Origin: an archaeon | Lineage (GTDB): Archaea; B1Sed10-29; WALL01 | Assembly (NCBI GenBank): GCA_042584585.1 | Contig: JBHOSQ010000005.1 | Location: 1 to 64,000 of the forward strand | DNA length: 64,000 nucleotides | Reading direction: 5' to 3' | Shown: in pieces, positions 1-64,000 of the stretch | How positions within the stretch are numbered: position 1 is the stretch's first letter | Layout of the letters: every line of letters begins with the position of its first letter | Notes under the pieces: generated by a model | Seen by the model: only the letters and a program-made list of their open reading frames with translations | Told to the model about the DNA's origin: nothing | The model's database searches: none | Made by a program: the position numbers and the translations under genes

Positions 1-1470
1 CCCGTAGCCCCAACCGTCCCCGCTGTTCCTGTCGGCGAGCAGGACTTCGGCGAACTAATCGCCGAGAGCGGCATCGCAAAGATTTACAAGACCAGCACCG
101 GCAAAGTCGTCTACAGCGTCCCCGTGCCGAGGCCCACCGGCCCCGAGCGCCAGCTCCTTGACACCATCAAGGAAGCAGCGACGCGGCTCATCACCGTGAC
201 GCCCGAAGAAATCGCGGACCCGAACGAGCGCCGCGCGTTCTTCAAGAAGCGCGTGCTGGAAATAATCGAGGCGTCGCCCGAGCTCGGCGTCGCCCCAACA
301 AAGATTGACTTTTACGCGGACACGATTGTGCGCGAAATGATTGGCTACGGCTCGCTCGACCTATTGCTCGGCGACGACCAGCTGGAAGAAATAATGGTGA
401 TTGGCCCGCACAAGCCGGTCTATGTCTTCCACCGCAAGCACGAAATGATTGCGACCAACGTCGTGTTCGGCAGGGACGACGACATCCGCGCGATTGTGGA
501 CCGAGTTGCCCGGGACGTCGGCAGGCGGATTGACGTCAAAGACCCATTGCTGGACGCGCGCCTCCCGGACGGGTCTCGTGTTAACGCAACCATTCCCCCG
601 ATTTCGCTTGAGGGCTCGACCATCACAATCCGCAAGTTCCGCGAGGACCCGTACACAGTGGTCGACCTAATCAAGTTCGGCACGCTTAACGCCGACTTAG
701 CGGCGTTCCTGTGGATTGCCGCGGAAGGTCTGAAGGCCAAGCCCGCGAACATACTTGTGTCCGGCGGCACCGGCTCCGGAAAGACGACGACACTCAACAC
801 GCTCGCCGCGTTCATCCCGCGCACGGAACGCATCCTCACGATGGAGGACACGGCGGAAATCAAGATTCCGGTGGAGCACTGGATTCGGTTCGAGACCCGC
901 CCCCCTGGAATTGAGGGCACGGGCGAGGTCACGATGGACACGCTCGTCAAGAACTCGCTGCGAATGAGGCCGGACAGGATTGTTGTGGGTGAAGTCCGTG
1001 GCGGGGAAGCGTCCACGCTGTTCACCGCGATGAACACGGGGCACGACGGCTCGTTCGGCACAGTGCACGCGAACGACTCGCGTGAAACTCTCGTCAGGCT
1101 AAAGAGCCCGCCGATGAACGTTCCCGAGCTCATGCTCGCGGCGCTTAACCTAATCATTGTCCAAAAGCGCATCCACGACCGGCGCAAGGGCACCATCAGG
1201 AGGGTGACCGAGGTGGCCGAGGTCACGGGGGTCCTCGAGGGCAATCCCCAGATAATTTATCTTTATGAGTGGGACGCGGCGACGGACACCATCAAGCCTA
1301 CGGGTGTCCCGAGCAAGTTCTTGAACGAGCTGAGCAAGTACACCGGCTTGTCCCACACCGAAATCCAGGCCGAAATCAACCGCCGCAAAGACTTCCTCGA
1401 GCAGATGGTCGAGCAGGAAGTCACGGGCATCACCACGGTGTGCGACAAAATCCACGAGTTTGTAGGATAG
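1..1470 (+). CDS. Type IV pilus assembly ATPase (TadA/CpaF/VirB11 family), 5' partial
   Basis: Frame is open from base 1. Walker A GGTGSGKTT, Asp box EDTAE, LRMRPDRIVVGEVRG and MNTGH motifs are present. Confidence 0.95.
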   Translation, partial: PVAPTVPAVPVGEQDFGELIAESGIAKIYKTSTGKVVYSVPVPRPTGPERQLLDTIKEAATRLITVTPEEIADPNERRAFFKKRVLEIIEASPELGVAPTKIDFYADTIVREMIGYGSLDLLLGDDQLEEIMVIGPHKPVYVFHRKHEMIATNVVFGRDDDIRAIVDRVARDVGRRIDVKDPLLDARLPDGSRVNATIPPISLEGSTITIRKFREDPYTVVDLIKFGTLNADLAAFLWIAAEGLKAKPANILVSGGTGSGKTTTLNTLAAFIPRTERILTMEDTAEIKIPVEHWIRFETRPPGIEGTGEVTMDTLVKNSLRMRPDRIVVGEVRGGEASTLFTAMNTGHDGSFGTVHANDSRETLVRLKSPPMNVPELMLAALNLIIVQKRIHDRRKGTIRRVTEVAEVTGVLEGNPQIIYLYEWDAATDTIKPTGVPSKFLNELSKYTGLSHTEIQAEINRRKDFLEQMVEQEVTGITTVCDKIHEFVG

Positions 1471-1473
1471 ATT

Positions 1474-2745
1474 ATGGCAGAGATACGCAAAATCATAACT
1501 GCCGACGAAAAGGCGAAGAAGGAAGAAGAAGAGCTGAAGAAGCGCCTCGGCCGGGCCAAGGTCGAGAAGCTCCCGACCCGCGGCTACGAGCACGCGAAAG
1601 TCGACGACATCGTCTCGCGCATGAAGCAGCGCTTTGACGCGCGCGGCTACGGAAAAAAAGAGGGCAAGGGCGCGGAGCTCAAGAAAAAAGTCGCTGGCAG
1701 GCGCGCAATGAGCATGGACCAGCGCGACCCGACCGAGCTCGTGCTCGCAAAAGGCGGCTACGCCAAGCTCGTCGGGAAGCTTTACAAGCGGTTCCATTTC
1801 CTCAACGGGTTCAGCGACCGGCTCAGCAAGTACGGCGCCGCCAAAAAAGTCCCGTTCGACCTTGATAAGGCAAACATGAACTACAGCTCCAAGCAGTTCT
1901 TTGCAATGGCCGCGGTCGCGAGCCTTATTGCATGGGGCTTCTCGATTTTCATGATTCTCGCGCTTTCCCTAGCCGTCTTCCCGGCGAGCGTGGCGGAAAT
2001 CGCGGAAAAAGCCGCGGCCCCCGAGTCTCCGCTGGTCGCGATGGCCGTGGCACAAGGGGTTTCGCCGGACCTAATCCAGATGGCCGTCGGGCTACTGCTC
2101 CACGCGGGGCTTGCTTTCCTGCTTTCGTTTGTCGTGATGGTCATGGCAATCGTGGTGTCGATGCAGTGGCCTGCGAACGTCGCGTCGAAGCGCGGGAAAG
2201 CAATCGACAAGGAAATGCCTTTTGCCTTGCGGCACATGGCCACGGAAGTCAAGGCGGGAATCGGCATCCACAAGACCATGGAAAGCATTGTCGAGGCGGA
2301 CTACGGCGAGTTAAGCGTCGAGTTCGACCGGACCCTGCGCGACATTGACAAGGGCATGAGCACCGAGGACGCATTGATGGCAATGAGCCAGCGGGCGCCG
2401 TCGGACAACCTGTCGAAGTCCATCATGCACATGGTTAGGACCCTTAAGACGGGCGGAAATTTGTCCGCCATCATCACGACCATCGCGAGCGAAGTGGCTT
2501 TCGAGCTGCGGATGAAGATGCGCGACTTCGTGGAGCGGCTTAACCTGATTGGGCTTTTTTACATGATGCTCGGCATCGTGGCGCCGGTCTTCGTGGCGGT
2601 GCTTGCCGGAATCCTTAACGCAATCCCGACGATTGGGCTTGCCGGCGTTTTGGGCACGGAAGTATTGTTCTTGATTTACTTCGTGCTGATTCCGATGGCG
2701 CTGTCGCTCATATTGTACATAATAAAAGTAATGCAGCCGATGTGA
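1474..2745 (+). CDS. Type IV pilus platform membrane protein (T2SS-F/TadC-like)
   Basis: 'IDKEMPFALRHMATEVKAG' and 'YGELSVEF' T2SSF-like segments, several TM helices, directly downstream of the ATPase. Confidence 0.88.
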   Translation: MAEIRKIITADEKAKKEEEELKKRLGRAKVEKLPTRGYEHAKVDDIVSRMKQRFDARGYGKKEGKGAELKKKVAGRRAMSMDQRDPTELVLAKGGYAKLVGKLYKRFHFLNGFSDRLSKYGAAKKVPFDLDKANMNYSSKQFFAMAAVASLIAWGFSIFMILALSLAVFPASVAEIAEKAAAPESPLVAMAVAQGVSPDLIQMAVGLLLHAGLAFLLSFVVMVMAIVVSMQWPANVASKRGKAIDKEMPFALRHMATEVKAGIGIHKTMESIVEADYGELSVEFDRTLRDIDKGMSTEDALMAMSQRAPSDNLSKSIMHMVRTLKTGGNLSAIITTIASEVAFELRMKMRDFVERLNLIGLFYMMLGIVAPVFVAVLAGILNAIPTIGLAGVLGTEVLFLIYFVLIPMALSLILYIIKVMQPM

Positions 2746-2746
2746 A

Positions 2747-3604
2747 ATGGGAATTTACGAGAACTACAGCAATGCCGTGAAGTACGTGAACCCGGGGCTT
2801 GAGCCAGACTTCGTCATAGGCATTGCCTTGTTTACGTCAGCGGTTTCCCTGGTCTACGTCGGGCTGTTCATCGACTTGGTCCTTGGCGGGCTTTTGGCCA
2901 TCATGATTTTCGACTTGGCGCTCGGGTACCCGATGTTCATGCGCGACAAGCGCATCACGGAAATCGAGGAGACGCTGCCAGACGTGATGTCGCACATGTC
3001 GACGAGCCTTAGGGCCGGGTCTACCGTGGAATCGGCCTTGAAGGAAGTCGCGAGCTCTGGGTACGGCCCAATCAGCATCGACTTGCGCAACATGCTCCGG
3101 GAAATCAACGAGGGCAAGACGTTCGAGGAAGCGTTCCTTGACTTCGGGAGAAGGACGGAGTCCGTCATCGTGCAGCGCAGCGTGAACGTCATCGTCTCCG
3201 CAAAAAGGACGGGCGGCGGATTGGTGGACGCATTGGCCAGCATTTCAGAGGACATGCGCCAGAACTTGCGCCTGTTCAAGGAGCGGCGCGCCAAAACAAT
3301 GGTCCAGGTTTTGTTCATTGTAGTCGCAGCGAATTTCGTGGCGCCGTTCATCTTCGGATTGGTGGCCGGAATCATTTTGTTCCTCGCGCAGATTGGAGGG
3401 GAGTCCCCGGCGATTTTCGACACCCTGATTTTCTATTTCAAGGGCTACCTCATCGTGTCCGCTTTGTTCTCTGCGATGGCGTCGTCGATGATGCGGGAGG
3501 GCAACATCACGAAGACCGTGATTTACGCCCCGATTCTGCTGGTCATTTCGTACGTCATATTCGTGGCAGTGAATTACTTCGCGAACATCTTCTTTGTCGT
3601 GTAA
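2747..3604 (+). CDS. Type IV pilus platform membrane protein (T2SS-F/TadB-like)
   Basis: 'IEETLPDVMSHMSTSLRAGSTVESAL...YGP' T2SSF signature and TM helices. Confidence 0.88.
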   Translation: MGIYENYSNAVKYVNPGLEPDFVIGIALFTSAVSLVYVGLFIDLVLGGLLAIMIFDLALGYPMFMRDKRITEIEETLPDVMSHMSTSLRAGSTVESALKEVASSGYGPISIDLRNMLREINEGKTFEEAFLDFGRRTESVIVQRSVNVIVSAKRTGGGLVDALASISEDMRQNLRLFKERRAKTMVQVLFIVVAANFVAPFIFGLVAGIILFLAQIGGESPAIFDTLIFYFKGYLIVSALFSAMASSMMREGNITKTVIYAPILLVISYVIFVAVNYFANIFFVV

Positions 3605-3607
3605 TTG

Positions 3608-3649
3608 CGAAACCTTTATAAATACGCCCCACGTTAGCGTAGCTGGAGG
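3608..3649 (+). promoter_or_regulatory. Internal BRE/TATA promoter and Shine-Dalgarno for the probable major pilin
   Basis: CGAAACC-TTTATAAA (TATA at 3615-3622), with GGAGG at 3645-3649 before ATG 3658. Confidence 0.6.
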
Positions 3650-3657
3650 AATCCATC

Positions 3658-4023
3658 ATGAAAAAAGGTCAAGGCTCTTTGGAATATCTCTTAATACTCG
3701 CGGCCATTTTGGCTATTGCCGTGGTTGTCGTGGTGGTGGCGAACTCGCTGCTTTCCGCGCCACAGCAGCAGACCAAGCTTGGCGAAGACAAGTACACCTG
3801 CAGCCTGCAGGGCATCGAGCTCGTCGGCTACAGCACTCCGGGCGTAGTCCCAGGCGTCAAGTACAGTGGAGAGACGTGCACTACAACTGCCACTGACACC
3901 GCCACTGGTGCCTCGTGCACTGTGCACGACGCAAGCGGCAACGATGTAGAGGTCAAGGTTCTGCAGGACCCGAACTCAATCACCTGCCAGTTCGATCCGA
4001 TAACTGCTTCACCCCCGGCATAA
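3658..4023 (+). CDS. Type IV pilin with class III signal peptide, probable major pilin
   Basis: MKKG|QGSLEY followed by a long hydrophobic helix. It has its own promoter and a 3' hairpin. Confidence 0.88.
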   Translation: MKKGQGSLEYLLILAAILAIAVVVVVVANSLLSAPQQQTKLGEDKYTCSLQGIELVGYSTPGVVPGVKYSGETCTTTATDTATGASCTVHDASGNDVEVKVLQDPNSITCQFDPITASPPA

Positions 4024-4055
4024 GAGGAGGGATAATCCCTCCCCTCTTATTTTTT
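4021..4055 (+). terminator. Stem-loop followed by T-run after the pilin gene
   Basis: TAAGAGGAGGGA-TAA-TCCCTCCCCTCTTA (imperfect inverted repeat) followed by TTTTTT. Confidence 0.6.
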
Positions 4056-4080
4056 ATACCACTACCGCCTAGGCTTATCC

Positions 4081-4263
4081 ATGCGCTTGCTTCGTGAGGA
4101 AAGGGCACAGACGAGCCTGGAATACCTTTACCTGACGGCTTTCGTTATCGGCCTCGCCGCGGTGACGGCGGTTCTTGTTACTGATGTAATGCATATCCAG
4201 GAACAGGCCCGGGACCGCGTGGCGGACGTCCGGGACAAGCTCATCGGCAAGCTCACGAAGTGA
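4081..4263 (+). CDS. Small class III signal-peptide pilin
   Basis: ERA|QTSLEY plus hydrophobic helix, 60 aa. Confidence 0.8.
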   Translation: MRLLREERAQTSLEYLYLTAFVIGLAAVTAVLVTDVMHIQEQARDRVADVRDKLIGKLTK

Positions 4264-4269
4264 TCCCAA

Positions 4270-5148
4270 ATGGCTACTGTTCTCCTCGCACTCGCTGGCC
4301 TAGCGTATGCGTCCTTCACCGACCTGAAGGAGCGCATTGTTCCGGACTGGCTGAGCTATTCCATGGTCGCAATCGGCCTCATGTACCACTTGGGGCTCTC
4401 TGTTTTGGAGTGGTCCCTCCACCCATTTCTCCTGTCCGCGGGCGGCGCTGTGCTGGCTTTTGTGTTTGCTTACGCCCTGTGGCGCATTGGGGCGTGGGCT
4501 GGCGGAGACGTCAAGCTCTTCACAGGCCTTGGAGCCCTTGTACCCCTCGTTTTCCCGTTCATAACCTTCCTCAACTCGGTCATCCTGTCCTTTCCGTTCC
4601 TGATGCTCTACGTCTTTGCCAAGACCGCCACTGCCCCGGGCCTCAGGAAAGTGTTCAAGACCATGATTTTCCGCGGCGTGAAGCGCGGTGTTGCACTCGG
4701 CGCGGTCGGGGCACTAATCGCGTTCGTGACAAACCCGGCGCTCACCCCCACAGGGGTCTCCACCGTGTTCGCTTCCGCCCTTTTCATGACTTTGTTCTGG
4801 GAAGTGATGTCTTACGGCAGGGAAAAGGCGCTCCGCTCCCGCATTCCCGTATCCAAACTTGAAGAGGGAATGATTTCGGCGGAATTACTCTACCTCGACA
4901 AGGGAAAGCTAAAGAAATTTACCCCCACTATCGTCCAAAAGCTAATCTTGTTCGAGCCGAAGAAAACAATCGCTTCGTTTTACCAGGCAGCGGGTTTAGA
5001 AAAGAAGGACATCGCGGCCTTGAAGAGGCACGGCGTAAAGTCTCTTTTGGTTAGGGAGTCGATGCCGATGGTTCCCGTGTTGTTTTTGGGTGCTTTGTCC
5101 GCGGAGCTATTCGGGAACTTGGCGCTGTTGTTGTTGGAGATGCTTTGA
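4270..5148 (+). CDS. Prepilin peptidase (A24 family, EppA/FlaK-like)
   Basis: N-terminal 'TDLKERIVPD' Asp motif, 'GGDVK' GxGD motif, C-terminal 'MPMVP', multipass. Confidence 0.9.
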   Translation: MATVLLALAGLAYASFTDLKERIVPDWLSYSMVAIGLMYHLGLSVLEWSLHPFLLSAGGAVLAFVFAYALWRIGAWAGGDVKLFTGLGALVPLVFPFITFLNSVILSFPFLMLYVFAKTATAPGLRKVFKTMIFRGVKRGVALGAVGALIAFVTNPALTPTGVSTVFASALFMTLFWEVMSYGREKALRSRIPVSKLEEGMISAELLYLDKGKLKKFTPTIVQKLILFEPKKTIASFYQAAGLEKKDIAALKRHGVKSLLVRESMPMVPVLFLGALSAELFGNLALLLLEML

Positions 5149-6192
5149 GTATTGCTCAAGAAGTATCCGCCTTATTACCGGCGGGGCCTGCTCGTCCTTG
5201 AATATTTCTTCGTGCTCTTTTATGGCGAGCATTACGTCGGTGAATGGCTGTGAGTAGTACTGGTCTTTTTTCGTGATTAAGTCGAATATGTAGAGCAGCT
5301 TGTTGCCGCTGATGGGGCTGTATCCGCCGTGCTGCTGTGACAGCTTGATGTGCTCTTCGAAGAGCTTCCTCTGCTTTTCGTGGAGCTCGTCGAGTGAAAA
5401 GTCGGCCAAGGCCTTTTCCGTGATTTCTGTAGCCACTTTTTTGCTTTGCTGCTTGCTCCTCCACAGCACGAACAATCCAGCCATCGCAATCACTGCAATG
5501 ATGCCCACGACTATTGGGATGACGTTTTCTTTGGCGACGTCGCCGGCGGATGGGACGTAGGCAATCACCACTGTTTTTTCTTCGGTGTTCCCGCCTGGGT
5601 CCCTTGCTGTAATTGTAACCTCGTTCTCCCCTTCTTTGAGCTCGTGCTCAAACGTGAACACGCCGCTGCGCTCGGCCCAGTACTCGCCGTTGCCAACGGT
5701 GATCTTGACTTGGCAGTTCTCGCGCTCGCCCCAGAACCCCACGAAGTTGTGCCGCTCACACACGGTGGCGGCGTCGGTCCAGCCGCTAATCGTAATCGTC
5801 TGCTCACCGCTCTCGGCGGGCAACTTGTCCACATCAAGCGCAACAGAGTCGTCCCACGACACGACCTCGAACGCGTTGGACAAGTCGTATTCTCCGGGTT
5901 GGGTTGCTTTTAATTCCCAGAGAACTTCCGCTCCAGTTTCAGCCACTAAGGAATCCACAGTAATAGTTTCTGCTTTAGCTTGGACAGAATTCAGTGATTT
6001 GAATTGAGAGACAACATCAAAGGCATTCACTCCCACCCGCGCGTCAAGTTTCACATCTACCACTACAAATTGGTGGTTTTCTGTTAATTCAACGGGATTG
6101 TCCTTAACACCATAACTAAAATCACTCTTCTCCAGCGCGCTGGCTGCCAGTACTGTGCTTATGAGCAGAATGAGCATCAGGCCGCGCTTCAT
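5107..6192 (-). CDS. Secreted/membrane-anchored hypothetical protein with Ig-like segment
   Basis: Signal peptide, 'LKEGENEVTITARDPGGN' Ig-like strand pattern, one TM helix and a cytoplasmic tail. Confidence 0.65.
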   Translation of the reverse strand: MKRGLMLILLISTVLAASALEKSDFSYGVKDNPVELTENHQFVVVDVKLDARVGVNAFDVVSQFKSLNSVQAKAETITVDSLVAETGAEVLWELKATQPGEYDLSNAFEVVSWDDSVALDVDKLPAESGEQTITISGWTDAATVCERHNFVGFWGERENCQVKITVGNGEYWAERSGVFTFEHELKEGENEVTITARDPGGNTEEKTVVIAYVPSAGDVAKENVIPIVVGIIAVIAMAGLFVLWRSKQQSKKVATEITEKALADFSLDELHEKQRKLFEEHIKLSQQHGGYSPISGNKLLYIFDLITKKDQYYSQPFTDVMLAIKEHEEIFKDEQAPPVIRRILLEQYSKHLQQQQRQVPE

Positions 6193-6233
6193 CGACCCTT
6201 ACAAAACGCGCGTGGTTTTTAAGGATTTGCCTG

Positions 6234-7148
6234 TCATACCGGCTCGTAGTACTTCTCTAGGTACGTTCCACCCGTGGTCTCGAGTTGGAGCAAGGTGTCG
6301 CCAGTTCCGGAGACGTAAATGTCTGCGTTGGCGCCTGGCAGGAACGGACTCGTCGGCTGGAGCACAACAGTCAAGTGGCAGTAAGTCGAGTTTTCGTCAG
6401 AGGCAAGCGTCGCGAGCGTCACCATGGCCATGCCGTAGGCGTCGCGGTGGCTCCACTTGTCCGCGGTCTTGCACATGCCCTCGAAGTCTTCGCTCGTGTC
6501 AGGAGCTGAGCTATAAGCCACGAGCACGTCTTGGTCTTCGTAAGTAAAGTAGTGGTCAATCACGAACTCGCCCGTGACTGGAGTGACTTCAAAGAAGTAA
6601 GTGGCATGGCACTGGCTGTTTTCTATGCCGTGTACGGTGTAGCCTAGGCTTTCTTTGTCCCACATCTCGCCCTTGACGCACGCGGGGTTCACGTCAGCCA
6701 ATTCTTGGTAAAACACGCCCATCTTTTCGGCTGTGGAAAGCATGGCGGTCTTCAATTCACCTTGGCAGTACTGCGTGAGGTTCTCGGGGTTGTACACTTC
6801 GCTGTCCATTGGCACGAGGCAGTCCATGGACTTGCCTTCCCACGCGAGGACGCTTGCTTTGAGGTCTTCGGGGTAGTACTGCATTTCAGGAGTGGCGTCG
6901 CTCACGGAGTCGATGCGAAGAATCATGTCGCACATTCCGTCTTTCTCGCCCGCCATGGACATGGAGAACGATGACGCCTCCGTGCCTTGCGTTACTTCGG
7001 CTGGCGCGCAGTCTTCCGCGGCCTCGACAAAGCAAGTCAAGTTGTCCCCGCAGTTAATTGGCTCAGCCTGTCCCTCACCCGAAGGCAACAACAACACTAT
7101 CAACAAGCCGACAATCACGGCGCCAATAACAACAAATTTTATTTCCAT
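6234..7148 (-). CDS. Membrane-anchored Cys-rich extracellular hypothetical protein
   Basis: N-terminal TM, 'CGDNLTCFVEAAEDCAPA' motif, two C-x5-W...CH repeats. Confidence 0.65.
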   Translation of the reverse strand: MEIKFVVIGAVIVGLLIVLLLPSGEGQAEPINCGDNLTCFVEAAEDCAPAEVTQGTEASSFSMSMAGEKDGMCDMILRIDSVSDATPEMQYYPEDLKASVLAWEGKSMDCLVPMDSEVYNPENLTQYCQGELKTAMLSTAEKMGVFYQELADVNPACVKGEMWDKESLGYTVHGIENSQCHATYFFEVTPVTGEFVIDHYFTYEDQDVLVAYSSAPDTSEDFEGMCKTADKWSHRDAYGMAMVTLATLASDENSTYCHLTVVLQPTSPFLPGANADIYVSGTGDTLLQLETTGGTYLEKYYEPV

Positions 7149-7153
7149 CCAAA

Positions 7154-7708
7154 TTACCTCAGTTCTTTTAACAAAGAGAGGTCAAGCCGCCCTGTCGCAG
7201 TTATGTACTCTCCTTTTTTCCAATCTTGTTTGGCCTTCAACCACTTTTTTTCTGTTGAGCCCAATATTCGCCACTTTTTTTCTGTTGAGCCCATTATCGC
7301 CGCATTTTCGACGAAAACAGGGATTCCAGCATCAACCAGCAGCCAATTCTGCTTTCCACCGGATTCATAAATCCGCTTTATTTCTCCCTTAATAGTTTTT
7401 CTGAAACTCTTAACGTCAGACTCTATTTCTTTTTCTTTGGTGGTGATTTGTTCTGGATGGCATATAATCAAAAATGCCACCCAGTTGTTTTTTTTGTTAA
7501 TGTTCTCTAAATAATCGTCAAGATGTTTAAGTGCGTAAGGAAGGAATCCCCTGAAGGTGTTCCCATTTACCTCCATAATTGCATCATCATCACAGCCTTC
7601 GTAGCCTTTCCCTAAATTATGAATTACTCTTTTCAGGACCCCCACGAAGTGATTCTTTTCAAATTCCTTGTAGTCCATGTGATTTTCCCCAAATTCTTTG
7701 TAATCCAT
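7154..7708 (-). CDS. AT-rich hypothetical protein, candidate immunity protein
   Basis: Starts 14 nt after the stop of the toxin-like ORF, with SD AGGTGAG. No signal peptide, AT-rich. Confidence 0.55.
   Translation of the reverse strand: MDYKEFGENHMDYKEFEKNHFVGVLKRVIHNLGKGYEGCDDDAIMEVNGNTFRGFLPYALKHLDDYLENINKKNNWVAFLIICHPEQITTKEKEIESDVKSFRKTIKGEIKRIYESGGKQNWLLVDAGIPVFVENAAIMGSTEKKWRILGSTEKKWLKAKQDWKKGEYITATGRLDLSLLKELR
7241..7293. repeat. Tandem direct repeat, 23-bp identical unit, 30-bp period
   Basis: CCACTTTTTTTCTGTTGAGCCCA at 7241-7263 and 7271-7293, encoding GSTEKKW twice. Confidence 0.9.
7649..7708. repeat. Imperfect 30-bp tandem repeat at gene start
   Basis: Encodes MDYKEFGENH / MDYKEFEKNH. 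Confidence 0.85.
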
Positions 7709-7722
7709 ATACTCACCTTTAT

Positions 7723-9663
7723 CTAAAGTGGTCTTGCCCCAACAACTTCCATGCCATCTGCTTCTAAAACTACCATCATAGGTTTATAGATACCCTTTTT
7801 AGTTTTAAAGTAACTAACTTTAACTAGTCTCCCGCCTTGTGCCAAATCAGGCCGGAGCTCGCCTTTTGACGCCGTTTCTATCACCTTAGACTTAAGCACT
7901 GATTCACTCCAACCATACCTATCGAAGAAGTCCACCAAGTGTTTTCCAACGATGTGGTACTTGAACGTTCCCTGTTTTAGGTAAACGTCTTTTGTGCCGA
8001 TATTCATTTTATTGAACTTGCTGCTTCCTGCTTTTGCCGCGGCGTCCATCACTTCAAACGACTTCTTTGCGCCCCAGATTTGCCCGGCAAACTGCGCGGG
8101 GTTGTGCCATGCCGTCGTCGCGAGGCCAACAACCAAGTCACTCGCGTAGTACCTGACCTTGTCCGCCGCGTCCTGTTCGAACAAGTTCACGTTCTCGACA
8201 ATCACGCAGCCCAATGCGTCCCCAGCGTCCGCAACCAGCGACGGAATCGCGCCGCCGAACCCCTGGATGGCTCCACCCGCAAAGCTAGTGGCCGTCCAAA
8301 GCTGGTTCGCCGCACTGGTGGTGAGGCTGTTCCATATCCCCTGCACGGGATTCACGTTGGCGTTCAACTGCTTCGCAAGGGTTTGCTGGCCAACGTCAAT
8401 CGCGTCCTGTTGATAGTCCACACCCGTCAAGTAAGTGCTTGCGTCGGCTCCAGTGTCCACCACGAATTGCCCCGCAGTGCCGAACCAATTCGCCACCCCC
8501 CGCGCGAAGTTGCTCGCGGGATTCTGCTTGGACATCACACGACACCGGTCAGTCGCCGAAAACCCGGCCATGTGCTTCATTTGGTCGTAATATGGCTCGT
8601 CACGCATCTTCGAAATCGCGTTTTCCTTCAAGTCATAAAAACCGCGGGTGACGCGCTCGCACTTGGCTACGCCCCCAACTAATTGGGAAATAGCTTCCGT
8701 GTCCATGCGGCTGAACCGCAGGTAATTAGAAGGATTAATGTAGTCGTTAAACTCTTTGTTCACAACGCTGCAAGGCGGCCGGATTATGGATTGTTGACCC
8801 GAAACCCAAAGGGCGTGGTCTTGCGTTTCGGCAGAAGACAATGACTCAGCGGCCTCGACTTGTTCGAGGCGCCTCCATAATTCAGTGTCGTCATAGTTCA
8901 GCACGGCAACCAAGGCAGAAGCAACTCTTCCAGAAAGCGAGTCGCTTATTGAGGCAGAGTCGAAAAGCTCTCCTGCCTCTTGCATAGCAAGGCGCTCCAT
9001 TTCTTGCTGGTACTCCGCGTTGGCTGCTGCTGCAGCTTCCTCGTTTTCTTTCATGTGTTGTTCTGCTTTTGCGTTCAGGCCGTGTTGGTAGCTTGTCCAT
9101 TGTGTTGTTGAAATTGTGTCGCCGCTTGAGCTTCCGGCGCATTCGCCCCCGAAAAAGTTCCACGAAAGCGGGACGCCCATGCACTTGTATGCGTCGCCGT
9201 GGAAGCACCGCAGCCCGCCACTCGGGGCGCACTGCATTTCCGTGCCTTTGCACGAGCCGTCCTGGAGGAACATCGTGCCTTGCGAAGAGCCAAAGCAGAC
9301 CCAGCGGACGTTGTTGATGCATTGCTCTTCACTCGGTGAACACGTTGCGCCGGTCAACGCCAGCGACGCCGGCGCAAAAAAAGTGTTGATGGTGTAAAAG
9401 CCGTCGCCGTCAACGGAAAAAGTGCACGAGCCGCCGCCAAACACGCCGGTCACACTGCTGCCCGATTGACCCAAACACGAGACGTCTATTGAGGCGCCCT
9501 CGTCGCTCCAGACCGCGAGCGTACCTGCGCCGGGAAAGTCTTTGGTGAAGCAGCCCGGCTCTGTGCCTGTGACACCTGTGCCGGTGAATTGTATGCATTG
9601 CGCTGCGGCAACCCCGACAAGAAGCAGTACTAGCAGTGCCCTCGCGTGATTTCTCCCCCTCAC
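7723..9663 (-). CDS. Secreted multidomain protein with putative C-terminal RNase-type polymorphic toxin domain
   Basis: Signal peptide, Cys-rich repeats, Ala/Gly-rich helical middle, then a basic AT-rich ~100-aa C-terminus with HIxxxH and terminal 'VVGARP'. Confidence 0.6.
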   Translation of the reverse strand: MRGRNHARALLVLLLVGVAAAQCIQFTGTGVTGTEPGCFTKDFPGAGTLAVWSDEGASIDVSCLGQSGSSVTGVFGGGSCTFSVDGDGFYTINTFFAPASLALTGATCSPSEEQCINNVRWVCFGSSQGTMFLQDGSCKGTEMQCAPSGGLRCFHGDAYKCMGVPLSWNFFGGECAGSSSGDTISTTQWTSYQHGLNAKAEQHMKENEEAAAAANAEYQQEMERLAMQEAGELFDSASISDSLSGRVASALVAVLNYDDTELWRRLEQVEAAESLSSAETQDHALWVSGQQSIIRPPCSVVNKEFNDYINPSNYLRFSRMDTEAISQLVGGVAKCERVTRGFYDLKENAISKMRDEPYYDQMKHMAGFSATDRCRVMSKQNPASNFARGVANWFGTAGQFVVDTGADASTYLTGVDYQQDAIDVGQQTLAKQLNANVNPVQGIWNSLTTSAANQLWTATSFAGGAIQGFGGAIPSLVADAGDALGCVIVENVNLFEQDAADKVRYYASDLVVGLATTAWHNPAQFAGQIWGAKKSFEVMDAAAKAGSSKFNKMNIGTKDVYLKQGTFKYHIVGKHLVDFFDRYGWSESVLKSKVIETASKGELRPDLAQGGRLVKVSYFKTKKGIYKPMMVVLEADGMEVVGARPL

Positions 9664-9710
9664 ACAGTACTAGTGAGTTTTGGTGTATTTAAAACCTGTG
9701 CAGAAAACGT

Positions 9711-10094
9711 TTAAACGTTTTCTGTGCATTGGTCTTCCCAGCCGTCGTAGTGTCCACCCAGCGCATCACAACAGCTTTCTATGCCCCCATATAAGAGGTT
9801 GCAGTTCGCCGGTTCTTTGGAGGCATAAACGTCTTCCTTAAGCGCGCTTCTTGCAGCTTCTTCACATCCATAGCGTTTTGAAGAATCATCGATGTCTTTA
9901 CAAAACGCCGTGCTTTTGTATTGAATTGCTTTTTCGAGTTTGCACTCATATGTCTCGCAGAGTTCACCACTTAAGGTTTCTGATTCAGTTCGTTCTTCGA
10001 TTCCGATGGTTGCGTTTGGACTGCTAATACAGCCACCAAAAAACAACGTTAGGAGTAATACCCCCATAACTAGATTTTTTGTCCTCTCTCCCAT
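9711..10094 (-). CDS. Putative Cys-rich lipoprotein
   Basis: Lipobox-like 'FFGG|C' and a Cys-spaced helical repeat. Confidence 0.6.
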   Translation of the reverse strand: MGERTKNLVMGVLLLTLFFGGCISSPNATIGIEERTESETLSGELCETYECKLEKAIQYKSTAFCKDIDDSSKRYGCEEAARSALKEDVYASKEPANCNLLYGGIESCCDALGGHYDGWEDQCTENV

Positions 10095-10151
10095 AAGGTC
10101 ACCTCACTAAAAATGGGTTAAGGAAACTATTTAAAACTTTCATAAAAACGT

Positions 10152-13100
10152 CTAGATATTTGCCACTGGAGCGTCCGCGAATCTAATCTCGTTGTTAGTC
10201 AAGTCAATCTCAAGGCCAAAGAACTGGATGACGTTGTCGTCCTCTTCTTCTTCATCCTCGGGAGTTCCGCTCATCGGCTTGACGCCGAACGACTCGCTGT
10301 CTGACTTTGTCTCGTTCGTTGGAGTGTAAATCATGAAGCCAGTTAGTTGTTGGGTGCTTTCGGAAGAGCACGTAACTTTCCAGCTCATTGAATCGTACCC
10401 GGAGTTTCCAGCGATAGGCCCAATGTGTCTTGGGTTCTGATAAACAGAATCGATAGAACAGTCAGTAGTGAGATTGACTTTGACATCACCGAAGGATACG
10501 TTTTCTTCGTTGTAGTTGGTAACGTATACTTTAGCCATGAATGGCGTCAGGGTAATCGCGTCCTCTGGCAATATCAAGTCCACCTTGAGGTTCGTGTATA
10601 TACTCGTTACGTTGACCTGGACTCCTACTGGAGTGCCGTACATGCTCGTGTTGTCCATTGCGCGGATGTAAAGCGTGCTCACGCCTTCGGGCACGTTCTT
10701 GAACTCGTGCTTGTAGCTCGTGCCGTTATTGGCGCCTGTTACCGCGTCACTCCATTCAACGCCGTCGAACGAGTACTCGAATTCGTCCAAGTCAGCGTCG
10801 TCGCTGTGGAACGTCACGTTAACGTCGTCAATGTCGTACTGCGGCGTGCCAGTCGGCGCCGTGATAAGTGTCGTTGGACCCTGGTTGTTCACATTCGACC
10901 AAACCATAGAGACGTTCTCGTTGCCCGCCCAGTCAACCGCCTTGATGTAAGTGTACCTAACGCCCTCACTCACGTTATAGAACCACGCTGGGCTTCCGCC
11001 GGGATCCAGTTCCCACTCGCCGTCATCAAGCTTCTGGTAAAACGCCTTCACGTCGCTTGAGCCAGAACTGTAGAGCTCCACCATGGTAGTGGTTCCAGTG
11101 TAATTGCTGTTGTTGCCACCACTCATGGTCAACCCCGGAGCAACCGTGTCCACTGTGATGTTCACGTTCGCCTCGTCCCCAAGGTTCCCGAGCATGTCAT
11201 AAGACCGCACGTAAAGCGTGTGGGCACCATCCGATAGACTGAACGTGTGCGAGTCGCCGCTCTCGACGCTCCAGCCCCCGCTGTCGGCCTGGACCTCGTA
11301 GTAGTCCACGTCTGCCTGGTCGCTGGCGGAGTACTCAAAAAACCCGCTCGTGACATTTGCACCCTCGTTGGGGTAAGTAATCATAATCGTTGGCCCGCTT
11401 TGGTCAATCTCGAAGTCAACCGATACCACGTCGCTCCAAAGGACGAAGTCGGTGCACTTCAAGTAAAGCGTGTGCGTTCCCTCAAGCGTTTGGTTGGTTA
11501 TGGAAGTGACGTTCTGAACGCCGCTCGTCACGTTGAAGTCGCCGTTCCAAACGCCGGCATCCATTTTGTACTGGCACTTCAGCACGGTCTGCTCCGCGTC
11601 CGTTGCAGTGACGTTAATTTCGTCGACGAACAAGTGGTACGAATCAACAACTGGCTCGTTTATCACTGCAGTCGGCGGGCTGTTCAGTGCCGACGTGGCG
11701 TTTACCCTGACGTGGTCCTCACCGGTCTCGGTGGAGTCAGACGCCCGTATCCTGAGCGTGCGCACCCCCGAGGGCAAGAGCGTGAAGTTGTAATCGTAAT
11801 CTGTGTCCGCGCTTATTCCCGTTATCCCGGTGTCTTTCCACAAGCCGCCGTCCACGGCGTACTCGAACTTGACGACGTCGTCGTCTGGCGTGGTGAAGTT
11901 CACGACCGCCCAGTTGTTCGCAGTAACCGTGTCGTTCGCGGGCGAGGTAATGTTAACATCCGGCGCGTGCGAGTCAACGAAAACAGTGACGTTGTCCTCG
12001 GCGCCTTTCTTGCCGGCTTCGTCGACGTGAAGCACGTGCAGTACGTGCCAGCCCTCTGCCAAGTCCTTGAACGCGGATGGCGACCCATTCGGGTCCTTGC
12101 ACCACCGCTCGTTCGCGGTGTCGTTCCAGGTGTTTAGGTAAGGGGTCGGGCAGATTGCGCCGTTGTCCAGCTTGATGAGTGAGTGGTTCACGTCCGTGGC
12201 AGTGGTGTTGTAGTACACGCCAATGTTTGCGTACCCGAAGTGCGTGCTGTTGTCCGGAATGGTTATGAAGATGTCGGGCGGGCCGCTGTCTGGAGTAATT
12301 GTTATGTCCGCTGTGGCAGACGCACCTGCTAAGTCGTCGTCCTTCACGAGAAGAGACACTTTGAAGGTGCCGGTCAGGTTGAATTTGTGGGTGGTTACCG
12401 GGTCGGTCGTGTTCGTGAGCGTGCCGTCGCCCCACTGCCACTCGTAGAAGGCAATGCTGCCGTCCGAGTCGGTGCTGGCCGAGGCGTTGAACGTGAGTTG
12501 GTGCTCTTTTTCACCAGTCAGGGGCGCGGCAAAGTTCGCGTTCGGTGGAGTGTTGCCGGGCGCGTCCGTGATTGTGACGTAGCTCCAGTCGTTGAAGCAC
12601 TTGGGCACTTCCACCTTGACGTATTGGAACGTGGTGTTGTACCCCGGAATGGTGTAGGTGTGGGTCGCCCAAAGCTGGTGGCCGCCGTCGCCCATGCTGG
12701 TGTCCAGGCTCTCAAGGCTCTGCATCCCCGCCTGCACCCAACTAATGTTGTTGTTTGAAGTGTAAACCGTGACGTTGTCTTTGCAGCTGTGGCTTCCGCC
12801 GGACTTGACGTCTACGTTGATGCTGACGTTTTGCGTGATGCTGACTTGGAGGTCGTGGACGTGCCACTTCTGGTACCAGTTGCAGCAGTCAACAGTCCCG
12901 CAGTGTGAGTCGGCTTGGTTGGGCGAGTAGCCTATGCCGTTGTTGCAGCCATCGCGCCATAGTGACGTGTACGTCTTCATCGGCTGGGGGCCGCTGCCTA
13001 CTCCCGTAGTGGGGCTGAATGCCGTGTAACTCTCGGGGTTGGCCGAGTCAGGCATGTGAATCATGATTTGGGCGATTTTTTCGTCCGTGACGAGCGCGAA

Positions 13101-13574
13101 GCGCGTTGGAGTGTCGGGGTTGCCGACTCCTTTCTCCGCCACTTTGTGGAAGAATCCGCCTGCCGAAGCGAAGATTTCTACTTTGCTGGTGTCGCCGTGC
13201 GGCGTCACCTCGAACTCGAAGCGCGTGAGGCCGTCGGTCTCGACTTTGAAGATGTGGTTGTTGTCCAGGTTGCCGCATTTCGTGCCGCTGCAGAACACTT
13301 CTTCCGCGTCCGACACGTCTGGCCCTGTATCAATTGGCTCCGGCGTCGGCTCCGGAGTAGCTTCCGGTGTTGGCACTGGCGTTGCTGTTGGCTCGGGAGT
13401 GGGTGTTGGTGTCACCTGCTGGATTTTTACTTGGTTGTTGACCGCGTCAATCTGGATTTGGAGTGTTTGTAGCAGCTGGCTGAAGTCCGGGCCGATGAAA
13501 GCAAAGGCTGGGCTTAGTAAAATGATAGACATTATCACCGCAACTACGCATCTCCGCATAATTCTCATATGCAA
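10152..13574 (-). CDS. Large secreted surface glycoprotein with PKD and tandem Ig-like repeats
   Basis: Signal peptide, PT/PE linker, PKD motif 'FNASASTDSDGSIAFYEWQWGDG', repeated 'L.EG.HTLYV...D..GN' units, many NxS/T sequons. Confidence 0.8.
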   Translation of the reverse strand: MHMRIMRRCVVAVIMSIILLSPAFAFIGPDFSQLLQTLQIQIDAVNNQVKIQQVTPTPTPEPTATPVPTPEATPEPTPEPIDTGPDVSDAEEVFCSGTKCGNLDNNHIFKVETDGLTRFEFEVTPHGDTSKVEIFASAGGFFHKVAEKGVGNPDTPTRFALVTDEKIAQIMIHMPDSANPESYTAFSPTTGVGSGPQPMKTYTSLWRDGCNNGIGYSPNQADSHCGTVDCCNWYQKWHVHDLQVSITQNVSINVDVKSGGSHSCKDNVTVYTSNNNISWVQAGMQSLESLDTSMGDGGHQLWATHTYTIPGYNTTFQYVKVEVPKCFNDWSYVTITDAPGNTPPNANFAAPLTGEKEHQLTFNASASTDSDGSIAFYEWQWGDGTLTNTTDPVTTHKFNLTGTFKVSLLVKDDDLAGASATADITITPDSGPPDIFITIPDNSTHFGYANIGVYYNTTATDVNHSLIKLDNGAICPTPYLNTWNDTANERWCKDPNGSPSAFKDLAEGWHVLHVLHVDEAGKKGAEDNVTVFVDSHAPDVNITSPANDTVTANNWAVVNFTTPDDDVVKFEYAVDGGLWKDTGITGISADTDYDYNFTLLPSGVRTLRIRASDSTETGEDHVRVNATSALNSPPTAVINEPVVDSYHLFVDEINVTATDAEQTVLKCQYKMDAGVWNGDFNVTSGVQNVTSITNQTLEGTHTLYLKCTDFVLWSDVVSVDFEIDQSGPTIMITYPNEGANVTSGFFEYSASDQADVDYYEVQADSGGWSVESGDSHTFSLSDGAHTLYVRSYDMLGNLGDEANVNITVDTVAPGLTMSGGNNSNYTGTTTMVELYSSGSSDVKAFYQKLDDGEWELDPGGSPAWFYNVSEGVRYTYIKAVDWAGNENVSMVWSNVNNQGPTTLITAPTGTPQYDIDDVNVTFHSDDADLDEFEYSFDGVEWSDAVTGANNGTSYKHEFKNVPEGVSTLYIRAMDNTSMYGTPVGVQVNVTSIYTNLKVDLILPEDAITLTPFMAKVYVTNYNEENVSFGDVKVNLTTDCSIDSVYQNPRHIGPIAGNSGYDSMSWKVTCSSESTQQLTGFMIYTPTNETKSDSESFGVKPMSGTPEDEEEEDDNVIQFFGLEIDLTNNEIRFADAPVANI

Positions 13575-13651
13575 TAATGTTCTTAATAAGAGAGTATATA
13601 AAGCTTACTCTAGACTGGACAATTTACCAGTAAAACCGGGTTTTTGCGGCA

Positions 13652-14542
13652 TTATGTAAGGTCTATGTGGGCTGTGAGCGTAGAGCCACTAGCCGGAGAG
13701 TGTGTACTGGCTCCTTTCTCGTTGCATAGTACTGCCGTACCGCCCCCGGCACTTATTTCTACGAGGTATACGCCGGTATTCGTGCTTATGGCATTCGTTA
13801 TGCGGGTTGTACTCAAATCAAACTCTAGTTTATCGTTAGTACCAAGATTTTTACCTGAGCCCTCCGAACTCCATCCAGTAGTGTCAAGCCCAGTAAGGCT
13901 GGGAATGAACGTTGTTGAACTATCCGACGTTACGAAAATGTTTGGAGCTGGATTACTGGTTTGGGATTTCTCAAAGTTCAGGGTGAGAGTTGCCGAGCTT
14001 ATAGGATTAGTACCTACCTCATTGAAGTCAAAGAGCAAGTACGCCTTAAGTCCTCCACCAATAATTGTGTCTACACTGCAGACTGGGAATAAACCCGTTT
14101 GGGCTTTGTTTTGGTCGTTGTCGCCGGGATAAAACAGCTCCCACGTCACTTTTTCGGGCGCGCCTTCTCCGTACTGAATCCATCCAGTCTCGGTTTGGAG
14201 CCATGCCGTCCGCGACGCAGCGTCGAACATGAGCGTGTACTGGTCTTGTAGCATGCACGTTTCCACTGCAGCGGTCGAGGGCGCGTCAGTACCCCCCTTC
14301 GTCATCTCTCCCGTGTAGTACGTGATTGACGATGGGGCAGTCAACGGGTCGTTGCCCAAATACGGGTTGGTGTAGCCCTTCAGGCCAAGGTGGTAGTCCC
14401 GGCACTCAATGATGTCGATTTGCACGCCCCGCTGCGTCGCCGCAGGCGTCAGCACGGCGTTCAGAATCAACAAAACGCTTGCGATGAACCCCATCACCGC
14501 AATTATGATCAATAAGTACTCAACTGCTCCCTGGCCCTTCAT
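13652..14542 (-). CDS. Pilin-like protein with class III signal peptide and extra C-terminal beta-sandwich (DNRLRE-like) domain
   Basis: MKG|QGAVEY. C-terminal 'AYLLFDF...ISSATLTL' pattern. Confidence 0.75.
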   Translation of the reverse strand: MKGQGAVEYLLIIIAVMGFIASVLLILNAVLTPAATQRGVQIDIIECRDYHLGLKGYTNPYLGNDPLTAPSSITYYTGEMTKGGTDAPSTAAVETCMLQDQYTLMFDAASRTAWLQTETGWIQYGEGAPEKVTWELFYPGDNDQNKAQTGLFPVCSVDTIIGGGLKAYLLFDFNEVGTNPISSATLTLNFEKSQTSNPAPNIFVTSDSSTTFIPSLTGLDTTGWSSEGSGKNLGTNDKLEFDLSTTRITNAISTNTGVYLVEISAGGGTAVLCNEKGASTHSPASGSTLTAHIDLT

Positions 14543-14596
14543 AACTGAAAATAAGCACGATAGCTATAAAAACATTCCTTTCGTTTGCCTTCAACG

Positions 14597-15043
14597 ATGC
14601 GGGGTCAAGTAACCATCGAATACATCCTTGTCCTAGTCATAATGCTGGTCATACTCGCAACCGTGTCCATACCAACGATTGAGCAAATCGAGGTCGACGT
14701 CACCGACACCGGCAACGCAATCAACCTGGCGGCAGTCCAGCAAAGAATCGCGTCAACCGCAAGGGAAATGAGCCTCACGGGATGCGGTTCAACCAAAAAC
14801 ATCACTGTCCACATCCAGCAAGACCTCTTCACACCACTAACAATCACGTGGGACGGCAACAAAGTCGGGGGCCAACTAAAATTGATGAACGGCACCGACC
14901 GCGACCTCAAAGACCTCACGTTCCCAGACACGATAAAAGTCGAGGCCTCCAACAGCACACAATTCCATTACTGGGACCTTCGCTTCACCAAAGACTGCGG
15001 GACGTTCACTTCATCAGGCTGCATAGGGGACTGCGGCATATGA
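14597..15043 (+). CDS. Class III signal-peptide pilin
   Basis: MRG|QVTIEY plus hydrophobic helix. Confidence 0.82.
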   Translation: MRGQVTIEYILVLVIMLVILATVSIPTIEQIEVDVTDTGNAINLAAVQQRIASTAREMSLTGCGSTKNITVHIQQDLFTPLTITWDGNKVGGQLKLMNGTDRDLKDLTFPDTIKVEASNSTQFHYWDLRFTKDCGTFTSSGCIGDCGI

Positions 15044-15423
15044 AAGGGCAAACCGCGCTCGAAATGGTCCTCCTCGCCGCACTCATAATCGTCGTCGCCG
15101 GAATGGTATACGTCTCCTACTCCGGAGAGTCAGCAGACACCATCGCTGAAACCACCATCCGCACCCAAGCCAACATGATACTCGCCAAAGGCGCACTCAC
15201 AAACGCCTCCTGCGCCAACGCCCAACTAATCTACTTCAACGAAACAACAACCAAACGCCGCTACGAATTAACAATAGTCCCAGACTACTGCGGCCCGTTC
15301 CTCTTCACCCAGCCCGCCCGCGACAACATCCAGGGAAGAATCAGCGAAGCCCTCGGCTGCCGCTACGAAGACAACGGCACATGCCAAGGCAAGAATTATA
15401 TAGTCTCGCTCGCAAAGACATAA
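15040..15423 (+). CDS. Class III signal-peptide pilin
   Basis: MKG|QTALEM, with ATGA overlap with the upstream gene. Confidence 0.82.
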   Translation: MKGQTALEMVLLAALIIVVAGMVYVSYSGESADTIAETTIRTQANMILAKGALTNASCANAQLIYFNETTTKRRYELTIVPDYCGPFLFTQPARDNIQGRISEALGCRYEDNGTCQGKNYIVSLAKT

Positions 15424-15433
15424 CGGGGAGAAA

Positions 15434-16567
15434 TTGGAGGGAGAGGCAAAAGCGCTATGCATTGCTGCGGCAGCCATAGGGCTAGCCATCGCGCCGGACG
15501 CCTCGCTTGTCCTCGGCTGCCTCGCCGGAATCGTCACCGGATTAATCCCCGGCCTGCACCCAAACACCTTCCTCCCAATGGCCAGTGGCACTGCATTCAT
15601 AATCGGCCTCGCCGTCTCCCATTCGTTCTTCGACTTCCTGCCCGCCATAATGCTCGGCGCACCCGACGAAGCCACCTCACTCTCAGTGCTCCCGGGCCAC
15701 AAGATGCTGCTCCGAGGAAAAGCGCTCGAGGCCTTCCGCATCACCATACTCGGCGGGCTCTTTGCCGGAATACTCGCAGCGCTCTTCATCCCGTTCCTCG
15801 GGTTCGCAAACCAGCCCATTCTAGTGCCGATTGTTTTGGTATTCACGCTCGCCACAATGCTCGCCAACGCAAAACACAAGACAAAAACAATTCTGGTGAT
15901 GATTGCCGCGGCATTCATCGGCCACCACGCGCTCGCGGCCAACGCATTGCCTGCCATGCTTGCCGGGTTCTTCGGCACCAGCACAATCATTTTTTCGCTC
16001 GCCACCCGGCCGGTGATTCCGCCGCAGCTCCCGCACGCAAAAGCAAGAATCACCCACCGCGAGGCCGCGTTGGCGGCGGTCGCGGGATGGCTCGCGGGAC
16101 TTTTTCCCGCGGTCTCGCCGTCAGTTGCAGCAATGGCTCTTTGCCCAAAGATGAAGCACCGAGAATTCCTCGCGGTGCTCGGCGGAACCAACACGGTTTA
16201 CGCAATCGCCGCAATACTTGCAATTAACATTGTCGGCAGGCCGCGGAGCGGAGCCGCCATTGCGGTGGGGCGCCAAGACTTTTTGTTCGTCGCCGGCTCG
16301 GCGCTCGCGGCAATCGGGATTTCGGCGTGGCTCGCGTGGCACTTGTCAAAACCCTTGGTGCAGTGGTTCAACAAAGTCAACCACCGCGCGGCGTCGGGAA
16401 TTGCGCTGATAATCGTTGTTGGGATTGCGGGGCTGGGCGGCACGACCGCACTGGCCTTTCTCGCTGTTTCCACACTGGTTGGCCTGGTGTGCCTCGCGTG
16501 GGGAGTGAGGCGCAGCACGTGCATGGCAAGCCTTTTAATCCCGGTCCTGCTTTACTACTTATTGTGA
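15434..16567 (+). CDS. TctA/DUF112-family membrane protein (tripartite tricarboxylate transporter permease-like)
   Basis: 'GIVTGLIPGLHPNT' and 'LGAPDEATSLSVLPGHKMLLRG' motifs, multipass. Confidence 0.85.
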   Translation: MEGEAKALCIAAAAIGLAIAPDASLVLGCLAGIVTGLIPGLHPNTFLPMASGTAFIIGLAVSHSFFDFLPAIMLGAPDEATSLSVLPGHKMLLRGKALEAFRITILGGLFAGILAALFIPFLGFANQPILVPIVLVFTLATMLANAKHKTKTILVMIAAAFIGHHALAANALPAMLAGFFGTSTIIFSLATRPVIPPQLPHAKARITHREAALAAVAGWLAGLFPAVSPSVAAMALCPKMKHREFLAVLGGTNTVYAIAAILAINIVGRPRSGAAIAVGRQDFLFVAGSALAAIGISAWLAWHLSKPLVQWFNKVNHRAASGIALIIVVGIAGLGGTTALAFLAVSTLVGLVCLAWGVRRSTCMASLLIPVLLYYLL

Positions 16568-16920
16568 AAATCAGCCAGACCGCAGTCGAGTTCATTCTTG
16601 AAACCGCGAAGAATGCGTACCCCCGCGAGTTCGTGGGGATGCTCCGCGCCAACGAAGGTGTGATTACCGAAATCTTGATTATTCCGGGGAGCAAGTTCGA
16701 AAAGAATTATTCATCAGTCCTCACCAACATGGTGCCGCTGGACCCCTCGATTGTCGGCTCGGTGCACTCACACCCAGGCCCGGCGAGGCCGTCGCGCGCG
16801 GACCTGCGGTTTTTCGAGAGGGGCATGGTTAACCTCATCGCTGGCTACCCCTATGAGTTCGGCAACCTCGCGGCTTTTGACGCTCACGGCAGCCCGACAA
16901 GCCTAGAAATAGTTAAATAG
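16564..16920 (+). CDS. JAB/MPN+ (JAMM) metalloprotease
   Basis: 'YPREFVGML' catalytic Glu and 'GSVHSHP...PSRAD' HxH-x7-S-x2-D motif. GTG start overlaps the upstream TGA. Confidence 0.9.
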   Translation: MKISQTAVEFILETAKNAYPREFVGMLRANEGVITEILIIPGSKFEKNYSSVLTNMVPLDPSIVGSVHSHPGPARPSRADLRFFERGMVNLIAGYPYEFGNLAAFDAHGSPTSLEIVK

Positions 16921-16942
16921 CCCCGGTGCATATTCACAAGCG

Positions 16943-17575
16943 ATGCGGGGCTCTCTTACGCTCGAGTTCATACTCTCGCTAGTCCTGCTCATAGCGACGG
17001 CAGGCGGGTTTTTGATGCTGTCGTACGGCCAAATCGAGAACAGCGTGATTGCCTCGACGCAGTACAAGGCCGAGGCCATGGCAATGTCCACCGGCTCCGC
17101 GCTGACGCACTTTTTCGCGACCGAGCCCGAGTACGGTTCGTACATGGAAATGGACTTCAGGGGCTTGCCACAAGAGGCGGCCGGCCAGTCCTCGTTCGGC
17201 ATGCCCGGGTTCGGGGTGTACGCCAGCGGGCAGGAATGCAACGTGAGCATTGATATCGACAACAGCATGGTCATCGTAAACATACTTGTCTACCGAATCG
17301 AGTCCAGCGAGCCGGAACTCGTGACGGCAAAGTACCCGTTCGCAAGTGGGGTAAGCGCCGGAGCCTGCAGTGGCGAAATAACTCTTGTCAAGACCGTGGG
17401 CTGCGGCAAGGGCATAAGCGTTTCCATGCAGGCGGATGGCGGCTACTTGATTAACGAGCTTGGGATTAGGGCGTTTTTGCCTGGCGGGCCGACGGCTTCG
17501 CCCCTGCCATTCACCGGTGACAATGGCGAATCTACACCCATACCAACTCCGCCTGGGGGGTGGCAACTGGCATGA
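16943..17575 (+). CDS. Pilin-like protein, class III signal peptide
   Basis: MRG|SLTLEF plus hydrophobic helix, Pro-rich tail. Confidence 0.75.
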   Translation: MRGSLTLEFILSLVLLIATAGGFLMLSYGQIENSVIASTQYKAEAMAMSTGSALTHFFATEPEYGSYMEMDFRGLPQEAAGQSSFGMPGFGVYASGQECNVSIDIDNSMVIVNILVYRIESSEPELVTAKYPFASGVSAGACSGEITLVKTVGCGKGISVSMQADGGYLINELGIRAFLPGGPTASPLPFTGDNGESTPIPTPPGGWQLA

Positions 17576-17928
17576 AAGGCCAAATCTTTGTCGTGGACTT
17601 GATGTTCGCACTCGTAATCATTGTGCTCGCGATTGGCATAACCACGCAGGCGTTCGATTACCACCTGCAGCAGACTGCGTCAACGGTCGAGCACGCCAAG
17701 ATGCAGCAGCTCGCGATTGACGCCGCGGCAGTCACCTACTACAAGGGGGCTGCTTCTTACTATTGGGGGCTCGAAGAAAAGATAGGTCCCTTCTGCGGCG
17801 CCCAAGGGGGCGCGGTCAGCATAGGCTACACGCTGGAAGAGTCTCCCGTGGCCGGCAATACCTGCGTCGGGAGCACGCGCGGCACGGGCGACAACAAAGT
17901 GGAGGTGTTCGTCTGCAGAAGGGAGTAA
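17572..17928 (+). CDS. Minor pilin-like protein
   Basis: MKG|QIFVVD plus hydrophobic helix, ATGA overlap. Confidence 0.75.
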   Translation: MKGQIFVVDLMFALVIIVLAIGITTQAFDYHLQQTASTVEHAKMQQLAIDAAAVTYYKGAASYYWGLEEKIGPFCGAQGGAVSIGYTLEESPVAGNTCVGSTRGTGDNKVEVFVCRRE

Positions 17929-18173
17929 TCTTCACTGCCGAAGCCATCTACGTAATCGTGGTGGTCTTCGCCGCACTCATTGTTTTCTTTGCGTCGCTTC
18001 CATCGGTCAATGTCCCGAGCTATGACTCGGTCCAGGCCATGAAAGTGATCCACGACATGGGCGAAGAGCAGACCATCAAGCCCCCGCCGGGCTACAACAC
18101 CACTGGCTGCGAGGGCAAGACCACAGCCATGCTGGACTACTACAACGAAACCCTGGAGGTGTGCATGACTTGA
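17913..18173 (+). CDS. Minor pilin-like protein (probable CTG start)
   Basis: KG|VIFTAEA plus hydrophobic helix. GGAGGTG lies 5 nt before an in-frame CTG. Confidence 0.65.
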   Translation: MQKGVIFTAEAIYVIVVVFAALIVFFASLPSVNVPSYDSVQAMKVIHDMGEEQTIKPPPGYNTTGCEGKTTAMLDYYNETLEVCMT

Positions 18174-18856
18174 AGGGATTCATGGGCACCGCGGCCGCAA
18201 TGCTGTTCGCGTTCTCGCTGGTCACCGCAGGGTATTCATTCATGCTCTCGCAATCCGACCTGAGCTATTCGTCAATGGCGGGACCCGTCGTCGAAAGCAC
18301 GCGCTGGGCCGCCGAGGCAGAGCTGTTCGAGTGCGCCACAACGGGCGACACGAACTTCAACGGAGACGCGTACAAAGAAGCGATTGGCATGAACCTGGTC
18401 GGCGTCAATGGCAATGCCAGCACCATAAACAATTACGGGCTTGGCTCAATGAAGCTGTCCGTCCACTTGGAGCGCGACTATTCCCCAACAATCCACTTAA
18501 AACCCGGACCTCCCCTGCAGTGGACTGTCTGTGACACCGAAGCAGATTCGCTCACCTTCACGCTGTCGGGCGACCTCCCCGCGTCCGCGATGTCCATCCA
18601 GAAACTCTTGGGGGCGGGGGTTTACTCCTACACTCCTGCTCCTGGAGAGTCCGGCACTTACTGGATTTCTGGCAAGGACTCTACCGGCACGGTATACAGC
18701 AACAAAGTAACTGTGACAGCCGCCGCGGCGCCAACCCCAACGGCAATTCCGACTGCCATCCCGACAGCAATGCCGACTGGGATACCGACTGCGTTCCCAA
18801 CAGCAATGCCAACCGTGCTGCCGACAGCCTTCCCACCATTCGTACCCTTTTTCTAG
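18170..18856 (+). CDS. Pilin-like protein with C-terminal PTA(I/M/F) repeats
   Basis: TTG start after GGAGGTG. MKG|FMG plus hydrophobic helix, repeat tail. Confidence 0.65.
   Translation: MKGFMGTAAAMLFAFSLVTAGYSFMLSQSDLSYSSMAGPVVESTRWAAEAELFECATTGDTNFNGDAYKEAIGMNLVGVNGNASTINNYGLGSMKLSVHLERDYSPTIHLKPGPPLQWTVCDTEADSLTFTLSGDLPASAMSIQKLLGAGVYSYTPAPGESGTYWISGKDSTGTVYSNKVTVTAAAAPTPTAIPTAIPTAMPTGIPTAFPTAMPTVLPTAFPPFVPFF
18731..18840 (+). repeat. Degenerate 12-bp coding tandem repeat (P-T-x-hydrophobic, 8 units)
   Basis: PTAI PTAI PTAM PTGI PTAF PTAM PTVL PTAF. Confidence 0.85.
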
Positions 18857-19674
18857 AGTGACTCAAGGAAAGAGTCGACACGCAGCCCCTTTTTCTTGGC
18901 GAGAATTCGAATGAACTTGTCCGAGCGCGAGCCGTACTGCGCCGCCTTTTTCGGCGCGAAAGCGATTTCCTTCGGCAGCCCAAGCTCCACCGCAAGCTCG
19001 CGGAACACAATCTTGTTGTTTTCCGAATCGATTTTTTGTTCCGCCGGAACCGCGAGCGCCTCCTCGACAAACGCCTTGTCCAGGTAAGGGAAAAACGGTT
19101 CCTTGTCCCACGCTTTTGACACGCCGATGTCCCTCGACACGTCACGCTCCCACGCGCCCATCACGCCGTTGAAGCATTCGTCGTCAATCGCGCGGTAGTC
19201 CGGCAATAACTTCCGGTGGCGCTCGTATCCCGCGAACAATTCCTCTGTGCCCATCCCGAAAAACAAGGCCCGCTCCCCAGCGTTTTTGGCGCAGAACCAA
19301 AGAGGTAAGGCAACGCCGAGCTTCATCACGTTTTTGCTGTTGATGGCCGCGGCGACTTTGGGCAACTCCCGGCGCACGTCCTCGACAGTGAACTCTATGC
19401 GGGTCAGTTCCACGCCGAGAATGCCGGCGCTTTTCTCGGATTGCTCCCAGTCATGCGAGTCACGAGCAGCGGCGCAGTAGCAGTGGAGTGATAATTTGTC
19501 CTTGAGCAAAAGTGCAAGCAAAGAAGAGTCTACTCCGCCAGAAAAAAGCAGCGCCGCCTCGGATAGCCCGGCGGCTCGCCTGTCAACAGAATCAAGAAGA
19601 AGTTTCTTCAAGTTTTCCTTGCTGCCGTTGGGCCTCCGCTCGAGCGACGGGTGTTTCGCCCACTCGCCGTCCAT
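18853..19674 (-). CDS. Asparagine synthase C-terminal (ATP pyrophosphatase) domain protein
   Basis: PP-loop 'FSGGVDSS', 'GMGTEELFAGY', 'PFFPYLD', 'KKAAQYGS'. No glutaminase domain. Confidence 0.85.
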   Translation of the reverse strand: MDGEWAKHPSLERRPNGSKENLKKLLLDSVDRRAAGLSEAALLFSGGVDSSLLALLLKDKLSLHCYCAAARDSHDWEQSEKSAGILGVELTRIEFTVEDVRRELPKVAAAINSKNVMKLGVALPLWFCAKNAGERALFFGMGTEELFAGYERHRKLLPDYRAIDDECFNGVMGAWERDVSRDIGVSKAWDKEPFFPYLDKAFVEEALAVPAEQKIDSENNKIVFRELAVELGLPKEIAFAPKKAAQYGSRSDKFIRILAKKKGLRVDSFLESL

Positions 19675-19680
19675 GCCGAG

Positions 19681-20004
19681 TCACTTCTTTCTCTTGAGCA
19701 AGAGCCTGCGCGGCCTCGCGGGGGGTTCTACCAGTTTGGTTTCCCCGATGGCGGGCGAAGGGGCCACTTCTTTCCCGAGCAGTTGGTCTTCGCTCTTGTT
19801 CAGCATGATTACGTCCTCGATTGCCTCGACGTCCTCGAACTGAATGTTGAGCTGCCCGAGCTTCATCTTCGTGAGCATGCCCTTCGGCATAGCGATGATG
19901 TGAGTAATCCTGCCTTTGGTAGTGAAAACCAGGTCATAAACAAAGCCCACGCGCTCCCCGTGAGAGTCGATTATTTCCTTTCCCTCTAGTTCCTTGAAAA
20001 GCAT
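19681..20004 (-). CDS. PRC-barrel domain protein
   Basis: 'LEGKEIIDSHGERVGFVYDLVF...G.I' and 'I.FEDVEAIEDVIML'. Confidence 0.85.
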   Translation of the reverse strand: MLFKELEGKEIIDSHGERVGFVYDLVFTTKGRITHIIAMPKGMLTKMKLGQLNIQFEDVEAIEDVIMLNKSEDQLLGKEVAPSPAIGETKLVEPPARPRRLLLKRKK

Positions 20005-20036
20005 AGTTGGGTTTTTGGCGAGGGAGTATAAAACAG

Positions 20037-21770
20037 TTACTCCAGAGCGTAGTAGTATTCACCAGTCTTTTTCTGCTCAGAGTCCTTCTGTGAGTCTGGC
20101 TTGTTGGCACGCGGCCGCCCAGAATCAGGGTCGCGGCGGTAAGTGATATCCATTCCCTCAAGGAAACGGTTCATCCCGGAATGCATCGCCTCGGCGGCCA
20201 TTGCCTTGCCGGTCTTCCCTGGGTCCCCATCAAAGACCATCAGCCTGTCCGAAACATAGTCCTGGAGAGTGATGTCGTGGTCGATGACCATCGTCGTGAT
20301 TTCCTGCTTTTCAGTGATTTTTCGGATGATGTCCGCGAACCTGATGCGCTGCTCGACGTCCAAAAACGCCGACGGCTCGTCAAGCAGGCAAAGGTCGCAG
20401 TCCCGTGCAAGCGCAAGCACGATGCCAACGCGCTGAAGCTCGCCGCCAGACAGTTCCTTGACCTTCTTGTTGAACAAGTCCTTGATTTCGGGCTTGAGGT
20501 AGCTCTCGAACAACTCGCGGTTCATCTCTGACTTGCCGACCAGCTGCATTACAGTCCCCTCGAAATCGCTTGAAATGTACTGGGGCTTGTACGAAATCTC
20601 GAGCGACCAGTCCAGTTCCGGCTCGCTCTTTTCCACGCCGGCCAATGCCTTCATGAAAGTAGACTTCCCAATCGCGTTGGGGCCCAGGATGCCGATGACT
20701 TCGCCCCTGCGCAAGACACCGCCCTCGGCCTCGAGCGAAAACGCGTCGTACTTTTTCTTGAACGACGGATACTCCTGGTACTCCCTGCCCTCCCACTCGG
20801 TGGCGGGCGGCTTCACCAGGAACTTGATGCCCTCCTTGCGGAAGCGCATGTTCTCGGCGCGCAGGAACCCGTCGAGGAACTCGTTGATTCCGACGCGAAC
20901 GCTCTTGAGCGATGACACGATGCCGTACACCCCCGGCTTTCCGTACAGGACATGCACGTAGTCGCTGAGGTAATCAAGGACAGCAAGGTCGTGCTCAACA
21001 ACCATCACCCGCTTGGTCTCCGCGAGCTCGCGGATTAGCTTCGCGACCTTGAGCCGCTGCTTCACGTCGAGGTAAGTGGTGGGCTCGTCAAAGAAGTAGA
21101 CGTCCGCCTCGCGGGAAATTCCCACGGCGATTGCGATTCGCTGGAGCTCTCCGCCGCTGACCTCGTCCAAGTGCCTCTCGGTGAGGTGCGCGATCTCGAA
21201 CTTCTTCAGGTCGGGCGTCGCGTTTTCCTTTTCGAGCAATTCGGCGACAGTCCCAGAAAACGCCTTGGGGATCAAGTCGACGTTTTGGGGCTTCATTGAA
21301 ATGTGAGTCCCGCCCTTGGACAGTGCCTCGAGGTGCGTCTGGATTTCGTTCCCGCGGTGCATCTCGACGACCTTGTGCCAGTCCTTGTTTTCTCCTCCGA
21401 GGTTGGGCACGATTTGGCCGGCAAGGATGTTGACGAGCGTGCTTTTCCCAGTGGCGTTGCTCCCGACCAAACCCACGACGCCCTGCTTTGGCACCGGCAG
21501 CCCGAACACGCGGAAGCCGTTCACGCCGTACTGGTGCATCGGGTTTCCCAATTCTTCGGGCAGGTTGATTATTGTGATTGCGGTGTACGGGCATTTCTTG
21601 ACGCAAATGCCACAGCCCGAGCAAAGCTCTTCCGAGATAACCGGGTACCCGCCATCTTCCTTGAGTATTGTCTCCTGCCCCATTCGCACTCCGGGGCAGA
21701 ACTTGATGCATTCATAGCTGCAGCTCTTGCCACGGACACACTTCTTCCTGTCCAGAACAGCTATTCGCAT
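20037..21770 (-). CDS. Ribosome recycling ATPase ABCE1 (RLI)
   Basis: N-terminal two [4Fe-4S] Cys motifs, two ABC cassettes with SGGELQR, C-terminal RxNK..S.KD. Confidence 0.97.
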   Translation of the reverse strand: MRIAVLDRKKCVRGKSCSYECIKFCPGVRMGQETILKEDGGYPVISEELCSGCGICVKKCPYTAITIINLPEELGNPMHQYGVNGFRVFGLPVPKQGVVGLVGSNATGKSTLVNILAGQIVPNLGGENKDWHKVVEMHRGNEIQTHLEALSKGGTHISMKPQNVDLIPKAFSGTVAELLEKENATPDLKKFEIAHLTERHLDEVSGGELQRIAIAVGISREADVYFFDEPTTYLDVKQRLKVAKLIRELAETKRVMVVEHDLAVLDYLSDYVHVLYGKPGVYGIVSSLKSVRVGINEFLDGFLRAENMRFRKEGIKFLVKPPATEWEGREYQEYPSFKKKYDAFSLEAEGGVLRRGEVIGILGPNAIGKSTFMKALAGVEKSEPELDWSLEISYKPQYISSDFEGTVMQLVGKSEMNRELFESYLKPEIKDLFNKKVKELSGGELQRVGIVLALARDCDLCLLDEPSAFLDVEQRIRFADIIRKITEKQEITTMVIDHDITLQDYVSDRLMVFDGDPGKTGKAMAAEAMHSGMNRFLEGMDITYRRDPDSGRPRANKPDSQKDSEQKKTGEYYYALE

Positions 21771-21823
21771 TAAGGTGGTTTTTGGAGGCAGGTTTTAAAA
21801 GGCTTCGCAAAAAAAGTTAAGTA

Positions 21824-22837
21824 ATGCGCGTGACAAAGCGGGCGCTTCCGGACATCCGTGTTGTGCCGGAAACGCTTGATGACATATGGCATCTCGAGAA
21901 GATTATCGAGAAGGGAGACTTGGTTACTGCCAAGAGTGAGCGCAGGTTCAAGACCGAGTCCGGAAAGTCCGAGCGCAAGACGGTCAAGGTAAAAATAACT
22001 GTCGAGGGCCTCGAGTACCACCGGGACTCGCGGAAGCTACGCCTGCTCGGAACGATTGTGGAGGGGCACCCGCTCGAGTACGTTGTAATCGGCACGCACC
22101 ACACGATTGAGGTCTTGCCCGGAATCATGATCACAGTCACGAAAGAGCACTGGAAGCGCTACCAACTCGAGCGCCTCGACCACGCGGTCAAGGCATCAAA
22201 AAAGCCGAAGCTATTGATTGTCGTGATGGACGACGAGGAAGCCGAGCTCGCGCTGCTCAGGGACTTTGGATTGGAAAAGAAAGGCACAATCCGCTCCGGA
22301 AAAAGCGGCAAAGCCTTTCCCTCGGACAAAAAGGACGACTACTTCGACCAAATCGCGGACGCCATCAAAGGCGCTGAAAAAATCGTGGTCGCGGGCCCGG
22401 GATTCACCAAGGACAATTTCGCGAAGTGGCTTGAGGGAAAGCCATTGGCCAAGAAGTGCGTGTTCGCCGACATCGGCGGCACCGGCACGCCCGGCATGCA
22501 GGAGCTATTGAAGAAAGGGGTCATCGAAAAAATCGTGAAGGACGCGCGAGCCGCGCTTGAGGCCTCGCTTGTGGAAGACGTGATGGTGAAAATCCCCACC
22601 GACAACTCGACTTATGGCCTAGCGCAGGTGGAAGAGGCGCTGGACTTCGGCGCCGCGGAAAAATTGCTTCTCGCGGACAGTTATTTCTCGGACAACAGGG
22701 ACGAGGCAGAAAAGCTCCTCCAAAAAGCGGAGAAGACGAACTGCGAGGTCCACATAATCAGCACGGAACACGAGCCCGGAGAAAGATTGGAGCACCTCGG
22801 CGGCGTCGCTGCCCTGCTAAGGTTCAAGACGGCTTGA
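21824..22837 (+). CDS. pelA: Pelota (Dom34) ribosome rescue factor
   Basis: 'PETLDDIWHL', 'AGPGFTK', 'LGGVAALLRF'. Confidence 0.95.
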   Translation: MRVTKRALPDIRVVPETLDDIWHLEKIIEKGDLVTAKSERRFKTESGKSERKTVKVKITVEGLEYHRDSRKLRLLGTIVEGHPLEYVVIGTHHTIEVLPGIMITVTKEHWKRYQLERLDHAVKASKKPKLLIVVMDDEEAELALLRDFGLEKKGTIRSGKSGKAFPSDKKDDYFDQIADAIKGAEKIVVAGPGFTKDNFAKWLEGKPLAKKCVFADIGGTGTPGMQELLKKGVIEKIVKDARAALEASLVEDVMVKIPTDNSTYGLAQVEEALDFGAAEKLLLADSYFSDNRDEAEKLLQKAEKTNCEVHIISTEHEPGERLEHLGGVAALLRFKTA

Positions 22838-23440
22838 GAACTCGCCCGCAAACCGCTCCCACATGGCAACGTTTTTTTCGAACTTGGAGTTCGCCTGCTC
22901 GACGAGCAAAGAACAATAGTTTTTGTCGACCAAAAGCTCACCATCTTTTTTCACGGGCACCGCCATTCGGTACGTGCCCTCGAACTCGATTTGCACCCGG
23001 TTCCCACTAATCGAAAAGATGCCCCCGCGCTTCATGCCTGCGGAAGCCTTTACCTTCAGCAGTGCGTTCGCCGCATCAATGTCGCGGCAGGACACGTGGA
23101 GAATCAGGGGGTCGGCGTTGAGCCACACGAATTTTCCTTCCGCGTTTTGCAGCGCATCCCATGCGTCATCAGCACTGACGGGATTGTGCTGCTTCCAAAG
23201 AAACTCCGAGTTTTTTTTCGTGGAGTCCGGGAGGTCGATCAACACTATGCGGCCGTAGCACGAAGAAGAAGTCACGTAGTCCGGATGAGAATTAATCAAG
23301 TCGAGGTATTTGTTTACCTCGGAGTCGACAACGCCTTCGTTCCGCGCGTTGTCCAGCAATTCCAATAGCTCTTTTTTGATGTCGTCAAACTTTGCGTCGC
23401 GCGGGCCAGTGTACCCGTGCTTTACGTCGGTTACTTTCAC
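22817..23440 (-). CDS. taw3: tRNA wybutosine/wyosine methyltransferase TYW3-like
   Basis: 'LDLINSHPDYVTSSSCYGRI' and 'PLILHVSCRD'. GTG start overlaps the upstream stop. Confidence 0.88.
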   Translation of the reverse strand: MKVTDVKHGYTGPRDAKFDDIKKELLELLDNARNEGVVDSEVNKYLDLINSHPDYVTSSSCYGRIVLIDLPDSTKKNSEFLWKQHNPVSADDAWDALQNAEGKFVWLNADPLILHVSCRDIDAANALLKVKASAGMKRGGIFSISGNRVQIEFEGTYRMAVPVKKDGELLVDKNYCSLLVEQANSKFEKNVAMWERFAGEFSSRLEP

Positions 23441-24015
23441 AGAATCCCCTTGAGCTCGTCCAAGTAGCGGATGACGTGGTCGGGCTCGAACGAGGTCTCT
23501 TCTTCCACCGTTTTCTTCCACACGGTCTCCATCCCGGCCTTGCCCGCGAGCGCCAATACATTCAGCTTGTCGTCAACGACAACACAGTCGCCGAACTGCT
23601 TCTTCGCTTCCTCGTATACCCGGGGGTTGTTCTTCAGGTAGCCCCACTGCGGCGTGGCGACGACCTGGTCGAACATGACGCGCAAGTTTTTCTTGTCGAC
23701 AATCAAGTCGAGCCAGTCCTTCGGGAAGTCACTGAACAGGACAAGGGGGTAGCCCTTGCGGGCCAAATAGGCAATCACTTCGCGGAGCTTTGGGTCAAGC
23801 TGGATTCGGTTCAGCATTTCAGCCCGGCCCTTCACCGGCTCCCAGCCGTGCTTTTCCCAGAATTCGTTCTCGTCGACCCGCCTGAACTTGAGATCGTTGT
23901 AGTCCCGCTCCACCTGGACGTCCAGAGCGCCCTTGCACAATGGCTTCAGGACGTTCCTGTGAAAATGCCCGTCCGGACAAACCACGCCGAACATGTCGAG
24001 CAGAACAGTCTTCAC
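23437..24015 (-). CDS. HAD-superfamily hydrolase
   Basis: Motif I 'LLDMFGV', motif IV 'VVDD', 'AGKAGM'. Confidence 0.8.
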   Translation of the reverse strand: MKTVLLDMFGVVCPDGHFHRNVLKPLCKGALDVQVERDYNDLKFRRVDENEFWEKHGWEPVKGRAEMLNRIQLDPKLREVIAYLARKGYPLVLFSDFPKDWLDLIVDKKNLRVMFDQVVATPQWGYLKNNPRVYEEAKKQFGDCVVVDDKLNVLALAGKAGMETVWKKTVEEETSFEPDHVIRYLDELKGIL

Positions 24016-24974
24016 TTTTTCTCCCCCATGAGCACGAGCTGCGCCAAAAACGCTTCGAGCTGGATGCGCTCGTTCGCGCCCTCGCTCACGCGGAAGCTTG
24101 CCTCTCCAATGCGGTCCACCAAAGCAACTTTCTGCTTGGAGTCAAAGTCCTCGGACGAAACCACCTCGCGGTGCACCTGCAGCAAAACGTCCTCGGCCGA
24201 AAGCGCGTAGTCGTAAAGCAGTGCGTCAAGCGCCTTCCTCGCCCCCATGAACTCGCCCTTGAGCGCGAGCTCAATCATCTCGCGCACTTCCTCTGGGCGG
24301 GCGCGGGCAGACACCTTGTAGACGGAGTCCGCAGTCACTTTCTTCGACAAAGTGGAGGCGACTTGTAAAATATTGATGGCGCGGCGGAGGTCTCCCTCGG
24401 CGACGTACTCCAGCGCGACGTAAGCCTTGTCGTCCACGTCCAGTTTTTCTTTCTTGGCGACGTGCTCCAACCGCTTGCGGATGTCCTTGTCGGTCAACGG
24501 AGTGAAGCGGAACATCGCGCACCTGGATTGGATGGGCTCGATTAGCTTGGACGAGTAGTTGCACGACAAAATGAACCGGCAGGTCCTGGAATACTTTTCC
24601 ATGGTGCGGCGCAACGCGTTTTGGGCGTCGCGGGTCAATGAGTCGCTCTCGTCCAGGAAAATGATTTTGAACGGCACGTTGCCGATTGCAAGCGTGGCGG
24701 CGAAGTCCTTGATTTTGCCGCGGATGACGTCGATGCCTCTTTCGTCAGACGCGTTTAATTCCAAGATGTTCCTGCCCTCCCCATCGTACATCTCGTTCGC
24801 GAGGGCAAGTGCACATGCGGTCTTGCCTATGCCAGCCCGCCCGGAAAACATTAGGTGGGGAAAGTCCTTCTCCTTGGCGTATGCCTCCAGCCGCTCGACC
24901 ACTGCCCTTTGGCCGACTACTTCATTGAGCTGTTTGGGCCTGTATTTTTCCACCCATGGCAAAGCTAGCTCCAT
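24012..24974 (-). CDS. rfcS: Replication factor C small subunit
   Basis: 'PWVEKYRP', GRAGIGKT, 'LELNASDERG', 'IQSRC'. Confidence 0.96.
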   Translation of the reverse strand: MELALPWVEKYRPKQLNEVVGQRAVVERLEAYAKEKDFPHLMFSGRAGIGKTACALALANEMYDGEGRNILELNASDERGIDVIRGKIKDFAATLAIGNVPFKIIFLDESDSLTRDAQNALRRTMEKYSRTCRFILSCNYSSKLIEPIQSRCAMFRFTPLTDKDIRKRLEHVAKKEKLDVDDKAYVALEYVAEGDLRRAINILQVASTLSKKVTADSVYKVSARARPEEVREMIELALKGEFMGARKALDALLYDYALSAEDVLLQVHREVVSSEDFDSKQKVALVDRIGEASFRVSEGANERIQLEAFLAQLVLMGEKK

Positions 24975-25046
24975 GTATACACCTCGAACTGTTATTAATG
25001 ATAAGATATATAAAAGGTGGCTGCCACTACCTAAACAGGTGATTCC

Positions 25047-25418
25047 ATGCCAAAGAAAAAAGACTGGAAAGTAATCGAAAAAGAGCTTGAGGGGATTATT
25101 GTCACCACTTCCGACAGCGTTCCCGGGAGAGAATCGACCAAGTACATGGGATACGTCTGGGGAACTTCGGTGCAGTCAAAATTCTTCGGCCACGACATAC
25201 TCGCGGTCCTCCGCGGGTTCATGGGCGGCGAAATCACGCAGTACACATCAATGATTAACGACGCCAAGCATGAGGTCATCCAGCGGATTGTCGCCAACGC
25301 GAGGGCGCTCGGCGCCGACGCGGTAGTTGGCGTTCGCATGGGCTCAGGCCAGGTTTCGCCAGGAATGATTGAGATATTCGCCTACGGCACCGCCGTAAAA
25401 CTAAAGAAAACGAAGTGA
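25047..25418 (+). CDS. YbjQ/UPF0145 family protein
   Basis: 'GGEITQYT', 'ARALGADAVVGVR', 'AYGTAV'. Confidence 0.9.
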   Translation: MPKKKDWKVIEKELEGIIVTTSDSVPGRESTKYMGYVWGTSVQSKFFGHDILAVLRGFMGGEITQYTSMINDAKHEVIQRIVANARALGADAVVGVRMGSGQVSPGMIEIFAYGTAVKLKKTK

Positions 25419-25816
25419 TTGCAATGATTAGGTACGCAACTCTTTTGATAAGCGCCGTGCTGATGCTTTTCGCATTGTCCATGATGGACGCGCTAATCAT
25501 CCCGCTGGCGTCGATTGTGCTCGGATTCCTTCTGCTGGGCTACGCGTTCCCGGAACTGCTCGAGAACCTGACACCGTACAGCAAGACCGTATGGCTGCCA
25601 GTTGGGTTCGCTGTCTCCGCTTTGATCGCGATGTTCTTACTGTTCAAGGAAAACACGCTTGACGTCGTCATGGGCGCGCAGTGGTGTGCCGTTGCGCCGT
25701 GTGTCCCCATCGGGCTGGTAGTCCTGTCGTTCATGGTGGGCTCCTTCGCAAGGTTCGGGACCATGAAGCTCGCCGGCGAAAAGCTTGACTTGTTCGGCGA
25801 GAAAATCGAGGACTGA
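25415..25816 (+). CDS. Hypothetical membrane protein
   Basis: About four hydrophobic helices, GTGA overlap with the upstream gene. Confidence 0.6.
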   Translation: MIAMIRYATLLISAVLMLFALSMMDALIIPLASIVLGFLLLGYAFPELLENLTPYSKTVWLPVGFAVSALIAMFLLFKENTLDVVMGAQWCAVAPCVPIGLVVLSFMVGSFARFGTMKLAGEKLDLFGEKIED

Positions 25817-25822
25817 CGCTCC

Positions 25823-27079
25823 ATGACCTGCTTTAAAGTATACCTCGAGTCCTACGGCTGCGCCCACAACGAAAGCGACGCCAGAATAATCAAGGCCCTT
25901 CTGGCAAAAGAGGGGTTGGGAGTGGCTGCCGCGCCAGACAACGCGGACTACATTTTCATCAACACGTGCGGTGTCAAACTAATAAGCGAACAGCGCATGC
26001 TCTCCCGCATCAAAGAGCTCGCCAAGCATTCCGCCAAGCTCGTGGTCTGCGGCTGCCTCCCCAAAATCAACGAATCCGCAATCAGAAGGACCGCCCCCAA
26101 CGCGGTTTTGCTGGACACCGACTCATTAAGCAAGATCCCCGAACTGCTGAAGAACCCACGGGACTTTTTCTCCGAGGGAAGGGAAAACAAGTTATTGCTC
26201 GCGCAGCCAGCGCACGGCATCACGGCCGTCATCGGCATAGGTGAGGGGTGTACAGGCAAATGCGCTTACTGTGGCGCAAGGCACGCCCGTGGCGCACTCC
26301 ACAGCTATCCCACGAAAGACGTGGTTTCGGCTGTTGGGAGTGCGGTAGAAAATGGCGCGAGAGAAGTTTGCCTAACGTCAGAGGACACCGGGTGCTATGG
26401 CCTGGACATCGGCTCGTCCCTGCTTGAGCTGGTCAACGAAATCACCAGCCTGCCGGGGGCATTCCGCGTGCGCATCGGGATGATGAATCCCAACCACGCG
26501 AAGCGGTTCCTTCCCAAGCTAATCTCGGCGTACCAAAGCGACAAGGTCTACAAGTTCGTGCATCTGCCCGTCCAGTCCGGCAGCGACAAAGTCCTATCGG
26601 AAATGAACCGCCAGTACACGGTCGCGGAGTTTGAGGGTATGGTTTCCCAACTGCGGAAAGGCGTTCCTGGAATCTGCATCAGCACCGACGTAATCATTGG
26701 CTTTCCCACCGAGACAGCCGAGGACTTCGAACAAACTCTCGCGCTGCTCGACCGCGTGAAGCCCGACGTGACAAACGTGTCCCGGTTTGGGGTGCGCCCA
26801 GGCACTCCTGCCGCACAGATGAAGCAGCTCTCAACAGAAGTAATCAAGGAACGGAGCGTCAAGGCATCGAAACTGGCGCGCGAGATGGCGTTGGCGGCAA
26901 GCCAAAAGCTCGTCGGGAAAGAATACACTGTGATTGCATTGGCACCCGGCAGCAAAGGCGGCGTTGTCGGGAGGACACCCAACTACAAGCAGCTCATCTT
27001 CGAGGGCGAGCTGGGCAAAGAATACAAGGTAAAGGTCGTGGAAGCCTTCTCCACTTACCTAGCAGCGGAAGCCATTTAA
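25823..27079 (+). CDS. mtaB: tRNA t6A37 methylthiotransferase (archaeal MtaB/CDKAL1-type)
   Basis: UPF0004 'YGCAHN..NTC..CGC', radical SAM CxxxCxxC, 'IGMMNP', 'HLPVQSG', TRAM tail. Confidence 0.88.
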   Translation: MTCFKVYLESYGCAHNESDARIIKALLAKEGLGVAAAPDNADYIFINTCGVKLISEQRMLSRIKELAKHSAKLVVCGCLPKINESAIRRTAPNAVLLDTDSLSKIPELLKNPRDFFSEGRENKLLLAQPAHGITAVIGIGEGCTGKCAYCGARHARGALHSYPTKDVVSAVGSAVENGAREVCLTSEDTGCYGLDIGSSLLELVNEITSLPGAFRVRIGMMNPNHAKRFLPKLISAYQSDKVYKFVHLPVQSGSDKVLSEMNRQYTVAEFEGMVSQLRKGVPGICISTDVIIGFPTETAEDFEQTLALLDRVKPDVTNVSRFGVRPGTPAAQMKQLSTEVIKERSVKASKLAREMALAASQKLVGKEYTVIALAPGSKGGVVGRTPNYKQLIFEGELGKEYKVKVVEAFSTYLAAEAI

Positions 27080-27105
27080 CCGAGTTCGAACATAACCTAG
27101 CTCCA

Positions 27106-28314
27106 ATGCTCAACCTAGTCGCGAAAAAAGAGGGCCTTCCGGTTTCAACAATCAAGAAAAGAGTGAGCGACGGCACCGTTGTCGTCCTCGCGAGCAGCAC
27201 GCGCAAGAACGCAGTCCCCGTGGGCGTTGGCAAGGGCCTCCGCACCAAAATCAACGTTAACGTCGGCACGTCTTCCGACATCGCGCGCCCGGCCGACGAG
27301 GTCCGCAAAGCAAAAATCGCGGTCAAGTACGGAGCCGACGCAGTCATGGACTTGAGCACCTGCCTCACGTCAAAGACAAGGAAAAAAATACTCGCGTCTG
27401 TCGCCGCGCCGGTCGGCACGGTTCCAATCTACGAGGCGCTATTCGGAAAAACCATCCACGACCTAACCGAAGACGATTTCCTCAACGCGATTGAGTCACA
27501 CCTCAACGACGGCGTTGACTTCGTGACCATTCACTCTGGCGTCACGCGCAAAGGCGTCGCCAAGACCCGGAAGCGGACCACTGGGATAGTGAGCCGCGGC
27601 GGCGCAATCCTGTCGGCGTGGATGGAGCTGAACAAAAAAGAAAACCCGCTGTACACAAACTTCGACTCAATCCTGGGACTGCTGAAGAAGCACAACGCCA
27701 CAATCAGCCTTGGCGACGGCCTGCGGCCAGGCAGCATTGCCGACGCGACCGACGCCGCACAAATCACCGAGCTAAAAACCCTCGGGAAGCTCGTCCTCCG
27801 TGCCAGGGACGCAGGCGTCCAGGCAATGGTCGAGGGGCCCGGGCACATCCCTGTCCACCAAATAATCAAGAACGTGGAGCTGGAGAAAAAGTATTGCCAC
27901 GGCGCGCCTTTCTACGTCCTTGGTCCGCTCGTGACGGACATTGCGCCGGGCTACGACCACATCACCGCAGCAATCGGAGGCGCCATCGCGGGAGCCTACG
28001 GCGCAGACTTCTTGTGCGACGTTACGCCTTCCGAGCACTTGTGCCTCCCGGACGACGACGACATCAAAGAAGCGACAATAACAGCGAAAATCGCGGCGCA
28101 CGCGGCGGACGTGGCAAAGGGCATTGACGCCGACGTCGACAAAAAGATGTCTGAGGCCAGGCATGCCCTGGACTGGGACAAGCAGCTTGGGTATGCAATC
28201 GACAAGGAAAAGCCCAAGAGGTACCTGAAGCGCCGGCCCGCCACCAAGAAAAAGAAGTGCACAATGTGCGGAGAGCTTTGTGCCATGCGGCTTTTCGACG
28301 ACTACGTGGCGTGA
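27106..28314 (+). CDS. thiC: Phosphomethylpyrimidine synthase
   Basis: 'TKINVNVGTS', 'SLGDGLRPG', 'EGPGH', 'TDIAPGYDH', C-terminal CTMCGELC. Confidence 0.95.
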   Translation: MLNLVAKKEGLPVSTIKKRVSDGTVVVLASSTRKNAVPVGVGKGLRTKINVNVGTSSDIARPADEVRKAKIAVKYGADAVMDLSTCLTSKTRKKILASVAAPVGTVPIYEALFGKTIHDLTEDDFLNAIESHLNDGVDFVTIHSGVTRKGVAKTRKRTTGIVSRGGAILSAWMELNKKENPLYTNFDSILGLLKKHNATISLGDGLRPGSIADATDAAQITELKTLGKLVLRARDAGVQAMVEGPGHIPVHQIIKNVELEKKYCHGAPFYVLGPLVTDIAPGYDHITAAIGGAIAGAYGADFLCDVTPSEHLCLPDDDDIKEATITAKIAAHAADVAKGIDADVDKKMSEARHALDWDKQLGYAIDKEKPKRYLKRRPATKKKKCTMCGELCAMRLFDDYVA

Positions 28315-28353
28315 TTGCAAAAGCTTAAATAATTCCTACGAGCCAAATATGCC

Positions 28354-29100
28354 ATGCGGTTGCTTACTGACTCCCTAGAGGCCTATGTTGAGTCATTGTC
28401 CCTCATCTCGGTTTTTGGGTTTTTGGTGTTCGCAGTCATGCTCTTGCTTCTCGGGATGTTCACCTACGTAGTCGTGGGCGCGGGGTTCGTCCGGTACGCT
28501 GACGTTCTCGCGGGCGCAATCCCCATCGCGGACGCACTCATCCTAATCATCGTTGGAATCGTCAGCCTGTTCTCGGTTTCGTTCCTATCCACGGCGGTAA
28601 CTCTCATTGTGAAGCTGCGCCGCTCGATGGACGACCTCCACTTCACAAAGCTCTTGGTAAAGTTCCCGAGGTACGTGCTCCGCCTCATGATCGCGTGGGG
28701 CATAATCGGTGTGGTCACGTTCTTAATCGGCCTTGTGTTCAACGCAGTCGGCCTGCCCCCGTTCACGACGGCGCTCGCCATGCTCGTGCTGTGGGCGCCA
28801 TTCATCTTCCTGCCGCAGTCCATGATCCTGCACGACAAGGAGTTCGTGGACGCGCTGAAGGACTGCGTGAAATACTGCCTAAGAAAGCCGCTTGGAGTCG
28901 TGGTGTATTACATCCTAACCACCTTCCTGCTGGCGTTCCTGCTCGTGATTGACGTCGGCCTCGGCCAGACCGGAATCTTTTGGCTGCCGGTGCTCGTCGA
29001 CACGCTGCTCCTGTTCCTGTTTGTAATCCCGTACCTTGAGGTCCTGAAGGCCAACCTCTACCTCACACAGTACCGGCTTTTGTTGAGTGGATTAAAATGA
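28354..29100 (+). CDS. Hypothetical multipass membrane protein
   Basis: About six hydrophobic helices, TATA-like AAAGCTTAAATA upstream. Confidence 0.65.
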   Translation: MRLLTDSLEAYVESLSLISVFGFLVFAVMLLLLGMFTYVVVGAGFVRYADVLAGAIPIADALILIIVGIVSLFSVSFLSTAVTLIVKLRRSMDDLHFTKLLVKFPRYVLRLMIAWGIIGVVTFLIGLVFNAVGLPPFTTALAMLVLWAPFIFLPQSMILHDKEFVDALKDCVKYCLRKPLGVVVYYILTTFLLAFLLVIDVGLGQTGIFWLPVLVDTLLLFLFVIPYLEVLKANLYLTQYRLLLSGLK

Positions 29101-30683
29101 AGTTTATTGTTGTTACCGGCGGAGTGCTGAGCGGATTGGGGAAGGGCATCGTCACCAGCTCAATCGGCAAGATATTGGAGTCACGTGGCTACAAAGTCAT
29201 GCCAGTCAAGTTTGACGGCTACCTGAACGTCGACGCTGGCACCATGAACCCATACCGCCACGGCGAAGTCTTTGTCCTCGACGACGGCACCGAGTGCGAC
29301 ATGGACCTCGGGAACTACGAGCGATTCCTCAACATCACAGCGGTCCGCGCCAACAACCCGACGGGCGGAAAAATATTCGAGAAAGTCCTTGCCAAGGAGC
29401 GCAAGGGCGAATACTTGGGCGTGGACGTCCAGTTCATCCCCCACGTCACAGGCGAAATCAAGGACTGGGTGCGCGGCGTCGGCAAGGACACGGGCGCCGA
29501 CGTAATCGTCATCGAGGTCGGCGGCACGGTCGGCGACATCGAAAACTCGTATTTCATTGAAGCAATGCGTGAACTCCACCAGGAAGAAGGGCACGAAAAC
29601 GTCGTGTTCTGCCACGTCACCCTCGTGCCCAAGCTGAAGGTAGTCGGCGAGCAGAAGACCAAGCCCACACAGCAAAGCATAAAACAATTGTTGGGAATGG
29701 GTGTGCAGCCCGACTTCGTGCTGTGCAGGTGCGACGAGCCACTCGACGACAGCCCACGCGAAAAAATCGCGCTGTTCGGGAACGTTAAACCCGAAAACGT
29801 CATTTCGGACCACGACTGCGACACAATCTACGAAGTGCCGTTCGTCCTCGAGAGTGATGACTTGGGCGACAAGCTGCTGAAGCGCCTGGAGATGGAGGTC
29901 AGGCCACCGTCGCTTTTGGACTGGCGCGCCATGGTCGACAACATCAAAAACCCGGAGAAAGAAATCACGGTCGCAATCACCGGAAAGTACACTGCGCTCA
30001 AGGACTCGTACGTCTCGATAATGGAGGCGCTCACCCACGCGGGCGCGCACCACCACACCAAAATAAACCTGGTATGGGTCGAGACCACCAACATCGAGGA
30101 CAAAAAGATAACCGTTGAAAAAGCACTGGAGGGAGTGGACGGAATCATCGTGCCCGGTGGCTTCGGGAGCAGGGGCACGGAAGGAAAAATCGCGTGCGTC
30201 AAGTACTGCCGCGAGAACAACATTCCTTACCTTGGCTTGTGCTACGGATTCCAAATGGCGGTCATTGACGCGGCGAGGAACATGTGCGGCCTCGAGGGCG
30301 CGAACTCGACAGAGGCAGACCCCAAGAGCCCCCACCCCGTAATCACAATCCTCCCGGACTCCGCCGGAGACCTCGGCGGGACCATGCGGCTCGGCGCGTA
30401 CGAGGCGCTTCTGAAGAAGGGCTCGCGTGTCGCCGAACTGTACGGCAAGACAAAAGTAAGCGAGCGCCACCGCCACCGCTATGAAGTCAACCCGGACTAC
30501 ATCGAAAAAATCGAGGCGGGCGGGCTCGTGTTTTCCGGCCGTTCCGAGGACGGGCGGCTCATGGAGTTCCTTGAGCTTCCGGACCACAAGTTCTTCATTG
30601 GGACACAGGCGCACCCCGAGTTCAAGACGCACCTCGAGGAGCCGGCGCCGCTGTTCTATGGATTCGTCGGTGCCTGTTTATGA
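29097..30683 (+). CDS. pyrG: CTP synthase
   Basis: 'TGGVLSGLGKG', 'HGEVFV', 'GGFGSRG', 'GLCYG', 'ERHRHRYE', 'HPEF'. Confidence 0.98.
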   Translation: MKFIVVTGGVLSGLGKGIVTSSIGKILESRGYKVMPVKFDGYLNVDAGTMNPYRHGEVFVLDDGTECDMDLGNYERFLNITAVRANNPTGGKIFEKVLAKERKGEYLGVDVQFIPHVTGEIKDWVRGVGKDTGADVIVIEVGGTVGDIENSYFIEAMRELHQEEGHENVVFCHVTLVPKLKVVGEQKTKPTQQSIKQLLGMGVQPDFVLCRCDEPLDDSPREKIALFGNVKPENVISDHDCDTIYEVPFVLESDDLGDKLLKRLEMEVRPPSLLDWRAMVDNIKNPEKEITVAITGKYTALKDSYVSIMEALTHAGAHHHTKINLVWVETTNIEDKKITVEKALEGVDGIIVPGGFGSRGTEGKIACVKYCRENNIPYLGLCYGFQMAVIDAARNMCGLEGANSTEADPKSPHPVITILPDSAGDLGGTMRLGAYEALLKKGSRVAELYGKTKVSERHRHRYEVNPDYIEKIEAGGLVFSGRSEDGRLMEFLELPDHKFFIGTQAHPEFKTHLEEPAPLFYGFVGACL

Positions 30684-32716
30684 GAATCATCGTGGCAGAA
30701 AAAGCGATTGCGGCGAAGCGTATCGCCGAAATACTTGGGTCGAAGGCACCCAAGCCAATCCGCGAGGGAAGGACCACGGTCTACGACATCGGGAACGACA
30801 CAGTTGTAATCGCGATGAGTGGCCACGTGCTGAACGTGGACTATCCCAAGGCCTACAACAACTGGCGCGCGGTGAACCTGCGCCAGCTCGTGAACGCGCC
30901 GCTGCGTTACGAGGCGTCCATGCCGTCCATCGTGACTGCACTGAAAAAGTACGGCAAAAACGCTGACCTAATCACGATTGCCACGGACTACGACACAGAG
31001 GGCGAGTCCATCGGCCGCGAGGCATTGACGATAATCAACAAGAAAACAATCAAGGTCAACCGCGCCCACTTTTCTGCCATCACTCCTGAAGAGGTCCGCC
31101 ACGCGTTTGACAATCTTGTCCCGCTCGACTACAACTTGGCGGACTCTGCGGACTGCCGCAGGGAAGTCGACTTGATTTGGGGCGCTGTACTGACGCGCTA
31201 CGTTTCATTGGCCGCCGCGCGCCTGGGCAAAGACTTCTTGTCCGTGGGCCGGGTGCAGACCCCGACCCTCGCATTAATCGTTGACCGCGAGAAAGAGCGC
31301 CGCGCCTTCAAGGCAACGCCTTACTGGGAAATGCTGGCGGTCTTCAACAAGGGCAAGGACTTCGAGGCGTCGCATTCCACTGGCCGCTTCACTGCCGAGC
31401 CCAAGGAGCTTTTCGAGCGCCTCAAAAAAGAAAAAGAGGGCACGGTCAAGGACGTCAGCAAGAAAAAGAAGAACTTGTTCCCGCCAACGCCGTTCAACAC
31501 GACGGAATTCCTTCGTTCCGCCAGCTCAATAGGCGTCGACCCGTCGAGGGCAATGGTTATCGCCGAGTCGCTTTACACGTCCGGGTTCATCAGCTATCCC
31601 CGAACCGACAACACTGTTTTCCCGGAGTCAATCCAGCTCAAGAAAATCACCGAATCGTTTCTGGGTGGAGAGTTCGACAAGGACGCGAAGCTCGTGCTTG
31701 CCCAAAAGAAGCTTGTCCCAACGAAAGGCAAGAAAAAGACGACCGACCACCCGCCTATCCACCCGGTGGCTCCCGCTTCAAGCAAAGTGCTTCCCTCGGA
31801 CCAGTGGAAGGTCTACGAATTAATCGTCCGCAGGTTCTTTTCGACGATGCTCCCGAAATGCGAGCTGGACACCGTGCGCGCTCTCATTGAAGTTACGGGC
31901 GAGGACTTCGTGGCGAACGGCCAGACCATCCGCTCGCCCGGCTGGAAAGCAGTTTACACTTATTCCAAGACGAAGGAAGTCGAGCTCCCGCCTTTGGCGA
32001 AGGGTGACGTGGTGAAGCTGAAGGACTTGAGTTTGCTTGCAAAGGAGACCCAGCCACCGAAGCTTTACACTCCGTCCGCGCTCATCAAGGCGCTGGAGGA
32101 CAAAAACCTCGGCACCAAGTCGACGAGGCCCGAGATAATCCGCAAGCTCGTGAGCAGGAACTATATCCGTGGCACCAAGAACTACGAGCCGACTGAAGTC
32201 GCGTTCGCAGTAATCAGTGTCCTTGAGAAAGTGGCCTCGGACATCACGAGCCCGAAAATGACTTCTAAGCTGGAAAAAGAGATGGAACTCATCGGTGCTG
32301 GCGAGAAAAAGAAGCCTGATGTGGTTGATGCCTCGCGGAAGATGCTTGACACCATCATGGATGAGCTGACGCGCGGCCACGACGAAATCAGCAAGTCGCT
32401 GCGTGGCGCGGTCGCGGACGTGAACACAGTTGGAAAGTGTGAGTGCAGTGGTGACTTGCGCATCATTACTTCCCGGGCGTCCGGAAAGCGCTTTGTGGGG
32501 TGCTCGCGATACAGCGAGGGATGCCGTGTGTCGTACCCGTTGCCGCAAAAAGGAAAAGTGATTCCATTGGGCACGGTGTGCGAGCCGTGTGGCACTCCGA
32601 GGATAAAGGTCTTGAACGGGCGCCGCAGTTACGAGATGTGCATCGACATGAACTGCGAGACCAAGAAGGACTGGGGAAAGAAAAAAGAAAAGAAGAAAGA
32701 AACGAAGGCTAAATGA
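30680..32716 (+). CDS. topA: Type IA DNA topoisomerase
   Basis: 'AEK', TOPRIM 'ATDYDTEGE', 'GRVQTP', catalytic 'ISYPRT', C-terminal Zn ribbon. Confidence 0.96.
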   Translation: MRIIVAEKAIAAKRIAEILGSKAPKPIREGRTTVYDIGNDTVVIAMSGHVLNVDYPKAYNNWRAVNLRQLVNAPLRYEASMPSIVTALKKYGKNADLITIATDYDTEGESIGREALTIINKKTIKVNRAHFSAITPEEVRHAFDNLVPLDYNLADSADCRREVDLIWGAVLTRYVSLAAARLGKDFLSVGRVQTPTLALIVDREKERRAFKATPYWEMLAVFNKGKDFEASHSTGRFTAEPKELFERLKKEKEGTVKDVSKKKKNLFPPTPFNTTEFLRSASSIGVDPSRAMVIAESLYTSGFISYPRTDNTVFPESIQLKKITESFLGGEFDKDAKLVLAQKKLVPTKGKKKTTDHPPIHPVAPASSKVLPSDQWKVYELIVRRFFSTMLPKCELDTVRALIEVTGEDFVANGQTIRSPGWKAVYTYSKTKEVELPPLAKGDVVKLKDLSLLAKETQPPKLYTPSALIKALEDKNLGTKSTRPEIIRKLVSRNYIRGTKNYEPTEVAFAVISVLEKVASDITSPKMTSKLEKEMELIGAGEKKKPDVVDASRKMLDTIMDELTRGHDEISKSLRGAVADVNTVGKCECSGDLRIITSRASGKRFVGCSRYSEGCRVSYPLPQKGKVIPLGTVCEPCGTPRIKVLNGRRSYEMCIDMNCETKKDWGKKKEKKKETKAK

Positions 32717-33185
32717 CTTTTATTTTGTGCGTTTCTTTTAGCGTTTTGAATCCAACCATTCCGAGCCCACGGCCGTTTCCTTCGCCAAGGGCTTTCGCGA
32801 CTTTTTTTATTACATGTGTGTACTCGTCTCGGTCCTTCACGCGGAACTTTATCAAGTAGTCCCATTCGCCAGAGATGAAGAACACTTCGAGCACTTCAGG
32901 AATTGCAGCCAGCAGTTTGGGGATGTCCTCGACAAGATCCAGGTCTTTTCTGAGTGGCACACGGCCAAGGGTAAACGCCACAAACCCTCTGCCTGTTTTC
33001 TCTGGGTCAACGGTTGCGCTAAGCCCAGTAACATATCCTTCACGCACGAGCTTGTCTATCTTTGTCTTCACTGTTGAAGTCGGCAGCCCAAGCTTGTGCG
33101 CCAACATTGTGACCCTTGGGACACATGCATCGTCTTTCTGCAGCAGGTTCAAAAGCTTCTTGTCCTCTGCTTTAAGCGCCTTCAT
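32709..33185 (-). CDS. Lrp/AsnC family transcriptional regulator
   Basis: N-terminal HTH 'LAHKLGLPTSTV...L..G', RAM domain 'IPEVLEVFFISGEWDYLIK'. Confidence 0.92.
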   Translation of the reverse strand: MKALKAEDKKLLNLLQKDDACVPRVTMLAHKLGLPTSTVKTKIDKLVREGYVTGLSATVDPEKTGRGFVAFTLGRVPLRKDLDLVEDIPKLLAAIPEVLEVFFISGEWDYLIKFRVKDRDEYTHVIKKVAKALGEGNGRGLGMVGFKTLKETHKIKVI

Positions 33186-33280
33186 TACGTATGGTATGCG
33201 GTTTTTTGCATATAAACCCGTATGTTTTACGTATATGGTTCGGGAATCTTCTTTTAAAACCCTTGCAATAACTATTCAGG
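33186..33280. promoter_or_regulatory. Divergent promoter region with repeated/palindromic elements
   Basis: TACGTA twice, ATGC-N8-GCAT, TATAAA and TTTTAAAA boxes. Confidence 0.45.
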
Positions 33281-33721
33281 ATGCGGGGCGTTATACTTGG
33301 CTGCAGAAAGTTCAAGTACACAGATACCCGCAAGTCCACTTGGCCGAAAGGGATTTTTCCCACTGCGTTTGGAAGCGGCGAGTTCCGTGATGCCATTGTG
33401 GTCTTGTCCTGCATAGAGAAAGGGGATAACATGGAGTACATTGAGTCTGCGGTGCAAAGGGTAGTGGAGCTGAACAATGCGTTCCACCGAAAGAAGAAAG
33501 TGGTAATCCTGCCTTTCGCGCACTTGTCGAACAAACTGGAGCACCCGCGCAAGGCTCTTCCGTTGTTGGTCCATTTCCAGGAGCGCCTTCAGGAAGAAGG
33601 GTTTTCGGTTGGCTCGGCGAGTTTCGGCACGGACAAGGACGCGTTGTTCGACATTCTTGGTCACCGCGCGAGTGTTTCGTACTTTGAATTTCCTTACAAT
33701 GGAAAGCAGGAAGTGGAATGA
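33281..33721 (+). CDS. Stand-alone archaeal ThrRS editing-domain (DTD-like fold) protein
   Basis: 'CIEKGD', 'ILPFAHLS', 'GFSV..A.FG..K', 'GH' match the archaeal ThrRS N-terminal editing domain. Confidence 0.88.
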   Translation: MRGVILGCRKFKYTDTRKSTWPKGIFPTAFGSGEFRDAIVVLSCIEKGDNMEYIESAVQRVVELNNAFHRKKKVVILPFAHLSNKLEHPRKALPLLVHFQERLQEEGFSVGSASFGTDKDALFDILGHRASVSYFEFPYNGKQEVE

Positions 33722-34728
33722 TGGACGCACCCGTCTTGAAAGGATACATGTTCAGCAAGGAAGACATAGACCTGGCAGTGAGGGAGCAACACTTGTTGAT
33801 GCTCCTCCTCGCATTCAATACCGAATGTAATCTGGCGTGTCCTTTTTGTTTTACATCCCAAGGAAAAAAGAGTGCTGTTGAGCTAGCGGGTAAGGGCATT
33901 GGAGCTCAGCTTGTAGACCTTGCTCTTTTGAAGCAGTTGATTGACCAGGGGGGCGAACTGGGTGTTAAGTCGGTTTGCATTTGGGGCGAGGGCGAGCCGA
34001 TGCTTGACAAGAAAACCGTGTTCGAGCTCGTCGACTACGCCAACAGTAAGGGCATGACACCAGTGGTTTTCACGAACGGAACCTTTGTCGACGAACATAC
34101 TGCAAAGCAACTCTTTGAAAAGAATGTGTCTGTCGTCGGCAAGCTTTACAGCTTTGACCCGGCAGTGAACGAGGAGCTTACGGGCGGCAAGAGGCGTTAC
34201 AGCTACGTCGAATTCGCTGGCAGAAAAGTACCGTCCCATATAATGGCTTTGCTGGAGGCCGGCTTCGCAGGTACTAATCGTTTCGCGCTCCACACCGTGG
34301 TGACCACAAAAAACATTGGTGAACTCTCTACAGTGTGGAGGTGGGAACGGGAGCAAGGCATAATCCCGTTCATGGACTTCTTGTACATGCCTAACCCTAG
34401 CCTGGACCTGGGAGTCGAAGAGCGGGTGAAGCTACAGAAACAAATCTGGGAACTTGACAAGGGGTTGGGCTTTGACTATGGCCTCACCATAGGGCCCGCA
34501 CTTGGCCCAAGGAAGTGTGACACGCGGGCATCCCTCTTTGTTGGCGCGCATGGGATAGCGCGCGTCTGTGGAGCAACTTACAGGTTTCTGGGCGACACGC
34601 GGACCACGCCACTAAAGCAGATAATCCAACGGAAGCAGGAGGTTGACGCGGGTCTTTGCAGGGGGACAGAAAAAGGCTGCGTCTTCTGTGACTGCTACTT
34701 ATATAATCAAGAGAAGGTGAAAAAATGA
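33718..34728 (+). CDS. Radical SAM protein with C-terminal Cys-rich (SPASM/twitch-like) domain
   Basis: CNLACPFC, 'GEGEP', 'FTNG', C-terminal C..VC..LGD..C..CVFCDC. Confidence 0.9.
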   Translation: MMDAPVLKGYMFSKEDIDLAVREQHLLMLLLAFNTECNLACPFCFTSQGKKSAVELAGKGIGAQLVDLALLKQLIDQGGELGVKSVCIWGEGEPMLDKKTVFELVDYANSKGMTPVVFTNGTFVDEHTAKQLFEKNVSVVGKLYSFDPAVNEELTGGKRRYSYVEFAGRKVPSHIMALLEAGFAGTNRFALHTVVTTKNIGELSTVWRWEREQGIIPFMDFLYMPNPSLDLGVEERVKLQKQIWELDKGLGFDYGLTIGPALGPRKCDTRASLFVGAHGIARVCGATYRFLGDTRTTPLKQIIQRKQEVDAGLCRGTEKGCVFCDCYLYNQEKVKK

Positions 34729-35123
34729 AAATTCCTGAAGAAGCAAAAAAACTTTTTGATGCCCAGGACATTGTGGCGTTCGGCACTGCCGACGCGAATG
34801 GCGTGCCCAACGTGTGCGCTGTGTTCTGGAAGACCGTAACTGCTGAGGACACTATCCTGATATTGGACAATTTTTTCAAGCAGACGAAGCAAAACCTCGC
34901 GGAAAACAGTGAAGTATGTATCTCTTTTTGGGACACTTCAACAGAAGAGGGGTACAAACTCAAAGGCACTGCAACTTACCACACTAAAGGCCAGGTGTTC
35001 GAGCAAGGACAGGCGTGGATGCAGTCCAAAAAGCCCGGGCGCGTTCCACGGGGTGTTGTCGAAGTAAAAGTCAACCAGGTCTTTGTCATCACTCCGGGCG
35101 AACACGCAGGCGAGCTGTTATAA
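34725..35123 (+). CDS. Pyridoxamine 5'-phosphate oxidase-like FMN-binding split-barrel protein
   Basis: 'GTADANGVPN', 'DNFFKQTKQNL.EN', 'GYKLKG', 'TPG.HAG'. Confidence 0.88.
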   Translation: MKIPEEAKKLFDAQDIVAFGTADANGVPNVCAVFWKTVTAEDTILILDNFFKQTKQNLAENSEVCISFWDTSTEEGYKLKGTATYHTKGQVFEQGQAWMQSKKPGRVPRGVVEVKVNQVFVITPGEHAGELL

Positions 35124-35155
35124 CTTTTTATACTGCCCCGCGAATAACTCCGTTG

Positions 35156-35881
35156 ATGGAAATCGAGCTGGACTTGAAGAAGTCCTTGCACGAGAACGCG
35201 GGCGACTACTACGACCGCGCGAAGAAGCTGAAGAAAAAAGCCGCGGGCGCGCGCGAAGCGCTCGAGGCAAGCAAGCGCGAGCTGGAGAAAGCCCAAGAAA
35301 CCGAAAAGCCCACCACGCTCGAGAAAAAGCGAAAGCGCGACTGGTTCGAAAAATACCACTGGCTCAAGACCACCAACGGCTTTTTGGTTGTCGCTGGCCG
35401 CGACGCCAAAAGCAACGAAGCTGTCGTCAAGCGCCAAATGAAAAAAGACGACTTGTTCTTCCATGCCGACATACAAGGCGCGGCAGTCACAATCCTAATC
35501 GACGGGCAAAAAGCCAAGAAACAAGACCGCGAGGACGCAGCAAAACTAGCCGCAGTCTTTTCAAAGGCATGGGGTGCGGGCGTCGGCTCAATCAACGTCT
35601 ACTCAGTCAAGCCAGACCAAGTCAAGACCGCAGCCAAAGCAGGCGAATCTTTGGCAAAGGGCTCTTTTGTCATGGAAGGCAAGCGCGAGTGGTTCAAGAG
35701 CGTCCCACTAGAAATCTTCGCTGTTTTTGACGGGTTTCCAGCGGTTTCCGCGACCCAAGGCATCCGCATCACCCCCGGAAAAACCAAGAAAAGCGACCTA
35801 GCCAAAAAGCTCAGGGCAAAGTTCGGCGGCACACTCGACGACTGGATGCTCGTCCTCCCCAGCGGGGGTGACATGAAGTGA
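35156..35881 (+). CDS. NFACT-R (DUF814) domain protein, short Rqc2/RqcH homologue
   Basis: 'NAGDYYDRAKKLKKK', 'WFEKYHW', 'GRDAKSNE', 'HADIQGA', 'SKAW', 'KGSF..G.R'. Confidence 0.88.
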   Translation: MEIELDLKKSLHENAGDYYDRAKKLKKKAAGAREALEASKRELEKAQETEKPTTLEKKRKRDWFEKYHWLKTTNGFLVVAGRDAKSNEAVVKRQMKKDDLFFHADIQGAAVTILIDGQKAKKQDREDAAKLAAVFSKAWGAGVGSINVYSVKPDQVKTAAKAGESLAKGSFVMEGKREWFKSVPLEIFAVFDGFPAVSATQGIRITPGKTKKSDLAKKLRAKFGGTLDDWMLVLPSGGDMK

Positions 35882-36051
35882 AATCATTCACAGAACTCGT
35901 AAGGGACCCAAACTTCACCATCGCACTCGCAGCAGCCTTTATTCTCGCGGGGTGGAACCTCGCGTACGGCTCGTGGTGGATAGGCGTGGTATTTCTCGTT
36001 CTTATAATGGGCTCGATAGCCCTAAACGTGTGGAAAACCCGCAAAGCTTAA
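35878..36051 (+). CDS. Small 2-TM membrane protein (57 aa, not in ORF track)
   Basis: GGGGGTGA SD and GTGA overlap. MKSFTELVRDPNFTIALAAAFILAGWNLAYGSWWIGVVFLVLIMGSIALNVWKTRKA. Confidence 0.6.
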   Translation: MKSFTELVRDPNFTIALAAAFILAGWNLAYGSWWIGVVFLVLIMGSIALNVWKTRKA

Positions 36052-36077
36052 AATAGGTCGTGTGCGTTACCTCAACC

Positions 36078-36653
36078 GTGGCCATAGAAAACACAATTCA
36101 GATTCCACTCCTAAACGCAGTCCTTTCCCTAATCCTCACGGTCTTTTTCCTGCAGCGCTCGCGCTTCAAGGACTATCGCAAGCTCATGCTCGTCGGCTTG
36201 TTCGCGTTCACGGCCATAGCCTCAATACTCAACATGTTCTTCGGGGCACCCTTCGCTGTTTTGGTGCCGGTCGTTGGGCTATTGCTTGTTTCGCTAACGT
36301 TCGCCGACTGGTTCGAAGACAAATGGCTAAAGCCACTGTGCCTAAGCTACTTCGCAATAGTCGCCCTCTCACTCATCGGGGCGTTCTTCATTGGCTTCTC
36401 GGCCTACGCCTACCTCTACGCCTACCTTGGGGAGCTAAGGGGATTCGTCGCACTCGTCCTCGCACTAATAACCATCGGAATGTTCGGACAGGCATACGTC
36501 CGCACGCGCAGCACCAAACTACTGATATTCTTCGTGTCAGTCTTGTTCTTCAGCGGGGCCGCGCTCTTGAACGTTGCCGCGCTTGACGCCGCCGCGGAAT
36601 ATGCACGGCTCGCCGCCTACGTAATGTTTGCGTTTCCGTTCATCATGGAATAA
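36078..36653 (+). CDS. Hypothetical ~7-TM membrane protein
   Basis: Hydrophobic helices throughout. A TATA-like box about 25 nt upstream of GTG suggests a leaderless start (start uncertain). Confidence 0.6.
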   Translation: MAIENTIQIPLLNAVLSLILTVFFLQRSRFKDYRKLMLVGLFAFTAIASILNMFFGAPFAVLVPVVGLLLVSLTFADWFEDKWLKPLCLSYFAIVALSLIGAFFIGFSAYAYLYAYLGELRGFVALVLALITIGMFGQAYVRTRSTKLLIFFVSVLFFSGAALLNVAALDAAAEYARLAAYVMFAFPFIME

Positions 36654-36700
36654 AAAAAAGTCGGAGCATGCCCCAGAAACGTGTAGGGGCATTGCTCCGG
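36652..36700 (-). terminator. GC-rich hairpin followed by U-run
   Basis: Minus strand CGGAGCAATGCCCC-N11-GGGGCATGCTCCG-AC-TTTTTTTT. Confidence 0.6.
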
Positions 36701-36709
36701 TAGGGCTCT

Positions 36710-36868
36710 CTATGCGAGGTGGGAGAGATGCGTTAGTGTTGCGTGGAGTTCCCGGGCAATCCGCCGATTGCCACAGGTTTTTTCGAGCGTCACCAGTAAT
36801 GCACAAGCATAATCATTTGTTTCATTTTTGGACAAGCTCTTTATTTGGTTCCCAAGTAATACCTTCAC
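36710..36868 (-). CDS. Putative 52-aa protein
   Basis: GGTGA SD 4 nt before GTG, TATATAT upstream, hairpin terminator downstream. Confidence 0.4.
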   Translation of the reverse strand: MKVLLGNQIKSLSKNETNDYACALLVTLEKTCGNRRIARELHATLTHLSHLA

Positions 36869-37002
36869 GCCATCACCGACAATAGCTTCACTGTTTTCAT
36901 ATATATACTCAGAAGCATTAGCGGCTTGCCGAGAAAAAGTGCTTCCCACTGGAAACGAGCTCCCAACACCGGTTTCCACCGGAAATGGCTTGTTGCCGAG
37001 AA

Positions 37003-37650
37003 TCAGATTACGCCTTTGCCGACTATCTTGAAGTTTGCCCGCTGGCCTTCTTTCATGAACGGGTGCTTGACCAACCGGGCGTACCGGTCGGACGCATGCG
37101 ACAGTTCAACAATCGCTTTTGACGAGTACTTCATGGTGTCGCCGCCGGCCGGCTCGATGCCACCACGGTCCAGGTTGCTGTAAACTTGGTTCGTCACGAG
37201 CACAGGAATATTTTTCTTCCTCGCGATGTCCAGAAGCGCAGCCATCTGCAAGCCAAGTTCCCTGTTCGCCTTGTGCGGCTCTTCCCTGTCGAGCTCAAGC
37301 CTGAAGTGATAGATGATGCTGTCCACGACAACCAAGGCCAATCCCTCAATCTCCCACGCCGCGTCGATGGCGGCGCCCTGCTCGCTCATGCTCGCAGGCT
37401 CACGCAAAACAATCGACTTCAATGCTTCCTTGCTTGGCTGCATCTGCTCGAGGCGCTTCAAATTGAACGAGCCCTCGGGGTCGACGAACAAAACCTTGCC
37501 CCCCATGCGCGTCGCGTTGATTGAGGCCTGCAGCGCCAGGTTGCTCTTGCCGCTTCCAGCCGGACCATAGACTTGCGTGATAATCCGCGACGGAAGGCCG
37601 CCGCCCAGCAAATCGTCTATAGGACAATTGAGGGGTATGTTTTCAATCAT
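37003..37650 (-). CDS. radB: DNA repair protein RadB
   Basis: 'IDDLLGGGL', 'TQVYGPAGSGKS', 'VTNQVY', basic patch 'LVKH'. No RadA N-terminal domain. Confidence 0.92.
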   Translation of the reverse strand: MIENIPLNCPIDDLLGGGLPSRIITQVYGPAGSGKSNLALQASINATRMGGKVLFVDPEGSFNLKRLEQMQPSKEALKSIVLREPASMSEQGAAIDAAWEIEGLALVVVDSIIYHFRLELDREEPHKANRELGLQMAALLDIARKKNIPVLVTNQVYSNLDRGGIEPAGGDTMKYSSKAIVELSHASDRYARLVKHPFMKEGQRANFKIVGKGVI

Positions 37651-38234
37651 ATCAAGGGTTCCCGCGTATGTTTTATGTGGTCCCGGGCGTGGTTTAGTAT
37701 CCTTTCCTTGCAAGTTCCACAGTAATCCTTCTTGCCCACGTCTTCAGTGGTCATGTGGTCGCCCATGACGCAGTCCTCGTCCTCGCAGTGCGTGCCTTTT
37801 GCTGTTGTCTTGGTCTTGTACCTGCCATGCGGGACAGAGTCAAGCGCTTCGCCGAGCCCGTGCTTCCCGACTTTTTTCAAGGCAGGCAGTACATTCTCCT
37901 TGCCAACCGCGTCCTCGACCGCCGGGATGGAGCAAACGAGCGTCTGGCCAGACTTGTGGCCCCAGGGGGACTCCACGTCTTCCACATGCACCTTCTTGCC
38001 CGTCAAGTGAATCCGTAAGTTAAATTCGCTGTTCAAATGCTCTGCCAGCGTCTTCGCGTCTATGCGCTCTTCCCCCGCCACTAATTTAGTTGCGTGCTCT
38101 TTTTCATCCTGCTCCACAGGCCAGGCCTTCAGGTCCAGCCCAAGCTCGTCAGCGGCTTCCTTCAGCCCGTCCAAAACAGCTTGAATCTGCGCCTTAGACA
38201 CCTTGGGGGCATGACTCACATACGCCGTTATCAT
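37647..38234 (-). CDS. Archaemetzincin-like protein with degenerate zinc-protease motif
   Basis: 'HGLGE' sits where HExxH is expected. The 'HCEDEDCVM...YCGTC' Cys4 motif is retained. Confidence 0.6.
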
Positions 38235-38304
38235 AATCCTCTGCCTCGCTCGATTATTTATACCCCCTTCAACTAATATACCTAACTCCCGCAGAGTGAT
38301 TTCT

Positions 38305-40467
38305 ATGGCTGACATAAAGCTTAAGGTCCAGGAAGCGATGCAGAACGACGTAGGCCGCGGAATAGTGCGCATCGACACCGAGACACGCGAGGCACTCGGG
38401 CTCACGTCCGGAGACATAGTCCAGGTCAAGGGCACCACCGACACCGTCGGCGTCGTCTGGCAGTGCTACCCACAGGACGAAGGCCTCAAAATCATCCGCA
38501 TGGACGGCCTCATTCGCCAAAACTCCGGAGTCGGCATCGGCGACTACGTCAAAATCGAGAAGACCGAGCTAAAGCCAGCCACAAAAATAACTCTCGCGCC
38601 ATCAAAGCCCGTGAGGTTCTCACCAGGCTTCGAGTCATACGTCCAAAAGCGACTAATCGGCAGGCCCCTAATCAAAGGCGACCGCATACTCATTGGTGTG
38701 TTCGGCACAAGCCTCGTCATGATAGCAACCAAAACCACTCCAAAAGGCTTCGTGCAAATCACGCAGGACACTCAAATCGAGCTCAAGACCGAGCCAATCA
38801 AAGAAATAGTCGGAGTCCCCCAAGTCACTTACGAAGACATCGGCGGAGTCAAGGACGAAGTCCACAAAGTCCGCGAAATGATTGAAATCCCACTCAAGCA
38901 CCCCGAACTGTTCGAGCGCCTCGGAATCGAGCCCCCGAAAGGCGTCCTCCTCCACGGCCCGCCGGGCACAGGCAAGACACTTTTGGCAAAGGCAGTGGCA
39001 AACGAAAGTGACGCCAACTTTATTTCCATCCAGGGCCCAGAAATTATTTCCAAGTTCGTGGGCGAAGCCGAGGAAAGGCTCCGCCAAATCTTCAAGCAAG
39101 CAGAAGAAAACGCGCCAACAATAATCTTCATCGACGAAATCGACGCCATCGCGCCAAAGCGCGGCGAAGTCACCGGCGAAGTAGAGAAGCGTGTCGTCGC
39201 CCAACTATTGGCCTCAATGGATGGGCTGCAGACCCGCGGCAACGTAGTCGTAATCGCGGCCACCAACCGAGTCAACGCAATCGACGAAGCGCTGCGCCGC
39301 CCAGGGAGGTTCGACCGAGAAATTGAGCTCGGCGTCCCCGACCGCAAGGGCCGCAAGGAAATCCTGCAAATTCACACGCGCAACATGCCGCTTGAAGGGG
39401 TTGACCTGGACAGGATGGCAGACATCACCCACGGCTACGTTGGCGCCGATGTCCAAGCCCTTGCCAAGGAAGCGGCCATGAAAACACTGCGCCGCCTAAT
39501 CCCCAAAATGAACCTTGAGGGCGAGGACGGCATCCCCACCGAAGTCCTGGAAAACCTTAAGGTCACCAAGGACGACTTCATGGACGCGTTCAGGGAAGTC
39601 CAGCCCAGCGCCATGCGCGAAGTCCTCGTAGAAGTCCCGAACGTGAAGTGGAAGGACATCGGCGGCCTCGACGACGTCAAGAAGCGGCTCAAGGAAGCCA
39701 TTGAATGGCCAATCAAAAACCCCAAGATGTTCACGCGACTCGGAATCCGCCCGCCGAAAGGAATTTTCCTGTTCGGCCCGCCCGGCAGCGGCAAAACCAT
39801 GCTCGCCAAAGCAGTGGCAACCGAGAGCGAGACAAACTTCATCGTGGTCAAAGGCCCGGAACTCCTGTCCAAGTGGGTTGGCGAGTCCGAGCGTGGCGTG
39901 CGAGAAATCTTCCGCAAGGCCCGCCTTGCCGCACCCGTAGTAATCCTGTTCGACGAAATCGACGCGCTCGCGCCAAAGCGCGGCATGCATGCGGGCTCAG
40001 CAGCTACGGAAACAGTGGTCAACCAACTGCTGACCGAATTGGACGGCGTTGAAGAATTGAAGGACGTGGTAATCTTAGCAACGTCAAACCGCCCGGACAT
40101 CGTCGACCCAAGCCTCTTGAGGCCGGGCAGGTTCGACAGAATGATCTTCGTTCCGGCTCCGGACGCAAAGTCGCGCCTCGCAATCTTTGAGGTGCACACC
40201 AAAAAGATGCCTCTCGCCAAAACAGTGAAGCTTGAGACGCTCGCGTCTTCCACAGACGGGTTCTCGGGCGCAGACATAGAGGGCGTGTGCCGCGAGGCAG
40301 CGATGAACGCGCTGCGCCACAACAAGAAAGCCAAAGAAGTAACGGAAAAGGACTTCGAGAAAGCGATGAAGGCGGCGAGGCCGTCCATCCAGGAAGATGA
40401 CTTGAAGCGCTACCACGGGTTCATGAAAGAGCACAAGTCAATAGACACGGCGAGCTACATCGGCTAG
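38305..40467 (+). CDS. cdc48: CDC48/VAT AAA+ ATPase
   Basis: N domain '[10 protein letters not shown]', two AAA modules ([16 protein letters not shown]), RPGRFD twice. Confidence 0.97.
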
Positions 40468-41042
40468 AGGAACGGCAGCAGCAGGTAAGCCGCGGCCGCG
40501 AGCGTGAGGAACCACACAACCGGGTTCCACTGCAGTACTTTGTTCCCGTCCAGCGGCGGGAATGGAATCAGGTTGAAAGCTGCCAAGAAAAAGTTTATGT
40601 ACGCGCCCCAGTTCCCGATGACCGCGAGCAAAGTGGTTGAGGAATAGCTGAGTGCGAGGAACCCAACGCCGACACTGAGGTTAACCAACGGGCCAGTCAC
40701 CGCAATCAATCCCTGTTCCCGGAGCGTGAGGCGCTTGCCTCCAATCATCACCGCGCCCGGCGCAGCAAAAATCAGGCGCCCCCCAGTCATTATCGCCATG
40801 GCCAGTGCCAACGCAAGGCCTTGCCACCACATCCTGAAGAACGCGATGCACCCGAACTTCTTGGCAACCCACCTGTGGCCCATTTCGTGGAAGACAAACC
40901 CGGTCCCGAGCGTCAGGAGTATAATCGGGAAGCTCGTGGTCAATGCGGGCAGCAGGCCGTGTGAGTACACCGACGCCATGGAAAACGCTAGGCTAAGAGT
41001 GACCCACGAAATGAGTATGTGCATAAGCTCCTGGTTTTCCAT
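40464..41042 (-). CDS. Site-2 protease (M50) intramembrane metalloprotease
   Basis: HEMGH, 'GPLVN', '[11 protein letters not shown]'. Confidence 0.92.
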
Positions 41043-41098
41043 CAAAGTTAAATACGAGTTAATCCAATAAATACATTACTAAAGGGGAGTGGGAGAGA

Positions 41099-41275
41099 AT
41101 GAGTAAAGACCTTTGGAAAGATAGCGCTGCACAGCTGTCCATGGAGCTAATCCTGGTGCTGGCAGCAGTTCTCGCCGTCGCACTGCTGGCTGTTTCGTCC
41201 CTACGGGGCACGGCAGTGGACGCCGAGAAAGTAGGCGGGAGGACCGCCAAAAAAATCCTGAAGGAGCTGAAATGA
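41099..41275 (+). CDS. Small class III signal-peptide pilin (58 aa, not in ORF track)
   Basis: MSKDLWKDSAA|QLSMELILVLAAVLAVALL..., ATGA overlap with the next gene. Confidence 0.75.
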   Translation: MSKDLWKDSAAQLSMELILVLAAVLAVALLAVSSLRGTAVDAEKVGGRTAKKILKELK

Positions 41276-41460
41276 TGGGGAGATTGATTGATGACGACCG
41301 CGGACAAGTCTCTGCAGAGCTCATCGTGGTCATCGCCGCGCTTCTTGCGGTGGCGATGTTCTTCGTGAGCAGCCTGAACGACACGGTGACACAGGCTGGC
41401 GACAAGATGCAGGACAAGACCGGCGACGTCTTGAAACAGATAGACGGCATTGGGAAGTGA
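41272..41460 (+). CDS. Small class III signal-peptide pilin
   Basis: DRG|QVSAEL plus hydrophobic helix. Confidence 0.8.
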   Translation: MMGRLIDDDRGQVSAELIVVIAALLAVAMFFVSSLNDTVTQAGDKMQDKTGDVLKQIDGIGK

Positions 41461-41837
41461 TTTCCGTGCGCGGCCAGGTCTCGCTTGAGTTCATGGTAGT
41501 GCTAGCCGTATTCCTCGCCGCCATGGCGCTTTGGCTCACCGGGGTAAACCAGGCCAGCGGCGCAATCACCGTGGCGCTTGGCGCGAAGCAGTCCGTGCTC
41601 GCGGCCGAGCGCCTGGCGTCAACAATCAACGCGGTGTGCGTCATGGGCAGCGGCAACTCGCTCGACACCGAGGCCTATGTCGCCGGCAACGCAAGCGTCA
41701 TTTACGACAGCGCGTTGGTGCTGGACACAACCGAAAAAACAGTTTACTGCGAGTTCAACGACTTCACTGTTTCAGGCAAGCAAGAGTTCACCGCCACAAA
41801 CACCGATGGATTCGTCGAAGTCACACGCAAAGAGTGA
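41457..41837 (+). CDS. Class III signal-peptide pilin
   Basis: RG|QVSLEF plus hydrophobic helix. Confidence 0.8.
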   Translation: MISVRGQVSLEFMVVLAVFLAAMALWLTGVNQASGAITVALGAKQSVLAAERLASTINAVCVMGSGNSLDTEAYVAGNASVIYDSALVLDTTEKTVYCEFNDFTVSGKQEFTATNTDGFVEVTRKE

Positions 41838-42135
41838 ACGACACGGGCTCGTAATCGAGCTCGGGGGTCACGGCGGTGCGCTCGACAGTGGCACACTTAT
41901 CCCCGTCGCCGCTGTGGCCAATTAGTTCCCGCAATCCCTCAAGGCAATCTTCGTCGTGCTCGCACTTCTGCTTCATCGCGATTTGGGCGTAGTCGCCCGC
42001 CTGCTTGTAGAGCACAACGTCGCTGTAGTCTTCCGCGGCAACCGAAGACAGCGCCGCGATGAACGCGACGAAGCAAAGCAACGCGACCATCGCCTCAAGG
42101 CTGAACACAAACCCTTTACCAGACAGAAAGCGCAA
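41821..42135 (-). CDS. Minor pilin-like protein
   Basis: KG|FVFSLEA. TTG start after GGGGGTGA. Confidence 0.7.
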   Translation of the reverse strand: MRFLSGKGFVFSLEAMVALLCFVAFIAALSSVAAEDYSDVVLYKQAGDYAQIAMKQKCEHDEDCLEGLRELIGHSGDGDKCATVERTAVTPELDYEPVSFTLCV

Positions 42136-42481
42136 CAGCTTCACCCCCCTCCTCATCTAAAAACACGAGCCGCTTGATTCCGTCGCCATTAATGGAGTAA
42201 TTGTGGTGGCAGTACGTGGCTTCTTTCCCAATCTGAGCAGAGTCAATGGTCTGCGGCACCACCCTGCCAACGCTCTGGTCGACTTTGGCGAGGCACTTCG
42301 GGTCGTTAATCAGGCGGTCGCTCGCCGCAATCAATTCTTTCTGTTTTTCGGCGGTGAAGTGCATTGCCGCCGCCTCCCCTGTGACGAGCTGCGTCCATAA
42401 GAGGCACAGCTGCACGAGGACTAGCACGAGCACGAACGCGATGCTGGCGTCAATCATCCAAACTTGGCCTTTTTCCAACAT
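42116..42481 (-). CDS. Minor pilin-like protein
   Basis: MLEKG|QVWMID plus hydrophobic helix, GAGGTGG SD. Confidence 0.7.
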   Translation of the reverse strand: MLEKGQVWMIDASIAFVLVLVLVQLCLLWTQLVTGEAAAMHFTAEKQKELIAASDRLINDPKCLAKVDQSVGRVVPQTIDSAQIGKEATYCHHNYSINGDGIKRLVFLDEEGGEAVALSVW

Positions 42482-42683
42482 ACCACCTCGCGTATGACCC
42501 GTTGCCGCGGGACTCGCCGAGCGCAATCACTGCTTTTTGCTTGCCGGCTTCCTGCGACGCCGTGATTATCCCGAGCAATTCTTCGTCGCCGAGCGCTTCG
42601 GCTGCTCGGGAGTGCGCGTTCATCACCACGGAGACGAGGGCAATCATCATCATGACTGCGAGCATTGCCTCAAGAGTGTTCAT
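42450..42683 (-). CDS. Small pilin-like protein
   Basis: MNTLEA plus hydrophobic helix, inside the cassette. No basic leader. Confidence 0.5.
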   Translation of the reverse strand: MNTLEAMLAVMMMIALVSVVMNAHSRAAEALGDEELLGIITASQEAGKQKAVIALGESRGNGSYARWYVGKRPSLDD

Positions 42684-43131
42684 ACCAGCACCCCATCGGA
42701 ATCAAGTAAACGCCTTTGCTGTTCCCAACAGTTATCGTGGCGCCAATCGCGTCGTACCTGCCCCCCATAACAGCAGTGATGTTGCTTGGCAACCGCTCCA
42801 CCCTAATTTCGCTGTTGGGAGCCGACTCCAGCAGCCTTGAATACCCGGGCCCACCGGTGTCGCCGTACCACACGTCGATTCCTTGCGCACGCATTTCTTT
42901 TTTCCAGTCCGCTAGTGCCGCATCCAATTCCGTTTGGCTCCCGGAATATTCCACGGCGCGCCAAAACGTTTCCTCGAAGTCCTGCTCTTTGACCGTGATC
43001 GCCTGGTGCTCAAGAAAAAGCTGGCGCGTCTCGCGTATGCCGTTGGCTTCGGTTTGGTAAATCGAGAGCGCGTGGAACGCCGTGGGCACGAAAGACAAAA
43101 GTACTAAGAATGCTACTACTCCTCTCCCCAT
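42670..43131 (-). CDS. Pilin-like/N-terminally anchored protein
   Basis: MGRG|VVAFLV hydrophobic start, first gene of the minor pilin cassette. Confidence 0.55.
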   Translation of the reverse strand: MGRGVVAFLVLLSFVPTAFHALSIYQTEANGIRETRQLFLEHQAITVKEQDFEETFWRAVEYSGSQTELDAALADWKKEMRAQGIDVWYGDTGGPGYSRLLESAPNSEIRVERLPSNITAVMGGRYDAIGATITVGNSKGVYLIPMGCWYEHS

Positions 43132-43172
43132 ACCGTTGGTTAGGGACGAGCAAACTTTTATCGCTTTCGGTC

Positions 43173-43520
43173 CTAGGAGTACTGCTCTGCCAGGTCTCCG
43201 GCGATTGGGAGCTTGTACTTCTTGCCCTGGTACGCCTTTACCATCAGCACTATCACTAGGATAAACCAAACGAGGGACAGTGGCCCGGCGGCTATCCAGC
43301 CGATGACAGGAACGACTATGAACAAGTTAAGCAGGCCGAACACGATGATGGACTGCACTGCGTGGAACCTAACAAACTTGTCGTCGTCCTTCAAAAGGTA
43401 GACCAGTAGCCCACTAACCCAACCCAGTAGATAGGCCAGCGCAGCTATGCTGTTGCTGTCGACTGTTGCCTTGGATTTTGCAGGGGCTTTTTTTGTTGCC
43501 TTGGCCTTTTTCGTTGCCAT
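43173..43520 (-). CDS. DUF4870-family membrane protein
   Basis: 'ALAYLLG', 'FVRFHAVQS', 'KAYQG..YKLPIAG.LAE'. Confidence 0.85.
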   Translation of the reverse strand: MATKKAKATKKAPAKSKATVDSNSIAALAYLLGWVSGLLVYLLKDDDKFVRFHAVQSIIVFGLLNLFIVVPVIGWIAAGPLSLVWFILVIVLMVKAYQGKKYKLPIAGDLAEQYS

Positions 43521-43546
43521 AAGCGCCAATAACCCGTTCTGTGTAT

Positions 43547-43870
43547 TTAAGCATTGTGGGGCACGCTGTGCCTTTCGGCGACGCCGCCCGCCCACGGAAG
43601 CCCGAACCTTTCGCCTTGCGCGGCCTTGACGATCAGCACCGCCCACAGCACGACGCCCAGCAGCCACACCACCGGAAGCAGCAGTATCCCGAGCACACTG
43701 GCTATCAAGACCGTCTGCACGAGCGTCAGCAGCCCAAACACGGCGATTGACTGCATGGCGTGGAACCGGGCGTACTCGTCGTTTCGGCTGAACAAGTACA
43801 CGAGGCCCCCGCTAAACCAGAAAAAGGTGTAGGCCAGCATGGCCATGGCGCGAGAATCAGTGTTTGGCAT
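43547..43870 (-). CDS. DUF4870-family membrane protein (tandem paralogue)
   Basis: 'LAY', 'ARFHAMQS', 'KAAQGERFGLPWAGGVAE'. Confidence 0.85.
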   Translation of the reverse strand: MPNTDSRAMAMLAYTFFWFSGGLVYLFSRNDEYARFHAMQSIAVFGLLTLVQTVLIASVLGILLLPVVWLLGVVLWAVLIVKAAQGERFGLPWAGGVAERHSVPHNA

Positions 43871-43987
43871 GCATGGAACAACCCGTTTTAGCTATAAAAG
43901 GCTTTTCAAACCCCCGAAAACCTTTTTAAACAGAGGCTTTCATAATAGCCCCCACAACCCAAGCAACCGCTTATTTTGTGGATTTAC

Positions 43988-44797
43988 ATGGAGCTTGAAC
44001 ATCTAAAGCAAGAACGGGACAAGCTTAACACCGAGACCCAGAAGCTGCGCAGCGAGTCCCAAGAAACGACTGGCCGCGTGAAGCGCCTACGGGTCTCGCT
44101 GAAAGACGCCAAGTCCAAGCGCGACCAGGAAAACAAGCTCGTCAAGGAATTCAAGGACAAGCGCGACGAAGTCAACAAAAAAATCAAGTCCCGCATCTCA
44201 GAGCTCAACAAATTCCAGGAAGACCTGGCCAAGCTCAAGACCACTTCCGGCCCGATGCACCAGACCCGCAAGGAACTGGAGCGCCTGGAGTGGAAGGTCC
44301 AGACCGAAGTCCTCAACGTCAAGCAAGAAGAAAAACTTGCGAAGCGCATCGCAGAACTCGAGGAAGCGTGCGCGGCGAGCGACGAGTTCAACGAAAAAAG
44401 GAAGAAGCTGCGCAAAATCACTGGCGAGCTCGACGAGCTCCGCAAGGAAGCGCAGGCGTATCACGAAGTAATGCTCCAACACGCTCGGGACTCCGAGCAC
44501 TACCACGAAGAAGTCAAGAAAGCGTACGACCAAATCAAGAAAATCGAGCCCGAATTCAAGGAAGCCCAGCAAAAAGTCTCGCAGGCAAAGCGAGAGGCCG
44601 ACGAGGCGCACAAGACCTACGTCGAAAAATACAAGAAGACCAAGGGCGCCGCAAGGGTCGAGCAGGATAAGGTCGTGAAGAAAAAGGTCAGGGCCATGAA
44701 GGCCGAGGCCGACGACTTGATGAAGGCATTCAAGACAGGCAAGAAGCTCACGACCGAAGAGATCATGATTATCCAGGGGTACGGTGGCAAGGAATGA
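43988..44797 (+). CDS. Archaeal coiled-coil protein (COG1340-like)
   Basis: E/K-rich heptads, 'LEWKVQT', 'ADEAH', C-terminal 'FKTGKKLTTEEI'. Confidence 0.8.
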   Translation: MELEHLKQERDKLNTETQKLRSESQETTGRVKRLRVSLKDAKSKRDQENKLVKEFKDKRDEVNKKIKSRISELNKFQEDLAKLKTTSGPMHQTRKELERLEWKVQTEVLNVKQEEKLAKRIAELEEACAASDEFNEKRKKLRKITGELDELRKEAQAYHEVMLQHARDSEHYHEEVKKAYDQIKKIEPEFKEAQQKVSQAKREADEAHKTYVEKYKKTKGAARVEQDKVVKKKVRAMKAEADDLMKAFKTGKKLTTEEIMIIQGYGGKE

Positions 44798-45015
44798 ACA
44801 CCTACCTCACCTTGTGGTACAGCAGCGAGGGCGACAGCCCCGTCGAGGTCGCGAAGAAGCTGGGCTCCCTTGGCTTCGTGCACCAGCAGGGCAACTATGA
44901 CTTCTCTTACGCATGGGACGCCAACCCGGAGGTGGACGACCTACTGCGCCTCGGAAACACCGTCCAGACAAAGCTCAACGGCTCGAAAGCCGTCTTCAAG
45001 ATGGAAACCGTATAG
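44794..45015 (+). CDS. Small conserved hypothetical protein
   Basis: ATGA overlap, 73 aa, 'SSEG.SP.EV...L..LGF....G.YDF.Y.W' pattern. Confidence 0.65.
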   Translation: MNTYLTLWYSSEGDSPVEVAKKLGSLGFVHQQGNYDFSYAWDANPEVDDLLRLGNTVQTKLNGSKAVFKMETV

Positions 45016-45556
45016 TTCCCTTGATTTTTTCAAGAAGCAACTCAAATTCAGTGTAGCCCGCGGCCGCATTAAAATGGCCCGCGTTTTTTACGACAACCAA
45101 CTCGCCGCCCACGTGCTCCGCCAACTCCTCGGCCTTTTCCATTGCCACGTACGGGTCGTTGTCCGAGTGGAAGAGAAAGAACTTTTTGCAGTGCGCCTTG
45201 ATTTTGTCCCAGTCAAACTCTCTCTGGGAAATTGTTTTCATATTATCGTCATATTCGTGGCCAATCGTCCCCGTAAACCCTGCCACAAAAAACGCGGACC
45301 CAACAGTATTCTGCTCAATCACGCTTAAGGCAAAAGGCGTGCCCAGGCTATGGCAAACAAAAACAGTCTCCTCGTTTATGAGCTCTTTGTGCTCGTCCAA
45401 AACCCTTGACCAATTCTCCAGTGTCTGGCCCTCAAGAGTGGGGAACCGTGGCACGACCACGTTGCACCCCAGCTTTTCCAGTTCTTGCCTCAGCCAATCA
45501 AACCAATTCTCTTGGGGGTGCCCCAGCACCCCATGAAAAATGAAAACAGTTACCAC
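44996..45556 (-). CDS. RBBP9/YdeN alpha/beta hydrolase
   Basis: 'FIFHG', 'NWFDWL', 'CHSLG', 'SDNDPYV', 'AGHF'. Confidence 0.9.
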   Translation of the reverse strand: MVTVFIFHGVLGHPQENWFDWLRQELEKLGCNVVVPRFPTLEGQTLENWSRVLDEHKELINEETVFVCHSLGTPFALSVIEQNTVGSAFFVAGFTGTIGHEYDDNMKTISQREFDWDKIKAHCKKFFLFHSDNDPYVAMEKAEELAEHVGGELVVVKNAGHFNAAAGYTEFELLLEKIKGTIRFPS

Positions 45557-45557
45557 G

Positions 45558-46169
45558 TCAAACCAGTTCCTTCATCTCTATCGCCGCTTCCCTCGACTCG
45601 GCCACCAGCGTGTACCTCTCCGGCAGGGCCGCGGCCAGCTTTTCCAAGTCAATCGACATATCAAAGTGAATGTACGGATTCTTTAGGCTCCCAAGCACGC
45701 CGAAGTCCATCTCTCCCTCCCTCTCAATCACGGCTGGCACGTTAATCACGGGCACCACCCCAATCTCCGCAATTTTCAGCACTTCTTTCAGCGACCCGAA
45801 CTGTGCCCGTCGGGGCTGCGTCTCTATGCCAAGCGGAACACTAAGCTTCTTCATTACCTCGCGGCAGTTCTTGGCCAGCACTTCCATGGCTTCTTCCGGC
45901 TCCCGCTTCGAGTAAAATCCCGCCCGCGTCACGACTATGTCCGCGTTCAATTTCCGTGCGACCTCGCCAGCCTCAACAATCCGGTTAATCGCGTCGTCGA
46001 CCTTCTGCAGCTTCGGGCTGGTCAGGCTGACGTAGTATGGTGCGTGTATGCCGAACCTCGGGCCGCTGTACTTCCAATCCAGGTTATAGCTAACGCTTTT
46101 TTCGAACTGGATTTCGACGAATTCCCATTCCGACCTGTAGTCCTCCGGCCTTAGGCACACCCCTAACAT
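45558..46169 (-). CDS. Endonuclease IV/AP-endonuclease-2-like TIM barrel, degenerate
   Basis: 'HAPYYVSL' and 'IET....QFGSL.E' are present, but several metal ligands appear substituted. Confidence 0.7.
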   Translation of the reverse strand: MLGVCLRPEDYRSEWEFVEIQFEKSVSYNLDWKYSGPRFGIHAPYYVSLTSPKLQKVDDAINRIVEAGEVARKLNADIVVTRAGFYSKREPEEAMEVLAKNCREVMKKLSVPLGIETQPRRAQFGSLKEVLKIAEIGVVPVINVPAVIEREGEMDFGVLGSLKNPYIHFDMSIDLEKLAAALPERYTLVAESREAAIEMKELV

Positions 46170-46222
46170 CAGTTATCCTATCGGAGGAAAAGTTTATAAG
46201 CTGCGGGGGAGTGTATTGCGCT

Positions 46223-46504
46223 ATGCAGGACGATGAGCTGGCTTTGAAGCTTGTGGAGCTTTACGTCGTAGAAGTGTCAAAAGGGCATGAAAAACGGCAG
46301 ATGGGGTTAGACACTTTGCTGAACGCTTATTTCTATGCATTGCTCCGCATCACGCGCAAGAACAAGGAGACCGCGGCACTCCACAAGGCGGTCGAGCGCG
46401 AAGAAGAAGTGCTCGAGGAAGAGTACAAGCCCGAGGTCCCGACCGAAGGCGGAAAAGAGCCCTACAAGGAAAAAGAGGGAAGCGAAGACTTCAAGTTCGA
46501 CTAG
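46223..46504 (+). CDS. Hypothetical protein with acidic tail
   Basis: Open frame downstream of TTTATAA, typical codon usage. Confidence 0.55.
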   Translation: MQDDELALKLVELYVVEVSKGHEKRQMGLDTLLNAYFYALLRITRKNKETAALHKAVEREEEVLEEEYKPEVPTEGGKEPYKEKEGSEDFKFD

Positions 46505-46527
46505 CTCCCACACCCTGGGGCGATAAA

Positions 46528-47427
46528 TTGAAAGTTTGTGTTTTCGGCGCAGGCGCCATCGGCAGCTTATTCGCAGCACTCCTTTCCAAACAAAATGATG
46601 TTTTCGTCGTCTGCCGCGAGGCACACGCCAACGCAATAAACTCCAGCGGCCTAGCCGTAAGCGGCATCGAAGAATTCAATTCAAAAATTCCCGCATACAC
46701 CACCGCGCCCAACCAACAAGTTGACTTGCTCGTGATGGCCACGAAGTCTTACGACACCGAAGCCGCAATCAAGCAAGCCACCCCACTCATCTCCAGCAAC
46801 ACCCATGCCCTTTCATTGCAAAACGGCTACGGCAACCCCGAGCTCATCCACAAACAATTCCCCGGCACCTCCGTTGTCACCGGAGTAACAACCTACGCGG
46901 CGCAGCTCCGGGAGCCCGGAAAAGTGGAATGGACCGGGAAAGGCCAAACCCTGCTCGGGCCCCCAAGCGCCTTCACGCAAGAGCTCGCGGAAAACCTTGT
47001 GTCATGCGGCATAAGCGCCGAAGTCTCCGAGGACATTGAAAAAGAGGCCTGGAAAAAGCTTGTCATCAACGCAGCGATAAACCCAGCCGGGGCAATCTTC
47101 GGCCTAACAAACGGAGAATTACTCGGCTCCTCCGAAGCAATGAAACTAATGCAAGGGATTGTTGGCGAGGCAGAACAAGTCCTGAAACTAAACAATACCC
47201 CCGTCCTGAATTCTTTCCAGCGAGTGAAAGAAGTCGCATTACAAACCCGTGCCAACCGCAACTCAATGCTCCGCGACCTGGACCGCGGCAAGCAAACAGA
47301 AGTGGACTACATCAACGGAGTGATTTGCGGGCTCGGGAAAAAGCTTGGCGTGCCCACGCCCCTGAACGAGTTCGCAGTAAAAAAAATCAAGGAGCTGGAA
47401 GCATCTTCTTCTGCCCGTGCCACGTGA
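46528..47427 (+). CDS. panE: 2-dehydropantoate (ketopantoate) reductase
   Basis: GAGAIG, 'TKSY', 'LQNG', 'WKKLVINAAINP', 'NSMLRD', 'TEVDYING'. Confidence 0.95.
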   Translation: MKVCVFGAGAIGSLFAALLSKQNDVFVVCREAHANAINSSGLAVSGIEEFNSKIPAYTTAPNQQVDLLVMATKSYDTEAAIKQATPLISSNTHALSLQNGYGNPELIHKQFPGTSVVTGVTTYAAQLREPGKVEWTGKGQTLLGPPSAFTQELAENLVSCGISAEVSEDIEKEAWKKLVINAAINPAGAIFGLTNGELLGSSEAMKLMQGIVGEAEQVLKLNNTPVLNSFQRVKEVALQTRANRNSMLRDLDRGKQTEVDYINGVICGLGKKLGVPTPLNEFAVKKIKELEASSSARAT

Positions 47428-48221
47428 CCGCAGCCTTCAAGGTTGTCAAGGCCGAAAGCGCCCTTGCCACCGGCTCGCTCGGCTACGGCTTTTGCCTTGA
47501 CAAAGGCGTCACGACTTCCGCCGAAAAAGGCGCACTGAAAACCATTGTCAACGGCAAGGAGTGCGACGCGGGCGTCACGAAACGCGTGTGCGAATTGCTT
47601 GGGGTCGAGGCAGTAATCCGCCAGACCGCAGACTTGCCGAGCGGAAGCGGATTCGGGGTCAGCGCCGCAGCCGCGTTTTCCACTGCCCTTGAGCTGAACG
47701 AGCTTTTTGGCTTGGGGCTGTCAACCGAAAAATGCGGCCAAACCGCCCACACGGCTGAAGTAGAATTGCTCGCGGGGTTGGGCGATGTTATCGCCGCTTT
47801 CCACGGCGGGTTTGACCTCAGGGAAAAGCCTGGCGCCCCTGGAATCGGCGTGGTCAAAACACAGGACATCGCTGCCGACAATGTAGTGGTCGGGACAGCC
47901 GGCAGAATCGCGACCAAAACCGTGTTGGGCAGTGACTTGGAGAGGCTAAACGAGTTCGCGGACAGGCACATCACCGGCTTCAGGCCAACCACCGAGTACT
48001 TGTGCGACTCTTCACTTGAATTTGCCCACGAAATCGGGATTGTCGACAAAGAGCTTCAGGCAAAAATCGATTCCATAACCGGCACCGGCGTCAAGGTCGG
48101 CGTGGCCATGCTTGGGAAAACACTTTTTTCTTTTGATGACGCGGAAGCTGCGTTCAAAAAGAGCTTAAGCAACGTCACGTCTTGCGGAATAAACCGTGGC
48201 GGCCCAAAGAATTATTCGTAG
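47380..48221 (+). CDS. Pantoate kinase (GHMP family); start unresolved
   Basis: 'P.HVT..F', 'GSLGYG', 'LPSGSGFGVSAA', 'AHTAEV...GLGDV', 'R.KPGAPG', 'AMLGKT.F'. Confidence 0.85.
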
Positions 48222-48979
48222 CTGTGTTCCAGGTCGGGGTAACTTCCTTTTTTCACTTCGTTGTTGTATTCCTGGAAGGCTTTTTTCATTTCTTCGCGAA
48301 TGTTGGCGTACTTTTTCACGAACTTGGGCTCGAAGTCGTTAAAAATCCCGAGCATGTCGTGCGAGACCATTACTTGGCCGTCGCAGTGGGGCCCGGCACC
48401 AATCCCGATGGTCGGTATCTTGAGTGATTCAGTGATTGTCTTGGCGAGCGCGACTGGAATGCATTCCAGCACGATTGAGTAACAGCCGCTTTTTTCCAGG
48501 GACAGTGCGCCGTCAACTATTTTTTTTGCCGACTCTTCGTCCCGTCCCTGCACCCTGAACTTGGTTATTGTTTGTGGCGTCAGGCCAACGTGCCCCATGA
48601 CCTGAATGTCTTCGGCGATAAGCGCTTCAACGACGTCGGGGAGGTCGCCCTCGACTTTCACGGACTGTGCCCCCGCTTCCACCAAAAGCCTGGCGTTTTT
48701 CACGGCTTCGCTGGGCGTGTCGAAGCTCTTGTACGGCATGTCCCCAATCACGTGCGCGTTTTTTGCGCCGCGGGCCACTGGCCTCACGTGCTCCAGCATG
48801 TCGTGCATCGTCACTGCCTGTGTGTTCGTGTACCCAAGCATGACCATTCCCAGAGAGTCGCCAACCAGAATCGCGTCAATCCCCGCCTCGTCCATTATAC
48901 TGGCCGAAGGCATGTCGTAGGCAGTGAGGACACTAATCTTTTCCCCACGCTCCTTCATCTCCAGAAACCGCTTGACCAT
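48212..48979 (-). CDS. panB: 3-methyl-2-oxobutanoate hydroxymethyltransferase
   Basis: 'LTAYD', 'LVGDSLG', 'DMP', 'VKVEG', 'MGHVGLTPQ', 'PTIGIGAG..CDGQV'. Confidence 0.96.
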   Translation of the reverse strand: MVKRFLEMKERGEKISVLTAYDMPSASIMDEAGIDAILVGDSLGMVMLGYTNTQAVTMHDMLEHVRPVARGAKNAHVIGDMPYKSFDTPSEAVKNARLLVEAGAQSVKVEGDLPDVVEALIAEDIQVMGHVGLTPQTITKFRVQGRDEESAKKIVDGALSLEKSGCYSIVLECIPVALAKTITESLKIPTIGIGAGPHCDGQVMVSHDMLGIFNDFEPKFVKKYANIREEMKKAFQEYNNEVKKGSYPDLEHSYE

Positions 48980-49084
48980 GAGACTGGTGTTGTGCCCCCG
49001 CCCAAATAAAACCATTCCCCCTGCAATTGACGATGATTGGGCTCGACCAGTGGCTTTATGAATCATCCTCGCCATAATTAGCTT

Positions 49085-49579
49085 ATGCCCAGCGGCAAAC
49101 CCGACCAAATCAACGTGCGCTTCGTCTTGGTAAACCAAGACAATATTGGCGAGTGGGAAGAAGCAATCAAGGAAGTGCGCGTCCACAAGGTGAAATTCAG
49201 GGAGCTAATCCACTCCATCAAAGACGGGTCTGCCACAACCGTCCTTGGCCTGCTGGAGGGAACGAAAGAGCCCATCGCGGAATACAGCTCGTTTTTTTAT
49301 CCCGGCGGCGACATCAAGACCGGCTACCTCCGCGTCAGAGAAAAATACAGGGGGTACGACCTCGGTTACCACTTGATTGACGTGCGGGACAAGCACTTTC
49401 ACCCCGATGCCGACAAAACCGTTATGGTCTCGCGCCCCAAGGAAAGCTTGGTGCCCGGCATAATGGAGCGGCACGACTACAAGCCAATCCCACAAGGCAA
49501 CTGGCTAAAGCTTGGCACCGACAAAGCACCCAGCACAAAGCCGGTCGTGCGCACGCTCAAAAGAAAAGAGTTTGCCTAG
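49085..49579 (+). CDS. GNAT-fold-like protein
   Basis: 'LRVREKYRGYDLGYHLI' resembles GNAT motif A. Confidence 0.5.
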   Translation: MPSGKPDQINVRFVLVNQDNIGEWEEAIKEVRVHKVKFRELIHSIKDGSATTVLGLLEGTKEPIAEYSSFFYPGGDIKTGYLRVREKYRGYDLGYHLIDVRDKHFHPDADKTVMVSRPKESLVPGIMERHDYKPIPQGNWLKLGTDKAPSTKPVVRTLKRKEFA

Positions 49580-50724
49580 ACCAAAATCCTAATCACGTCG
49601 CCGTCCTTCAGCTCGTAGTCCTTGCCAACGCGCTTTTTCGTCCTGGCGTCGACAGCCCCAATAAACTTCTCCCCAATGTCAGTGTGAACCTTGTACGCCA
49701 AGTCCAGCGCCGTCGAGCCCTTCGGCACCAGGTACGCGTCCGGCAGCACGCGCCCCTTCTTGTCCGTCAGCTTGTTCTCGTCCTCCACGGGATAAACCAC
49801 GATTAAGTCAAGCAACTTGTACGCCGCCTCATCAATCGCCTGCTGCACCCCGGTGTTCCCGAACTTCGCGAGCAAAGACTTGATGAAATCAAGCGCCTTC
49901 CCCTGCTTCTCCGGGACCTCACTCCCAACCTCAAAACCATTGTCACCCGGCGAATACGCAACCAGCCCGTGCTCACTCGCCCTCCGCAGCGCCAATTCCG
50001 CCTCCGCGCAACAAGCCACCGGGCTGGGGGACGCCGACTCCGTCGACGTCAACTCGCGCAACTTTTTAATGTTCTCTTCGGACTCCGGAAGGTCCATCTT
50101 GTTCGCCGCGACAAGAATCGGCTTCCGCACCCGCTTCACGAGTTCCAGCAAATCACTTTCGCTCGCAGTGTTATCAATACCCAACTCCTTGACGGCCTTC
50201 TTCACCTCGTCTTCCCGCACCTTCAGCCCCGTAAGCGGTTGCTGGATTGCCTGCCACGGCTTCACGGTTTTCATCTCAATCTTCCGCTTCAGCGCGTCCC
50301 ACTTGTCCATGAGTATTCCGAGCATCCATTGCTCAATTTCTTCTTCCAAAAACGCGACGTCCGCAACCGGGTCGCCACTGCCCTGGTTCCCCTCCGCGTC
50401 GCTGCGCCCGCTCGCGTCAACAACGTGGATTAATGCATCAGCGTCAGCCAGATCGGCCAAGAACTGGTTGCCCATTCCCTTGCCCTCGTGGGCTCCAGGC
50501 ACAAGCCCGGCCACGTCCACCATGGCAATCGGCACCAACCGCTTGCCGTCGCAGTGCTTTACCCCCAAGTCCACACACGGGCACTTCGCCCGCACGACCG
50601 CGGTCCCGCGGTTAGGCTTAATCGTCGTAAACGGATAAGCGGCCATCTCCGCCTCTGTCAGGCACGCAGCGTTCAAAAACGTGGTTTTGCCTGAAGAAGG
50701 TTTGCCCACAACACCGATTTTCAT
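49576..50724 (-). CDS. ychF: YchF/Ola1-family P-loop NTPase with TGS domain
   Basis: GKPSSGKT, 'YPFTTIKPN', 'DVAGLV.GA..G.G.GNQFL', NKMD, TGS tail. Confidence 0.93.
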   Translation of the reverse strand: MKIGVVGKPSSGKTTFLNAACLTEAEMAAYPFTTIKPNRGTAVVRAKCPCVDLGVKHCDGKRLVPIAMVDVAGLVPGAHEGKGMGNQFLADLADADALIHVVDASGRSDAEGNQGSGDPVADVAFLEEEIEQWMLGILMDKWDALKRKIEMKTVKPWQAIQQPLTGLKVREDEVKKAVKELGIDNTASESDLLELVKRVRKPILVAANKMDLPESEENIKKLRELTSTESASPSPVACCAEAELALRRASEHGLVAYSPGDNGFEVGSEVPEKQGKALDFIKSLLAKFGNTGVQQAIDEAAYKLLDLIVVYPVEDENKLTDKKGRVLPDAYLVPKGSTALDLAYKVHTDIGEKFIGAVDARTKKRVGKDYELKDGDVIRILV

Positions 50725-50778
50725 GCGGTTTTATTCTGCAGCTGAATGTTTTTAAACATGGCTATGCAGTATCTACGC

Positions 50779-51990
50779 ATGGCCTGGGCAGAAGAGTTCG
50801 CCCCATCCACACTGTCGGAAGTCGCCGGCAACCCCAGCGCAGTCGAAGACATCGAGCACTGGGCCAAGCACCCAAAAGGCGCCTTATTGCTCGTCGGCCC
50901 GCCGGGCTGCGGAAAAACATCTGCGGCATTGGCCCTTGCCAACGACAAAACATGGGACGTGCTTGAGCTAAACGCGAGCGACCTGCGCAGCAAAAAAAAC
51001 CTGGAGCGCGTCGCCGGCCTTGCTGCCGTGTCCACCACTTTTTCCGGAAACCAGCGAATGATTCTATTCGACGAAATCGACGGTCTGTTCCGAGCCGACT
51101 ACGGCGGCGCGGGCGCGGTGCTAAACATCATCCGCAACGCCGAGTGCCCCATTGTCTTGACGGCGAACGACCAGTACGCCAAAAACATTTCTTCCATCCG
51201 CAAGGCATGCACGACCGTAAAATTCAAAAAAGTCCACTACGCCACAATCAAGCACACACTCGAAAGAATTTCCAAGGAAAAGAAAATCGACTGCGACGCC
51301 GCTGCCCTGGAAACCATCGCGAAGGCAAACCACGGCGACCTGAAGGCAGCAATCAACGACCTTCAGGCATTGACCATCGGCAAGAAAAAGCTCCACGAGG
51401 GCGACGTGCTTTTGCCAGAGAGAGACCGCGAGGGCAGCATCTTCAACGCAATGCTCACGGTCTTCAAAACTACACACTACGAAAAAGCCAAGGCGGCTTT
51501 TGACTCGGTCCAGGAGGACCCGGACCTGTTCATGAAGTGGGTGGACGAAAACATTCCCCGGGAGTACAGAAAGCCCGAGGACCTTGCCGCGGCGTTCCAG
51601 GCATTGTCCCGCGCCGACTTCTACAACGGCGCCATATATCGCCGCCAGAACTGGTCCCTCATGAAGTTCCAGATAGCCATGATGACCGCTGGAGTGGCAA
51701 TGGCCAAGAAAGAAAAGTACCACGGCTTCACGGCTTACCAGTATCCGTCGTTCATCCGCAAGCTCTTCGCCACGAAGGCAAAGCGCGACGCCCGGAAAAG
51801 CGCGGCAAAGAAGATTGGCAGCGAAATCCACGCAAGCCCCCACGAGGTCATAGTGGACCACTGGCCTTACTTGCGCCTCCTCGCGAAGGAGGACCCGGTG
51901 GGCTACGCGCACACGTTTGACCTCAACGAAAAAGAGCTGGAGTCCCTCGGCGTGACTGCCGCAAAGGCAAAAAAGGCGTTAGCTTTATAA
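50779..51990 (+). CDS. rfcL: Replication factor C large subunit
   Basis: GPPGCGKT, 'LELNASDLR', 'DEID', 'GDLKAAINDLQ', 'WVDENIP'. Confidence 0.92.
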   Translation: MAWAEEFAPSTLSEVAGNPSAVEDIEHWAKHPKGALLLVGPPGCGKTSAALALANDKTWDVLELNASDLRSKKNLERVAGLAAVSTTFSGNQRMILFDEIDGLFRADYGGAGAVLNIIRNAECPIVLTANDQYAKNISSIRKACTTVKFKKVHYATIKHTLERISKEKKIDCDAAALETIAKANHGDLKAAINDLQALTIGKKKLHEGDVLLPERDREGSIFNAMLTVFKTTHYEKAKAAFDSVQEDPDLFMKWVDENIPREYRKPEDLAAAFQALSRADFYNGAIYRRQNWSLMKFQIAMMTAGVAMAKKEKYHGFTAYQYPSFIRKLFATKAKRDARKSAAKKIGSEIHASPHEVIVDHWPYLRLLAKEDPVGYAHTFDLNEKELESLGVTAAKAKKALAL

Positions 51991-52028
51991 GCCGCCCTTG
52001 TTTTTAGTGGGTTGAGGTGAACTCATAT

Positions 52029-52739
52029 ATGGTATTAGACCTCTCTATCCTTGCTTTGCAAGGTATGTTATTGAATATAGTTATAAGTTTGGTTATTGGC
52101 CTTGCACTGCTAGTCGTCGGTTACGGCGTCGCAGTGGTGCTAGAAACGATCCTGAAGCGCGCTTTTGAGCGCTCCAAGATAGAAGAAAAGCTGAAGCAAC
52201 ACGGTATGAGCGGCGCGCTCATGGGCTTCTCGCTCAGCGGCATCATCACTGGACTAATCAAGTGGATTGTGTTCCTGTGGTTCATGGTGTCCGCAATCAG
52301 CGTTATTGAAAACGCGTTCCTTGTGTTCAAGGAAGGAGCGGCATCGCCTGTGCTTACGAACTTCCTCGTGTCGTTCGTGAACTTCTTGCCCGCGCTCCTG
52401 CAGGGAATCGTCATCTTGATTGTCGGTTTCTTGGTGGCTGACTACTTGGCCTCCGCAATCAGGACCGGCATGAAGACCCAGGCAAACGTCGTCGCGGCAG
52501 CCGTGAAAGTTATCGTGATTTACTTCACGGTGACCATTGCCCTTAGCAACCCCGCCTACGGAATCAACGTCGGCATCATCACGGAAATCTTTAACTTCCT
52601 AGTGATGGCGGTCTCGATTGGCATCGGCGGCGGAATTGCTATAGCGATGGGCCTCGGCTTAAAAGACTCTGTCTCAAGAATCGCAAAGAAACACGAGAAC
52701 AGTACCGAACGCGCTTTGCTCGGAACCATCAAGAAATAA
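52029..52739 (+). CDS. TM_helix-repeat membrane protein (MscS/CmpX-like)
   Basis: 'FLPALLQGIVILIVG' and 'AIAMGLGLKD'. Confidence 0.75.
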   Translation: MVLDLSILALQGMLLNIVISLVIGLALLVVGYGVAVVLETILKRAFERSKIEEKLKQHGMSGALMGFSLSGIITGLIKWIVFLWFMVSAISVIENAFLVFKEGAASPVLTNFLVSFVNFLPALLQGIVILIVGFLVADYLASAIRTGMKTQANVVAAAVKVIVIYFTVTIALSNPAYGINVGIITEIFNFLVMAVSIGIGGGIAIAMGLGLKDSVSRIAKKHENSTERALLGTIKK

Positions 52740-54336
52740 GCGCTTCAAGGCTGATTTCAAACGCAGCAACCGGCAAGTCCATCCCGAAGTTCGTGAGGGC
52801 CTCGGGGTGGATTTCGCCGACAACCCCTATTTCTTTTTTATTCACGACGACAGCAGCAGCCCTGCCATTCAGGAAAGATGGGTTCTTCACCGGCTTGAAC
52901 TTCGGCTCGTACCCAAGCGACACGAGCAATGACTCCACCAGTGACTTCGCCTCGGTAAAGTCCGCCCTCGCGTTGCACGAAACCGCGGCAAGCCTCTGCT
53001 CCTCGTGCAAAGTCTTCCGGTCCTCGACCACTCTCCCAATATCGAAGAGCCTCTGCGGGTACTCATAGTGCTTGTTTTCCGACAGGATTTGCAGAAGCCC
53101 GGGCAACAGCGAATTCCGAATCGCATTATAGTTAACATTAACCGGGTTCTTTGCCATAACCAACTCTGCCTTCTGCCGCATCCTCTTCGGCATTTCCGAG
53201 CTGGTCAAGTGATAAGTATTGCACTCCAGGAACCCGAACCCCGCGAACGCCTCCGCGACCTTCCTCTCCATAATCGCCTCACGATCCTCGCCGCCGATAG
53301 TGGAAATCCCGGGAATAATCGCCTCGAAGTTCTCGTAGCCATACGCAATGGCCACGTCCTCCACAAGGTCAATGGGGTGCAGCACGTCAGTTCGGTAAGC
53401 AGGCACAAGCACTTCCTCGCCGTCCACGCCGTAGCGCATCTTCTCCAGTAATTTCTTGGCCTGTTTCCAGTTCAACGCCAGCCCAAGCAATGAATTACAA
53501 TAGTTAAGGTCCAGCCTCATCCGCCGCGGCTCCATGTTGGGCGTCGCCGACCCACTGAACTTCACCAGGTACGCCTCTCCGCCAGTGTCCGCGAGCTGCG
53601 CCACGATAATGTGCAGCGCCTGTTCCACAACACGCTTGTTCAATCCAGTGACGTCAATGAAAACCCCTTTCGTGTCCGGAGTGACCGCGGTCGCCGCGCT
53701 GTTGATAATCGGCGGCAGCGAAAGCACTTGTTTCTTGGCGTCAATCCACAGCGGGTACAAGTTCGTCCCGTGCAGCAAGTGCGCGTAGTCCTTTCCTTTG
53801 GGGTGCTCCCGAAGGATTTCGGTGACCGTCATCTCGCGCCGGTACTCGAGCGGCACGAACTTGAAGTCGCCGCGCACAGTGGTGTACTTCACGGGGAACT
53901 CAATCGTGTCCAAATCGTAAACTCCAATCGACGCCAGTTTCCTGTTTCTGGAATGCGTGGTGTGCAGCTTTTCCTGCATCTGCATCAGCGAGACCAACGC
54001 CTCTTCGTCAATCGAAACGCCCTTGACGACCGCGGCAACTACGTGCTCGCGCACCTTTGCGACTGACTTATCCACGATTGCGGTGTAGCCACCGTCTTTT
54101 GTATTGTACTTCGCGAGCCCCGTCTCGATGCCCAAAAAACCACGCAGCGCGCGGGCCAGCCCCTCCTCGCTCAGCAAGTCGGGCCGGTTCGGGAACGCCT
54201 CGATGACCCACGTGTCGCCCTCCGACTTCTCGACCACGGCGCCCATCATTGCGATGCGGTCGGCCAGCTTGTCGTCACTAATCGGCTTGCCGATTCTCTT
54301 CACGAGCTTGTCCTTGCTGACCTCGAAAGTTGGCAT
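52729..54336 (-). CDS. pheT: Phenylalanyl-tRNA synthetase beta subunit (archaeal type)
   Basis: 'NRPDLLS.EG', 'QEKLH', 'PPIINS', 'R.DVLHPIDLVEDVAIAYGY', 'GEIHP'. Confidence 0.97.
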   Translation of the reverse strand: MPTFEVSKDKLVKRIGKPISDDKLADRIAMMGAVVEKSEGDTWVIEAFPNRPDLLSEEGLARALRGFLGIETGLAKYNTKDGGYTAIVDKSVAKVREHVVAAVVKGVSIDEEALVSLMQMQEKLHTTHSRNRKLASIGVYDLDTIEFPVKYTTVRGDFKFVPLEYRREMTVTEILREHPKGKDYAHLLHGTNLYPLWIDAKKQVLSLPPIINSAATAVTPDTKGVFIDVTGLNKRVVEQALHIIVAQLADTGGEAYLVKFSGSATPNMEPRRMRLDLNYCNSLLGLALNWKQAKKLLEKMRYGVDGEEVLVPAYRTDVLHPIDLVEDVAIAYGYENFEAIIPGISTIGGEDREAIMERKVAEAFAGFGFLECNTYHLTSSEMPKRMRQKAELVMAKNPVNVNYNAIRNSLLPGLLQILSENKHYEYPQRLFDIGRVVEDRKTLHEEQRLAAVSCNARADFTEAKSLVESLLVSLGYEPKFKPVKNPSFLNGRAAAVVVNKKEIGVVGEIHPEALTNFGMDLPVAAFEISLEALIS

Positions 54337-54337
54337 T

Positions 54338-55825
54338 TTACCCTCGCATCCAGTGCTTCATTGTCCGCAGCTGCTGCACGTCGTTCTTGTACAGGTCGCG
54401 GATGTCGTGAATCGCGTAATAGTCCATGATTATCCTGTCGAATCCCGGCCCCCATGCCAGCACGGGGACGTCAAGGCCGAGCAACGGCTCGACTACCTCG
54501 GGCCTGAAGATTCCTGCGCCACCCAATTCAATCCATTCACCCCTTCCCGGGTGCAGCACGTCAATCTCAATGCTCATCTCGGTGTAAGGGAAGTACGCCG
54601 GCCTGAACCGGGCCTTCTCGAAACCAAGTTTTCCAAAGAACTGTTTCAAATAACCAAGCAAGTGCTTGAAGTTCACGTCCGGGTCCACCACAATGCCCTC
54701 GACCTGGTTGAACTCGAATAAGTGCGACCAGTCAAGCGCCTCGTTCCTGAAGCACCTGCCCACGGAAAAATACTTTGCCGGGAAATCCTCTTTCTTCAGC
54801 GCCGCAATCGTCCGAGCGCTCAAGACTGTGGTGTGCGTCCGCAGCACCCGCTTCTTCGCGACCTCGGGGTCCCACGCGTAGTCCCATCCGATGGAGTCGC
54901 GCGTCCCGATTTCGTGTGCCTTCTTCACCCGCTCCACAACCGCAGAGTCCGGCAGCTTGCCGCTCTCGGGGTCCACGAAAAACGTGTCCTGCATCTCGCG
55001 CACGGGATGCTCCTGCGAAGTGAACAATGCGTCAAAGTTCCAGAACGAAGTGTTAATCAACGAGCCCTCCATCTCCTGGAAGCCCATCTCCAGCCACACC
55101 TTGCGGACGTAATCAGTCGCCTGCCTCACGAAGTGCCGCCTTCCCGGGTAAATCCGCGGCACGACAGCCTCAACCTCGTACGGCCTGAACTTGGTCTTTT
55201 CCCACGAGCCGTCCCTCAGCATCTTCGGCGTCAACAGGTTCGCGGCCGCAGTCAAGTCCAGCCCTTTCTTCACGAGCTTTTTCCCTTCCGCGGTCAATTG
55301 CACGGTCCTCTTGACATCATCAGTCGCATTGATTAGTCCACCGCGGGACTTCAACAGCTTCACCGCACTCCCCGGAACTTTTTTCCCGGAAGAAATCGCG
55401 TCCAGTGCCTCTTCGTCAGAAGTTTTTTTCTTCAGCGCCTTCTTGCCGTATTCAGTAAGAACCAAGTCCCCCTTGTCCGCCGTGGCAAGCCTTTTTTTCA
55501 TGAGCCACGTCATGGCAATCCCGAACTTTTTCGGGCCCAGCTTTTTCTTGAGCTCCGCCATGCCTGCGCTGCCCTTGCCCATGAGCTTCAGGGCCTGCCG
55601 CTCGGGCAACCCCTCCGCCAAATACTCTTTGCCTTCCTTTCCCAGCGAGATTTTTTCGGTGCGCTCCTCGTCCATTTTCACGAGGCCTTTCGACACGAGC
55701 CACAGCGACGCGTGCGCCACGCTGTCGGGCTTTAGGCCAGAGGCCACCGCCAGCGCTTGCTGGTCCATTGGCTTCTTCAAAGCCACTAAAATGGCTTTCT
55801 CGTGCTCGTGCAGCGAGTAATTCAT
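54338..55825 (-). CDS. pheS: Phenylalanyl-tRNA synthetase alpha subunit (archaeal type)
   Basis: 'WNFDALF...HPVREMQDTF', 'LRTHTT', 'FRNE', 'YFPYTE', 'GIFRPE'. Confidence 0.97.
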   Translation of the reverse strand: MNYSLHEHEKAILVALKKPMDQQALAVASGLKPDSVAHASLWLVSKGLVKMDEERTEKISLGKEGKEYLAEGLPERQALKLMGKGSAGMAELKKKLGPKKFGIAMTWLMKKRLATADKGDLVLTEYGKKALKKKTSDEEALDAISSGKKVPGSAVKLLKSRGGLINATDDVKRTVQLTAEGKKLVKKGLDLTAAANLLTPKMLRDGSWEKTKFRPYEVEAVVPRIYPGRRHFVRQATDYVRKVWLEMGFQEMEGSLINTSFWNFDALFTSQEHPVREMQDTFFVDPESGKLPDSAVVERVKKAHEIGTRDSIGWDYAWDPEVAKKRVLRTHTTVLSARTIAALKKEDFPAKYFSVGRCFRNEALDWSHLFEFNQVEGIVVDPDVNFKHLLGYLKQFFGKLGFEKARFRPAYFPYTEMSIEIDVLHPGRGEWIELGGAGIFRPEVVEPLLGLDVPVLAWGPGFDRIIMDYYAIHDIRDLYKNDVQQLRTMKHWMRG

Positions 55826-55863
55826 AAGTCAGGTTCTTATATCGGCGTGCATTAATATGCTTT

Positions 55864-56202
55864 ATGCCGGTGCTTGACGCTGCAGCAATCATCAACGCCG
55901 CGCTCGCGGAAGGCGTTACGGTGCCCGAAGTCCTCGGCGAGCTCAAGGACTTTGAGTCCCGCGAGCTCGCGCAAGCCAGGGTGTCCGAGGGCCTTCTGAT
56001 TGTCAAGTCCCCTTCTCCCGAATCAGTGGCTGCAGTCAAGCCCAAGGCATCCCCACGGTTGTCCAAAACAGACCTGCAAGTCCTCGCGCTAGCGTTCGAG
56101 CTAAAACAAGAAATAATCACGGACGACTATTCGCTCCAGGCCTCGGCCAAGCGGCTCGGCATAAAATTCAGGCCGGTCATTTTCCCCGGCATTACTCATT
56201 GA
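55864..56202 (+). CDS. Nob1-like PIN-domain nuclease lacking the Zn ribbon
   Basis: 'VLDA', 'V..E', 'LSKTD', 'TDDYSLQ'. Ends at GITH. Confidence 0.8.
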   Translation: MPVLDAAAIINAALAEGVTVPEVLGELKDFESRELAQARVSEGLLIVKSPSPESVAAVKPKASPRLSKTDLQVLALAFELKQEIITDDYSLQASAKRLGIKFRPVIFPGITH

Positions 56203-56971
56203 TTTCTTCGAGCGTCGGCTCGCCGGTGAACGACTCGCTCAGCAGGAGGCCGAGTTCTTTGCGGTACCAAATAACCATCACCAGCACGACCAGCCCCGCA
56301 ATCATGTAGACCGGGTCGCCGTACTTCTCGCGCATTTCCTCGGTTATCTTGCTGAGTGACAGCTGGCTCTGCAGCGTGATTTCCTGCTCGTAAAGCACTT
56401 CGAACTTGCTGCTCGTGAACGGCTTCCGGTAGTTCCACTCGTAGTAAGTGACTTTTTGGCCCGTCGCGTCAATGCCCTCGGTCGTGGAATAGGCCGGCGG
56501 CGTCACTTCCCTCGCGAGCCGCAGCGTAATTGGCATCGCAATCGTGAGCGTCGTCGGCGGGTCGTACGGCAGCGAAATGGTGTTGCCGTCAAAGAAAATG
56601 AACGCGTTCTCGGTGATTCCAGTGAGCTCCTGCTTGCCAATCTTTTCTACTGGCTCGACGATTTCAGGAACGGTGTACTGCAGTATCACGACGCCGAAGT
56701 CGGACTGCGTCAATTCCATCACGACGTTCCTGTCTCCCGCCTCGTAAGTAATGACTTTGGATATGCCGTACGGCGTGAGCTCTTCGAAGCTAGCGCCCCG
56801 CGCAATCAATGCCTCGAACGAGGTTTTTTCGTGGCTCGCGAGGCGAACAAGATACTCTTCCTCGACGTAGGCGGAGCCGTCCTCGTGCAGGCCAATGCTG
56901 ATGTCGTGCCCGATTACCTGCGTGGCTAGACAAGTCGAAATCAAAACCAGCAACACGAGCAAGCGCTTCAT
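56192..56971 (-). CDS. Secreted protein with C-terminal membrane anchor
   Basis: Signal peptide MKRLLVLLVLISTCLA and a C-terminal TM helix. Confidence 0.65.
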   Translation of the reverse strand: MKRLLVLLVLISTCLATQVIGHDISIGLHEDGSAYVEEEYLVRLASHEKTSFEALIARGASFEELTPYGISKVITYEAGDRNVVMELTQSDFGVVILQYTVPEIVEPVEKIGKQELTGITENAFIFFDGNTISLPYDPPTTLTIAMPITLRLAREVTPPAYSTTEGIDATGQKVTYYEWNYRKPFTSSKFEVLYEQEITLQSQLSLSKITEEMREKYGDPVYMIAGLVVLVMVIWYRKELGLLLSESFTGEPTLEEINE

Positions 56972-56995
56972 CACTATACCTCTGTCCATTCTTCC

Positions 56996-57769
56996 TTATA
57001 TCTCTATCTTCATGAATTCATGAATTGCCCTTGCCGCCTTGGCCAAAGTTTCTTCGTAGTCTTCTTGCGTGAGGCGAGTATAATCCCCTTTTTCCTCACT
57101 CCCTTTTTCCTTCACGTAAGCAAGCGTGACACTCGGCACCTTTATGAGGTTGGCTGATGCCACGAGGCACGCGGTCTCATAGTCCCCAAAAACATTTGGC
57201 CCCTCATTCTCTGCGAACGAGTCCCACAGCTCATCCCACAGCTCATAGGGATGCTCCTTGAACTTTCCTGGCTTAAGCCCGTAGCGGCTGTAGACCTCGC
57301 CGTCATGAACCTTCAAGCCCATACCCTCTGTCACTCGCTTCATTTTTTCACGAAGCTCTTCGTTGAACAATTCCGGATTGCCCGGCACGTTGTTGTCCCT
57401 GCAAATTCCGCAAAGCTCTATGAAGCTCGGGTCGTCTGAATACGCCCTTGATGGCACCACGAAGTCTCCCGGTTCTGCGTCCGAGTTGCACGTGGCCTGA
57501 TAGCATCCCAAGTACACGATGAACGGCTTTTCATCAAACTCCAGCAAGTCACCATAAAACAATGAAACTCCAAGGGCTTGGTTATACCCATAGCCCCCAA
57601 AAAGCGCGAACAGCTTCTTCCCATTCATTTCAGTTTCGTAAAACAAGTCAGCAAAATTCTTGTGCTCGAATTTTTCCGCCATCGCCGGTGATGGGGGCCC
57701 AAAGTCGAATTCTTTCCTTAATGTTTCCACCGCCAGCTTATCAGTCCTGGCGGTCATTATAACAGGCAT
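56996..57769 (-). CDS. Nucleoside phosphorylase (PNP/UDP-1)-like protein, divergent
   Basis: 'IVYLGC', 'PGDFVVP', 'HDGEVYS', and 'DYETA' in place of EME. Confidence 0.6.
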   Translation of the reverse strand: MPVIMTARTDKLAVETLRKEFDFGPPSPAMAEKFEHKNFADLFYETEMNGKKLFALFGGYGYNQALGVSLFYGDLLEFDEKPFIVYLGCYQATCNSDAEPGDFVVPSRAYSDDPSFIELCGICRDNNVPGNPELFNEELREKMKRVTEGMGLKVHDGEVYSRYGLKPGKFKEHPYELWDELWDSFAENEGPNVFGDYETACLVASANLIKVPSVTLAYVKEKGSEEKGDYTRLTQEDYEETLAKAARAIHEFMKIEI

Positions 57770-57794
57770 ATAATCAAATCTCTATCTTCATGAA
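57000..57794. repeat. 17-bp direct repeat forming the 3' ends of two adjacent genes
   Basis: ATCTCTATCTTCATGAA at 57000-57016 and 57778-57794. Both proteins end FMKIEI. Confidence 0.9.
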
Positions 57795-58676
57795 GTCCTT
57801 CGCGAGTATAACGTTGTCGAACTCTTTCTGGGCGTCCTGCAAGAGCTTGTCCAGCTCCTCGTCCTTGTACCGCGTCGAAAAGTGCGTGAGCACCAACTGC
57901 TTTACGTTCGCCTGCCGCGCGATTTCCCCCGCCTCCTTGGCGGTCGAGTGGTTCGTCTCCCTAGCGCGGTCGGTCGCGTCCTGCGCAAAGCTCGCCTCGT
58001 GCACAAGCAGGTCCGCGCCATCCGCGGCCTTGACTGTCGCGTCAATCGGCTCGGTGTCGCCCGAATAAACAAACTTAATGCCCTTCTCGCCCGTAACGTA
58101 ATTCGTGGGCTTCAGCTTCTTGCCCTTCCACTCCACGGTCTTTCCGGCCTTCAAATCGGCATACATCGGGCACGGGTCTAGCCCAAGCTTCCGCAGCTTT
58201 TCCTCGTCCACGTGCAGCCGCTCTTTTTCCTGGAAGACGTAGCCCACGCCGGGGCCCGAGTGCTTGGTCTCGAACGCGGACACCGTGTAATCCTCTTCCT
58301 GGATTTCCCAGCCGCCCTTGACTTCCTTGACAATGATTTCGAACGTGTTCTTCCCGGGCTCGACCAGCCTCATCACGTCCCCCACAATCTTTTTCACGCC
58401 CTTCGGGCCATAGATATACAATGGCTCCGCCCGCTCGCGCCAGTAGCATGACTGGATGAACCCAATGAGGCCATAATAATGGTCCCCGTGGAAGTGCGTC
58501 AGGAAAATCCTGCTGATTTTCATGGGGCTGAGCTTCGCGATGGCGAGCTGGCGCTGTGTGTTTTCCCCGCAGTCGAACAAGAACCGGTGCTCGTTGTAGC
58601 GAAAGTAAATCGCGGCGTGGTTCCGCTCTGGGGCGGGTATTCCGCAGCTGGTGCCAAGGAACACAATTTCTGCCAT
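57774..58676 (-). CDS. rnz: Ribonuclease Z
   Basis: 'FLGTS', 'DCGE', 'THFHGDH', 'SGDT', 'HEASF', 'HST', 'LTHFS.RY'. Confidence 0.96.
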   Translation of the reverse strand: MAEIVFLGTSCGIPAPERNHAAIYFRYNEHRFLFDCGENTQRQLAIAKLSPMKISRIFLTHFHGDHYYGLIGFIQSCYWRERAEPLYIYGPKGVKKIVGDVMRLVEPGKNTFEIIVKEVKGGWEIQEEDYTVSAFETKHSGPGVGYVFQEKERLHVDEEKLRKLGLDPCPMYADLKAGKTVEWKGKKLKPTNYVTGEKGIKFVYSGDTEPIDATVKAADGADLLVHEASFAQDATDRARETNHSTAKEAGEIARQANVKQLVLTHFSTRYKDEELDKLLQDAQKEFDNVILAKDFMKIEI

Positions 58677-58715
58677 GCGATAGCTATTTATTGCTTGTCT
58701 ATTTAACTATGCAGC

Positions 58716-60003
58716 ATGAAACCGGATTGGCTCGCGAAGAAGATTGTCAACTACACGCTCGGCATCGGCCAGAAAGAAAACACCGATGGAATCAAAAAAG
58801 CCGAGCGCAAGTACGGGAAAAGAGTCCTCCCACTGCTCAAGAAGAAAAAAGTCGCGGCCACCAAAAAGAACACCAAGATGCTCGACGACTTGTGCGGCGT
58901 GGACTACGGCCCGCTCTTCGTCAAGAAAGGCAAAGGCTACGTCCCGAAAACAAAGGTCGGCCACTCCGTAATAATCACGTTCAACGCAGCCAACAAAAAA
59001 GTTGCAGAGGGAATCCGCCGCGAGTGCATCCTCAAGGGCGCTCACACCCTGATGCTCGAGCGAAGCACCAAGGCAATCAGGGAGGCATACGCCCTTTCCC
59101 CAACCGACACAGTGCGCGAGCTCTCGCCAATCAGCACAGCACTCCACAGCACTGCAGACTATTACATAAACCTCGAGGCAATCGAGAACGAGTTCTGGAA
59201 AAAAGGCATCAGCCCAAACAAGTTCAAGGCGTCCGCACCCTCCAACATGAAGCTGCACGAAATCCGCGACAAGCGGCTGCAGCGATGGTGCTACGTCGGC
59301 TGGCCGCACCCAAAAATCGCCAAGGAGCTGAAGCTCCCCCCCCGGAAAGTTCAAGCGCATTGTCAACGGCTCGCTCGAAGAGTCGTTCAGCCCCCGCATG
59401 AAGCGCCTAGTAGACGGCTACTACCACGCGCTCAAGGGCACGGACAAAATCCGTATCGTGCACGACGACGGCACCGACCTATCGTTTTCGGTCAAGGGCC
59501 GCCGCTTCATGCGCGACGACGCAATCCTTGACGAAGAAGACATCCGCAACAAGGACGTCGGCATGAACCTCCCCGCAGGAGAAATATTCACGGCGCCGCG
59601 CGAGTACAGCGCCAACGGCATCCTCAAAATCCCGAAGAACATCATCCCCGGCCACGGCATCGCCGAAGAAATCGAATTCCTCTTCGAGAAAGGAAAAGTC
59701 GTCGACTACGGCGCGAAAAAGCACCGCGACTACCTGACAAAGTTCTTCGCCGAAAACACCGGCGAGTGCCGCCGCATCGCCGAGCTCGGGATAGGCTGCA
59801 ACTCCAAGGCCGAGTTCACCGACGGGTACATAATCGTAGACGAAAAAATCAAGGGCACGCTCCACATCGCAATCGGGTGGAACATCGGCTACGGCGGAAA
59901 AAACAACGCGTCGTCGCACCTTGACTTCATCAAGCCCATGTACAACGGCAGCCTTTACGCAGACGGCGCGCTCGTAATGCACAAGGGCAAGCTGGTGGCC
60001 TGA
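58716..60003 (+). pseudogene. M29-family aminopeptidase split by a +1 frameshift in a C8 tract (59336-59343)
   Basis: N-half 'LAKKIVNY...RWC...WP', C-half 'GTDL', 'NLPAGEIF.AP', 'ELGIG', 'DEKI.GT.HIAIG', 'H.D'. Removing one C gives a single frame. Confidence 0.8.
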
Positions 60004-61349
60004 TGATTGACTCCATGAAGAAGGCAATCGCTTCCCAACCCGATTTTGTCGAGGTCCGGGGCTCAACCGGGAGCATGACCCGCGTGCGCCTCCGCGAAAA
60101 AGACATAGAGACTGCGTCTTCGGGCTCGTCAAGCGGGTTCAGTGCCCGCACCCTCCACAAGGGCGCGTGGGGCTTTGCCTACACTTCTGACGAGACAAAG
60201 CTGCCGGAAATAGTCAAGGAGGCGGCGCGCCTCGCCAAAGCGGCTTCCCGCAAGTCCCTGGACGCCAGCCTCGCCGGCAAAAGCACTGCCGAGGCCAGCA
60301 TAACACTCAAGCCGAAGAGGCACCCTGCGGACTTGGGGCTCGACGAAAAAGTCTCGCTGTGCAAAGAGCTTCTCGCGCAAAAGCCGGAGGGCATTGTCAC
60401 GCACGACCTTGACTATGCCGACGCGTGGGGCAAGTCGTACTACGTGAACAGCGAGGGCGCGGCAATCGAGTACGTTCCCGTGCGCTCGTTCCTCGCCTTC
60501 TCGGCCTACTCAAAAAAGAACGGAGAATTGCTCAGCGCGCATGACGCAGTCGCCGGCCTCAAGGGCGTGGAGCTCCTCGACAACCAAGCGCCCCTAATCA
60601 CAAGCGTATTCGAAAAGGCCTTGCTGATGCAGGAGGCGCAGCTGCCGCCCAAAGGGAAGATGCCGGTAATCATCGACCCCAAGATGGCGGGAGTGTTCGC
60701 GCACGAAATGGTGGGGCACGCCGGGGAAGGCGACACGGTCGCAAACGGCAAAAGCATTTTGCTCGGCAAGCTCGGGCGCCTGCTCGGCTCAAGCCACGTC
60801 AACATTGTTGACGACCCCACGCTCCCAGAGCTATTCGGCTCTTATCCCTACGACGCCGAGGGCACCAAGACACGGCGCACACAACTGTTCAAGGCAGGCC
60901 GCATCATGGAGTTCCTGCAGTCACGCGAGTCAGCCGCACGGCTCAACGCCGAACCCACCGGAAACTCCAGGGCAGAGTCGACGGCCAACTTCCCAATCGT
61001 GAGAATGAGCAACACTTTCTTCGAGGCTGGCGATCACACGGACGAAGAATTGTTCGATGGCGCCAATGGCGTCTACGCAATCGGCACCAAGGGCGGCGTG
61101 ACCGAACCGAACACCGGCTACTTCCAGTTCGCCGCGGAGTACGGCTGGCTCGTCGAGAACGGGGAGAAGACAAAGCCCCTCCGGGACGTCACACTTGTGG
61201 GCAACCTATTAGAAACCCTGCGCAACGTCGACGCGTGCGGCAAGACCATAAAGCTCGGCAGCCCCGGATTCTGCGGCAAGGCCGGGCAGTCCGTGGCTGT
61301 GAGTGACGGCGGGCCGCACATAAAAATCAAGGAGGTGCTCGTGGGATGA
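60003..61349 (+). CDS. tldD: TldD metalloprotease
   Basis: HEMVGHAGEGD, 'DDPT', 'RMSNT', C-terminal 'CGKAGQ...SDGGP'. Confidence 0.93.
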   Translation: MIDSMKKAIASQPDFVEVRGSTGSMTRVRLREKDIETASSGSSSGFSARTLHKGAWGFAYTSDETKLPEIVKEAARLAKAASRKSLDASLAGKSTAEASITLKPKRHPADLGLDEKVSLCKELLAQKPEGIVTHDLDYADAWGKSYYVNSEGAAIEYVPVRSFLAFSAYSKKNGELLSAHDAVAGLKGVELLDNQAPLITSVFEKALLMQEAQLPPKGKMPVIIDPKMAGVFAHEMVGHAGEGDTVANGKSILLGKLGRLLGSSHVNIVDDPTLPELFGSYPYDAEGTKTRRTQLFKAGRIMEFLQSRESAARLNAEPTGNSRAESTANFPIVRMSNTFFEAGDHTDEELFDGANGVYAIGTKGGVTEPNTGYFQFAAEYGWLVENGEKTKPLRDVTLVGNLLETLRNVDACGKTIKLGSPGFCGKAGQSVAVSDGGPHIKIKEVLVG

Positions 61350-62581
61350 ACGGCATTCTCGCAAAGGCCGCGAAGAAGTGTGACCAGGCAGAGCTTTACT
61401 CCGAGTCATCTAGCTCGCTTTTGGCCCGCAGCTCGCTCGACAGAATCGAGGCCTGTAAGTCCACCGAAGACCATGGCTTCGGCCTTCGCGTGGTGTACGG
61501 CGGCCGCATCGGCCACGCCTTCTTCACCCGGGAGCAGGACGCGGACCGCGCAATCGACGAAGCGCTTCGCTCGGCAAAGCTTTCCCACGCGGAAAGCTAT
61601 TCCCTTCCCCCCGCGGCGAGCTACAAAACACCGAAGTGCTTTGACCCCCGGCTCACGAAGCTGTCCGAGGAAGAGCTCGTGGACCTTTTGCTAGAGTCCA
61701 TGCAAGCGACTTCCGAGAATGCGGACCCAATTCAGGCCGAGTTCGATGCTGAGTCCTCGACCGTGCACATCACCAGTACCGAGGGCGTGGACGCGGAAGC
61801 CACGGAGTCACTCTTTTCCGCTTACTGTGTCGGGAAGAAAAAGGAGAGCATGGGCCATGACTCGTTTTCGTCGCGCAGGCTCACCGACTGCGCGGAAAAA
61901 GTCGGGCGCTCTGCCGGAGAACTGGCTGCCAGCGGAGCCGGCGCGTCACCCATCGACTACACTGGCACTGTCACGCTCCACCAGGACGTGGTCTCTTCGT
62001 TTTTCGGGCAGTCCGTCATCCGAAACCTTAACGGCGAGTTCTCGCGGCGCGGAAAGTCACGGTGGGGCGGCAAGCTCAACGAAAAAGTCACTAGCGACTT
62101 CACGCTCGTCGACGACCCGACGGTGGACTGGGGCATCGGCAGCAACGCGTTCGACGACGAGGGAGTCCCAACACAAAAAAATACCATGATACAAAACGGC
62201 GTGCTCAAGAAATTGTATTACGACACGCGCACTGCGAACTTGTCGGGCGCGGAAAGCACGGGCAGCGGCTTCAGGGCAAGCCACGCGGGCCTGCCATCCA
62301 TCAGCGTGGCCAACGTGACCGTCGACGCCCCGTCCCATGGGGCTGAAGGGGAACTGTTCGTGCGTGACCTTATGGGCTACCACAACATGAACCCCGTGAC
62401 GGGCGACTTCTCGCTCGACATTGTCCTCGCATTGCTCGACGGCAAGCCGGTGCGCGGCTGCGTGCTGACCGGAAACGTCTTCAAAATGCTTGAGGAAGGC
62501 GAGTGGACCGGAAAGCCCGAGACCAGGGACTGGTTCACTTCACCCATGTTTTCTTTTGAGGGGGAGGTGGTCGGGAAATGA
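61346..62581 (+). CDS. tldE: TldE/PmbA non-catalytic partner
   Basis: 'DDP....G...FDDEGVPT', 'STG.G', 'N.VTGDFS'. No HExxH. Confidence 0.88.
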   Translation: MNGILAKAAKKCDQAELYSESSSSLLARSSLDRIEACKSTEDHGFGLRVVYGGRIGHAFFTREQDADRAIDEALRSAKLSHAESYSLPPAASYKTPKCFDPRLTKLSEEELVDLLLESMQATSENADPIQAEFDAESSTVHITSTEGVDAEATESLFSAYCVGKKKESMGHDSFSSRRLTDCAEKVGRSAGELAASGAGASPIDYTGTVTLHQDVVSSFFGQSVIRNLNGEFSRRGKSRWGGKLNEKVTSDFTLVDDPTVDWGIGSNAFDDEGVPTQKNTMIQNGVLKKLYYDTRTANLSGAESTGSGFRASHAGLPSISVANVTVDAPSHGAEGELFVRDLMGYHNMNPVTGDFSLDIVLALLDGKPVRGCVLTGNVFKMLEEGEWTGKPETRDWFTSPMFSFEGEVVGK

Positions 62582-62952
62582 AGTGGGAAAAAGACCCCGT
62601 GGTCCAGGAGATGATGGAGCGGCTTGCCGCGGCAGAAGAATTCGCACACGTCCGCGCCGACCGCGTGTTCTGCGTGCGCGGCGAAGGGTCCAAAAGCCGT
62701 GCGGTCGCACGCATCTGGTCATTGCCCCGCGTGTTCCAGCAGTGCCTGGAAATCGACGCCGCCTACATCATTGAGGTAATGGACAAAAAGTGGGACAAGC
62801 TGTCGGACGAGGAAAAACAAAAGACAATGATCCACGAACTTCTGCACATCCCAAAAACATTTTCGGGCGCACTGGTCCCGCACAGCTGCTTCGGAAAAAG
62901 GGTTGTCGGCTCAAGGCAAGTCGACAAAATCTGGAACAACCTCATGCGCTAG
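62578..62952 (+). CDS. Small HExxH metallopeptidase
   Basis: 'ARIW.LP' and 'IHELLHIP..FSGAL.PH'. Confidence 0.8.
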   Translation: MKWEKDPVVQEMMERLAAAEEFAHVRADRVFCVRGEGSKSRAVARIWSLPRVFQQCLEIDAAYIIEVMDKKWDKLSDEEKQKTMIHELLHIPKTFSGALVPHSCFGKRVVGSRQVDKIWNNLMR

Positions 62953-63868
62953 CGACGTGGATGTAGCGCCGCATGCTTTTGTGAACGTACATTTCGAACC
63001 ACTGCGTGGTCTTCCACCCCGCTTTTTTCAGCAGCGGCTTCAAGTCGCTGTGCGCCATCACGACCAGCTTCTTGGAATGTGTTTTCATTTTCTTGAATGC
63101 GTCAAGGTAAAGCTCGTCACGGTTTTTCCCGAACAGGCCCGAGCTTTTTCCGTACGGCAGGTCACTAACGATTGCGTCGAACTTTCCGCCCTTCCACTCG
63201 AGGAAATCGCTTTGGTCGACCTGGACCTTTTTTTCCATCCTGTAGAACCACGCGTTTTCCCGTGCACCTTCCGCGTATTCTTCACTAATCTCAATGCCCT
63301 GTGCCGCGAGCCCAAAGTCCGCGGCCTCCAAAAGGATTCCGCCGACGCCACAGAACGGGTCAAGCACTTTTCCTTTCTTCACGCCAGTGAGGTTGACGAG
63401 CAGCCGCCCGTACTTTGGCTGCAGGCTCGTCGGGTGGAACACCATTCGCGCGTTGACGTCGCGCTCGGCAAAACTCTTCGGAGAGTACTCGTACAGCTGT
63501 TCCGTGACCCAGTACTTTTTGCCGTCGGTGAAAAGGCGGATTACAGCATTTGGCGTCTCCAGGTCCACTTTTCCCTTGACCTGCCCGGCCACGGCATTGA
63601 TTATTTCCGAGCTGCTTTCCTTGCCTGCCACGCGGCTCACGCGGACAGCAAAGGATTTATAAGCAGGAAGCCGTAATCCTTTGCAGGTGTTTGTTTCAGT
63701 CAATAGCTTCCCAGCGAACCGCGTCATCACGAGGCGGCTGAGCAGCTTGGCGTCGCCCTCAACGAGCAAGAGCTCGCCGTGCAGCGCCGTGGCTTTCGGG
63801 AAAAGCGATTCCGCCTCCGCCTTTGCGAGCGCGGGGTCCTGGCGCGACAGCTGGAGCACCAACTTCAT
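62942..63868 (-). CDS. trm11: tRNA m2G10 methyltransferase (Trm11/TrmG10) with THUMP domain
   Basis: 'AKAE', 'VDLETP', 'HPTSL', 'LDPFCGVGGILLEA', 'DLPYG', 'HKS..R'. Confidence 0.9.
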   Translation of the reverse strand: MKLVLQLSRQDPALAKAEAESLFPKATALHGELLLVEGDAKLLSRLVMTRFAGKLLTETNTCKGLRLPAYKSFAVRVSRVAGKESSSEIINAVAGQVKGKVDLETPNAVIRLFTDGKKYWVTEQLYEYSPKSFAERDVNARMVFHPTSLQPKYGRLLVNLTGVKKGKVLDPFCGVGGILLEAADFGLAAQGIEISEEYAEGARENAWFYRMEKKVQVDQSDFLEWKGGKFDAIVSDLPYGKSSGLFGKNRDELYLDAFKKMKTHSKKLVVMAHSDLKPLLKKAGWKTTQWFEMYVHKSMRRYIHVASA

Positions 63869-63900
63869 TGGACAAATATTGCCCACCGGAGTATTAAAGC

Positions 63901-64000
63901 ATGCCGAAGAAAAAGCGCAGCAAGCCGTCCGGCAGACCGTCTTCGACGAAGTCAAAGACAAAGGCTAAGCCAAAGGCATCCACAAAATCCTTGCTGCCGC
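63901..64000 (+). CDS. Partial ORF with Lys/Ser-rich N-terminus (runs off the window)
   Basis: ATG CCG AAG AAA AAG..., open to the window end. Confidence 0.4.
   Translation, partial: MPKKKRSKPSGRPSSTKSKTKAKPKASTKSLLP

Follow-up and report, generated by a model that had tools for sequence, protein, structure and literature searches.

A candidate three-module polymorphic toxin with a predicted BECR-fold tip in a small-genome archaeon

The 646-aa protein P0001, encoded in the 64,000-nucleotide stretch of archaeal DNA that was analysed (the window), is probably a polymorphic toxin of three modules whose BECR-fold tip forms an exchangeable cassette with the gene of a small, putatively inhibitory protein, P0002. 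The Sec-exported protein of this small-genome archaeon would carry a disulfide-rich extracellular domain that may serve in surface display, targeting or receptor binding (module 1, residues 23-205), an acidic region unique to it that may act as a linker or in translocation (module 2, residues 206-540) and a BECR-fold domain typified by CdiA-CT of Serratia marcescens BWH57, structure 7M5F (module 3, residues 541-646). The tip is a putative metal-independent RNase using His570, His575 and Arg612. The tip and P0002 may have been gained jointly as a low-GC cassette through recombination near residue 540, P0002 would bind and block the tip in the cytoplasm of the producer prior to export, P0005 would act as an anchored accessory of the system, and the likely target would be a neighbouring or a host cell. 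An earlier note on this DNA had proposed a contact-dependent toxin and immunity pair on an unfamiliar carrier beside a type IV pilus locus; its observation is confirmed and its interpretation partly supported.

Anatomy and neighbourhood of the locus

The two ORFs of the pair lie where the earlier note had placed them, and the features of the locus are as follows.

1..5148 (+): type IV pilus locus, a neighbour, assigned by Pfam matches
6234..7148 (-): P0005, membrane-anchored Cys-rich protein, the third gene of the triad
7154..7708 (-): P0002, 184-aa predicted cytoplasmic orphan ORF within the low-GC block, candidate immunity protein
7723..9663 (-): P0001 gene, 646 aa, GTG start
7726..8043 (-): C-terminal tip of P0001, residues 541-646, basic and of low GC, predicted RNase-like toxin domain of the BECR fold
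8044..9048 (-): middle region, residues 206-540, acidic (pI 4.50), partly Ala/Gly-rich, unique to P0001
9049..9597 (-): Cys-rich N-terminal domain, residues 23-205, predicted extracellular, 12 invariant Cys, the module common to the family
9598..9663 (-): predicted signal peptide, residues 1-22, ending AAA/QC
9686..9693 (-): TATA-box-like element TTTAAATA
9711..10094 (-): P0003, small lipoprotein-like Cys-rich protein, upstream flank
10152..13574 (-): P0004, 1140-aa PKD/Ig-repeat surface protein, a neighbour (PKD_4, E 5.6e-15)

P0001 has a sole strongly hydrophobic segment, residues 9-27 (hydropathy peak 2.13), followed by AAA/QC, which by hydropathy fits the Sec signal peptide read earlier, and this layout is alike in all five aligned members of the family (P0001 and four relatives). 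Twelve Cys of P0001 fall within residues 23-175. The paired Cys repeats that had been described are approximately right, because C-x6-C-x7-C occurs twice (at 108 and 138) but 'C.P....C' once only (at 108). Residues 206-540 are free of any internal hydrophobic segment by hydropathy, and the Ala/Gly-rich stretch reported there holds 27% Ala+Gly over residues 381-540. The three motifs picked out by eye are likewise present, namely 'NPAQFAGQIWG' from residue 521, 'YHIVGKH' from 569 and 'EVVGARPL' from 639. The tip, marked by His570, His575, Arg612 and a terminal VVGARP, has a pI of 9.82 as against about 4.5 for the remainder of the protein. The TATA-box-like element, named so by its resemblance to the archaeal consensus, ends 22 nt upstream of the GTG of P0001; it is possibly the gene's own promoter, giving a near-leaderless mRNA. 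A spacer of 14 nt leads from P0001 to P0002, whose ATG is preceded at 6-7 nt by the Shine-Dalgarno-like AAGGTGA.

Nothing of note came from Pfam, NCBIfam and PADLOC searches with P0001, P0002, P0003 and P0005 (on P0001 the level E<=0.079 was reached by no Pfam family), which agrees with the earlier view that the carrier is unlike RHS, CdiA or LXG proteins. Searching the PDB by sequence with P0001, with P0002 or with just the tip likewise gave no meaningful match, and the N-terminal domain has no Pfam match and found nothing in the PDB even as a whole-family profile. The TPS domain, haemagglutinin repeats and CdiB were looked for with Pfam and NCBIfam on P0001 (E<=1) and four neighbours, without a match. 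A CDI system proper was rejected as there is no CdiB and there are no FHA repeats, and a classical toxin-antitoxin pair was rejected as the tip is an in-frame fusion to an exported protein.

Archaeal marker genes are present within the window, and the genome amounts to 1.02 Mb with a completeness of 84%. None of the machines known to secrete or deliver toxins of this kind is present. P0003 opens with a lipobox-like FFGGC, in keeping with the lipoprotein noticed earlier at 9711; no homologue of it was found in the flank of L003, a related locus, where an 891-aa ORF resembles P0004 at 32% identity over 922 aa. P0005 shares 30% identity (E 4e-45) with P0012, the protein at the same position in L003, and a paralogue of it stands 3' of the second toxin locus of the genome; both genomic copies adjoin toxin genes.

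The type IV pilus locus described beside the pair encodes an ATPase, two T2SSF proteins, a class III signal pilin and a prepilin peptidase. The earlier suggestion that the toxin is passed to its targets by contact through this pilus draws on adjacency to the locus at 1-5148 and on nothing else, and we consider it highly improbable: the pilus genes are on the opposite strand with another surface-protein gene in between, the paralogous toxin locus of the same genome adjoins TrbC/VirB2-like pilin genes and not a type IV pilus, and a genome of the same genus (G002) keeps the pilus at 70-79% DNA identity up to window position 5300 but has no match to the window from 5300 to 10465.

A mosaic family and its low-GC cassettes

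A phmmer search of 1.84 billion cluster representatives with P0001 returned five matches including itself, all within query residues 2-216. The conserved portion is residues 1-205, present in four other representatives, whereas residues 206-540 have no relative in this search or in all-against-all BLAST; the proposal that residues 200-540 form the conserved carrier is not upheld. A first pattern scan of the genome contigs for the N-terminal domain had confirmed none of its 134 candidates. Among the relatives, the in-genome paralogue P0007 is 79% identical to P0001 over residues 1-205 only, P0007 and P0008 share 41% over residues 1-618 and then differ, P0009 combines the N-terminus of P0010 (71%) with the middle of a toxin from genome G003, and P0013 of locus L005 has the same N-terminus fused to an M64 peptidase. 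The middle of P0001 was found in none of the four other proteins with this N-terminal domain and its tip only in P0010, weakly; P0013 is alike in this. By all-against-all BLAST, each of the three parts (N-terminal domain, middle and tip) recombines among members of the family independently of the other two. Contig 14 of G003 further carries an orphan C-terminal module that matches the complete gene upstream of it at 54% for 143 aa before diverging, although within the window itself no orphan toxin or immunity cassette was found.

The small ORFs vary together with the C-termini. When the five downstream ORFs from archaea are compared with one another, none resembles another at E<0.1, and the three that were tested are all without a hydrophobic segment. 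In six loci the same triad recurs, that is a toxin, an unrelated small ORF and a P0005-like anchored protein. Sequence comparison supports a small family whose common part is fused to differing C-termini, each followed by a differing small cytoplasmic ORF, and the swappable C-termini and varying downstream genes foreseen by the earlier note are borne out among homologues of the N-terminal part.

Base composition follows the same boundaries. The switch to AT-rich DNA encoding a basic tip, seen by the earlier reader, corresponds to a GC content of 0.408 at 7154-8050 against 0.573 at 8051-9663 and 0.552 genome-wide, and among 3311 windows of 900 nt from the genome just 0.27% have a GC content this low. 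The break coincides with the start of the tip. In all three loci measured the tip and small ORF lie about 10 GC points below the remainder (0.41 against 0.57, 0.51-0.53 against 0.59-0.66 and 0.46 against 0.55). Shuffled tips, unrelated downstream ORFs, low-GC cassettes and an orphan module are marks of conflict-driven diversification.

These marks also bear on a peaceful use of the same proteins. P0001 might be a secreted nuclease for scavenging nutrients, its exported tip degrading RNA from the surroundings or from a host as food for a cell with little biosynthesis of its own and P0002 only protecting the producer, with no contact-dependent killing. The model for this is barnase-barstar, a Sec-exported RNase of the BECR superfamily with a cytoplasmic inhibitor encoded by the producer. 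The signal peptide, the basic BECR-like tip and the cytoplasmic downstream ORF would suit it equally well, the genome is small, and the secreted M64 metallopeptidase on the N-terminal domain in L005 would be more in keeping with a carrier of hydrolases than with a weapon. We nevertheless regard scavenging as unlikely, as the marks of conflict listed above point elsewhere, the closest relatives of the tip end CdiA-type proteins accompanied by CdiI genes, and the block is missing from the genome of the same genus. Barnase itself is a single domain without carrier, mosaicism or cassette exchange, and no sequence match between it and P0001 was seen.

The tip and its predicted relation to BECR-fold toxins

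Under the polymorphic-toxin explanation the tip is predicted to be a BECR-fold domain of the CdiA-CT(BWH57)/7M5F family, a link that holds only through a profile built from two archaeal tips, those of P0001 and P0010. The two tips match each other at E 3e-4 in pairwise BLASTP, and the real phmmer score of the P0001 tip against that of P0010 was reached by none of 2000 shuffles, while its scores against the family HMMs were reached by 2 and 4 of 2000. The two-tip profile matched 7m5f_C with 36 bits (E 6.8e-8), where the P0010 tip alone reached 28 bits, and hhalign of the two archaeal against four bacterial tips gave 97.7% probability (E 1.5e-12). These bacterial relatives are the C-termini of haemagglutinin-repeat (CdiA-type) proteins followed by genes of the CdiI(7M5F) family. 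The end-to-end alignment of tips has 14 invariant columns, both His included, and the paired His, the Arg and the terminal VVGA-P are kept between the archaeal tip and the 7M5F family.

As described in section 2.3 of PMC8616854, H47, H52 and R89 are the candidate catalytic residues of 7M5F and H47, E51, H52 and R89 its proposed active site. His570, His575 and Arg612 of P0001 align to H47, H52 and R89, with the numbering set by counting along HIVEEH, and the position of Glu51 is occupied by Lys574. RNase activity of the 7M5F family is not documented in the literature covered, and the RNase role of the P0001 tip is putative.

Taken alone the tip is far less telling. Pfam gave nothing at E<=1 on the tip, including Ntox35 (PF15534) and EndoU_bacteria (PF14436), and the Ntox35 model gave nothing at E<=10 across the whole genome; of the EndoU/BECR-type tip proposed earlier, the BECR link is supported through the two-tip profile, with HIxxxH and GA-P aligned to 7M5F. 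A PDB search with the tip alone did not match 7M5F, and hhalign of the single P0001 tip against the bacterial tips reached 3.5% (E 0.012), which is not significant. An HMM built without the P0001 tip placed its ORF fifth of 10,630 genome ORFs (E 7.1), and with a bacteria-only HMM that ORF was not among the eight matches listed. A weak HMM match on contig 5 at about 67.4 kb was set aside as chance because it falls on an SPFH-like protein. The word-based search of 5.8 billion clusters for the tip within longer proteins found only itself, and the two-tip profile matched just one (G000) of 31 genomes of the class.

The structure predictions divide in the same manner. With an alignment of six tips, AF2 gave a model of pLDDT 75.5 and pTM 0.70 in which a beta-hairpin, helices and a four-stranded sheet follow each other as in the BECR fold. 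Its top Foldseek match is 7m5f_C (prob 0.99), which also ranks first in VIA with 82 residues aligned at an rmsd of 3.4 (Z 5.9), and against 48,161 chains all of the first 25 matches are BECR/RelE/ParE-type toxins, although every Z score is below 6, under the level stated by VIA for chance arrangements. The single-sequence model (pLDDT 63) drew unrelated matches, with no BECR chain in Foldseek and none among the 50 matches listed by VIA. The predicted BECR fold is dependent on the family alignment, and the nuclease-like fold expected of the tip was recovered by that route but not from the single sequence. An ESM Atlas model had EndoU_bacteria, LXG and RHS C-termini as neighbours, and its nearest clusters by features were Ntox35 (0.89 and 0.88); we treat these as leads only, and the EndoU_bacteria neighbour, whose TM by query is 0.65, falls short of the value that the Atlas asks for before a family is named.

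P0002 is a candidate immunity protein by position and by the lack of a hydrophobic segment in its hydropathy profile. Its pI of 8.4 is not acidic, it contains tandem duplications, its fold is poorly predicted, and the word-based search of 5.8 billion clusters returned only itself. ESM Atlas gave no lead for it (best score 0.79, TM 0.34 or less). Co-folding of the tip with P0002 scored 0.00 with a partner pLDDT below 50, in a run without controls that is neutral either way. The bacterial ORFs downstream of 7M5F-type tips match 7m5f_A (E 1.7e-11), and hhalign against these CdiI-family ORFs gave probabilities of 0.07% for P0002 and 0.18% for P0011; judged by sequence, P0002 is unrelated to the CdiI(BWH57) family.

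Several of these results would equally be expected if P0001 served at the surface or in adhesion, with a C-terminus that is no enzyme and an unrelated or decaying orphan ORF next to it, the likeness to toxins reflecting only a shared small alpha+beta arrangement. The tip alone is without a significant match, the Z scores are low and the single-sequence model lacks the BECR fold, P0002 is an orphan with tandem repeats, and the neighbours are surface proteins. Against this, adding the P0001 tip raises the profile by 8 bits against 7M5F, the shuffles give a p of at most about 0.002, an end-to-end alignment conserves the two His together with the Arg and the terminal VVGA-P, the composition breaks exactly at the start of the tip, and a small cytoplasmic ORF takes the same position in six loci. 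We find an adhesion protein quite unlikely in the light of these points.

Significance and relation to known systems

The polymorphic-toxin explanation suggests that such archaea may attack the cells around them with weapons of bacterial style, mounted on a carrier that is their own. If true, archaea with reduced genomes bear bacterial-type RNase warheads on an undescribed carrier, together with an accessory gene and immunity proteins that are likewise undescribed. One could then test by what means these cells antagonise or manipulate their neighbours and hosts, and new protein families would be gained in the surface domain with 12 Cys, in the P0005 family and in the orphan BECR nuclease inhibitors. 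A bolder and rather unlikely extension is a lineage-specific archaeal system with its own delivery, in which the Sec-exported, disulfide-rich N-terminal module and a dedicated membrane-anchored partner, the P0005 family found at every locus, would bring exchangeable middles and tips to the surface or move them across an archaeal envelope into cells of a host or rival, without the bacterial type V, VI or VII routes. Its tips would be borrowed from bacterial CDI toxins and its immunity proteins newly evolved, and a reduced-genome symbiont would use it in controlling or exploiting its host.

Makarova et al. 2019 (mBio 10:e00715-19) are reported to have surveyed polymorphic toxins that archaea secrete, with tips of the colicin D-like and PD-(D/E)xK kinds. 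In PMC6393860, DUF4157 proteases are the signature of the archaeal polymorphic toxin loci of Makarova et al. 2019; P0001 is without any Pfam family at E<=0.079, though its family may overlap with those surveyed. Polymorphic toxins are described as rare in archaea in PMC3482391, and the literature covered, which excludes the main archaeal survey of Makarova et al. 2019, holds no report of toxin-immunity cassettes in DPANN-type archaea. Ntox35 (PF15534) is listed in PMC3482391 among predicted toxins of the BECR fold, marked by 'H, KH' and by a pair of histidines at the N-terminal side; 'H, KH' resembles H-IVG-KH of the P0001 tip by eye, and the Pfam model is without a match.

The closest counterpart of the tip is CdiA-CT/CdiI of Serratia marcescens BWH57 (7M5F; CASP14 target H1065), to which about 90 residues align. 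As in that CDI system, the tip of P0001 keeps HIxxxH, the Arg and the terminal VVGA strand, and a candidate immunity gene lies directly 3'. Unlike it, P0001 is without haemagglutinin repeats, TPS domain and CdiB in an archaeal host that has no outer membrane, Glu51 is replaced by Lys, and the 184-aa P0002 is unrelated to the 98-aa CdiI family.

In overall design P0001 comes nearest to the polymorphic toxins of Zhang et al. 2012 (PMC3482391), which in that survey are multi-domain secreted proteins with an N-terminal trafficking part, an exchangeable C-terminal toxin, a downstream immunity gene and orphan cassettes. It is alike to their Sec-exported class in layout, in C-terminal exchange and in a downstream candidate immunity gene; of orphan cassettes, one C-terminal module is present in its relative G003. 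It differs in that its N-terminal domain, its middle and P0002 match no described family, in the P0005-like third gene at each locus, and in the shuffling of middles besides tips.

Genomic setting and anatomy of P0001 and P0002

The window encodes archaeal markers, namely RLI/ABCE1, an aRF1/Pelota-like protein, TYW3, RFC and a class III signal pilin (Pfam). As the assembly holding it measures 1.02 Mb (32 contigs, 84% complete) and the 30 other genomes of the class have sizes of 0.3-1.3 Mb, the organism appears to be a reduced-genome, DPANN-like archaeon. The genes for surface proteins form a minus-strand run (window 5107-13574).

Features of the candidate toxin region, in window coordinates
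10152-13574, minus strand: P0004, PKD/Ig protein (Pfam)
9711-10094, minus strand: P0003, lipoprotein-like protein
7723-9663, minus strand: P0001, candidate toxin, 646 aa
7154-7708, minus strand: P0002, downstream ORF, 184 aa
6234-7148, minus strand: P0005, protein with N-terminal anchor
5107-6192, minus strand: Ig-like protein, 361 aa
1-5148, plus strand: type IV pilus locus (Pfam)

The same-genus genome G002 keeps the pilus locus at 70-79% DNA identity as far as window position 5300, and its P0004-like gene is on another contig. As window 5300-10465 has no DNA match in G002 and is matched in genome G001 at 5576-5898 only, with the pilus side conserved, the candidate toxin block lies in a variable region. 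A piece of ~130-170 nt near window 14360-14534 recurs on several contigs of G002 and G001.

The anatomy could be read directly, and every element of the sequence description in the earlier note was recovered. P0001 has a signal-like N-terminus (residues 9-27, then AAA|QC; hydropathy), 12 Cys within residues 23-175 with C-x6-C-x7-C present twice, and the motifs NPAQFAGQIWG, YHIVGKH and EVVGARPL starting at residues 521, 569 and 639. The C-terminal tip (residues 541-646) has a pI of 9.82 and the remainder of the protein one of ~4.5. GC content drops from 0.573 over 8051-9663 to 0.408 over 7154-8050 (genome 0.552), a level as low being found in 0.27% of 3311 genome windows. The spacer between P0001 and P0002 is 14 nt long and carries AAGGTGA ahead of P0002, and a TTTAAATA element 22 nt ahead of the GTG start of P0001 suggests a putative dedicated promoter, judged by the archaeal TATA consensus. 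At residues 489-493 (window 8185-8199), ~50 residues ahead of the tip, stands VENVN, which resembles VENN, the motif preceding CdiA toxin regions; P0001 gave no Pfam match to PT-VENN.

P0002 contains two in-frame tandem duplications (window 7241-7308 and 7679-7708), the first a 30-nt unit in 2.3 copies (GSTEKKW...) and the second a repeat of MDYKEF..NH at the N-terminus, so that translation may really begin at the second Met. Its only match among 5.8 billion clusters was itself, and the four closest genomes yielded nothing significant (best E 0.037). Residues 32-111 weakly match PDB 3F44, a 'putative monooxygenase' (E 0.018), the same region of which is matched by tip profile positions 26-87 (E 0.096) and by the tip of P0010, another carrier of the N-terminal domain (E 0.0041). 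Locally ALKHLDDYLEN in P0002 corresponds in position to VGKHLVDFFDR in the tip, and the common 3F44 match is possibly due to chance.

A mosaic family and its gene cassette

HMMER against 1.84 billion cluster representatives gave five proteins including the query, matching P0001 residues 2-216 only. Mosaicism was directly visible in one of the five, the paralogue P0007 (contig 9 of the same genome), which shares 79% identity with P0001 over residues 1-205 (83% over 590 nt of DNA), the similarity ending abruptly thereafter. The earlier note had placed a conserved carrier at residues 200-540; this had to be given up, as residues 206-540 have zero relatives in the same HMMER search and in all-against-all BLAST, and the common part is residues 1-205, for which searches of Pfam, NCBIfam and PDB sequences gave no match.

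All-against-all BLAST also revealed three modules shuffled independently across the family. P0007 and P0008 are 41% common over residues 1-618 and divergent beyond, P0009 joins a P0010-type N-terminal domain (71%) to the middle of a toxin of the related genome G003, and both G003 toxins carry the P0009-type middle after a different N-terminal domain. In P0013 (L005, 1-1599, plus strand) the 12-Cys N-terminal domain is fused to Peptidase_M64 (HExxH); next comes the gene for a secreted 389-aa protein with a C-terminal anchor, in place of a small cytoplasmic ORF. An orphan module 3' of the G003 contig-14 toxin is 54% identical to the full gene over 143 aa and then diverges; by eye, the tip of the full toxin looks PD-(D/E)xK and the orphan module ends in another tip. 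As the GC break and the onset of similarity to P0010 coincide at ~residue 540 of P0001, a recombination junction would lie there.

By hydropathy, the middles of P0007-P0009 have Gly-rich hydrophobic segments (2-3 conserved ones, GAACAGTWWALGGACWVTG..., e.g. P0007 residues 420-498), which may be membrane-inserting elements. Since P0001 and P0010 are without them, the mode of membrane crossing may differ between family members.

The cassette composition was likewise observed directly. The order toxin gene, small ORF, P0005-like anchored Cys-rich protein recurs in six loci, i.e., the window, contig 9 of the same genome, the metagenome locus L003 and G003 contigs 4, 14 and 98, and both copies of the P0005 family in the window's genome adjoin toxin genes.

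Gene order at two G003 loci
L008 (contig 14), 1063-3048, 696-1061 and 1-756, minus strand: full toxin, 121-aa ORF, then orphan C-terminal module
L013 (contig 98), 2-967, 980-1504, 1504-2451 and 2512-2808, plus strand: triad, then a further toxin gene directly after the P0005-like gene

The small ORFs of the six triads measure 184, 208, 164, 242, 121 and 174 aa, and BLAST among five of them (leaving out the 174-aa ORF of L013) gave no pair at E<0.1. A hydrophobic segment is lacking in all three examined (hydropathy), and tip plus small ORF are ~10 GC points lower than their surroundings in each of three loci measured. At L013 the toxin middle resembles that of P0010 by eye, the tip ends in ...VTAIAHPY and the 174-aa ORF has an internal repeat. 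Beside the P0007 locus, in divergent orientation, are genes that encode TrbC/VirB2-like pilins of type IV secretion (L006, contig 9, 8000-22000; 3257-3547 and 705-1724, minus strand; PF18895 E 1.1e-10, PF04956 E 7.6e-8) and a 541-aa Ig-like protein, and a homologous membrane protein is also encoded upstream of the G003 contig-4 toxin.

Relatives and predicted fold of the tip

The P0001 tip alone had no Pfam match at E<=1, did not retrieve 7M5F from the PDB and found only itself in a word search of 5.8 billion clusters. Its single archaeal relative is the P0010 C-terminus (BLASTP E 3e-4, one pairwise comparison), with the real phmmer score reached by none of 2000 shuffles. The P0010 tip alone retrieved PDB chain 7m5f_C ('Toxin CdiA'; E 1.7e-5, 28 bits), and the two-tip profile retrieved the same chain (E 6.8e-8, 36 bits; profile 21-114, chain residues 49-136). 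According to PMC8616854, 7M5F is a CdiA-CT/CdiI complex of Serratia marcescens BWH57 with a BECR fold and candidate active-site residues H47, E51, H52 and R89, and its activity was not easily predicted; our literature search found no later biochemical paper on this toxin.

Among longer proteins the profile found a Kingella negevensis haemagglutinin-repeat protein, which over its C-terminal ~105 residues matches the P0001 tip from one end to the other. A scan of species genomes gave five bacterial loci, four of which carry a complete tip (Neisseria, two Eggerthellaceae, Rhizobiales), and the ORFs 3' of the bacterial tips are members of the 7M5F CdiI family (E 1.7e-11). The two archaeal tips aligned with the four bacterial ones at 97.7% probability (hhalign; E 1.5e-12, 85 columns), and the six tips could be aligned colinearly up to their final residues; 14 columns are invariant, P0001 His570 and His575 among them, and a G-A-x-P terminus closes the alignment. 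Against membership count the comparison of the P0001 tip alone with bacterial tips (hhalign; 3.5%, E 0.012), an HMM built without P0001 that ranked its ORF 5th of 10,630 genome ORFs (E 7.1), a bacteria-only HMM with the P0001 ORF not among the 8 matches listed, and the shuffles reaching the real score (2/2000 and 4/2000, respectively). The P0001 tip is probably a member of the 7M5F toxin family. At E<=1 it matched neither the Ntox35 nor the EndoU_bacteria Pfam model; the Ntox35 model had no match in the whole genome at E<=10.

Without an alignment, AF2 modelled the tip at pLDDT 63, and the matches listed by Foldseek and VIA (50 rows for VIA) were unrelated chains. With the six-tip alignment (pLDDT 75.5, pTM 0.70) the model comprised a beta-hairpin, two helices and four strands. 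Foldseek (350,542 chains) placed 7m5f_C on top (probability 0.99, TM 0.51, E 0.038), followed at ranks 2-7 by the CDI tRNase toxins 6CP9, 5I4Q and 5I4R, with none at E<=0.001. In VIA-align (48,161 representative chains) the best match was again 7m5f_C, with 82 residues aligned at an rmsd of 3.4 and Z 5.9, and the best 25 rows were all BECR/RelE/ParE-type toxins, including MqsR, CDI toxins, RelE, YoeB, HigB2, colicin D and E5 domains and Nsp15. Since every Z value falls short of what the tool terms common and the model depends on the family alignment, the predicted BECR fold is consistent with the sequence link and not independent proof of it. The ESM Atlas model of P0001, independent of that alignment, had structural neighbours including EndoU_bacteria (TM 0.65 by query), LXG and RHS C-termini and feature neighbours including Ntox35 (0.89), all under the tool's bar and thus leads only.

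Proposed mechanism and comparison with known systems

In the reading that we consider the most likely, and on balance a probable one, Sec would export P0001, whose disulfide-rich N-terminal domain would work at the cell surface, as would the partner P0005, and the C-terminal BECR domain would be an RNase toxin that has to get into another cell's cytoplasm, P0002 neutralising the tip inside the producer ahead of export. Here we infer the tip activity, the immunity role of P0002, the delivery route and the target.

The locus would work in a manner functionally like the polymorphic toxin systems, as PMC3482391 describes them. It is not a CDI system proper, which is ruled out by the missing TPS domain, FHA repeats and CdiB (Pfam, NCBIfam), and P0002 is an immunity candidate and not a CdiI family member. 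According to PMC3482391, archaea seldom carry classical polymorphic toxins and lack most of the immunity families, and PMC6393860 mentions loci in archaea whose tips are of the colicin D and PD-(D/E)xK types. The accessible parts of the literature searched, a set that Makarova et al. 2019 stands outside, describe no comparable DPANN polymorphic toxin/immunity system. The carrier, the accessory gene and the immunity candidate, in a reduced-genome archaeon, appear to be new, an earlier description being possible, and the polymorphic-toxin logic and the warhead family are known.

Follow-up and report, generated by a model that had tools for sequence, protein, structure and literature searches.

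A free-standing paralog of the archaeal threonyl-tRNA synthetase editing domain encoded with a radical SAM enzyme and an Lrp/AsnC-family regulator

The window analysed in this work, a 64-kb stretch of archaeal DNA, contains a block of four genes flanked by topA (30680-32716) and by an NFACT-R gene. The positions and kinds of these genes agree with an earlier note, made from the sequence alone, which had described them as encoding an Lrp protein, an editing domain, a radical SAM enzyme and a PNPOx-like protein, and we have confirmed them from the list of window open reading frames and from Pfam. The minus strand encodes an Lrp/AsnC-family regulator of 158 amino acids (aa) (32709..33185; AsnC_trans_reg 42.8 bits, together with HTH_24), which is divergent from the genes that follow a 95 bp intergenic control region (33186..33280). 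These genes, all located on the plus strand, encode a 146 aa paralog of the threonyl-tRNA synthetase (ThrRS) editing domain, referred to here as ED-P (33281..33721; PF08915 tRNA-Thr_ED, 70.5 bits against a cut-off of 30.2), a 336 aa radical SAM enzyme, rSAM (33718..34728; PF04055 Radical_SAM, 47.5 bits), in which the sequence CNLACPFC provides the CX3CX2C motif, and a 132 aa PNPOx-like FMN-barrel protein (34725..35123; PNPOx_N, 58.7 bits). Both of the overlaps that had been said to join the three genes are present in the sequence as ATGA, one between the stop of ED-P and the start of rSAM and the other between the stop of rSAM and the start of PNPOx. The block is also AT-richer, as had been noticed, but only modestly: its GC content is 0.47-0.55 (across 32600-35199), compared with 0.53-0.61 upstream and 0.53-0.56 downstream. 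As reported earlier, there is no synthetase catalytic domain within the block and no precursor-like small ORF was seen among window ORFs of at least 50 aa; a 118 aa Cys-rich protein whose gene follows that of rSAM at two other loci is without a match in the host genome.

ED-P has diverged from the archaeal ThrRS editing domain, a domain of DTD-like fold of which it is a free-standing paralog, and it matches the N-terminal domain of Pyrococcus abyssi ThrRS (2hl1_A) with an E value of 1.5e-9. The active site described for the ThrRS editing domain consists of Pro80, Phe81, Ala82, His83, Tyr120, Lys121 and Glu134'; the catalyst is the 2'-OH of the tRNA, and a K121M variant is severely compromised whereas Y120 and E134 are dispensable (PMC4491819). 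The PFAHLS and FG..K motifs are intact in ED-P, as had been claimed (PFAHLS and FGTDK), and an alignment of 9 ED-P and 2 canonical sequences shows no variation at P78-F-A-H81, F115-G116 and K119. The pocket's two aromatic positions, where canonical domains carry W/Y and Y/N, are T/S117 and D/H118 in all 9 ED-P sequences (T117 and D118 in the window), and the column of the cross-subunit Glu is V, A or N (V132 in the window). Relative to the P. abyssi domain (PabNTD, 2hl1/1y2q), these changes correspond to Trp/Tyr119 to Thr/Ser, Tyr120 to Asp/His, and Glu134 to Val, Ala or Asn. Judged from the alignment, ED-P appears to keep the residues that are essential to the fold and to change the amino-acid pocket; the predicted model of ED-P (pLDDT 56.8) is too poor for inspection of the pocket itself.

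The host ThrRS, encoded on contig C29, has its own PF08915 domain (160 bits) in addition to its catalytic and anticodon domains. Because it carries this canonical domain, ED-P is not needed for routine editing in the host, and the possibility raised in the earlier note that it serves as the routine partner of ThrRS does not hold here. The sister genomes G025 and G026 similarly contain an intact single-ORF ThrRS with a PF08915 domain, plus ED-P. In two other genomes (G062 and G452), ED-P is the sole PF08915 match and no ThrRS-borne archaeal editing domain was found; in these genomes ED-P could be an ordinary trans-editing partner.

The rSAM enzyme is rare: 16 proteins were found among 5.77 billion clusters, and a search of 1.84 billion yielded 7 representatives at 327 bits or more, with the next at 215 bits. 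The scores of rSAM against NCBIfam models all fall far short of the model cut-offs, the best being NirJ2 with 56 of 500 bits. The earlier label of radical SAM/SPASM-like enzyme is secure in its first part and requires care in its second, since the window rSAM has no Pfam SPASM match, and among nine orthologue ORFs scanned weak SPASM matches were present only in L064 and L065. The nearest solved folds of its AF2 model (pLDDT 89.6) are anSME, SkfB, TigE, MoaA and viperin (TM 0.53-0.64), and these predicted fold neighbours are generic SPASM/twitch enzymes. Enzymes of this kind (viz. anSME, SkfB, TigE, CteB, SuiB, MoaA, BtrN and viperin) are also its nearest sequence matches and have in common with it the CX3CX2C core and a C-terminal Cys-bearing auxiliary-cluster domain, but they are just 9-19% identical to rSAM (TM 0.49-0.64), they have seven auxiliary Cys where the rSAM family has three that are invariant (C267, C284 and C324), and no precursor peptide was seen in the window.

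The 95 bp control region contains two palindromic boxes, CGTATGGTATGCG (33188-33200) and CGTATGTTTTACG (33219-33231), and a weaker third box at about 33229-33241. A TATA-like element, GCATATAAA (33207-33215), is read for the Lrp gene and has boxes on both of its sides, and TTTTAAAA (33252-33259) lies approximately 25 nt ahead of the ED-P ATG; we infer promoters and leaderless transcription from this layout. The pattern CGTATNNNATACG, with at most one mismatch, has 2 matches in the 64-kb window compared with 0.5 expected, and both of them lie in this intergenic region, which is 96% identical to that of G026. The window regulator is 92% identical to its counterpart in G026 and 52-55% identical to the regulators that are paired with orthologous rSAM in L009, L060, L061, L062, L063 and L066. 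The proposed control by Lrp is supported by these loci: Lrp and rSAM also form a divergent pair in 6 of the 10 loci with an orthologous rSAM, and CGTAT-N3-ATACG boxes, two around a TATA box, are also found in L009, L060, L062 and L066 and, as a variant shifted in GC, in L063. The operator and the gene arrangement of the regulator are directly observed, and the operator has been kept together with rSAM across loci that are approximately 55% identical. AsnC/Lrp-type regulators also adjoin ED-P in 4 of the 5 loci with DNA (the window, G026, G025 and G452).

The PNPOx gene has a different distribution. It is present in 9 of the 31 genomes of the phylum, compared with 1 of 31 for rSAM; it adjoins topA in G022, lies directly 3' of ED-P in G026, where rSAM is absent, and has a homologue in only 1 of 10 orthologous rSAM loci (L064, 3 kb off and on the opposite strand). 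None of the 10 other rSAM loci, and none of the 4 other ED-P loci for which DNA was available, combines editing domain, rSAM and PNPOx, and the three-gene unit proposed earlier does not recur among the loci examined. PNPOx in the window is probably co-transcribed with ED-P and rSAM, but its distribution indicates a resident topA-neighbour gene of the related genomes and not a conserved member of the system. The idea that the flavoprotein supplies electrons therefore lacks comparative support, and the core unit consists of the Lrp/AsnC regulator, ED-P and rSAM.

The association of ED-P with SAM-dependent enzymes, on the other hand, is found in 4 of its 6 known architectures. In addition to the window, ED-P is fused to an orthologous rSAM (53% identity) in the metagenome protein P0007, and in G025, a sister species in the same genus, it is fused to a class I methyltransferase domain (Methyltransf_25) in a 380 aa ORF. 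In G452, which belongs to a third phylum, the operon reads AsnC, rSAM/SPASM, rSAM/SPASM, ED-P (joined by an ATGA overlap), ThiF and NUDIX. The two radical SAM enzymes of this operon are not orthologous to the window rSAM (hhalign 92%, in the core region only), and because they are only distantly related to it, the partner of ED-P is a class of enzyme and not one family. P0043, a distant member of the wider rSAM family that is placed far from the core clade in the tree, has a C-terminal YbaK-type aminoacyl-tRNA editing domain (PF04073); this domain is unrelated to ED-P and the case is one of convergence. The suggestion that the editing-domain paralog is functionally tied to radical SAM chemistry is supported by the P0007 fusion and by the G452 operon. 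The link is not a strict one, and rSAM usually lacks ED-P: ED-P is absent from all 10 other orthologous rSAM loci, tblastn returned 0 ED-P matches in the 22 loci searched, and the genome of L009 is without ED-P. Two genomes contain ED-P with no recognisable SAM enzyme adjoining it, viz. G026, where it lies between Lrp and PNPOx and rSAM was not found, and G062, where it is located 3' of PolB.

The recurrence of this arrangement in tiny archaea, twice as fusions, points to unknown chemistry on amino acids that are able to reach tRNA. The reading that we prefer, to which we assign a probability of roughly 40%, is that ED-P is a trans-acting deacylase that guards tRNA against the amino-acid product of its partner enzyme. 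The regulator, which probably responds to an amino-acid-like ligand as is suggested by its family, would bind the CGTAT-N3-ATACG boxes, two or three in number, that lie between the divergent promoters and would set its own expression and that of the ED-P, rSAM (and PNPOx) transcript. The rSAM would use its CX3CX2C cluster and one auxiliary cluster, held by the three invariant Cys, and the substrate that it modifies would be an amino acid or a small compound derived from one. ED-P, which retains the residues that bind adenosine-76 and the ester in the ThrRS editing domain but has a remodelled amino-acid pocket, would act in trans as an aminoacyl-tRNA deacylase, stripping the non-canonical product from tRNA mischarged by a synthetase and so keeping it out of proteins; in other lineages the guard would be paired or fused with other SAM-dependent tailoring enzymes. 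Counting against this reading are the lack of ED-P in most orthologous rSAM loci, the lack of a partner enzyme in G026 and G062, and the different families to which the partner enzymes belong. One tailoring enzyme also does not make a biosynthetic pathway, and neither a transporter nor any additional pathway gene is conserved. Moreover, a resistance role does not predict fusion of guard and enzyme, and the guard deacylases known to us are separate proteins.

Several other explanations account for parts of these observations. The chemistry may take place on the tRNA, with rSAM (and the G025 methyltransferase) modifying the aminoacyl group while it is esterified and ED-P taking the CCA end as in ThrRS, either to clear unconverted or wrong species or to release the finished amino acid. 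The P0007 and G025 fusions mirror the ThrRS layout of an N-terminal editing domain followed by a catalytic domain, and P0043 joins a radical SAM/SPASM enzyme to an editing domain. In L067, from the sister clade of rSAM in the tree, a peptidyl-tRNA hydrolase gene lies 4 nt upstream and CysRS adjoins, and in L068 a distant relative is located between a class I LysRS-like gene and a gene for a FemAB-like protein, a type of enzyme that uses aminoacyl-tRNA as donor. A precedent for this domain on a tRNA-dependent pathway is provided by a SepRS homologue that carries the ThrRS editing domain at its N-terminus and by tRNA-Thr-ED genes coupled to SepCysS, as reported by Mukai et al. (PMC5424206). However, because ED-P retains the residues needed for hydrolysis it would destroy its substrate, most orthologous rSAM loci are without ED-P, and tRNA-related neighbours are partly to be expected in DPANN and CPR genomes, in which translation genes abound. 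We know of no radical SAM enzyme that acts on aminoacyl-tRNA, and our literature search found no report of one or of a YbaK domain joined to radical SAM; we regard this explanation as unlikely. Somewhat less credible still is the view of ED-P as one more trans-editing factor of the ordinary kind, acting on tRNA(Thr) or a close neighbour of it (e.g. on Ser or Ala attached to tRNA(Thr)), its gene neighbours reflecting a variable genomic spot and not a common chemistry. The cargo of the topA-NFACT gap does differ among G022, G023, G024, G025 and G026, ED-P occurs alone in G062 and without rSAM in G026, the absence of a detected ThrRS-borne archaeal editing domain in G062 and G452 would fit, and free-standing housekeeping proteins of the same fold, DTD and ATD, exist (PMC5802732). 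Two independent fusions to SAM-dependent enzymes, together with two operons from different phyla that show translational coupling, are nevertheless hard to obtain by chance, the genus carrying ED-P also has an intact cis editing domain, and the pocket residues of ED-P are consistently unlike those of canonical domains.

A further explanation places ED-P off tRNA, as a module that has come to bind or hydrolyse a small molecule which contains adenosine and is linked to SAM turnover. This would account for its being attached to SAM-dependent enzymes whose folds are unrelated. SAM use is the sole common trait of the partners (twitch-type rSAM, other SPASM radical SAM enzymes and a class I methyltransferase), and the conserved contacts of the fold go to the terminal adenosine (PMC4491819). 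A SAM synthetase gene is also located 4 kb from the G452 operon. This explanation is pure inference and appears very improbable to us: SAM carries its amino acid on C5' and has no 3' ester, while ED-P retains the ester-site His and Lys, and no such role has to our knowledge been described for a fold of this type. We consider least probable that ED-P proofreads the phosphoserine route to Cys-tRNA by removing Ser-tRNA(Cys) formed by phosphate loss from Sep-tRNA(Cys), although this has been proposed in print for stand-alone tRNA-Thr-ED genes of methanogens (PMC5424206). A SepRS-like gene truncated by the contig end (C27:24-1253; 185 bits, E 2e-54) is present in the host, and all 3 ED-P genomes of the genus have one, but such a gene is also present in the ED-P-less genomes G023, G024, G016 and G017 (8 of 31 genomes overall), and G062 has ED-P and no SepRS match. 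SepCysS was not found in the host genome, where the sole weak match falls within the gene for a cysteine desulfurase of SufS type, next to one of NifS type, and in the window ED-P does not adjoin a SepRS, SepCysS or tRNA(Cys) gene.

The guard-deacylase reading has close published parallels. Deacylases specific for host-made non-canonical amino acids, viz. BesG of the AlaX family, fluorothreonyl-tRNA deacylase and canavanyl-tRNA deacylase, are encoded within the biosynthetic clusters, where they serve to protect the proteome (Millar et al., Nat Chem 2026; PMC13149037). Like ED-P, they are free-standing editing-domain relatives beside amino-acid-tailoring enzymes, the housekeeping synthetase keeps its own editing, and the neighbours do not belong to the classical enzyme classes of natural-product biosynthesis; an extended-data legend of that paper lists an AlaX neighbourhood that includes a radical SAM enzyme. 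Their deacylases are of AlaX, YbaK-type or B3/B4 folds and their hosts are actinomycetes and the like, whereas ED-P is a DTD-like ThrRS N-terminal domain in DPANN archaea of about 1 Mb, with one or two tailoring genes only and with the guard fused to the enzyme in two lineages. The guard-deacylase idea is hence already published, and what is new here is the deacylase fold and the DPANN hosts; the words "archaea", "DTD" and "YbaK" are absent from the main text of that paper. Small stand-alone tRNA-Thr-ED genes have also been published, with clade VII SepCysS and the SepRS homologue fusion (Mukai et al., mBio 2017; PMC5424206). There, as with ED-P, PF08915 is recruited to amino-acid-changing enzymes and its function is a proposal, but the partners there, in methanogens and MSBL1, are SepCysS, tRNA(Cys) and sulfur genes, whereas in DPANN archaea ED-P is found with radical SAM enzymes, a methyltransferase and AsnC regulators. 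The same paper mentions the crenarchaeal ThrRS-ED protein as trans-acting. With this protein and with PabNTD, ED-P has in common PF08915 and the PFAH and Lys residues; it differs in its 146 aa length without a catalytic or anticodon-binding domain, in its pocket residues and in coexisting with a complete ThrRS in the host genus. DTD and ATD, which have the same fold and are likewise free-standing, each remove particular mischarged tRNAs, as is proposed for ED-P (Kuncha et al., Nat Commun 2018; PMC5802732); they carry SQFTL/PQATL and Gly-Pro motifs, whereas ED-P, an archaeal protein without Gly-Pro, carries the ThrRS-type PFAHLS.

Our analyses have identified four open reading frames (ORFs) in the window between topA (30680–32716), which flanks the islet upstream, and an NFACT-R gene, which flanks it downstream, and all four have clear Pfam matches. 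These genes encode an Lrp/AsnC regulator on the minus strand (32709–33185) and, divergent from it, a 146 aa stand-alone and diverged paralog of the archaeal ThrRS editing domain (ED-P; 33281–33721), a 336 aa radical SAM enzyme with a CX3CX2C motif (rSAM; 33718–34728), and a 132 aa PNPOx-like protein (34725–35123). The gene content, its placement and the two ATGA overlaps (ED-P/rSAM and rSAM/PNPOx) described in an earlier note are all found in the sequence, and the block is AT-richer in the direction reported there, but only mildly so (GC content of 0.47–0.55 vs. 0.53–0.61 upstream). The host assembly consists of 1.02 Mb in 32 contigs and is 84% complete.

The ED-P protein scores 70.5 bits against PF08915 (gathering score 30.2) over profile positions 1–129 of 137, and it matches the N-terminal domain of Pyrococcus abyssi ThrRS in the PDB with an E-value of 1.5e-9. 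Its 146 aa ORF consists of the PF08915 domain only, with no ThrRS polypeptide and no anticodon-binding domain. In the P. abyssi domain, as described by Ahmad et al. (2015, PMC4491819), Pro80, Phe81, Ala82, His83, Tyr120, Lys121, and Glu134' are situated no more than 6 Å from the scissile bond and the catalyst is the 2'-OH of A76; the K121M variant is severely compromised, and the Y120A and E134A variants stay active, these two residues being dispensable for activity. The active-site Pro-Phe-Ala-His and the water-positioning Lys (P. abyssi positions 80–83 and 121) are kept in ED-P as P78-F79-A80-H81 and K119, and an alignment of nine ED-P sequences with two canonical editing domains reveals that E46, D49, P78, H81, F115, G116, K119, and G127 are invariant in all of them. 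The pair of residues preceding the Lys, which is Trp/Tyr-Tyr/Asn in the canonical domains, is Thr/Ser-Asp/His in 9 of 9 ED-P sequences (FGTDK in the window), and the position of the canonical cross-subunit Glu is taken in these nine sequences by Val, Ala, or Asn; the window protein has T117, D118, and V132 instead of the canonical pocket residues Tyr/Trp119, Tyr120, and Glu134. Read with the residue roles reported in PMC4491819, this alignment indicates that ED-P retains what the fold requires for binding and hydrolysis of an aminoacyl-adenosine ester, and that the residues of the amino-acid pocket are changed, which may alter its specificity. Since ED-P satisfies the sequence tests for PF08915 and departs from the canonical domains in its pocket residues and architecture, we have classed it as a separate, stand-alone branch of the DTD-like fold, among whose branches PMC5802732 names DTD, NTD, and ATD. 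An AF2 model of ED-P from a 7-sequence alignment had a pLDDT of 56.8, which is too low for pocket geometry or a fold search, and a complex prediction for rSAM and ED-P scored 0.00, which we count neither for nor against an interaction.

The earlier note had allowed that ED-P might be only the routine trans-editing partner of a ThrRS lacking its own editing domain, which is not the situation in the host genome. A second PF08915 match (160 bits) is present there at the start of the ThrRS gene on contig C29, and the ThrRS proteins of the two other species of the genus (G025 and G026) are intact single ORFs with a PF08915 domain. Hence, ED-P represents an extra, diverged paralog rather than a routine trans partner, and a putative stand-alone deacylase beside the housekeeping editing function, which is a trait of deacylase-marked clusters, is present in all three genomes. 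The host ThrRS gene (C29:681–2414; L001) contains a single in-frame TGA (codon 213), located past the editing domain and before the catalytic core; since the G025 and G026 orthologues are uninterrupted, it probably reflects a defect of the assembly or of the strain. The ThrRS proteins of the genus match the NCBIfam ThrRS model in two pieces of about 200 and 150–170 bits; that of G023, from the host family, scores 815 bits. The Aenigmatarchaeota genome G062 has three ThrRS-like genes (L114–L116), viz. two of bacterial type (TGS + SAD + core) and one 497 aa archaeal-like protein; no editing domain was found in the latter, and a stand-alone ED-P is the only PF08915 domain of that genome.

Within the host phylum, the ED-P profile matches three genomes out of 31, one for each species of the host genus; beyond it, single genomes of two other phyla are matched (G062, 1/371; G452, 1/401), and three stand-alone ED-P proteins are known from metagenomes (P0018–P0020). 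Six architectures are observed for this domain. In the window, ED-P is followed by rSAM and is divergent from Lrp; in the 502 aa metagenome protein P0007 it is fused directly to an orthologous rSAM; and in G025 it forms the start of a 380 aa ORF that continues through a Pro/Ala-rich linker into a class I SAM methyltransferase domain, with the gene of a double-HTH AsnC-type regulator in divergent orientation. The G452 operon has the order AsnC/Lrp, rSAM/SPASM, a paralogous rSAM/SPASM, ED-P (with an ATGA overlap), ThiF-family, and NUDIX, its two radical SAM proteins being only distant kin of the window rSAM; tRNA and Rfam scans around this operon gave no match. ED-P is found with Lrp and no recognizable SAM enzyme in G026, and alone, after PolB, in G062. 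Thus, ED-P is coupled to a SAM-dependent enzyme in 4/6 architectures and an AsnC/Lrp-type regulator adjoins it in 4 of the 5 loci for which DNA is available. The proposed link between the editing domain and the radical SAM enzyme is borne out by the P0007 fusion and the G452 operon, and a functional tie of ED-P with SAM-dependent tailoring enzymes is well supported and, in our judgment, highly probable. A convergent fusion to an unrelated deacylase fold is provided by P0043 (176 bits; on the other main branch of the tree), in which a distant radical SAM protein of the wider family carries a C-terminal YbaK-type editing domain (PF04073).

The methyltransferase domain of G025 shows only a KsgA/Erm-type SAM-binding motif (E about 5e-6) as a hint of its family, and a match to the methyltransferases upstream of distant rSAM relatives in Aenigmatarchaeota was rejected, as the two have no BLAST similarity. 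A 271 aa gene of G026 (L104:2793–3608), located downstream of Lrp, contains a GxGxG-like motif; it matches no Pfam or NCBIfam family and has no similarity to the G025 domain, and an Atlas feature search provides a weak lead to a class I methyltransferase (0.90). If this lead is real, ED-P would be paired with a SAM-dependent enzyme in all three species of the genus.

The rSAM protein matches PF04055 with 47.5 bits (cut-off 29.5), and the cysteines of its CX3CX2C motif (C37, C41, and C44) show no variation across 15 sequences. Its description as SPASM-like holds in respect of this motif, the PF04055 match and the SPASM/twitch type of its nearest folds, but not of a Pfam match: PF13186, the SPASM model with a seven-Cys motif for two auxiliary clusters, has no match in the window protein and matches weakly only L064 and L065 among nine scanned orthologue ORFs. 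The only invariant cysteines in the C-terminal part of the family are C267, C284, and C324, which would fit a single, twitch-like auxiliary cluster. The predicted model (pLDDT 89.6) has anSME, SkfB, TigE, MoaA, and viperin as its nearest folds (TM 0.53–0.64), which are generic SPASM/twitch neighbors and indicate no substrate, and none of the 45 NCBIfam subfamily models that match rSAM comes near its cut-off (best NirJ2, 56 vs. 500 bits). The protein is also rare. Searching 5.77 billion clusters with a word index recovered 16 proteins, query included. When 1.84 billion representatives were searched exhaustively with a profile, 7 scored at least 327 bits, followed by a gap to a next match of 215 bits that belongs to a wide SPASM family (204 representatives at E < 1e-30). 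Among the 31 species-level genomes of the host phylum it is present in the host alone; at the orthologue level it occurs in 1 of 371 genomes of the phylum of L009, an Aenigmatarchaeota MAG, and it is absent from all 401 genomes sampled in a third phylum of DPANN type.

Orthologues of rSAM with 37–59% identity were found at ten other loci (L009 and L059–L067) using an alignment as the query against genome and metagenome contigs; a single-protein query matched nothing in the genome contigs. An Lrp gene (52–55% identity) lies divergently upstream of rSAM in six of these loci (L009, L060, L061, L062, L063, and L066), where L061 and L062, which are near-identical, are both counted. The window regulator consists of an HTH_24 domain (residues 8–53) and an AsnC_trans_reg domain (residues 85–128), and the 95 bp region between its gene and ED-P is 96% identical to its G026 counterpart. 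Two putative palindromic operator boxes of the form CGTAT-N3-ATACG are located in this region (CGTATGGTATGCG, 33188–33200; CGTATGTTTTACG, 33219–33231), and they are the only occurrences of the pattern with at most one mismatch in the 64-kb window (0.5 expected). The promoters probably comprise TATA-like elements at 33207–33215 and 33252–33259, and the leaders may be short or absent. The same pair of boxes, flanking a TATA-like element by the Lrp start, is also present in L009, L060, L062, and L066, with a GC-shifted variant in L063, and this retention at orthologous Lrp-rSAM loci indicates that regulator, operator, and rSAM travel together. The proposed control by Lrp is therefore supported both by the divergent Lrp genes and by the conserved predicted operator.

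The same does not apply to the three-gene unit proposed in the earlier note, in which the PNPOx-like flavoprotein was to supply electrons. ED-P gave no match in 22 loci searched and is absent from 10/10 other orthologous rSAM loci, and a PNPOx homologue occurs in only one of these ten (L064, 3 kb away on the opposite strand). The PNPOx protein matches PF01243 (58.7; cut-off 28.1), and its assignment as PdxH is ruled out by TIGR00558 (17.6 vs. 180). Homologues are present in 9 of 31 genomes of the host phylum. In G022, from the same family, PNPOx abuts topA, and in G026 the gene order is topA, the 271 aa gene, Lrp (92% identical), ED-P (90%), PNPOx (87%), and NFACT, with 62 bp between ED-P and PNPOx and no rSAM. 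These orders indicate that the position of rSAM, or the site of its loss, falls precisely between ED-P and a PNPOx gene that is resident there, and we have accordingly rejected PNPOx as a conserved partner or electron donor, a role that has no comparative backing. The topA–NFACT gap (32717–35155 in the window; L104–L108 in relatives) is a variable spot in the host family. It holds PNPOx only in G022, a 235 aa membrane-like ORF in G023, an HTH/LAGLIDADG-like gene and a GNAT gene in G024, DUF211, VIT1, the double AsnC regulator and the ED-P-methyltransferase in G025, and the 271 aa gene, Lrp, ED-P, and PNPOx in G026.

The reading that we favor, with a probability of about 0.4, is one of self-protection: the Lrp protein would sense an amino-acid-like ligand, rSAM would make or alter an amino acid, and ED-P, with its remodelled pocket, would clear this product from mischarged tRNA. 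This reading has an experimental precedent: Millar et al. (2026, PMC13149037) show that biosynthetic clusters for non-canonical amino acids made by the host include deacylases with specificity for these amino acids, which prevent their entry into proteins, and an extended-data legend of the same paper lists a radical SAM enzyme in an AlaX neighborhood. The original interpretation, a three-gene operon for a non-canonical amino acid, is partly supported: the Lrp control, the link of editing domain and rSAM and the non-routine role of ED-P stand, and the three-gene unit and the role of the flavoprotein do not. Several observations argue against a guard role: most rSAM loci are without ED-P, ED-P is partnerless in G026 and G062, and it is the sole archaeal-type editing domain found in G062 and G452. 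Moreover, one enzyme is no pathway and no multi-gene pathway is present, and a guard role does not predict fusion to the enzyme. The fusions mimic the architecture of ThrRS, which would fit chemistry on aminoacyl-tRNA, where the SAM enzyme would act on a tRNA-borne aminoacyl group and ED-P would be a proofreader or release factor. Mukai et al. (2017, PMC5424206) provide a precedent for this domain in a tRNA-dependent pathway, viz. tRNA-Thr-ED genes coupled to SepCysS and a SepRS homologue that bears a ThrRS editing domain at its N-terminus, and the neighbors of rSAM relatives include Pth and CysRS (L067), LysRS-like and FemAB-like genes (L068), and HisRS (L083); however, tRNA-related neighbors are common in such small genomes, and we consider this explanation possible but unlikely. 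A related proposal, that ED-P and its SAM-dependent partners form a tRNA-dependent amino-acid modification machine in which rSAM (the methyltransferase in the sister species) would edit the CCA-borne aminoacyl group and ED-P, fused or co-translated, would proofread or release the product, appears slightly more doubtful.

ED-P could also be an ordinary extra trans-editing factor within a variable genomic spot, which we hold to be less probable again; on this conservative reading too, ED-P is a distinct free-standing DTD-like branch with a consistently altered pocket, and is thus useful for studies of proofreading specificity. That the domain, in spite of its retained active-site residues, is a non-tRNA adenosine-ligand module is quite improbable. 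A role in the SepRS route is suggested by a SepRS-like gene in the host genome (C27:24–1253, L117; TIGR00470, 185 bits, E 2e-54), which is cut by the contig end, scores below the TIGR00470 cut-off and lies on a different contig from the islet. SepRS-like genes occur in 8 of 31 genomes of the host phylum, including relatives without ED-P, so their distribution does not track that of ED-P. No SepCysS was found in the host genome, the single weak match being a SufS-type cysteine desulfurase gene that adjoins a NifS-type one, and the islet contains no SepCysS, tRNA(Cys), or SepRS and hence no genetic coupling of ED-P to this route, which we regard as the least probable of these explanations.

Deacylases that guard an amino-acid pathway and small tRNA-Thr-ED genes have both been published already. 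The ED-P clade, its pairing with radical SAM enzymes and its fusions were not found in print in a search without most subscription journals, nor was any literature found that joins YbaK and radical SAM or describes an ED-P-like case under DPANN ThrRS editing. DPANN archaea are generally regarded as having hardly any biosynthetic capacity. If the self-protection reading is correct, the rule that a deacylase marks amino-acid chemistry would also cover these archaea and a fourth deacylase fold, and it would offer a way to approach a rare clade of radical SAM enzymes. If ED-P and its partners instead constitute a modification machine, radical SAM chemistry would be seen on aminoacyl-tRNA for the first time, and organisms with hardly any amino-acid synthesis would have a way to obtain a non-standard residue or metabolite. 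Such repeated and convergent association of tRNA-editing domains with SAM-dependent enzymes is uncommon and open to direct testing, and the ED-P-rSAM, ED-P-methyltransferase, and rSAM-YbaK-type fusions could serve as a test bed for SAM enzymes acting on or near aminoacyl-tRNA.

Other genes adjoin rSAM orthologues and their distant relatives. In L009 and L062, rSAM is directly followed by a Cys-rich protein of 117/118 aa without a Pfam family and then by AroD; the Cys-rich ORFs (L009:2331–2684 and L062:7014–7370) share 42% identity, that of L062 overlaps rSAM by ATGA, and no homologue was found in the host genome or the window. This protein may serve as a substrate or as a partner that binds metal. 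A PhzF-like gene precedes and overlaps rSAM in L064, and the L067 rSAM, from a bacterial-looking sister clade in the tree, starts 4 nt after a peptidyl-tRNA hydrolase gene. At L068:1838–8333, a distant rSAM/SPASM relative (29% identity) occurs with a 927 aa class I LysRS-like protein, a 421 aa protein of unknown function and a FemAB-like protein, beside a MarR regulator, a row that looks like an aminoacyl-tRNA-using cluster. A class I methyltransferase gene lies immediately upstream of, and overlaps, the distant rSAM/SPASM gene in 5 of 7 Aenigmatarchaeota loci (L082, L083, L084, L086, and L087), with a Trm112-like zinc ribbon in the methyltransferase of at least one (L082), and in L088 the genes of a distant rSAM relative and a double-HTH AsnC regulator are oriented divergently. 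Lastly, three members of the wider rSAM/SPASM family (P0089, P0110, and P0129; 1135–1383 aa) are fused to GAF domains, with SIR2 in addition in P0089 and TIR in P0129, an architecture that looks like a defence or signalling system.
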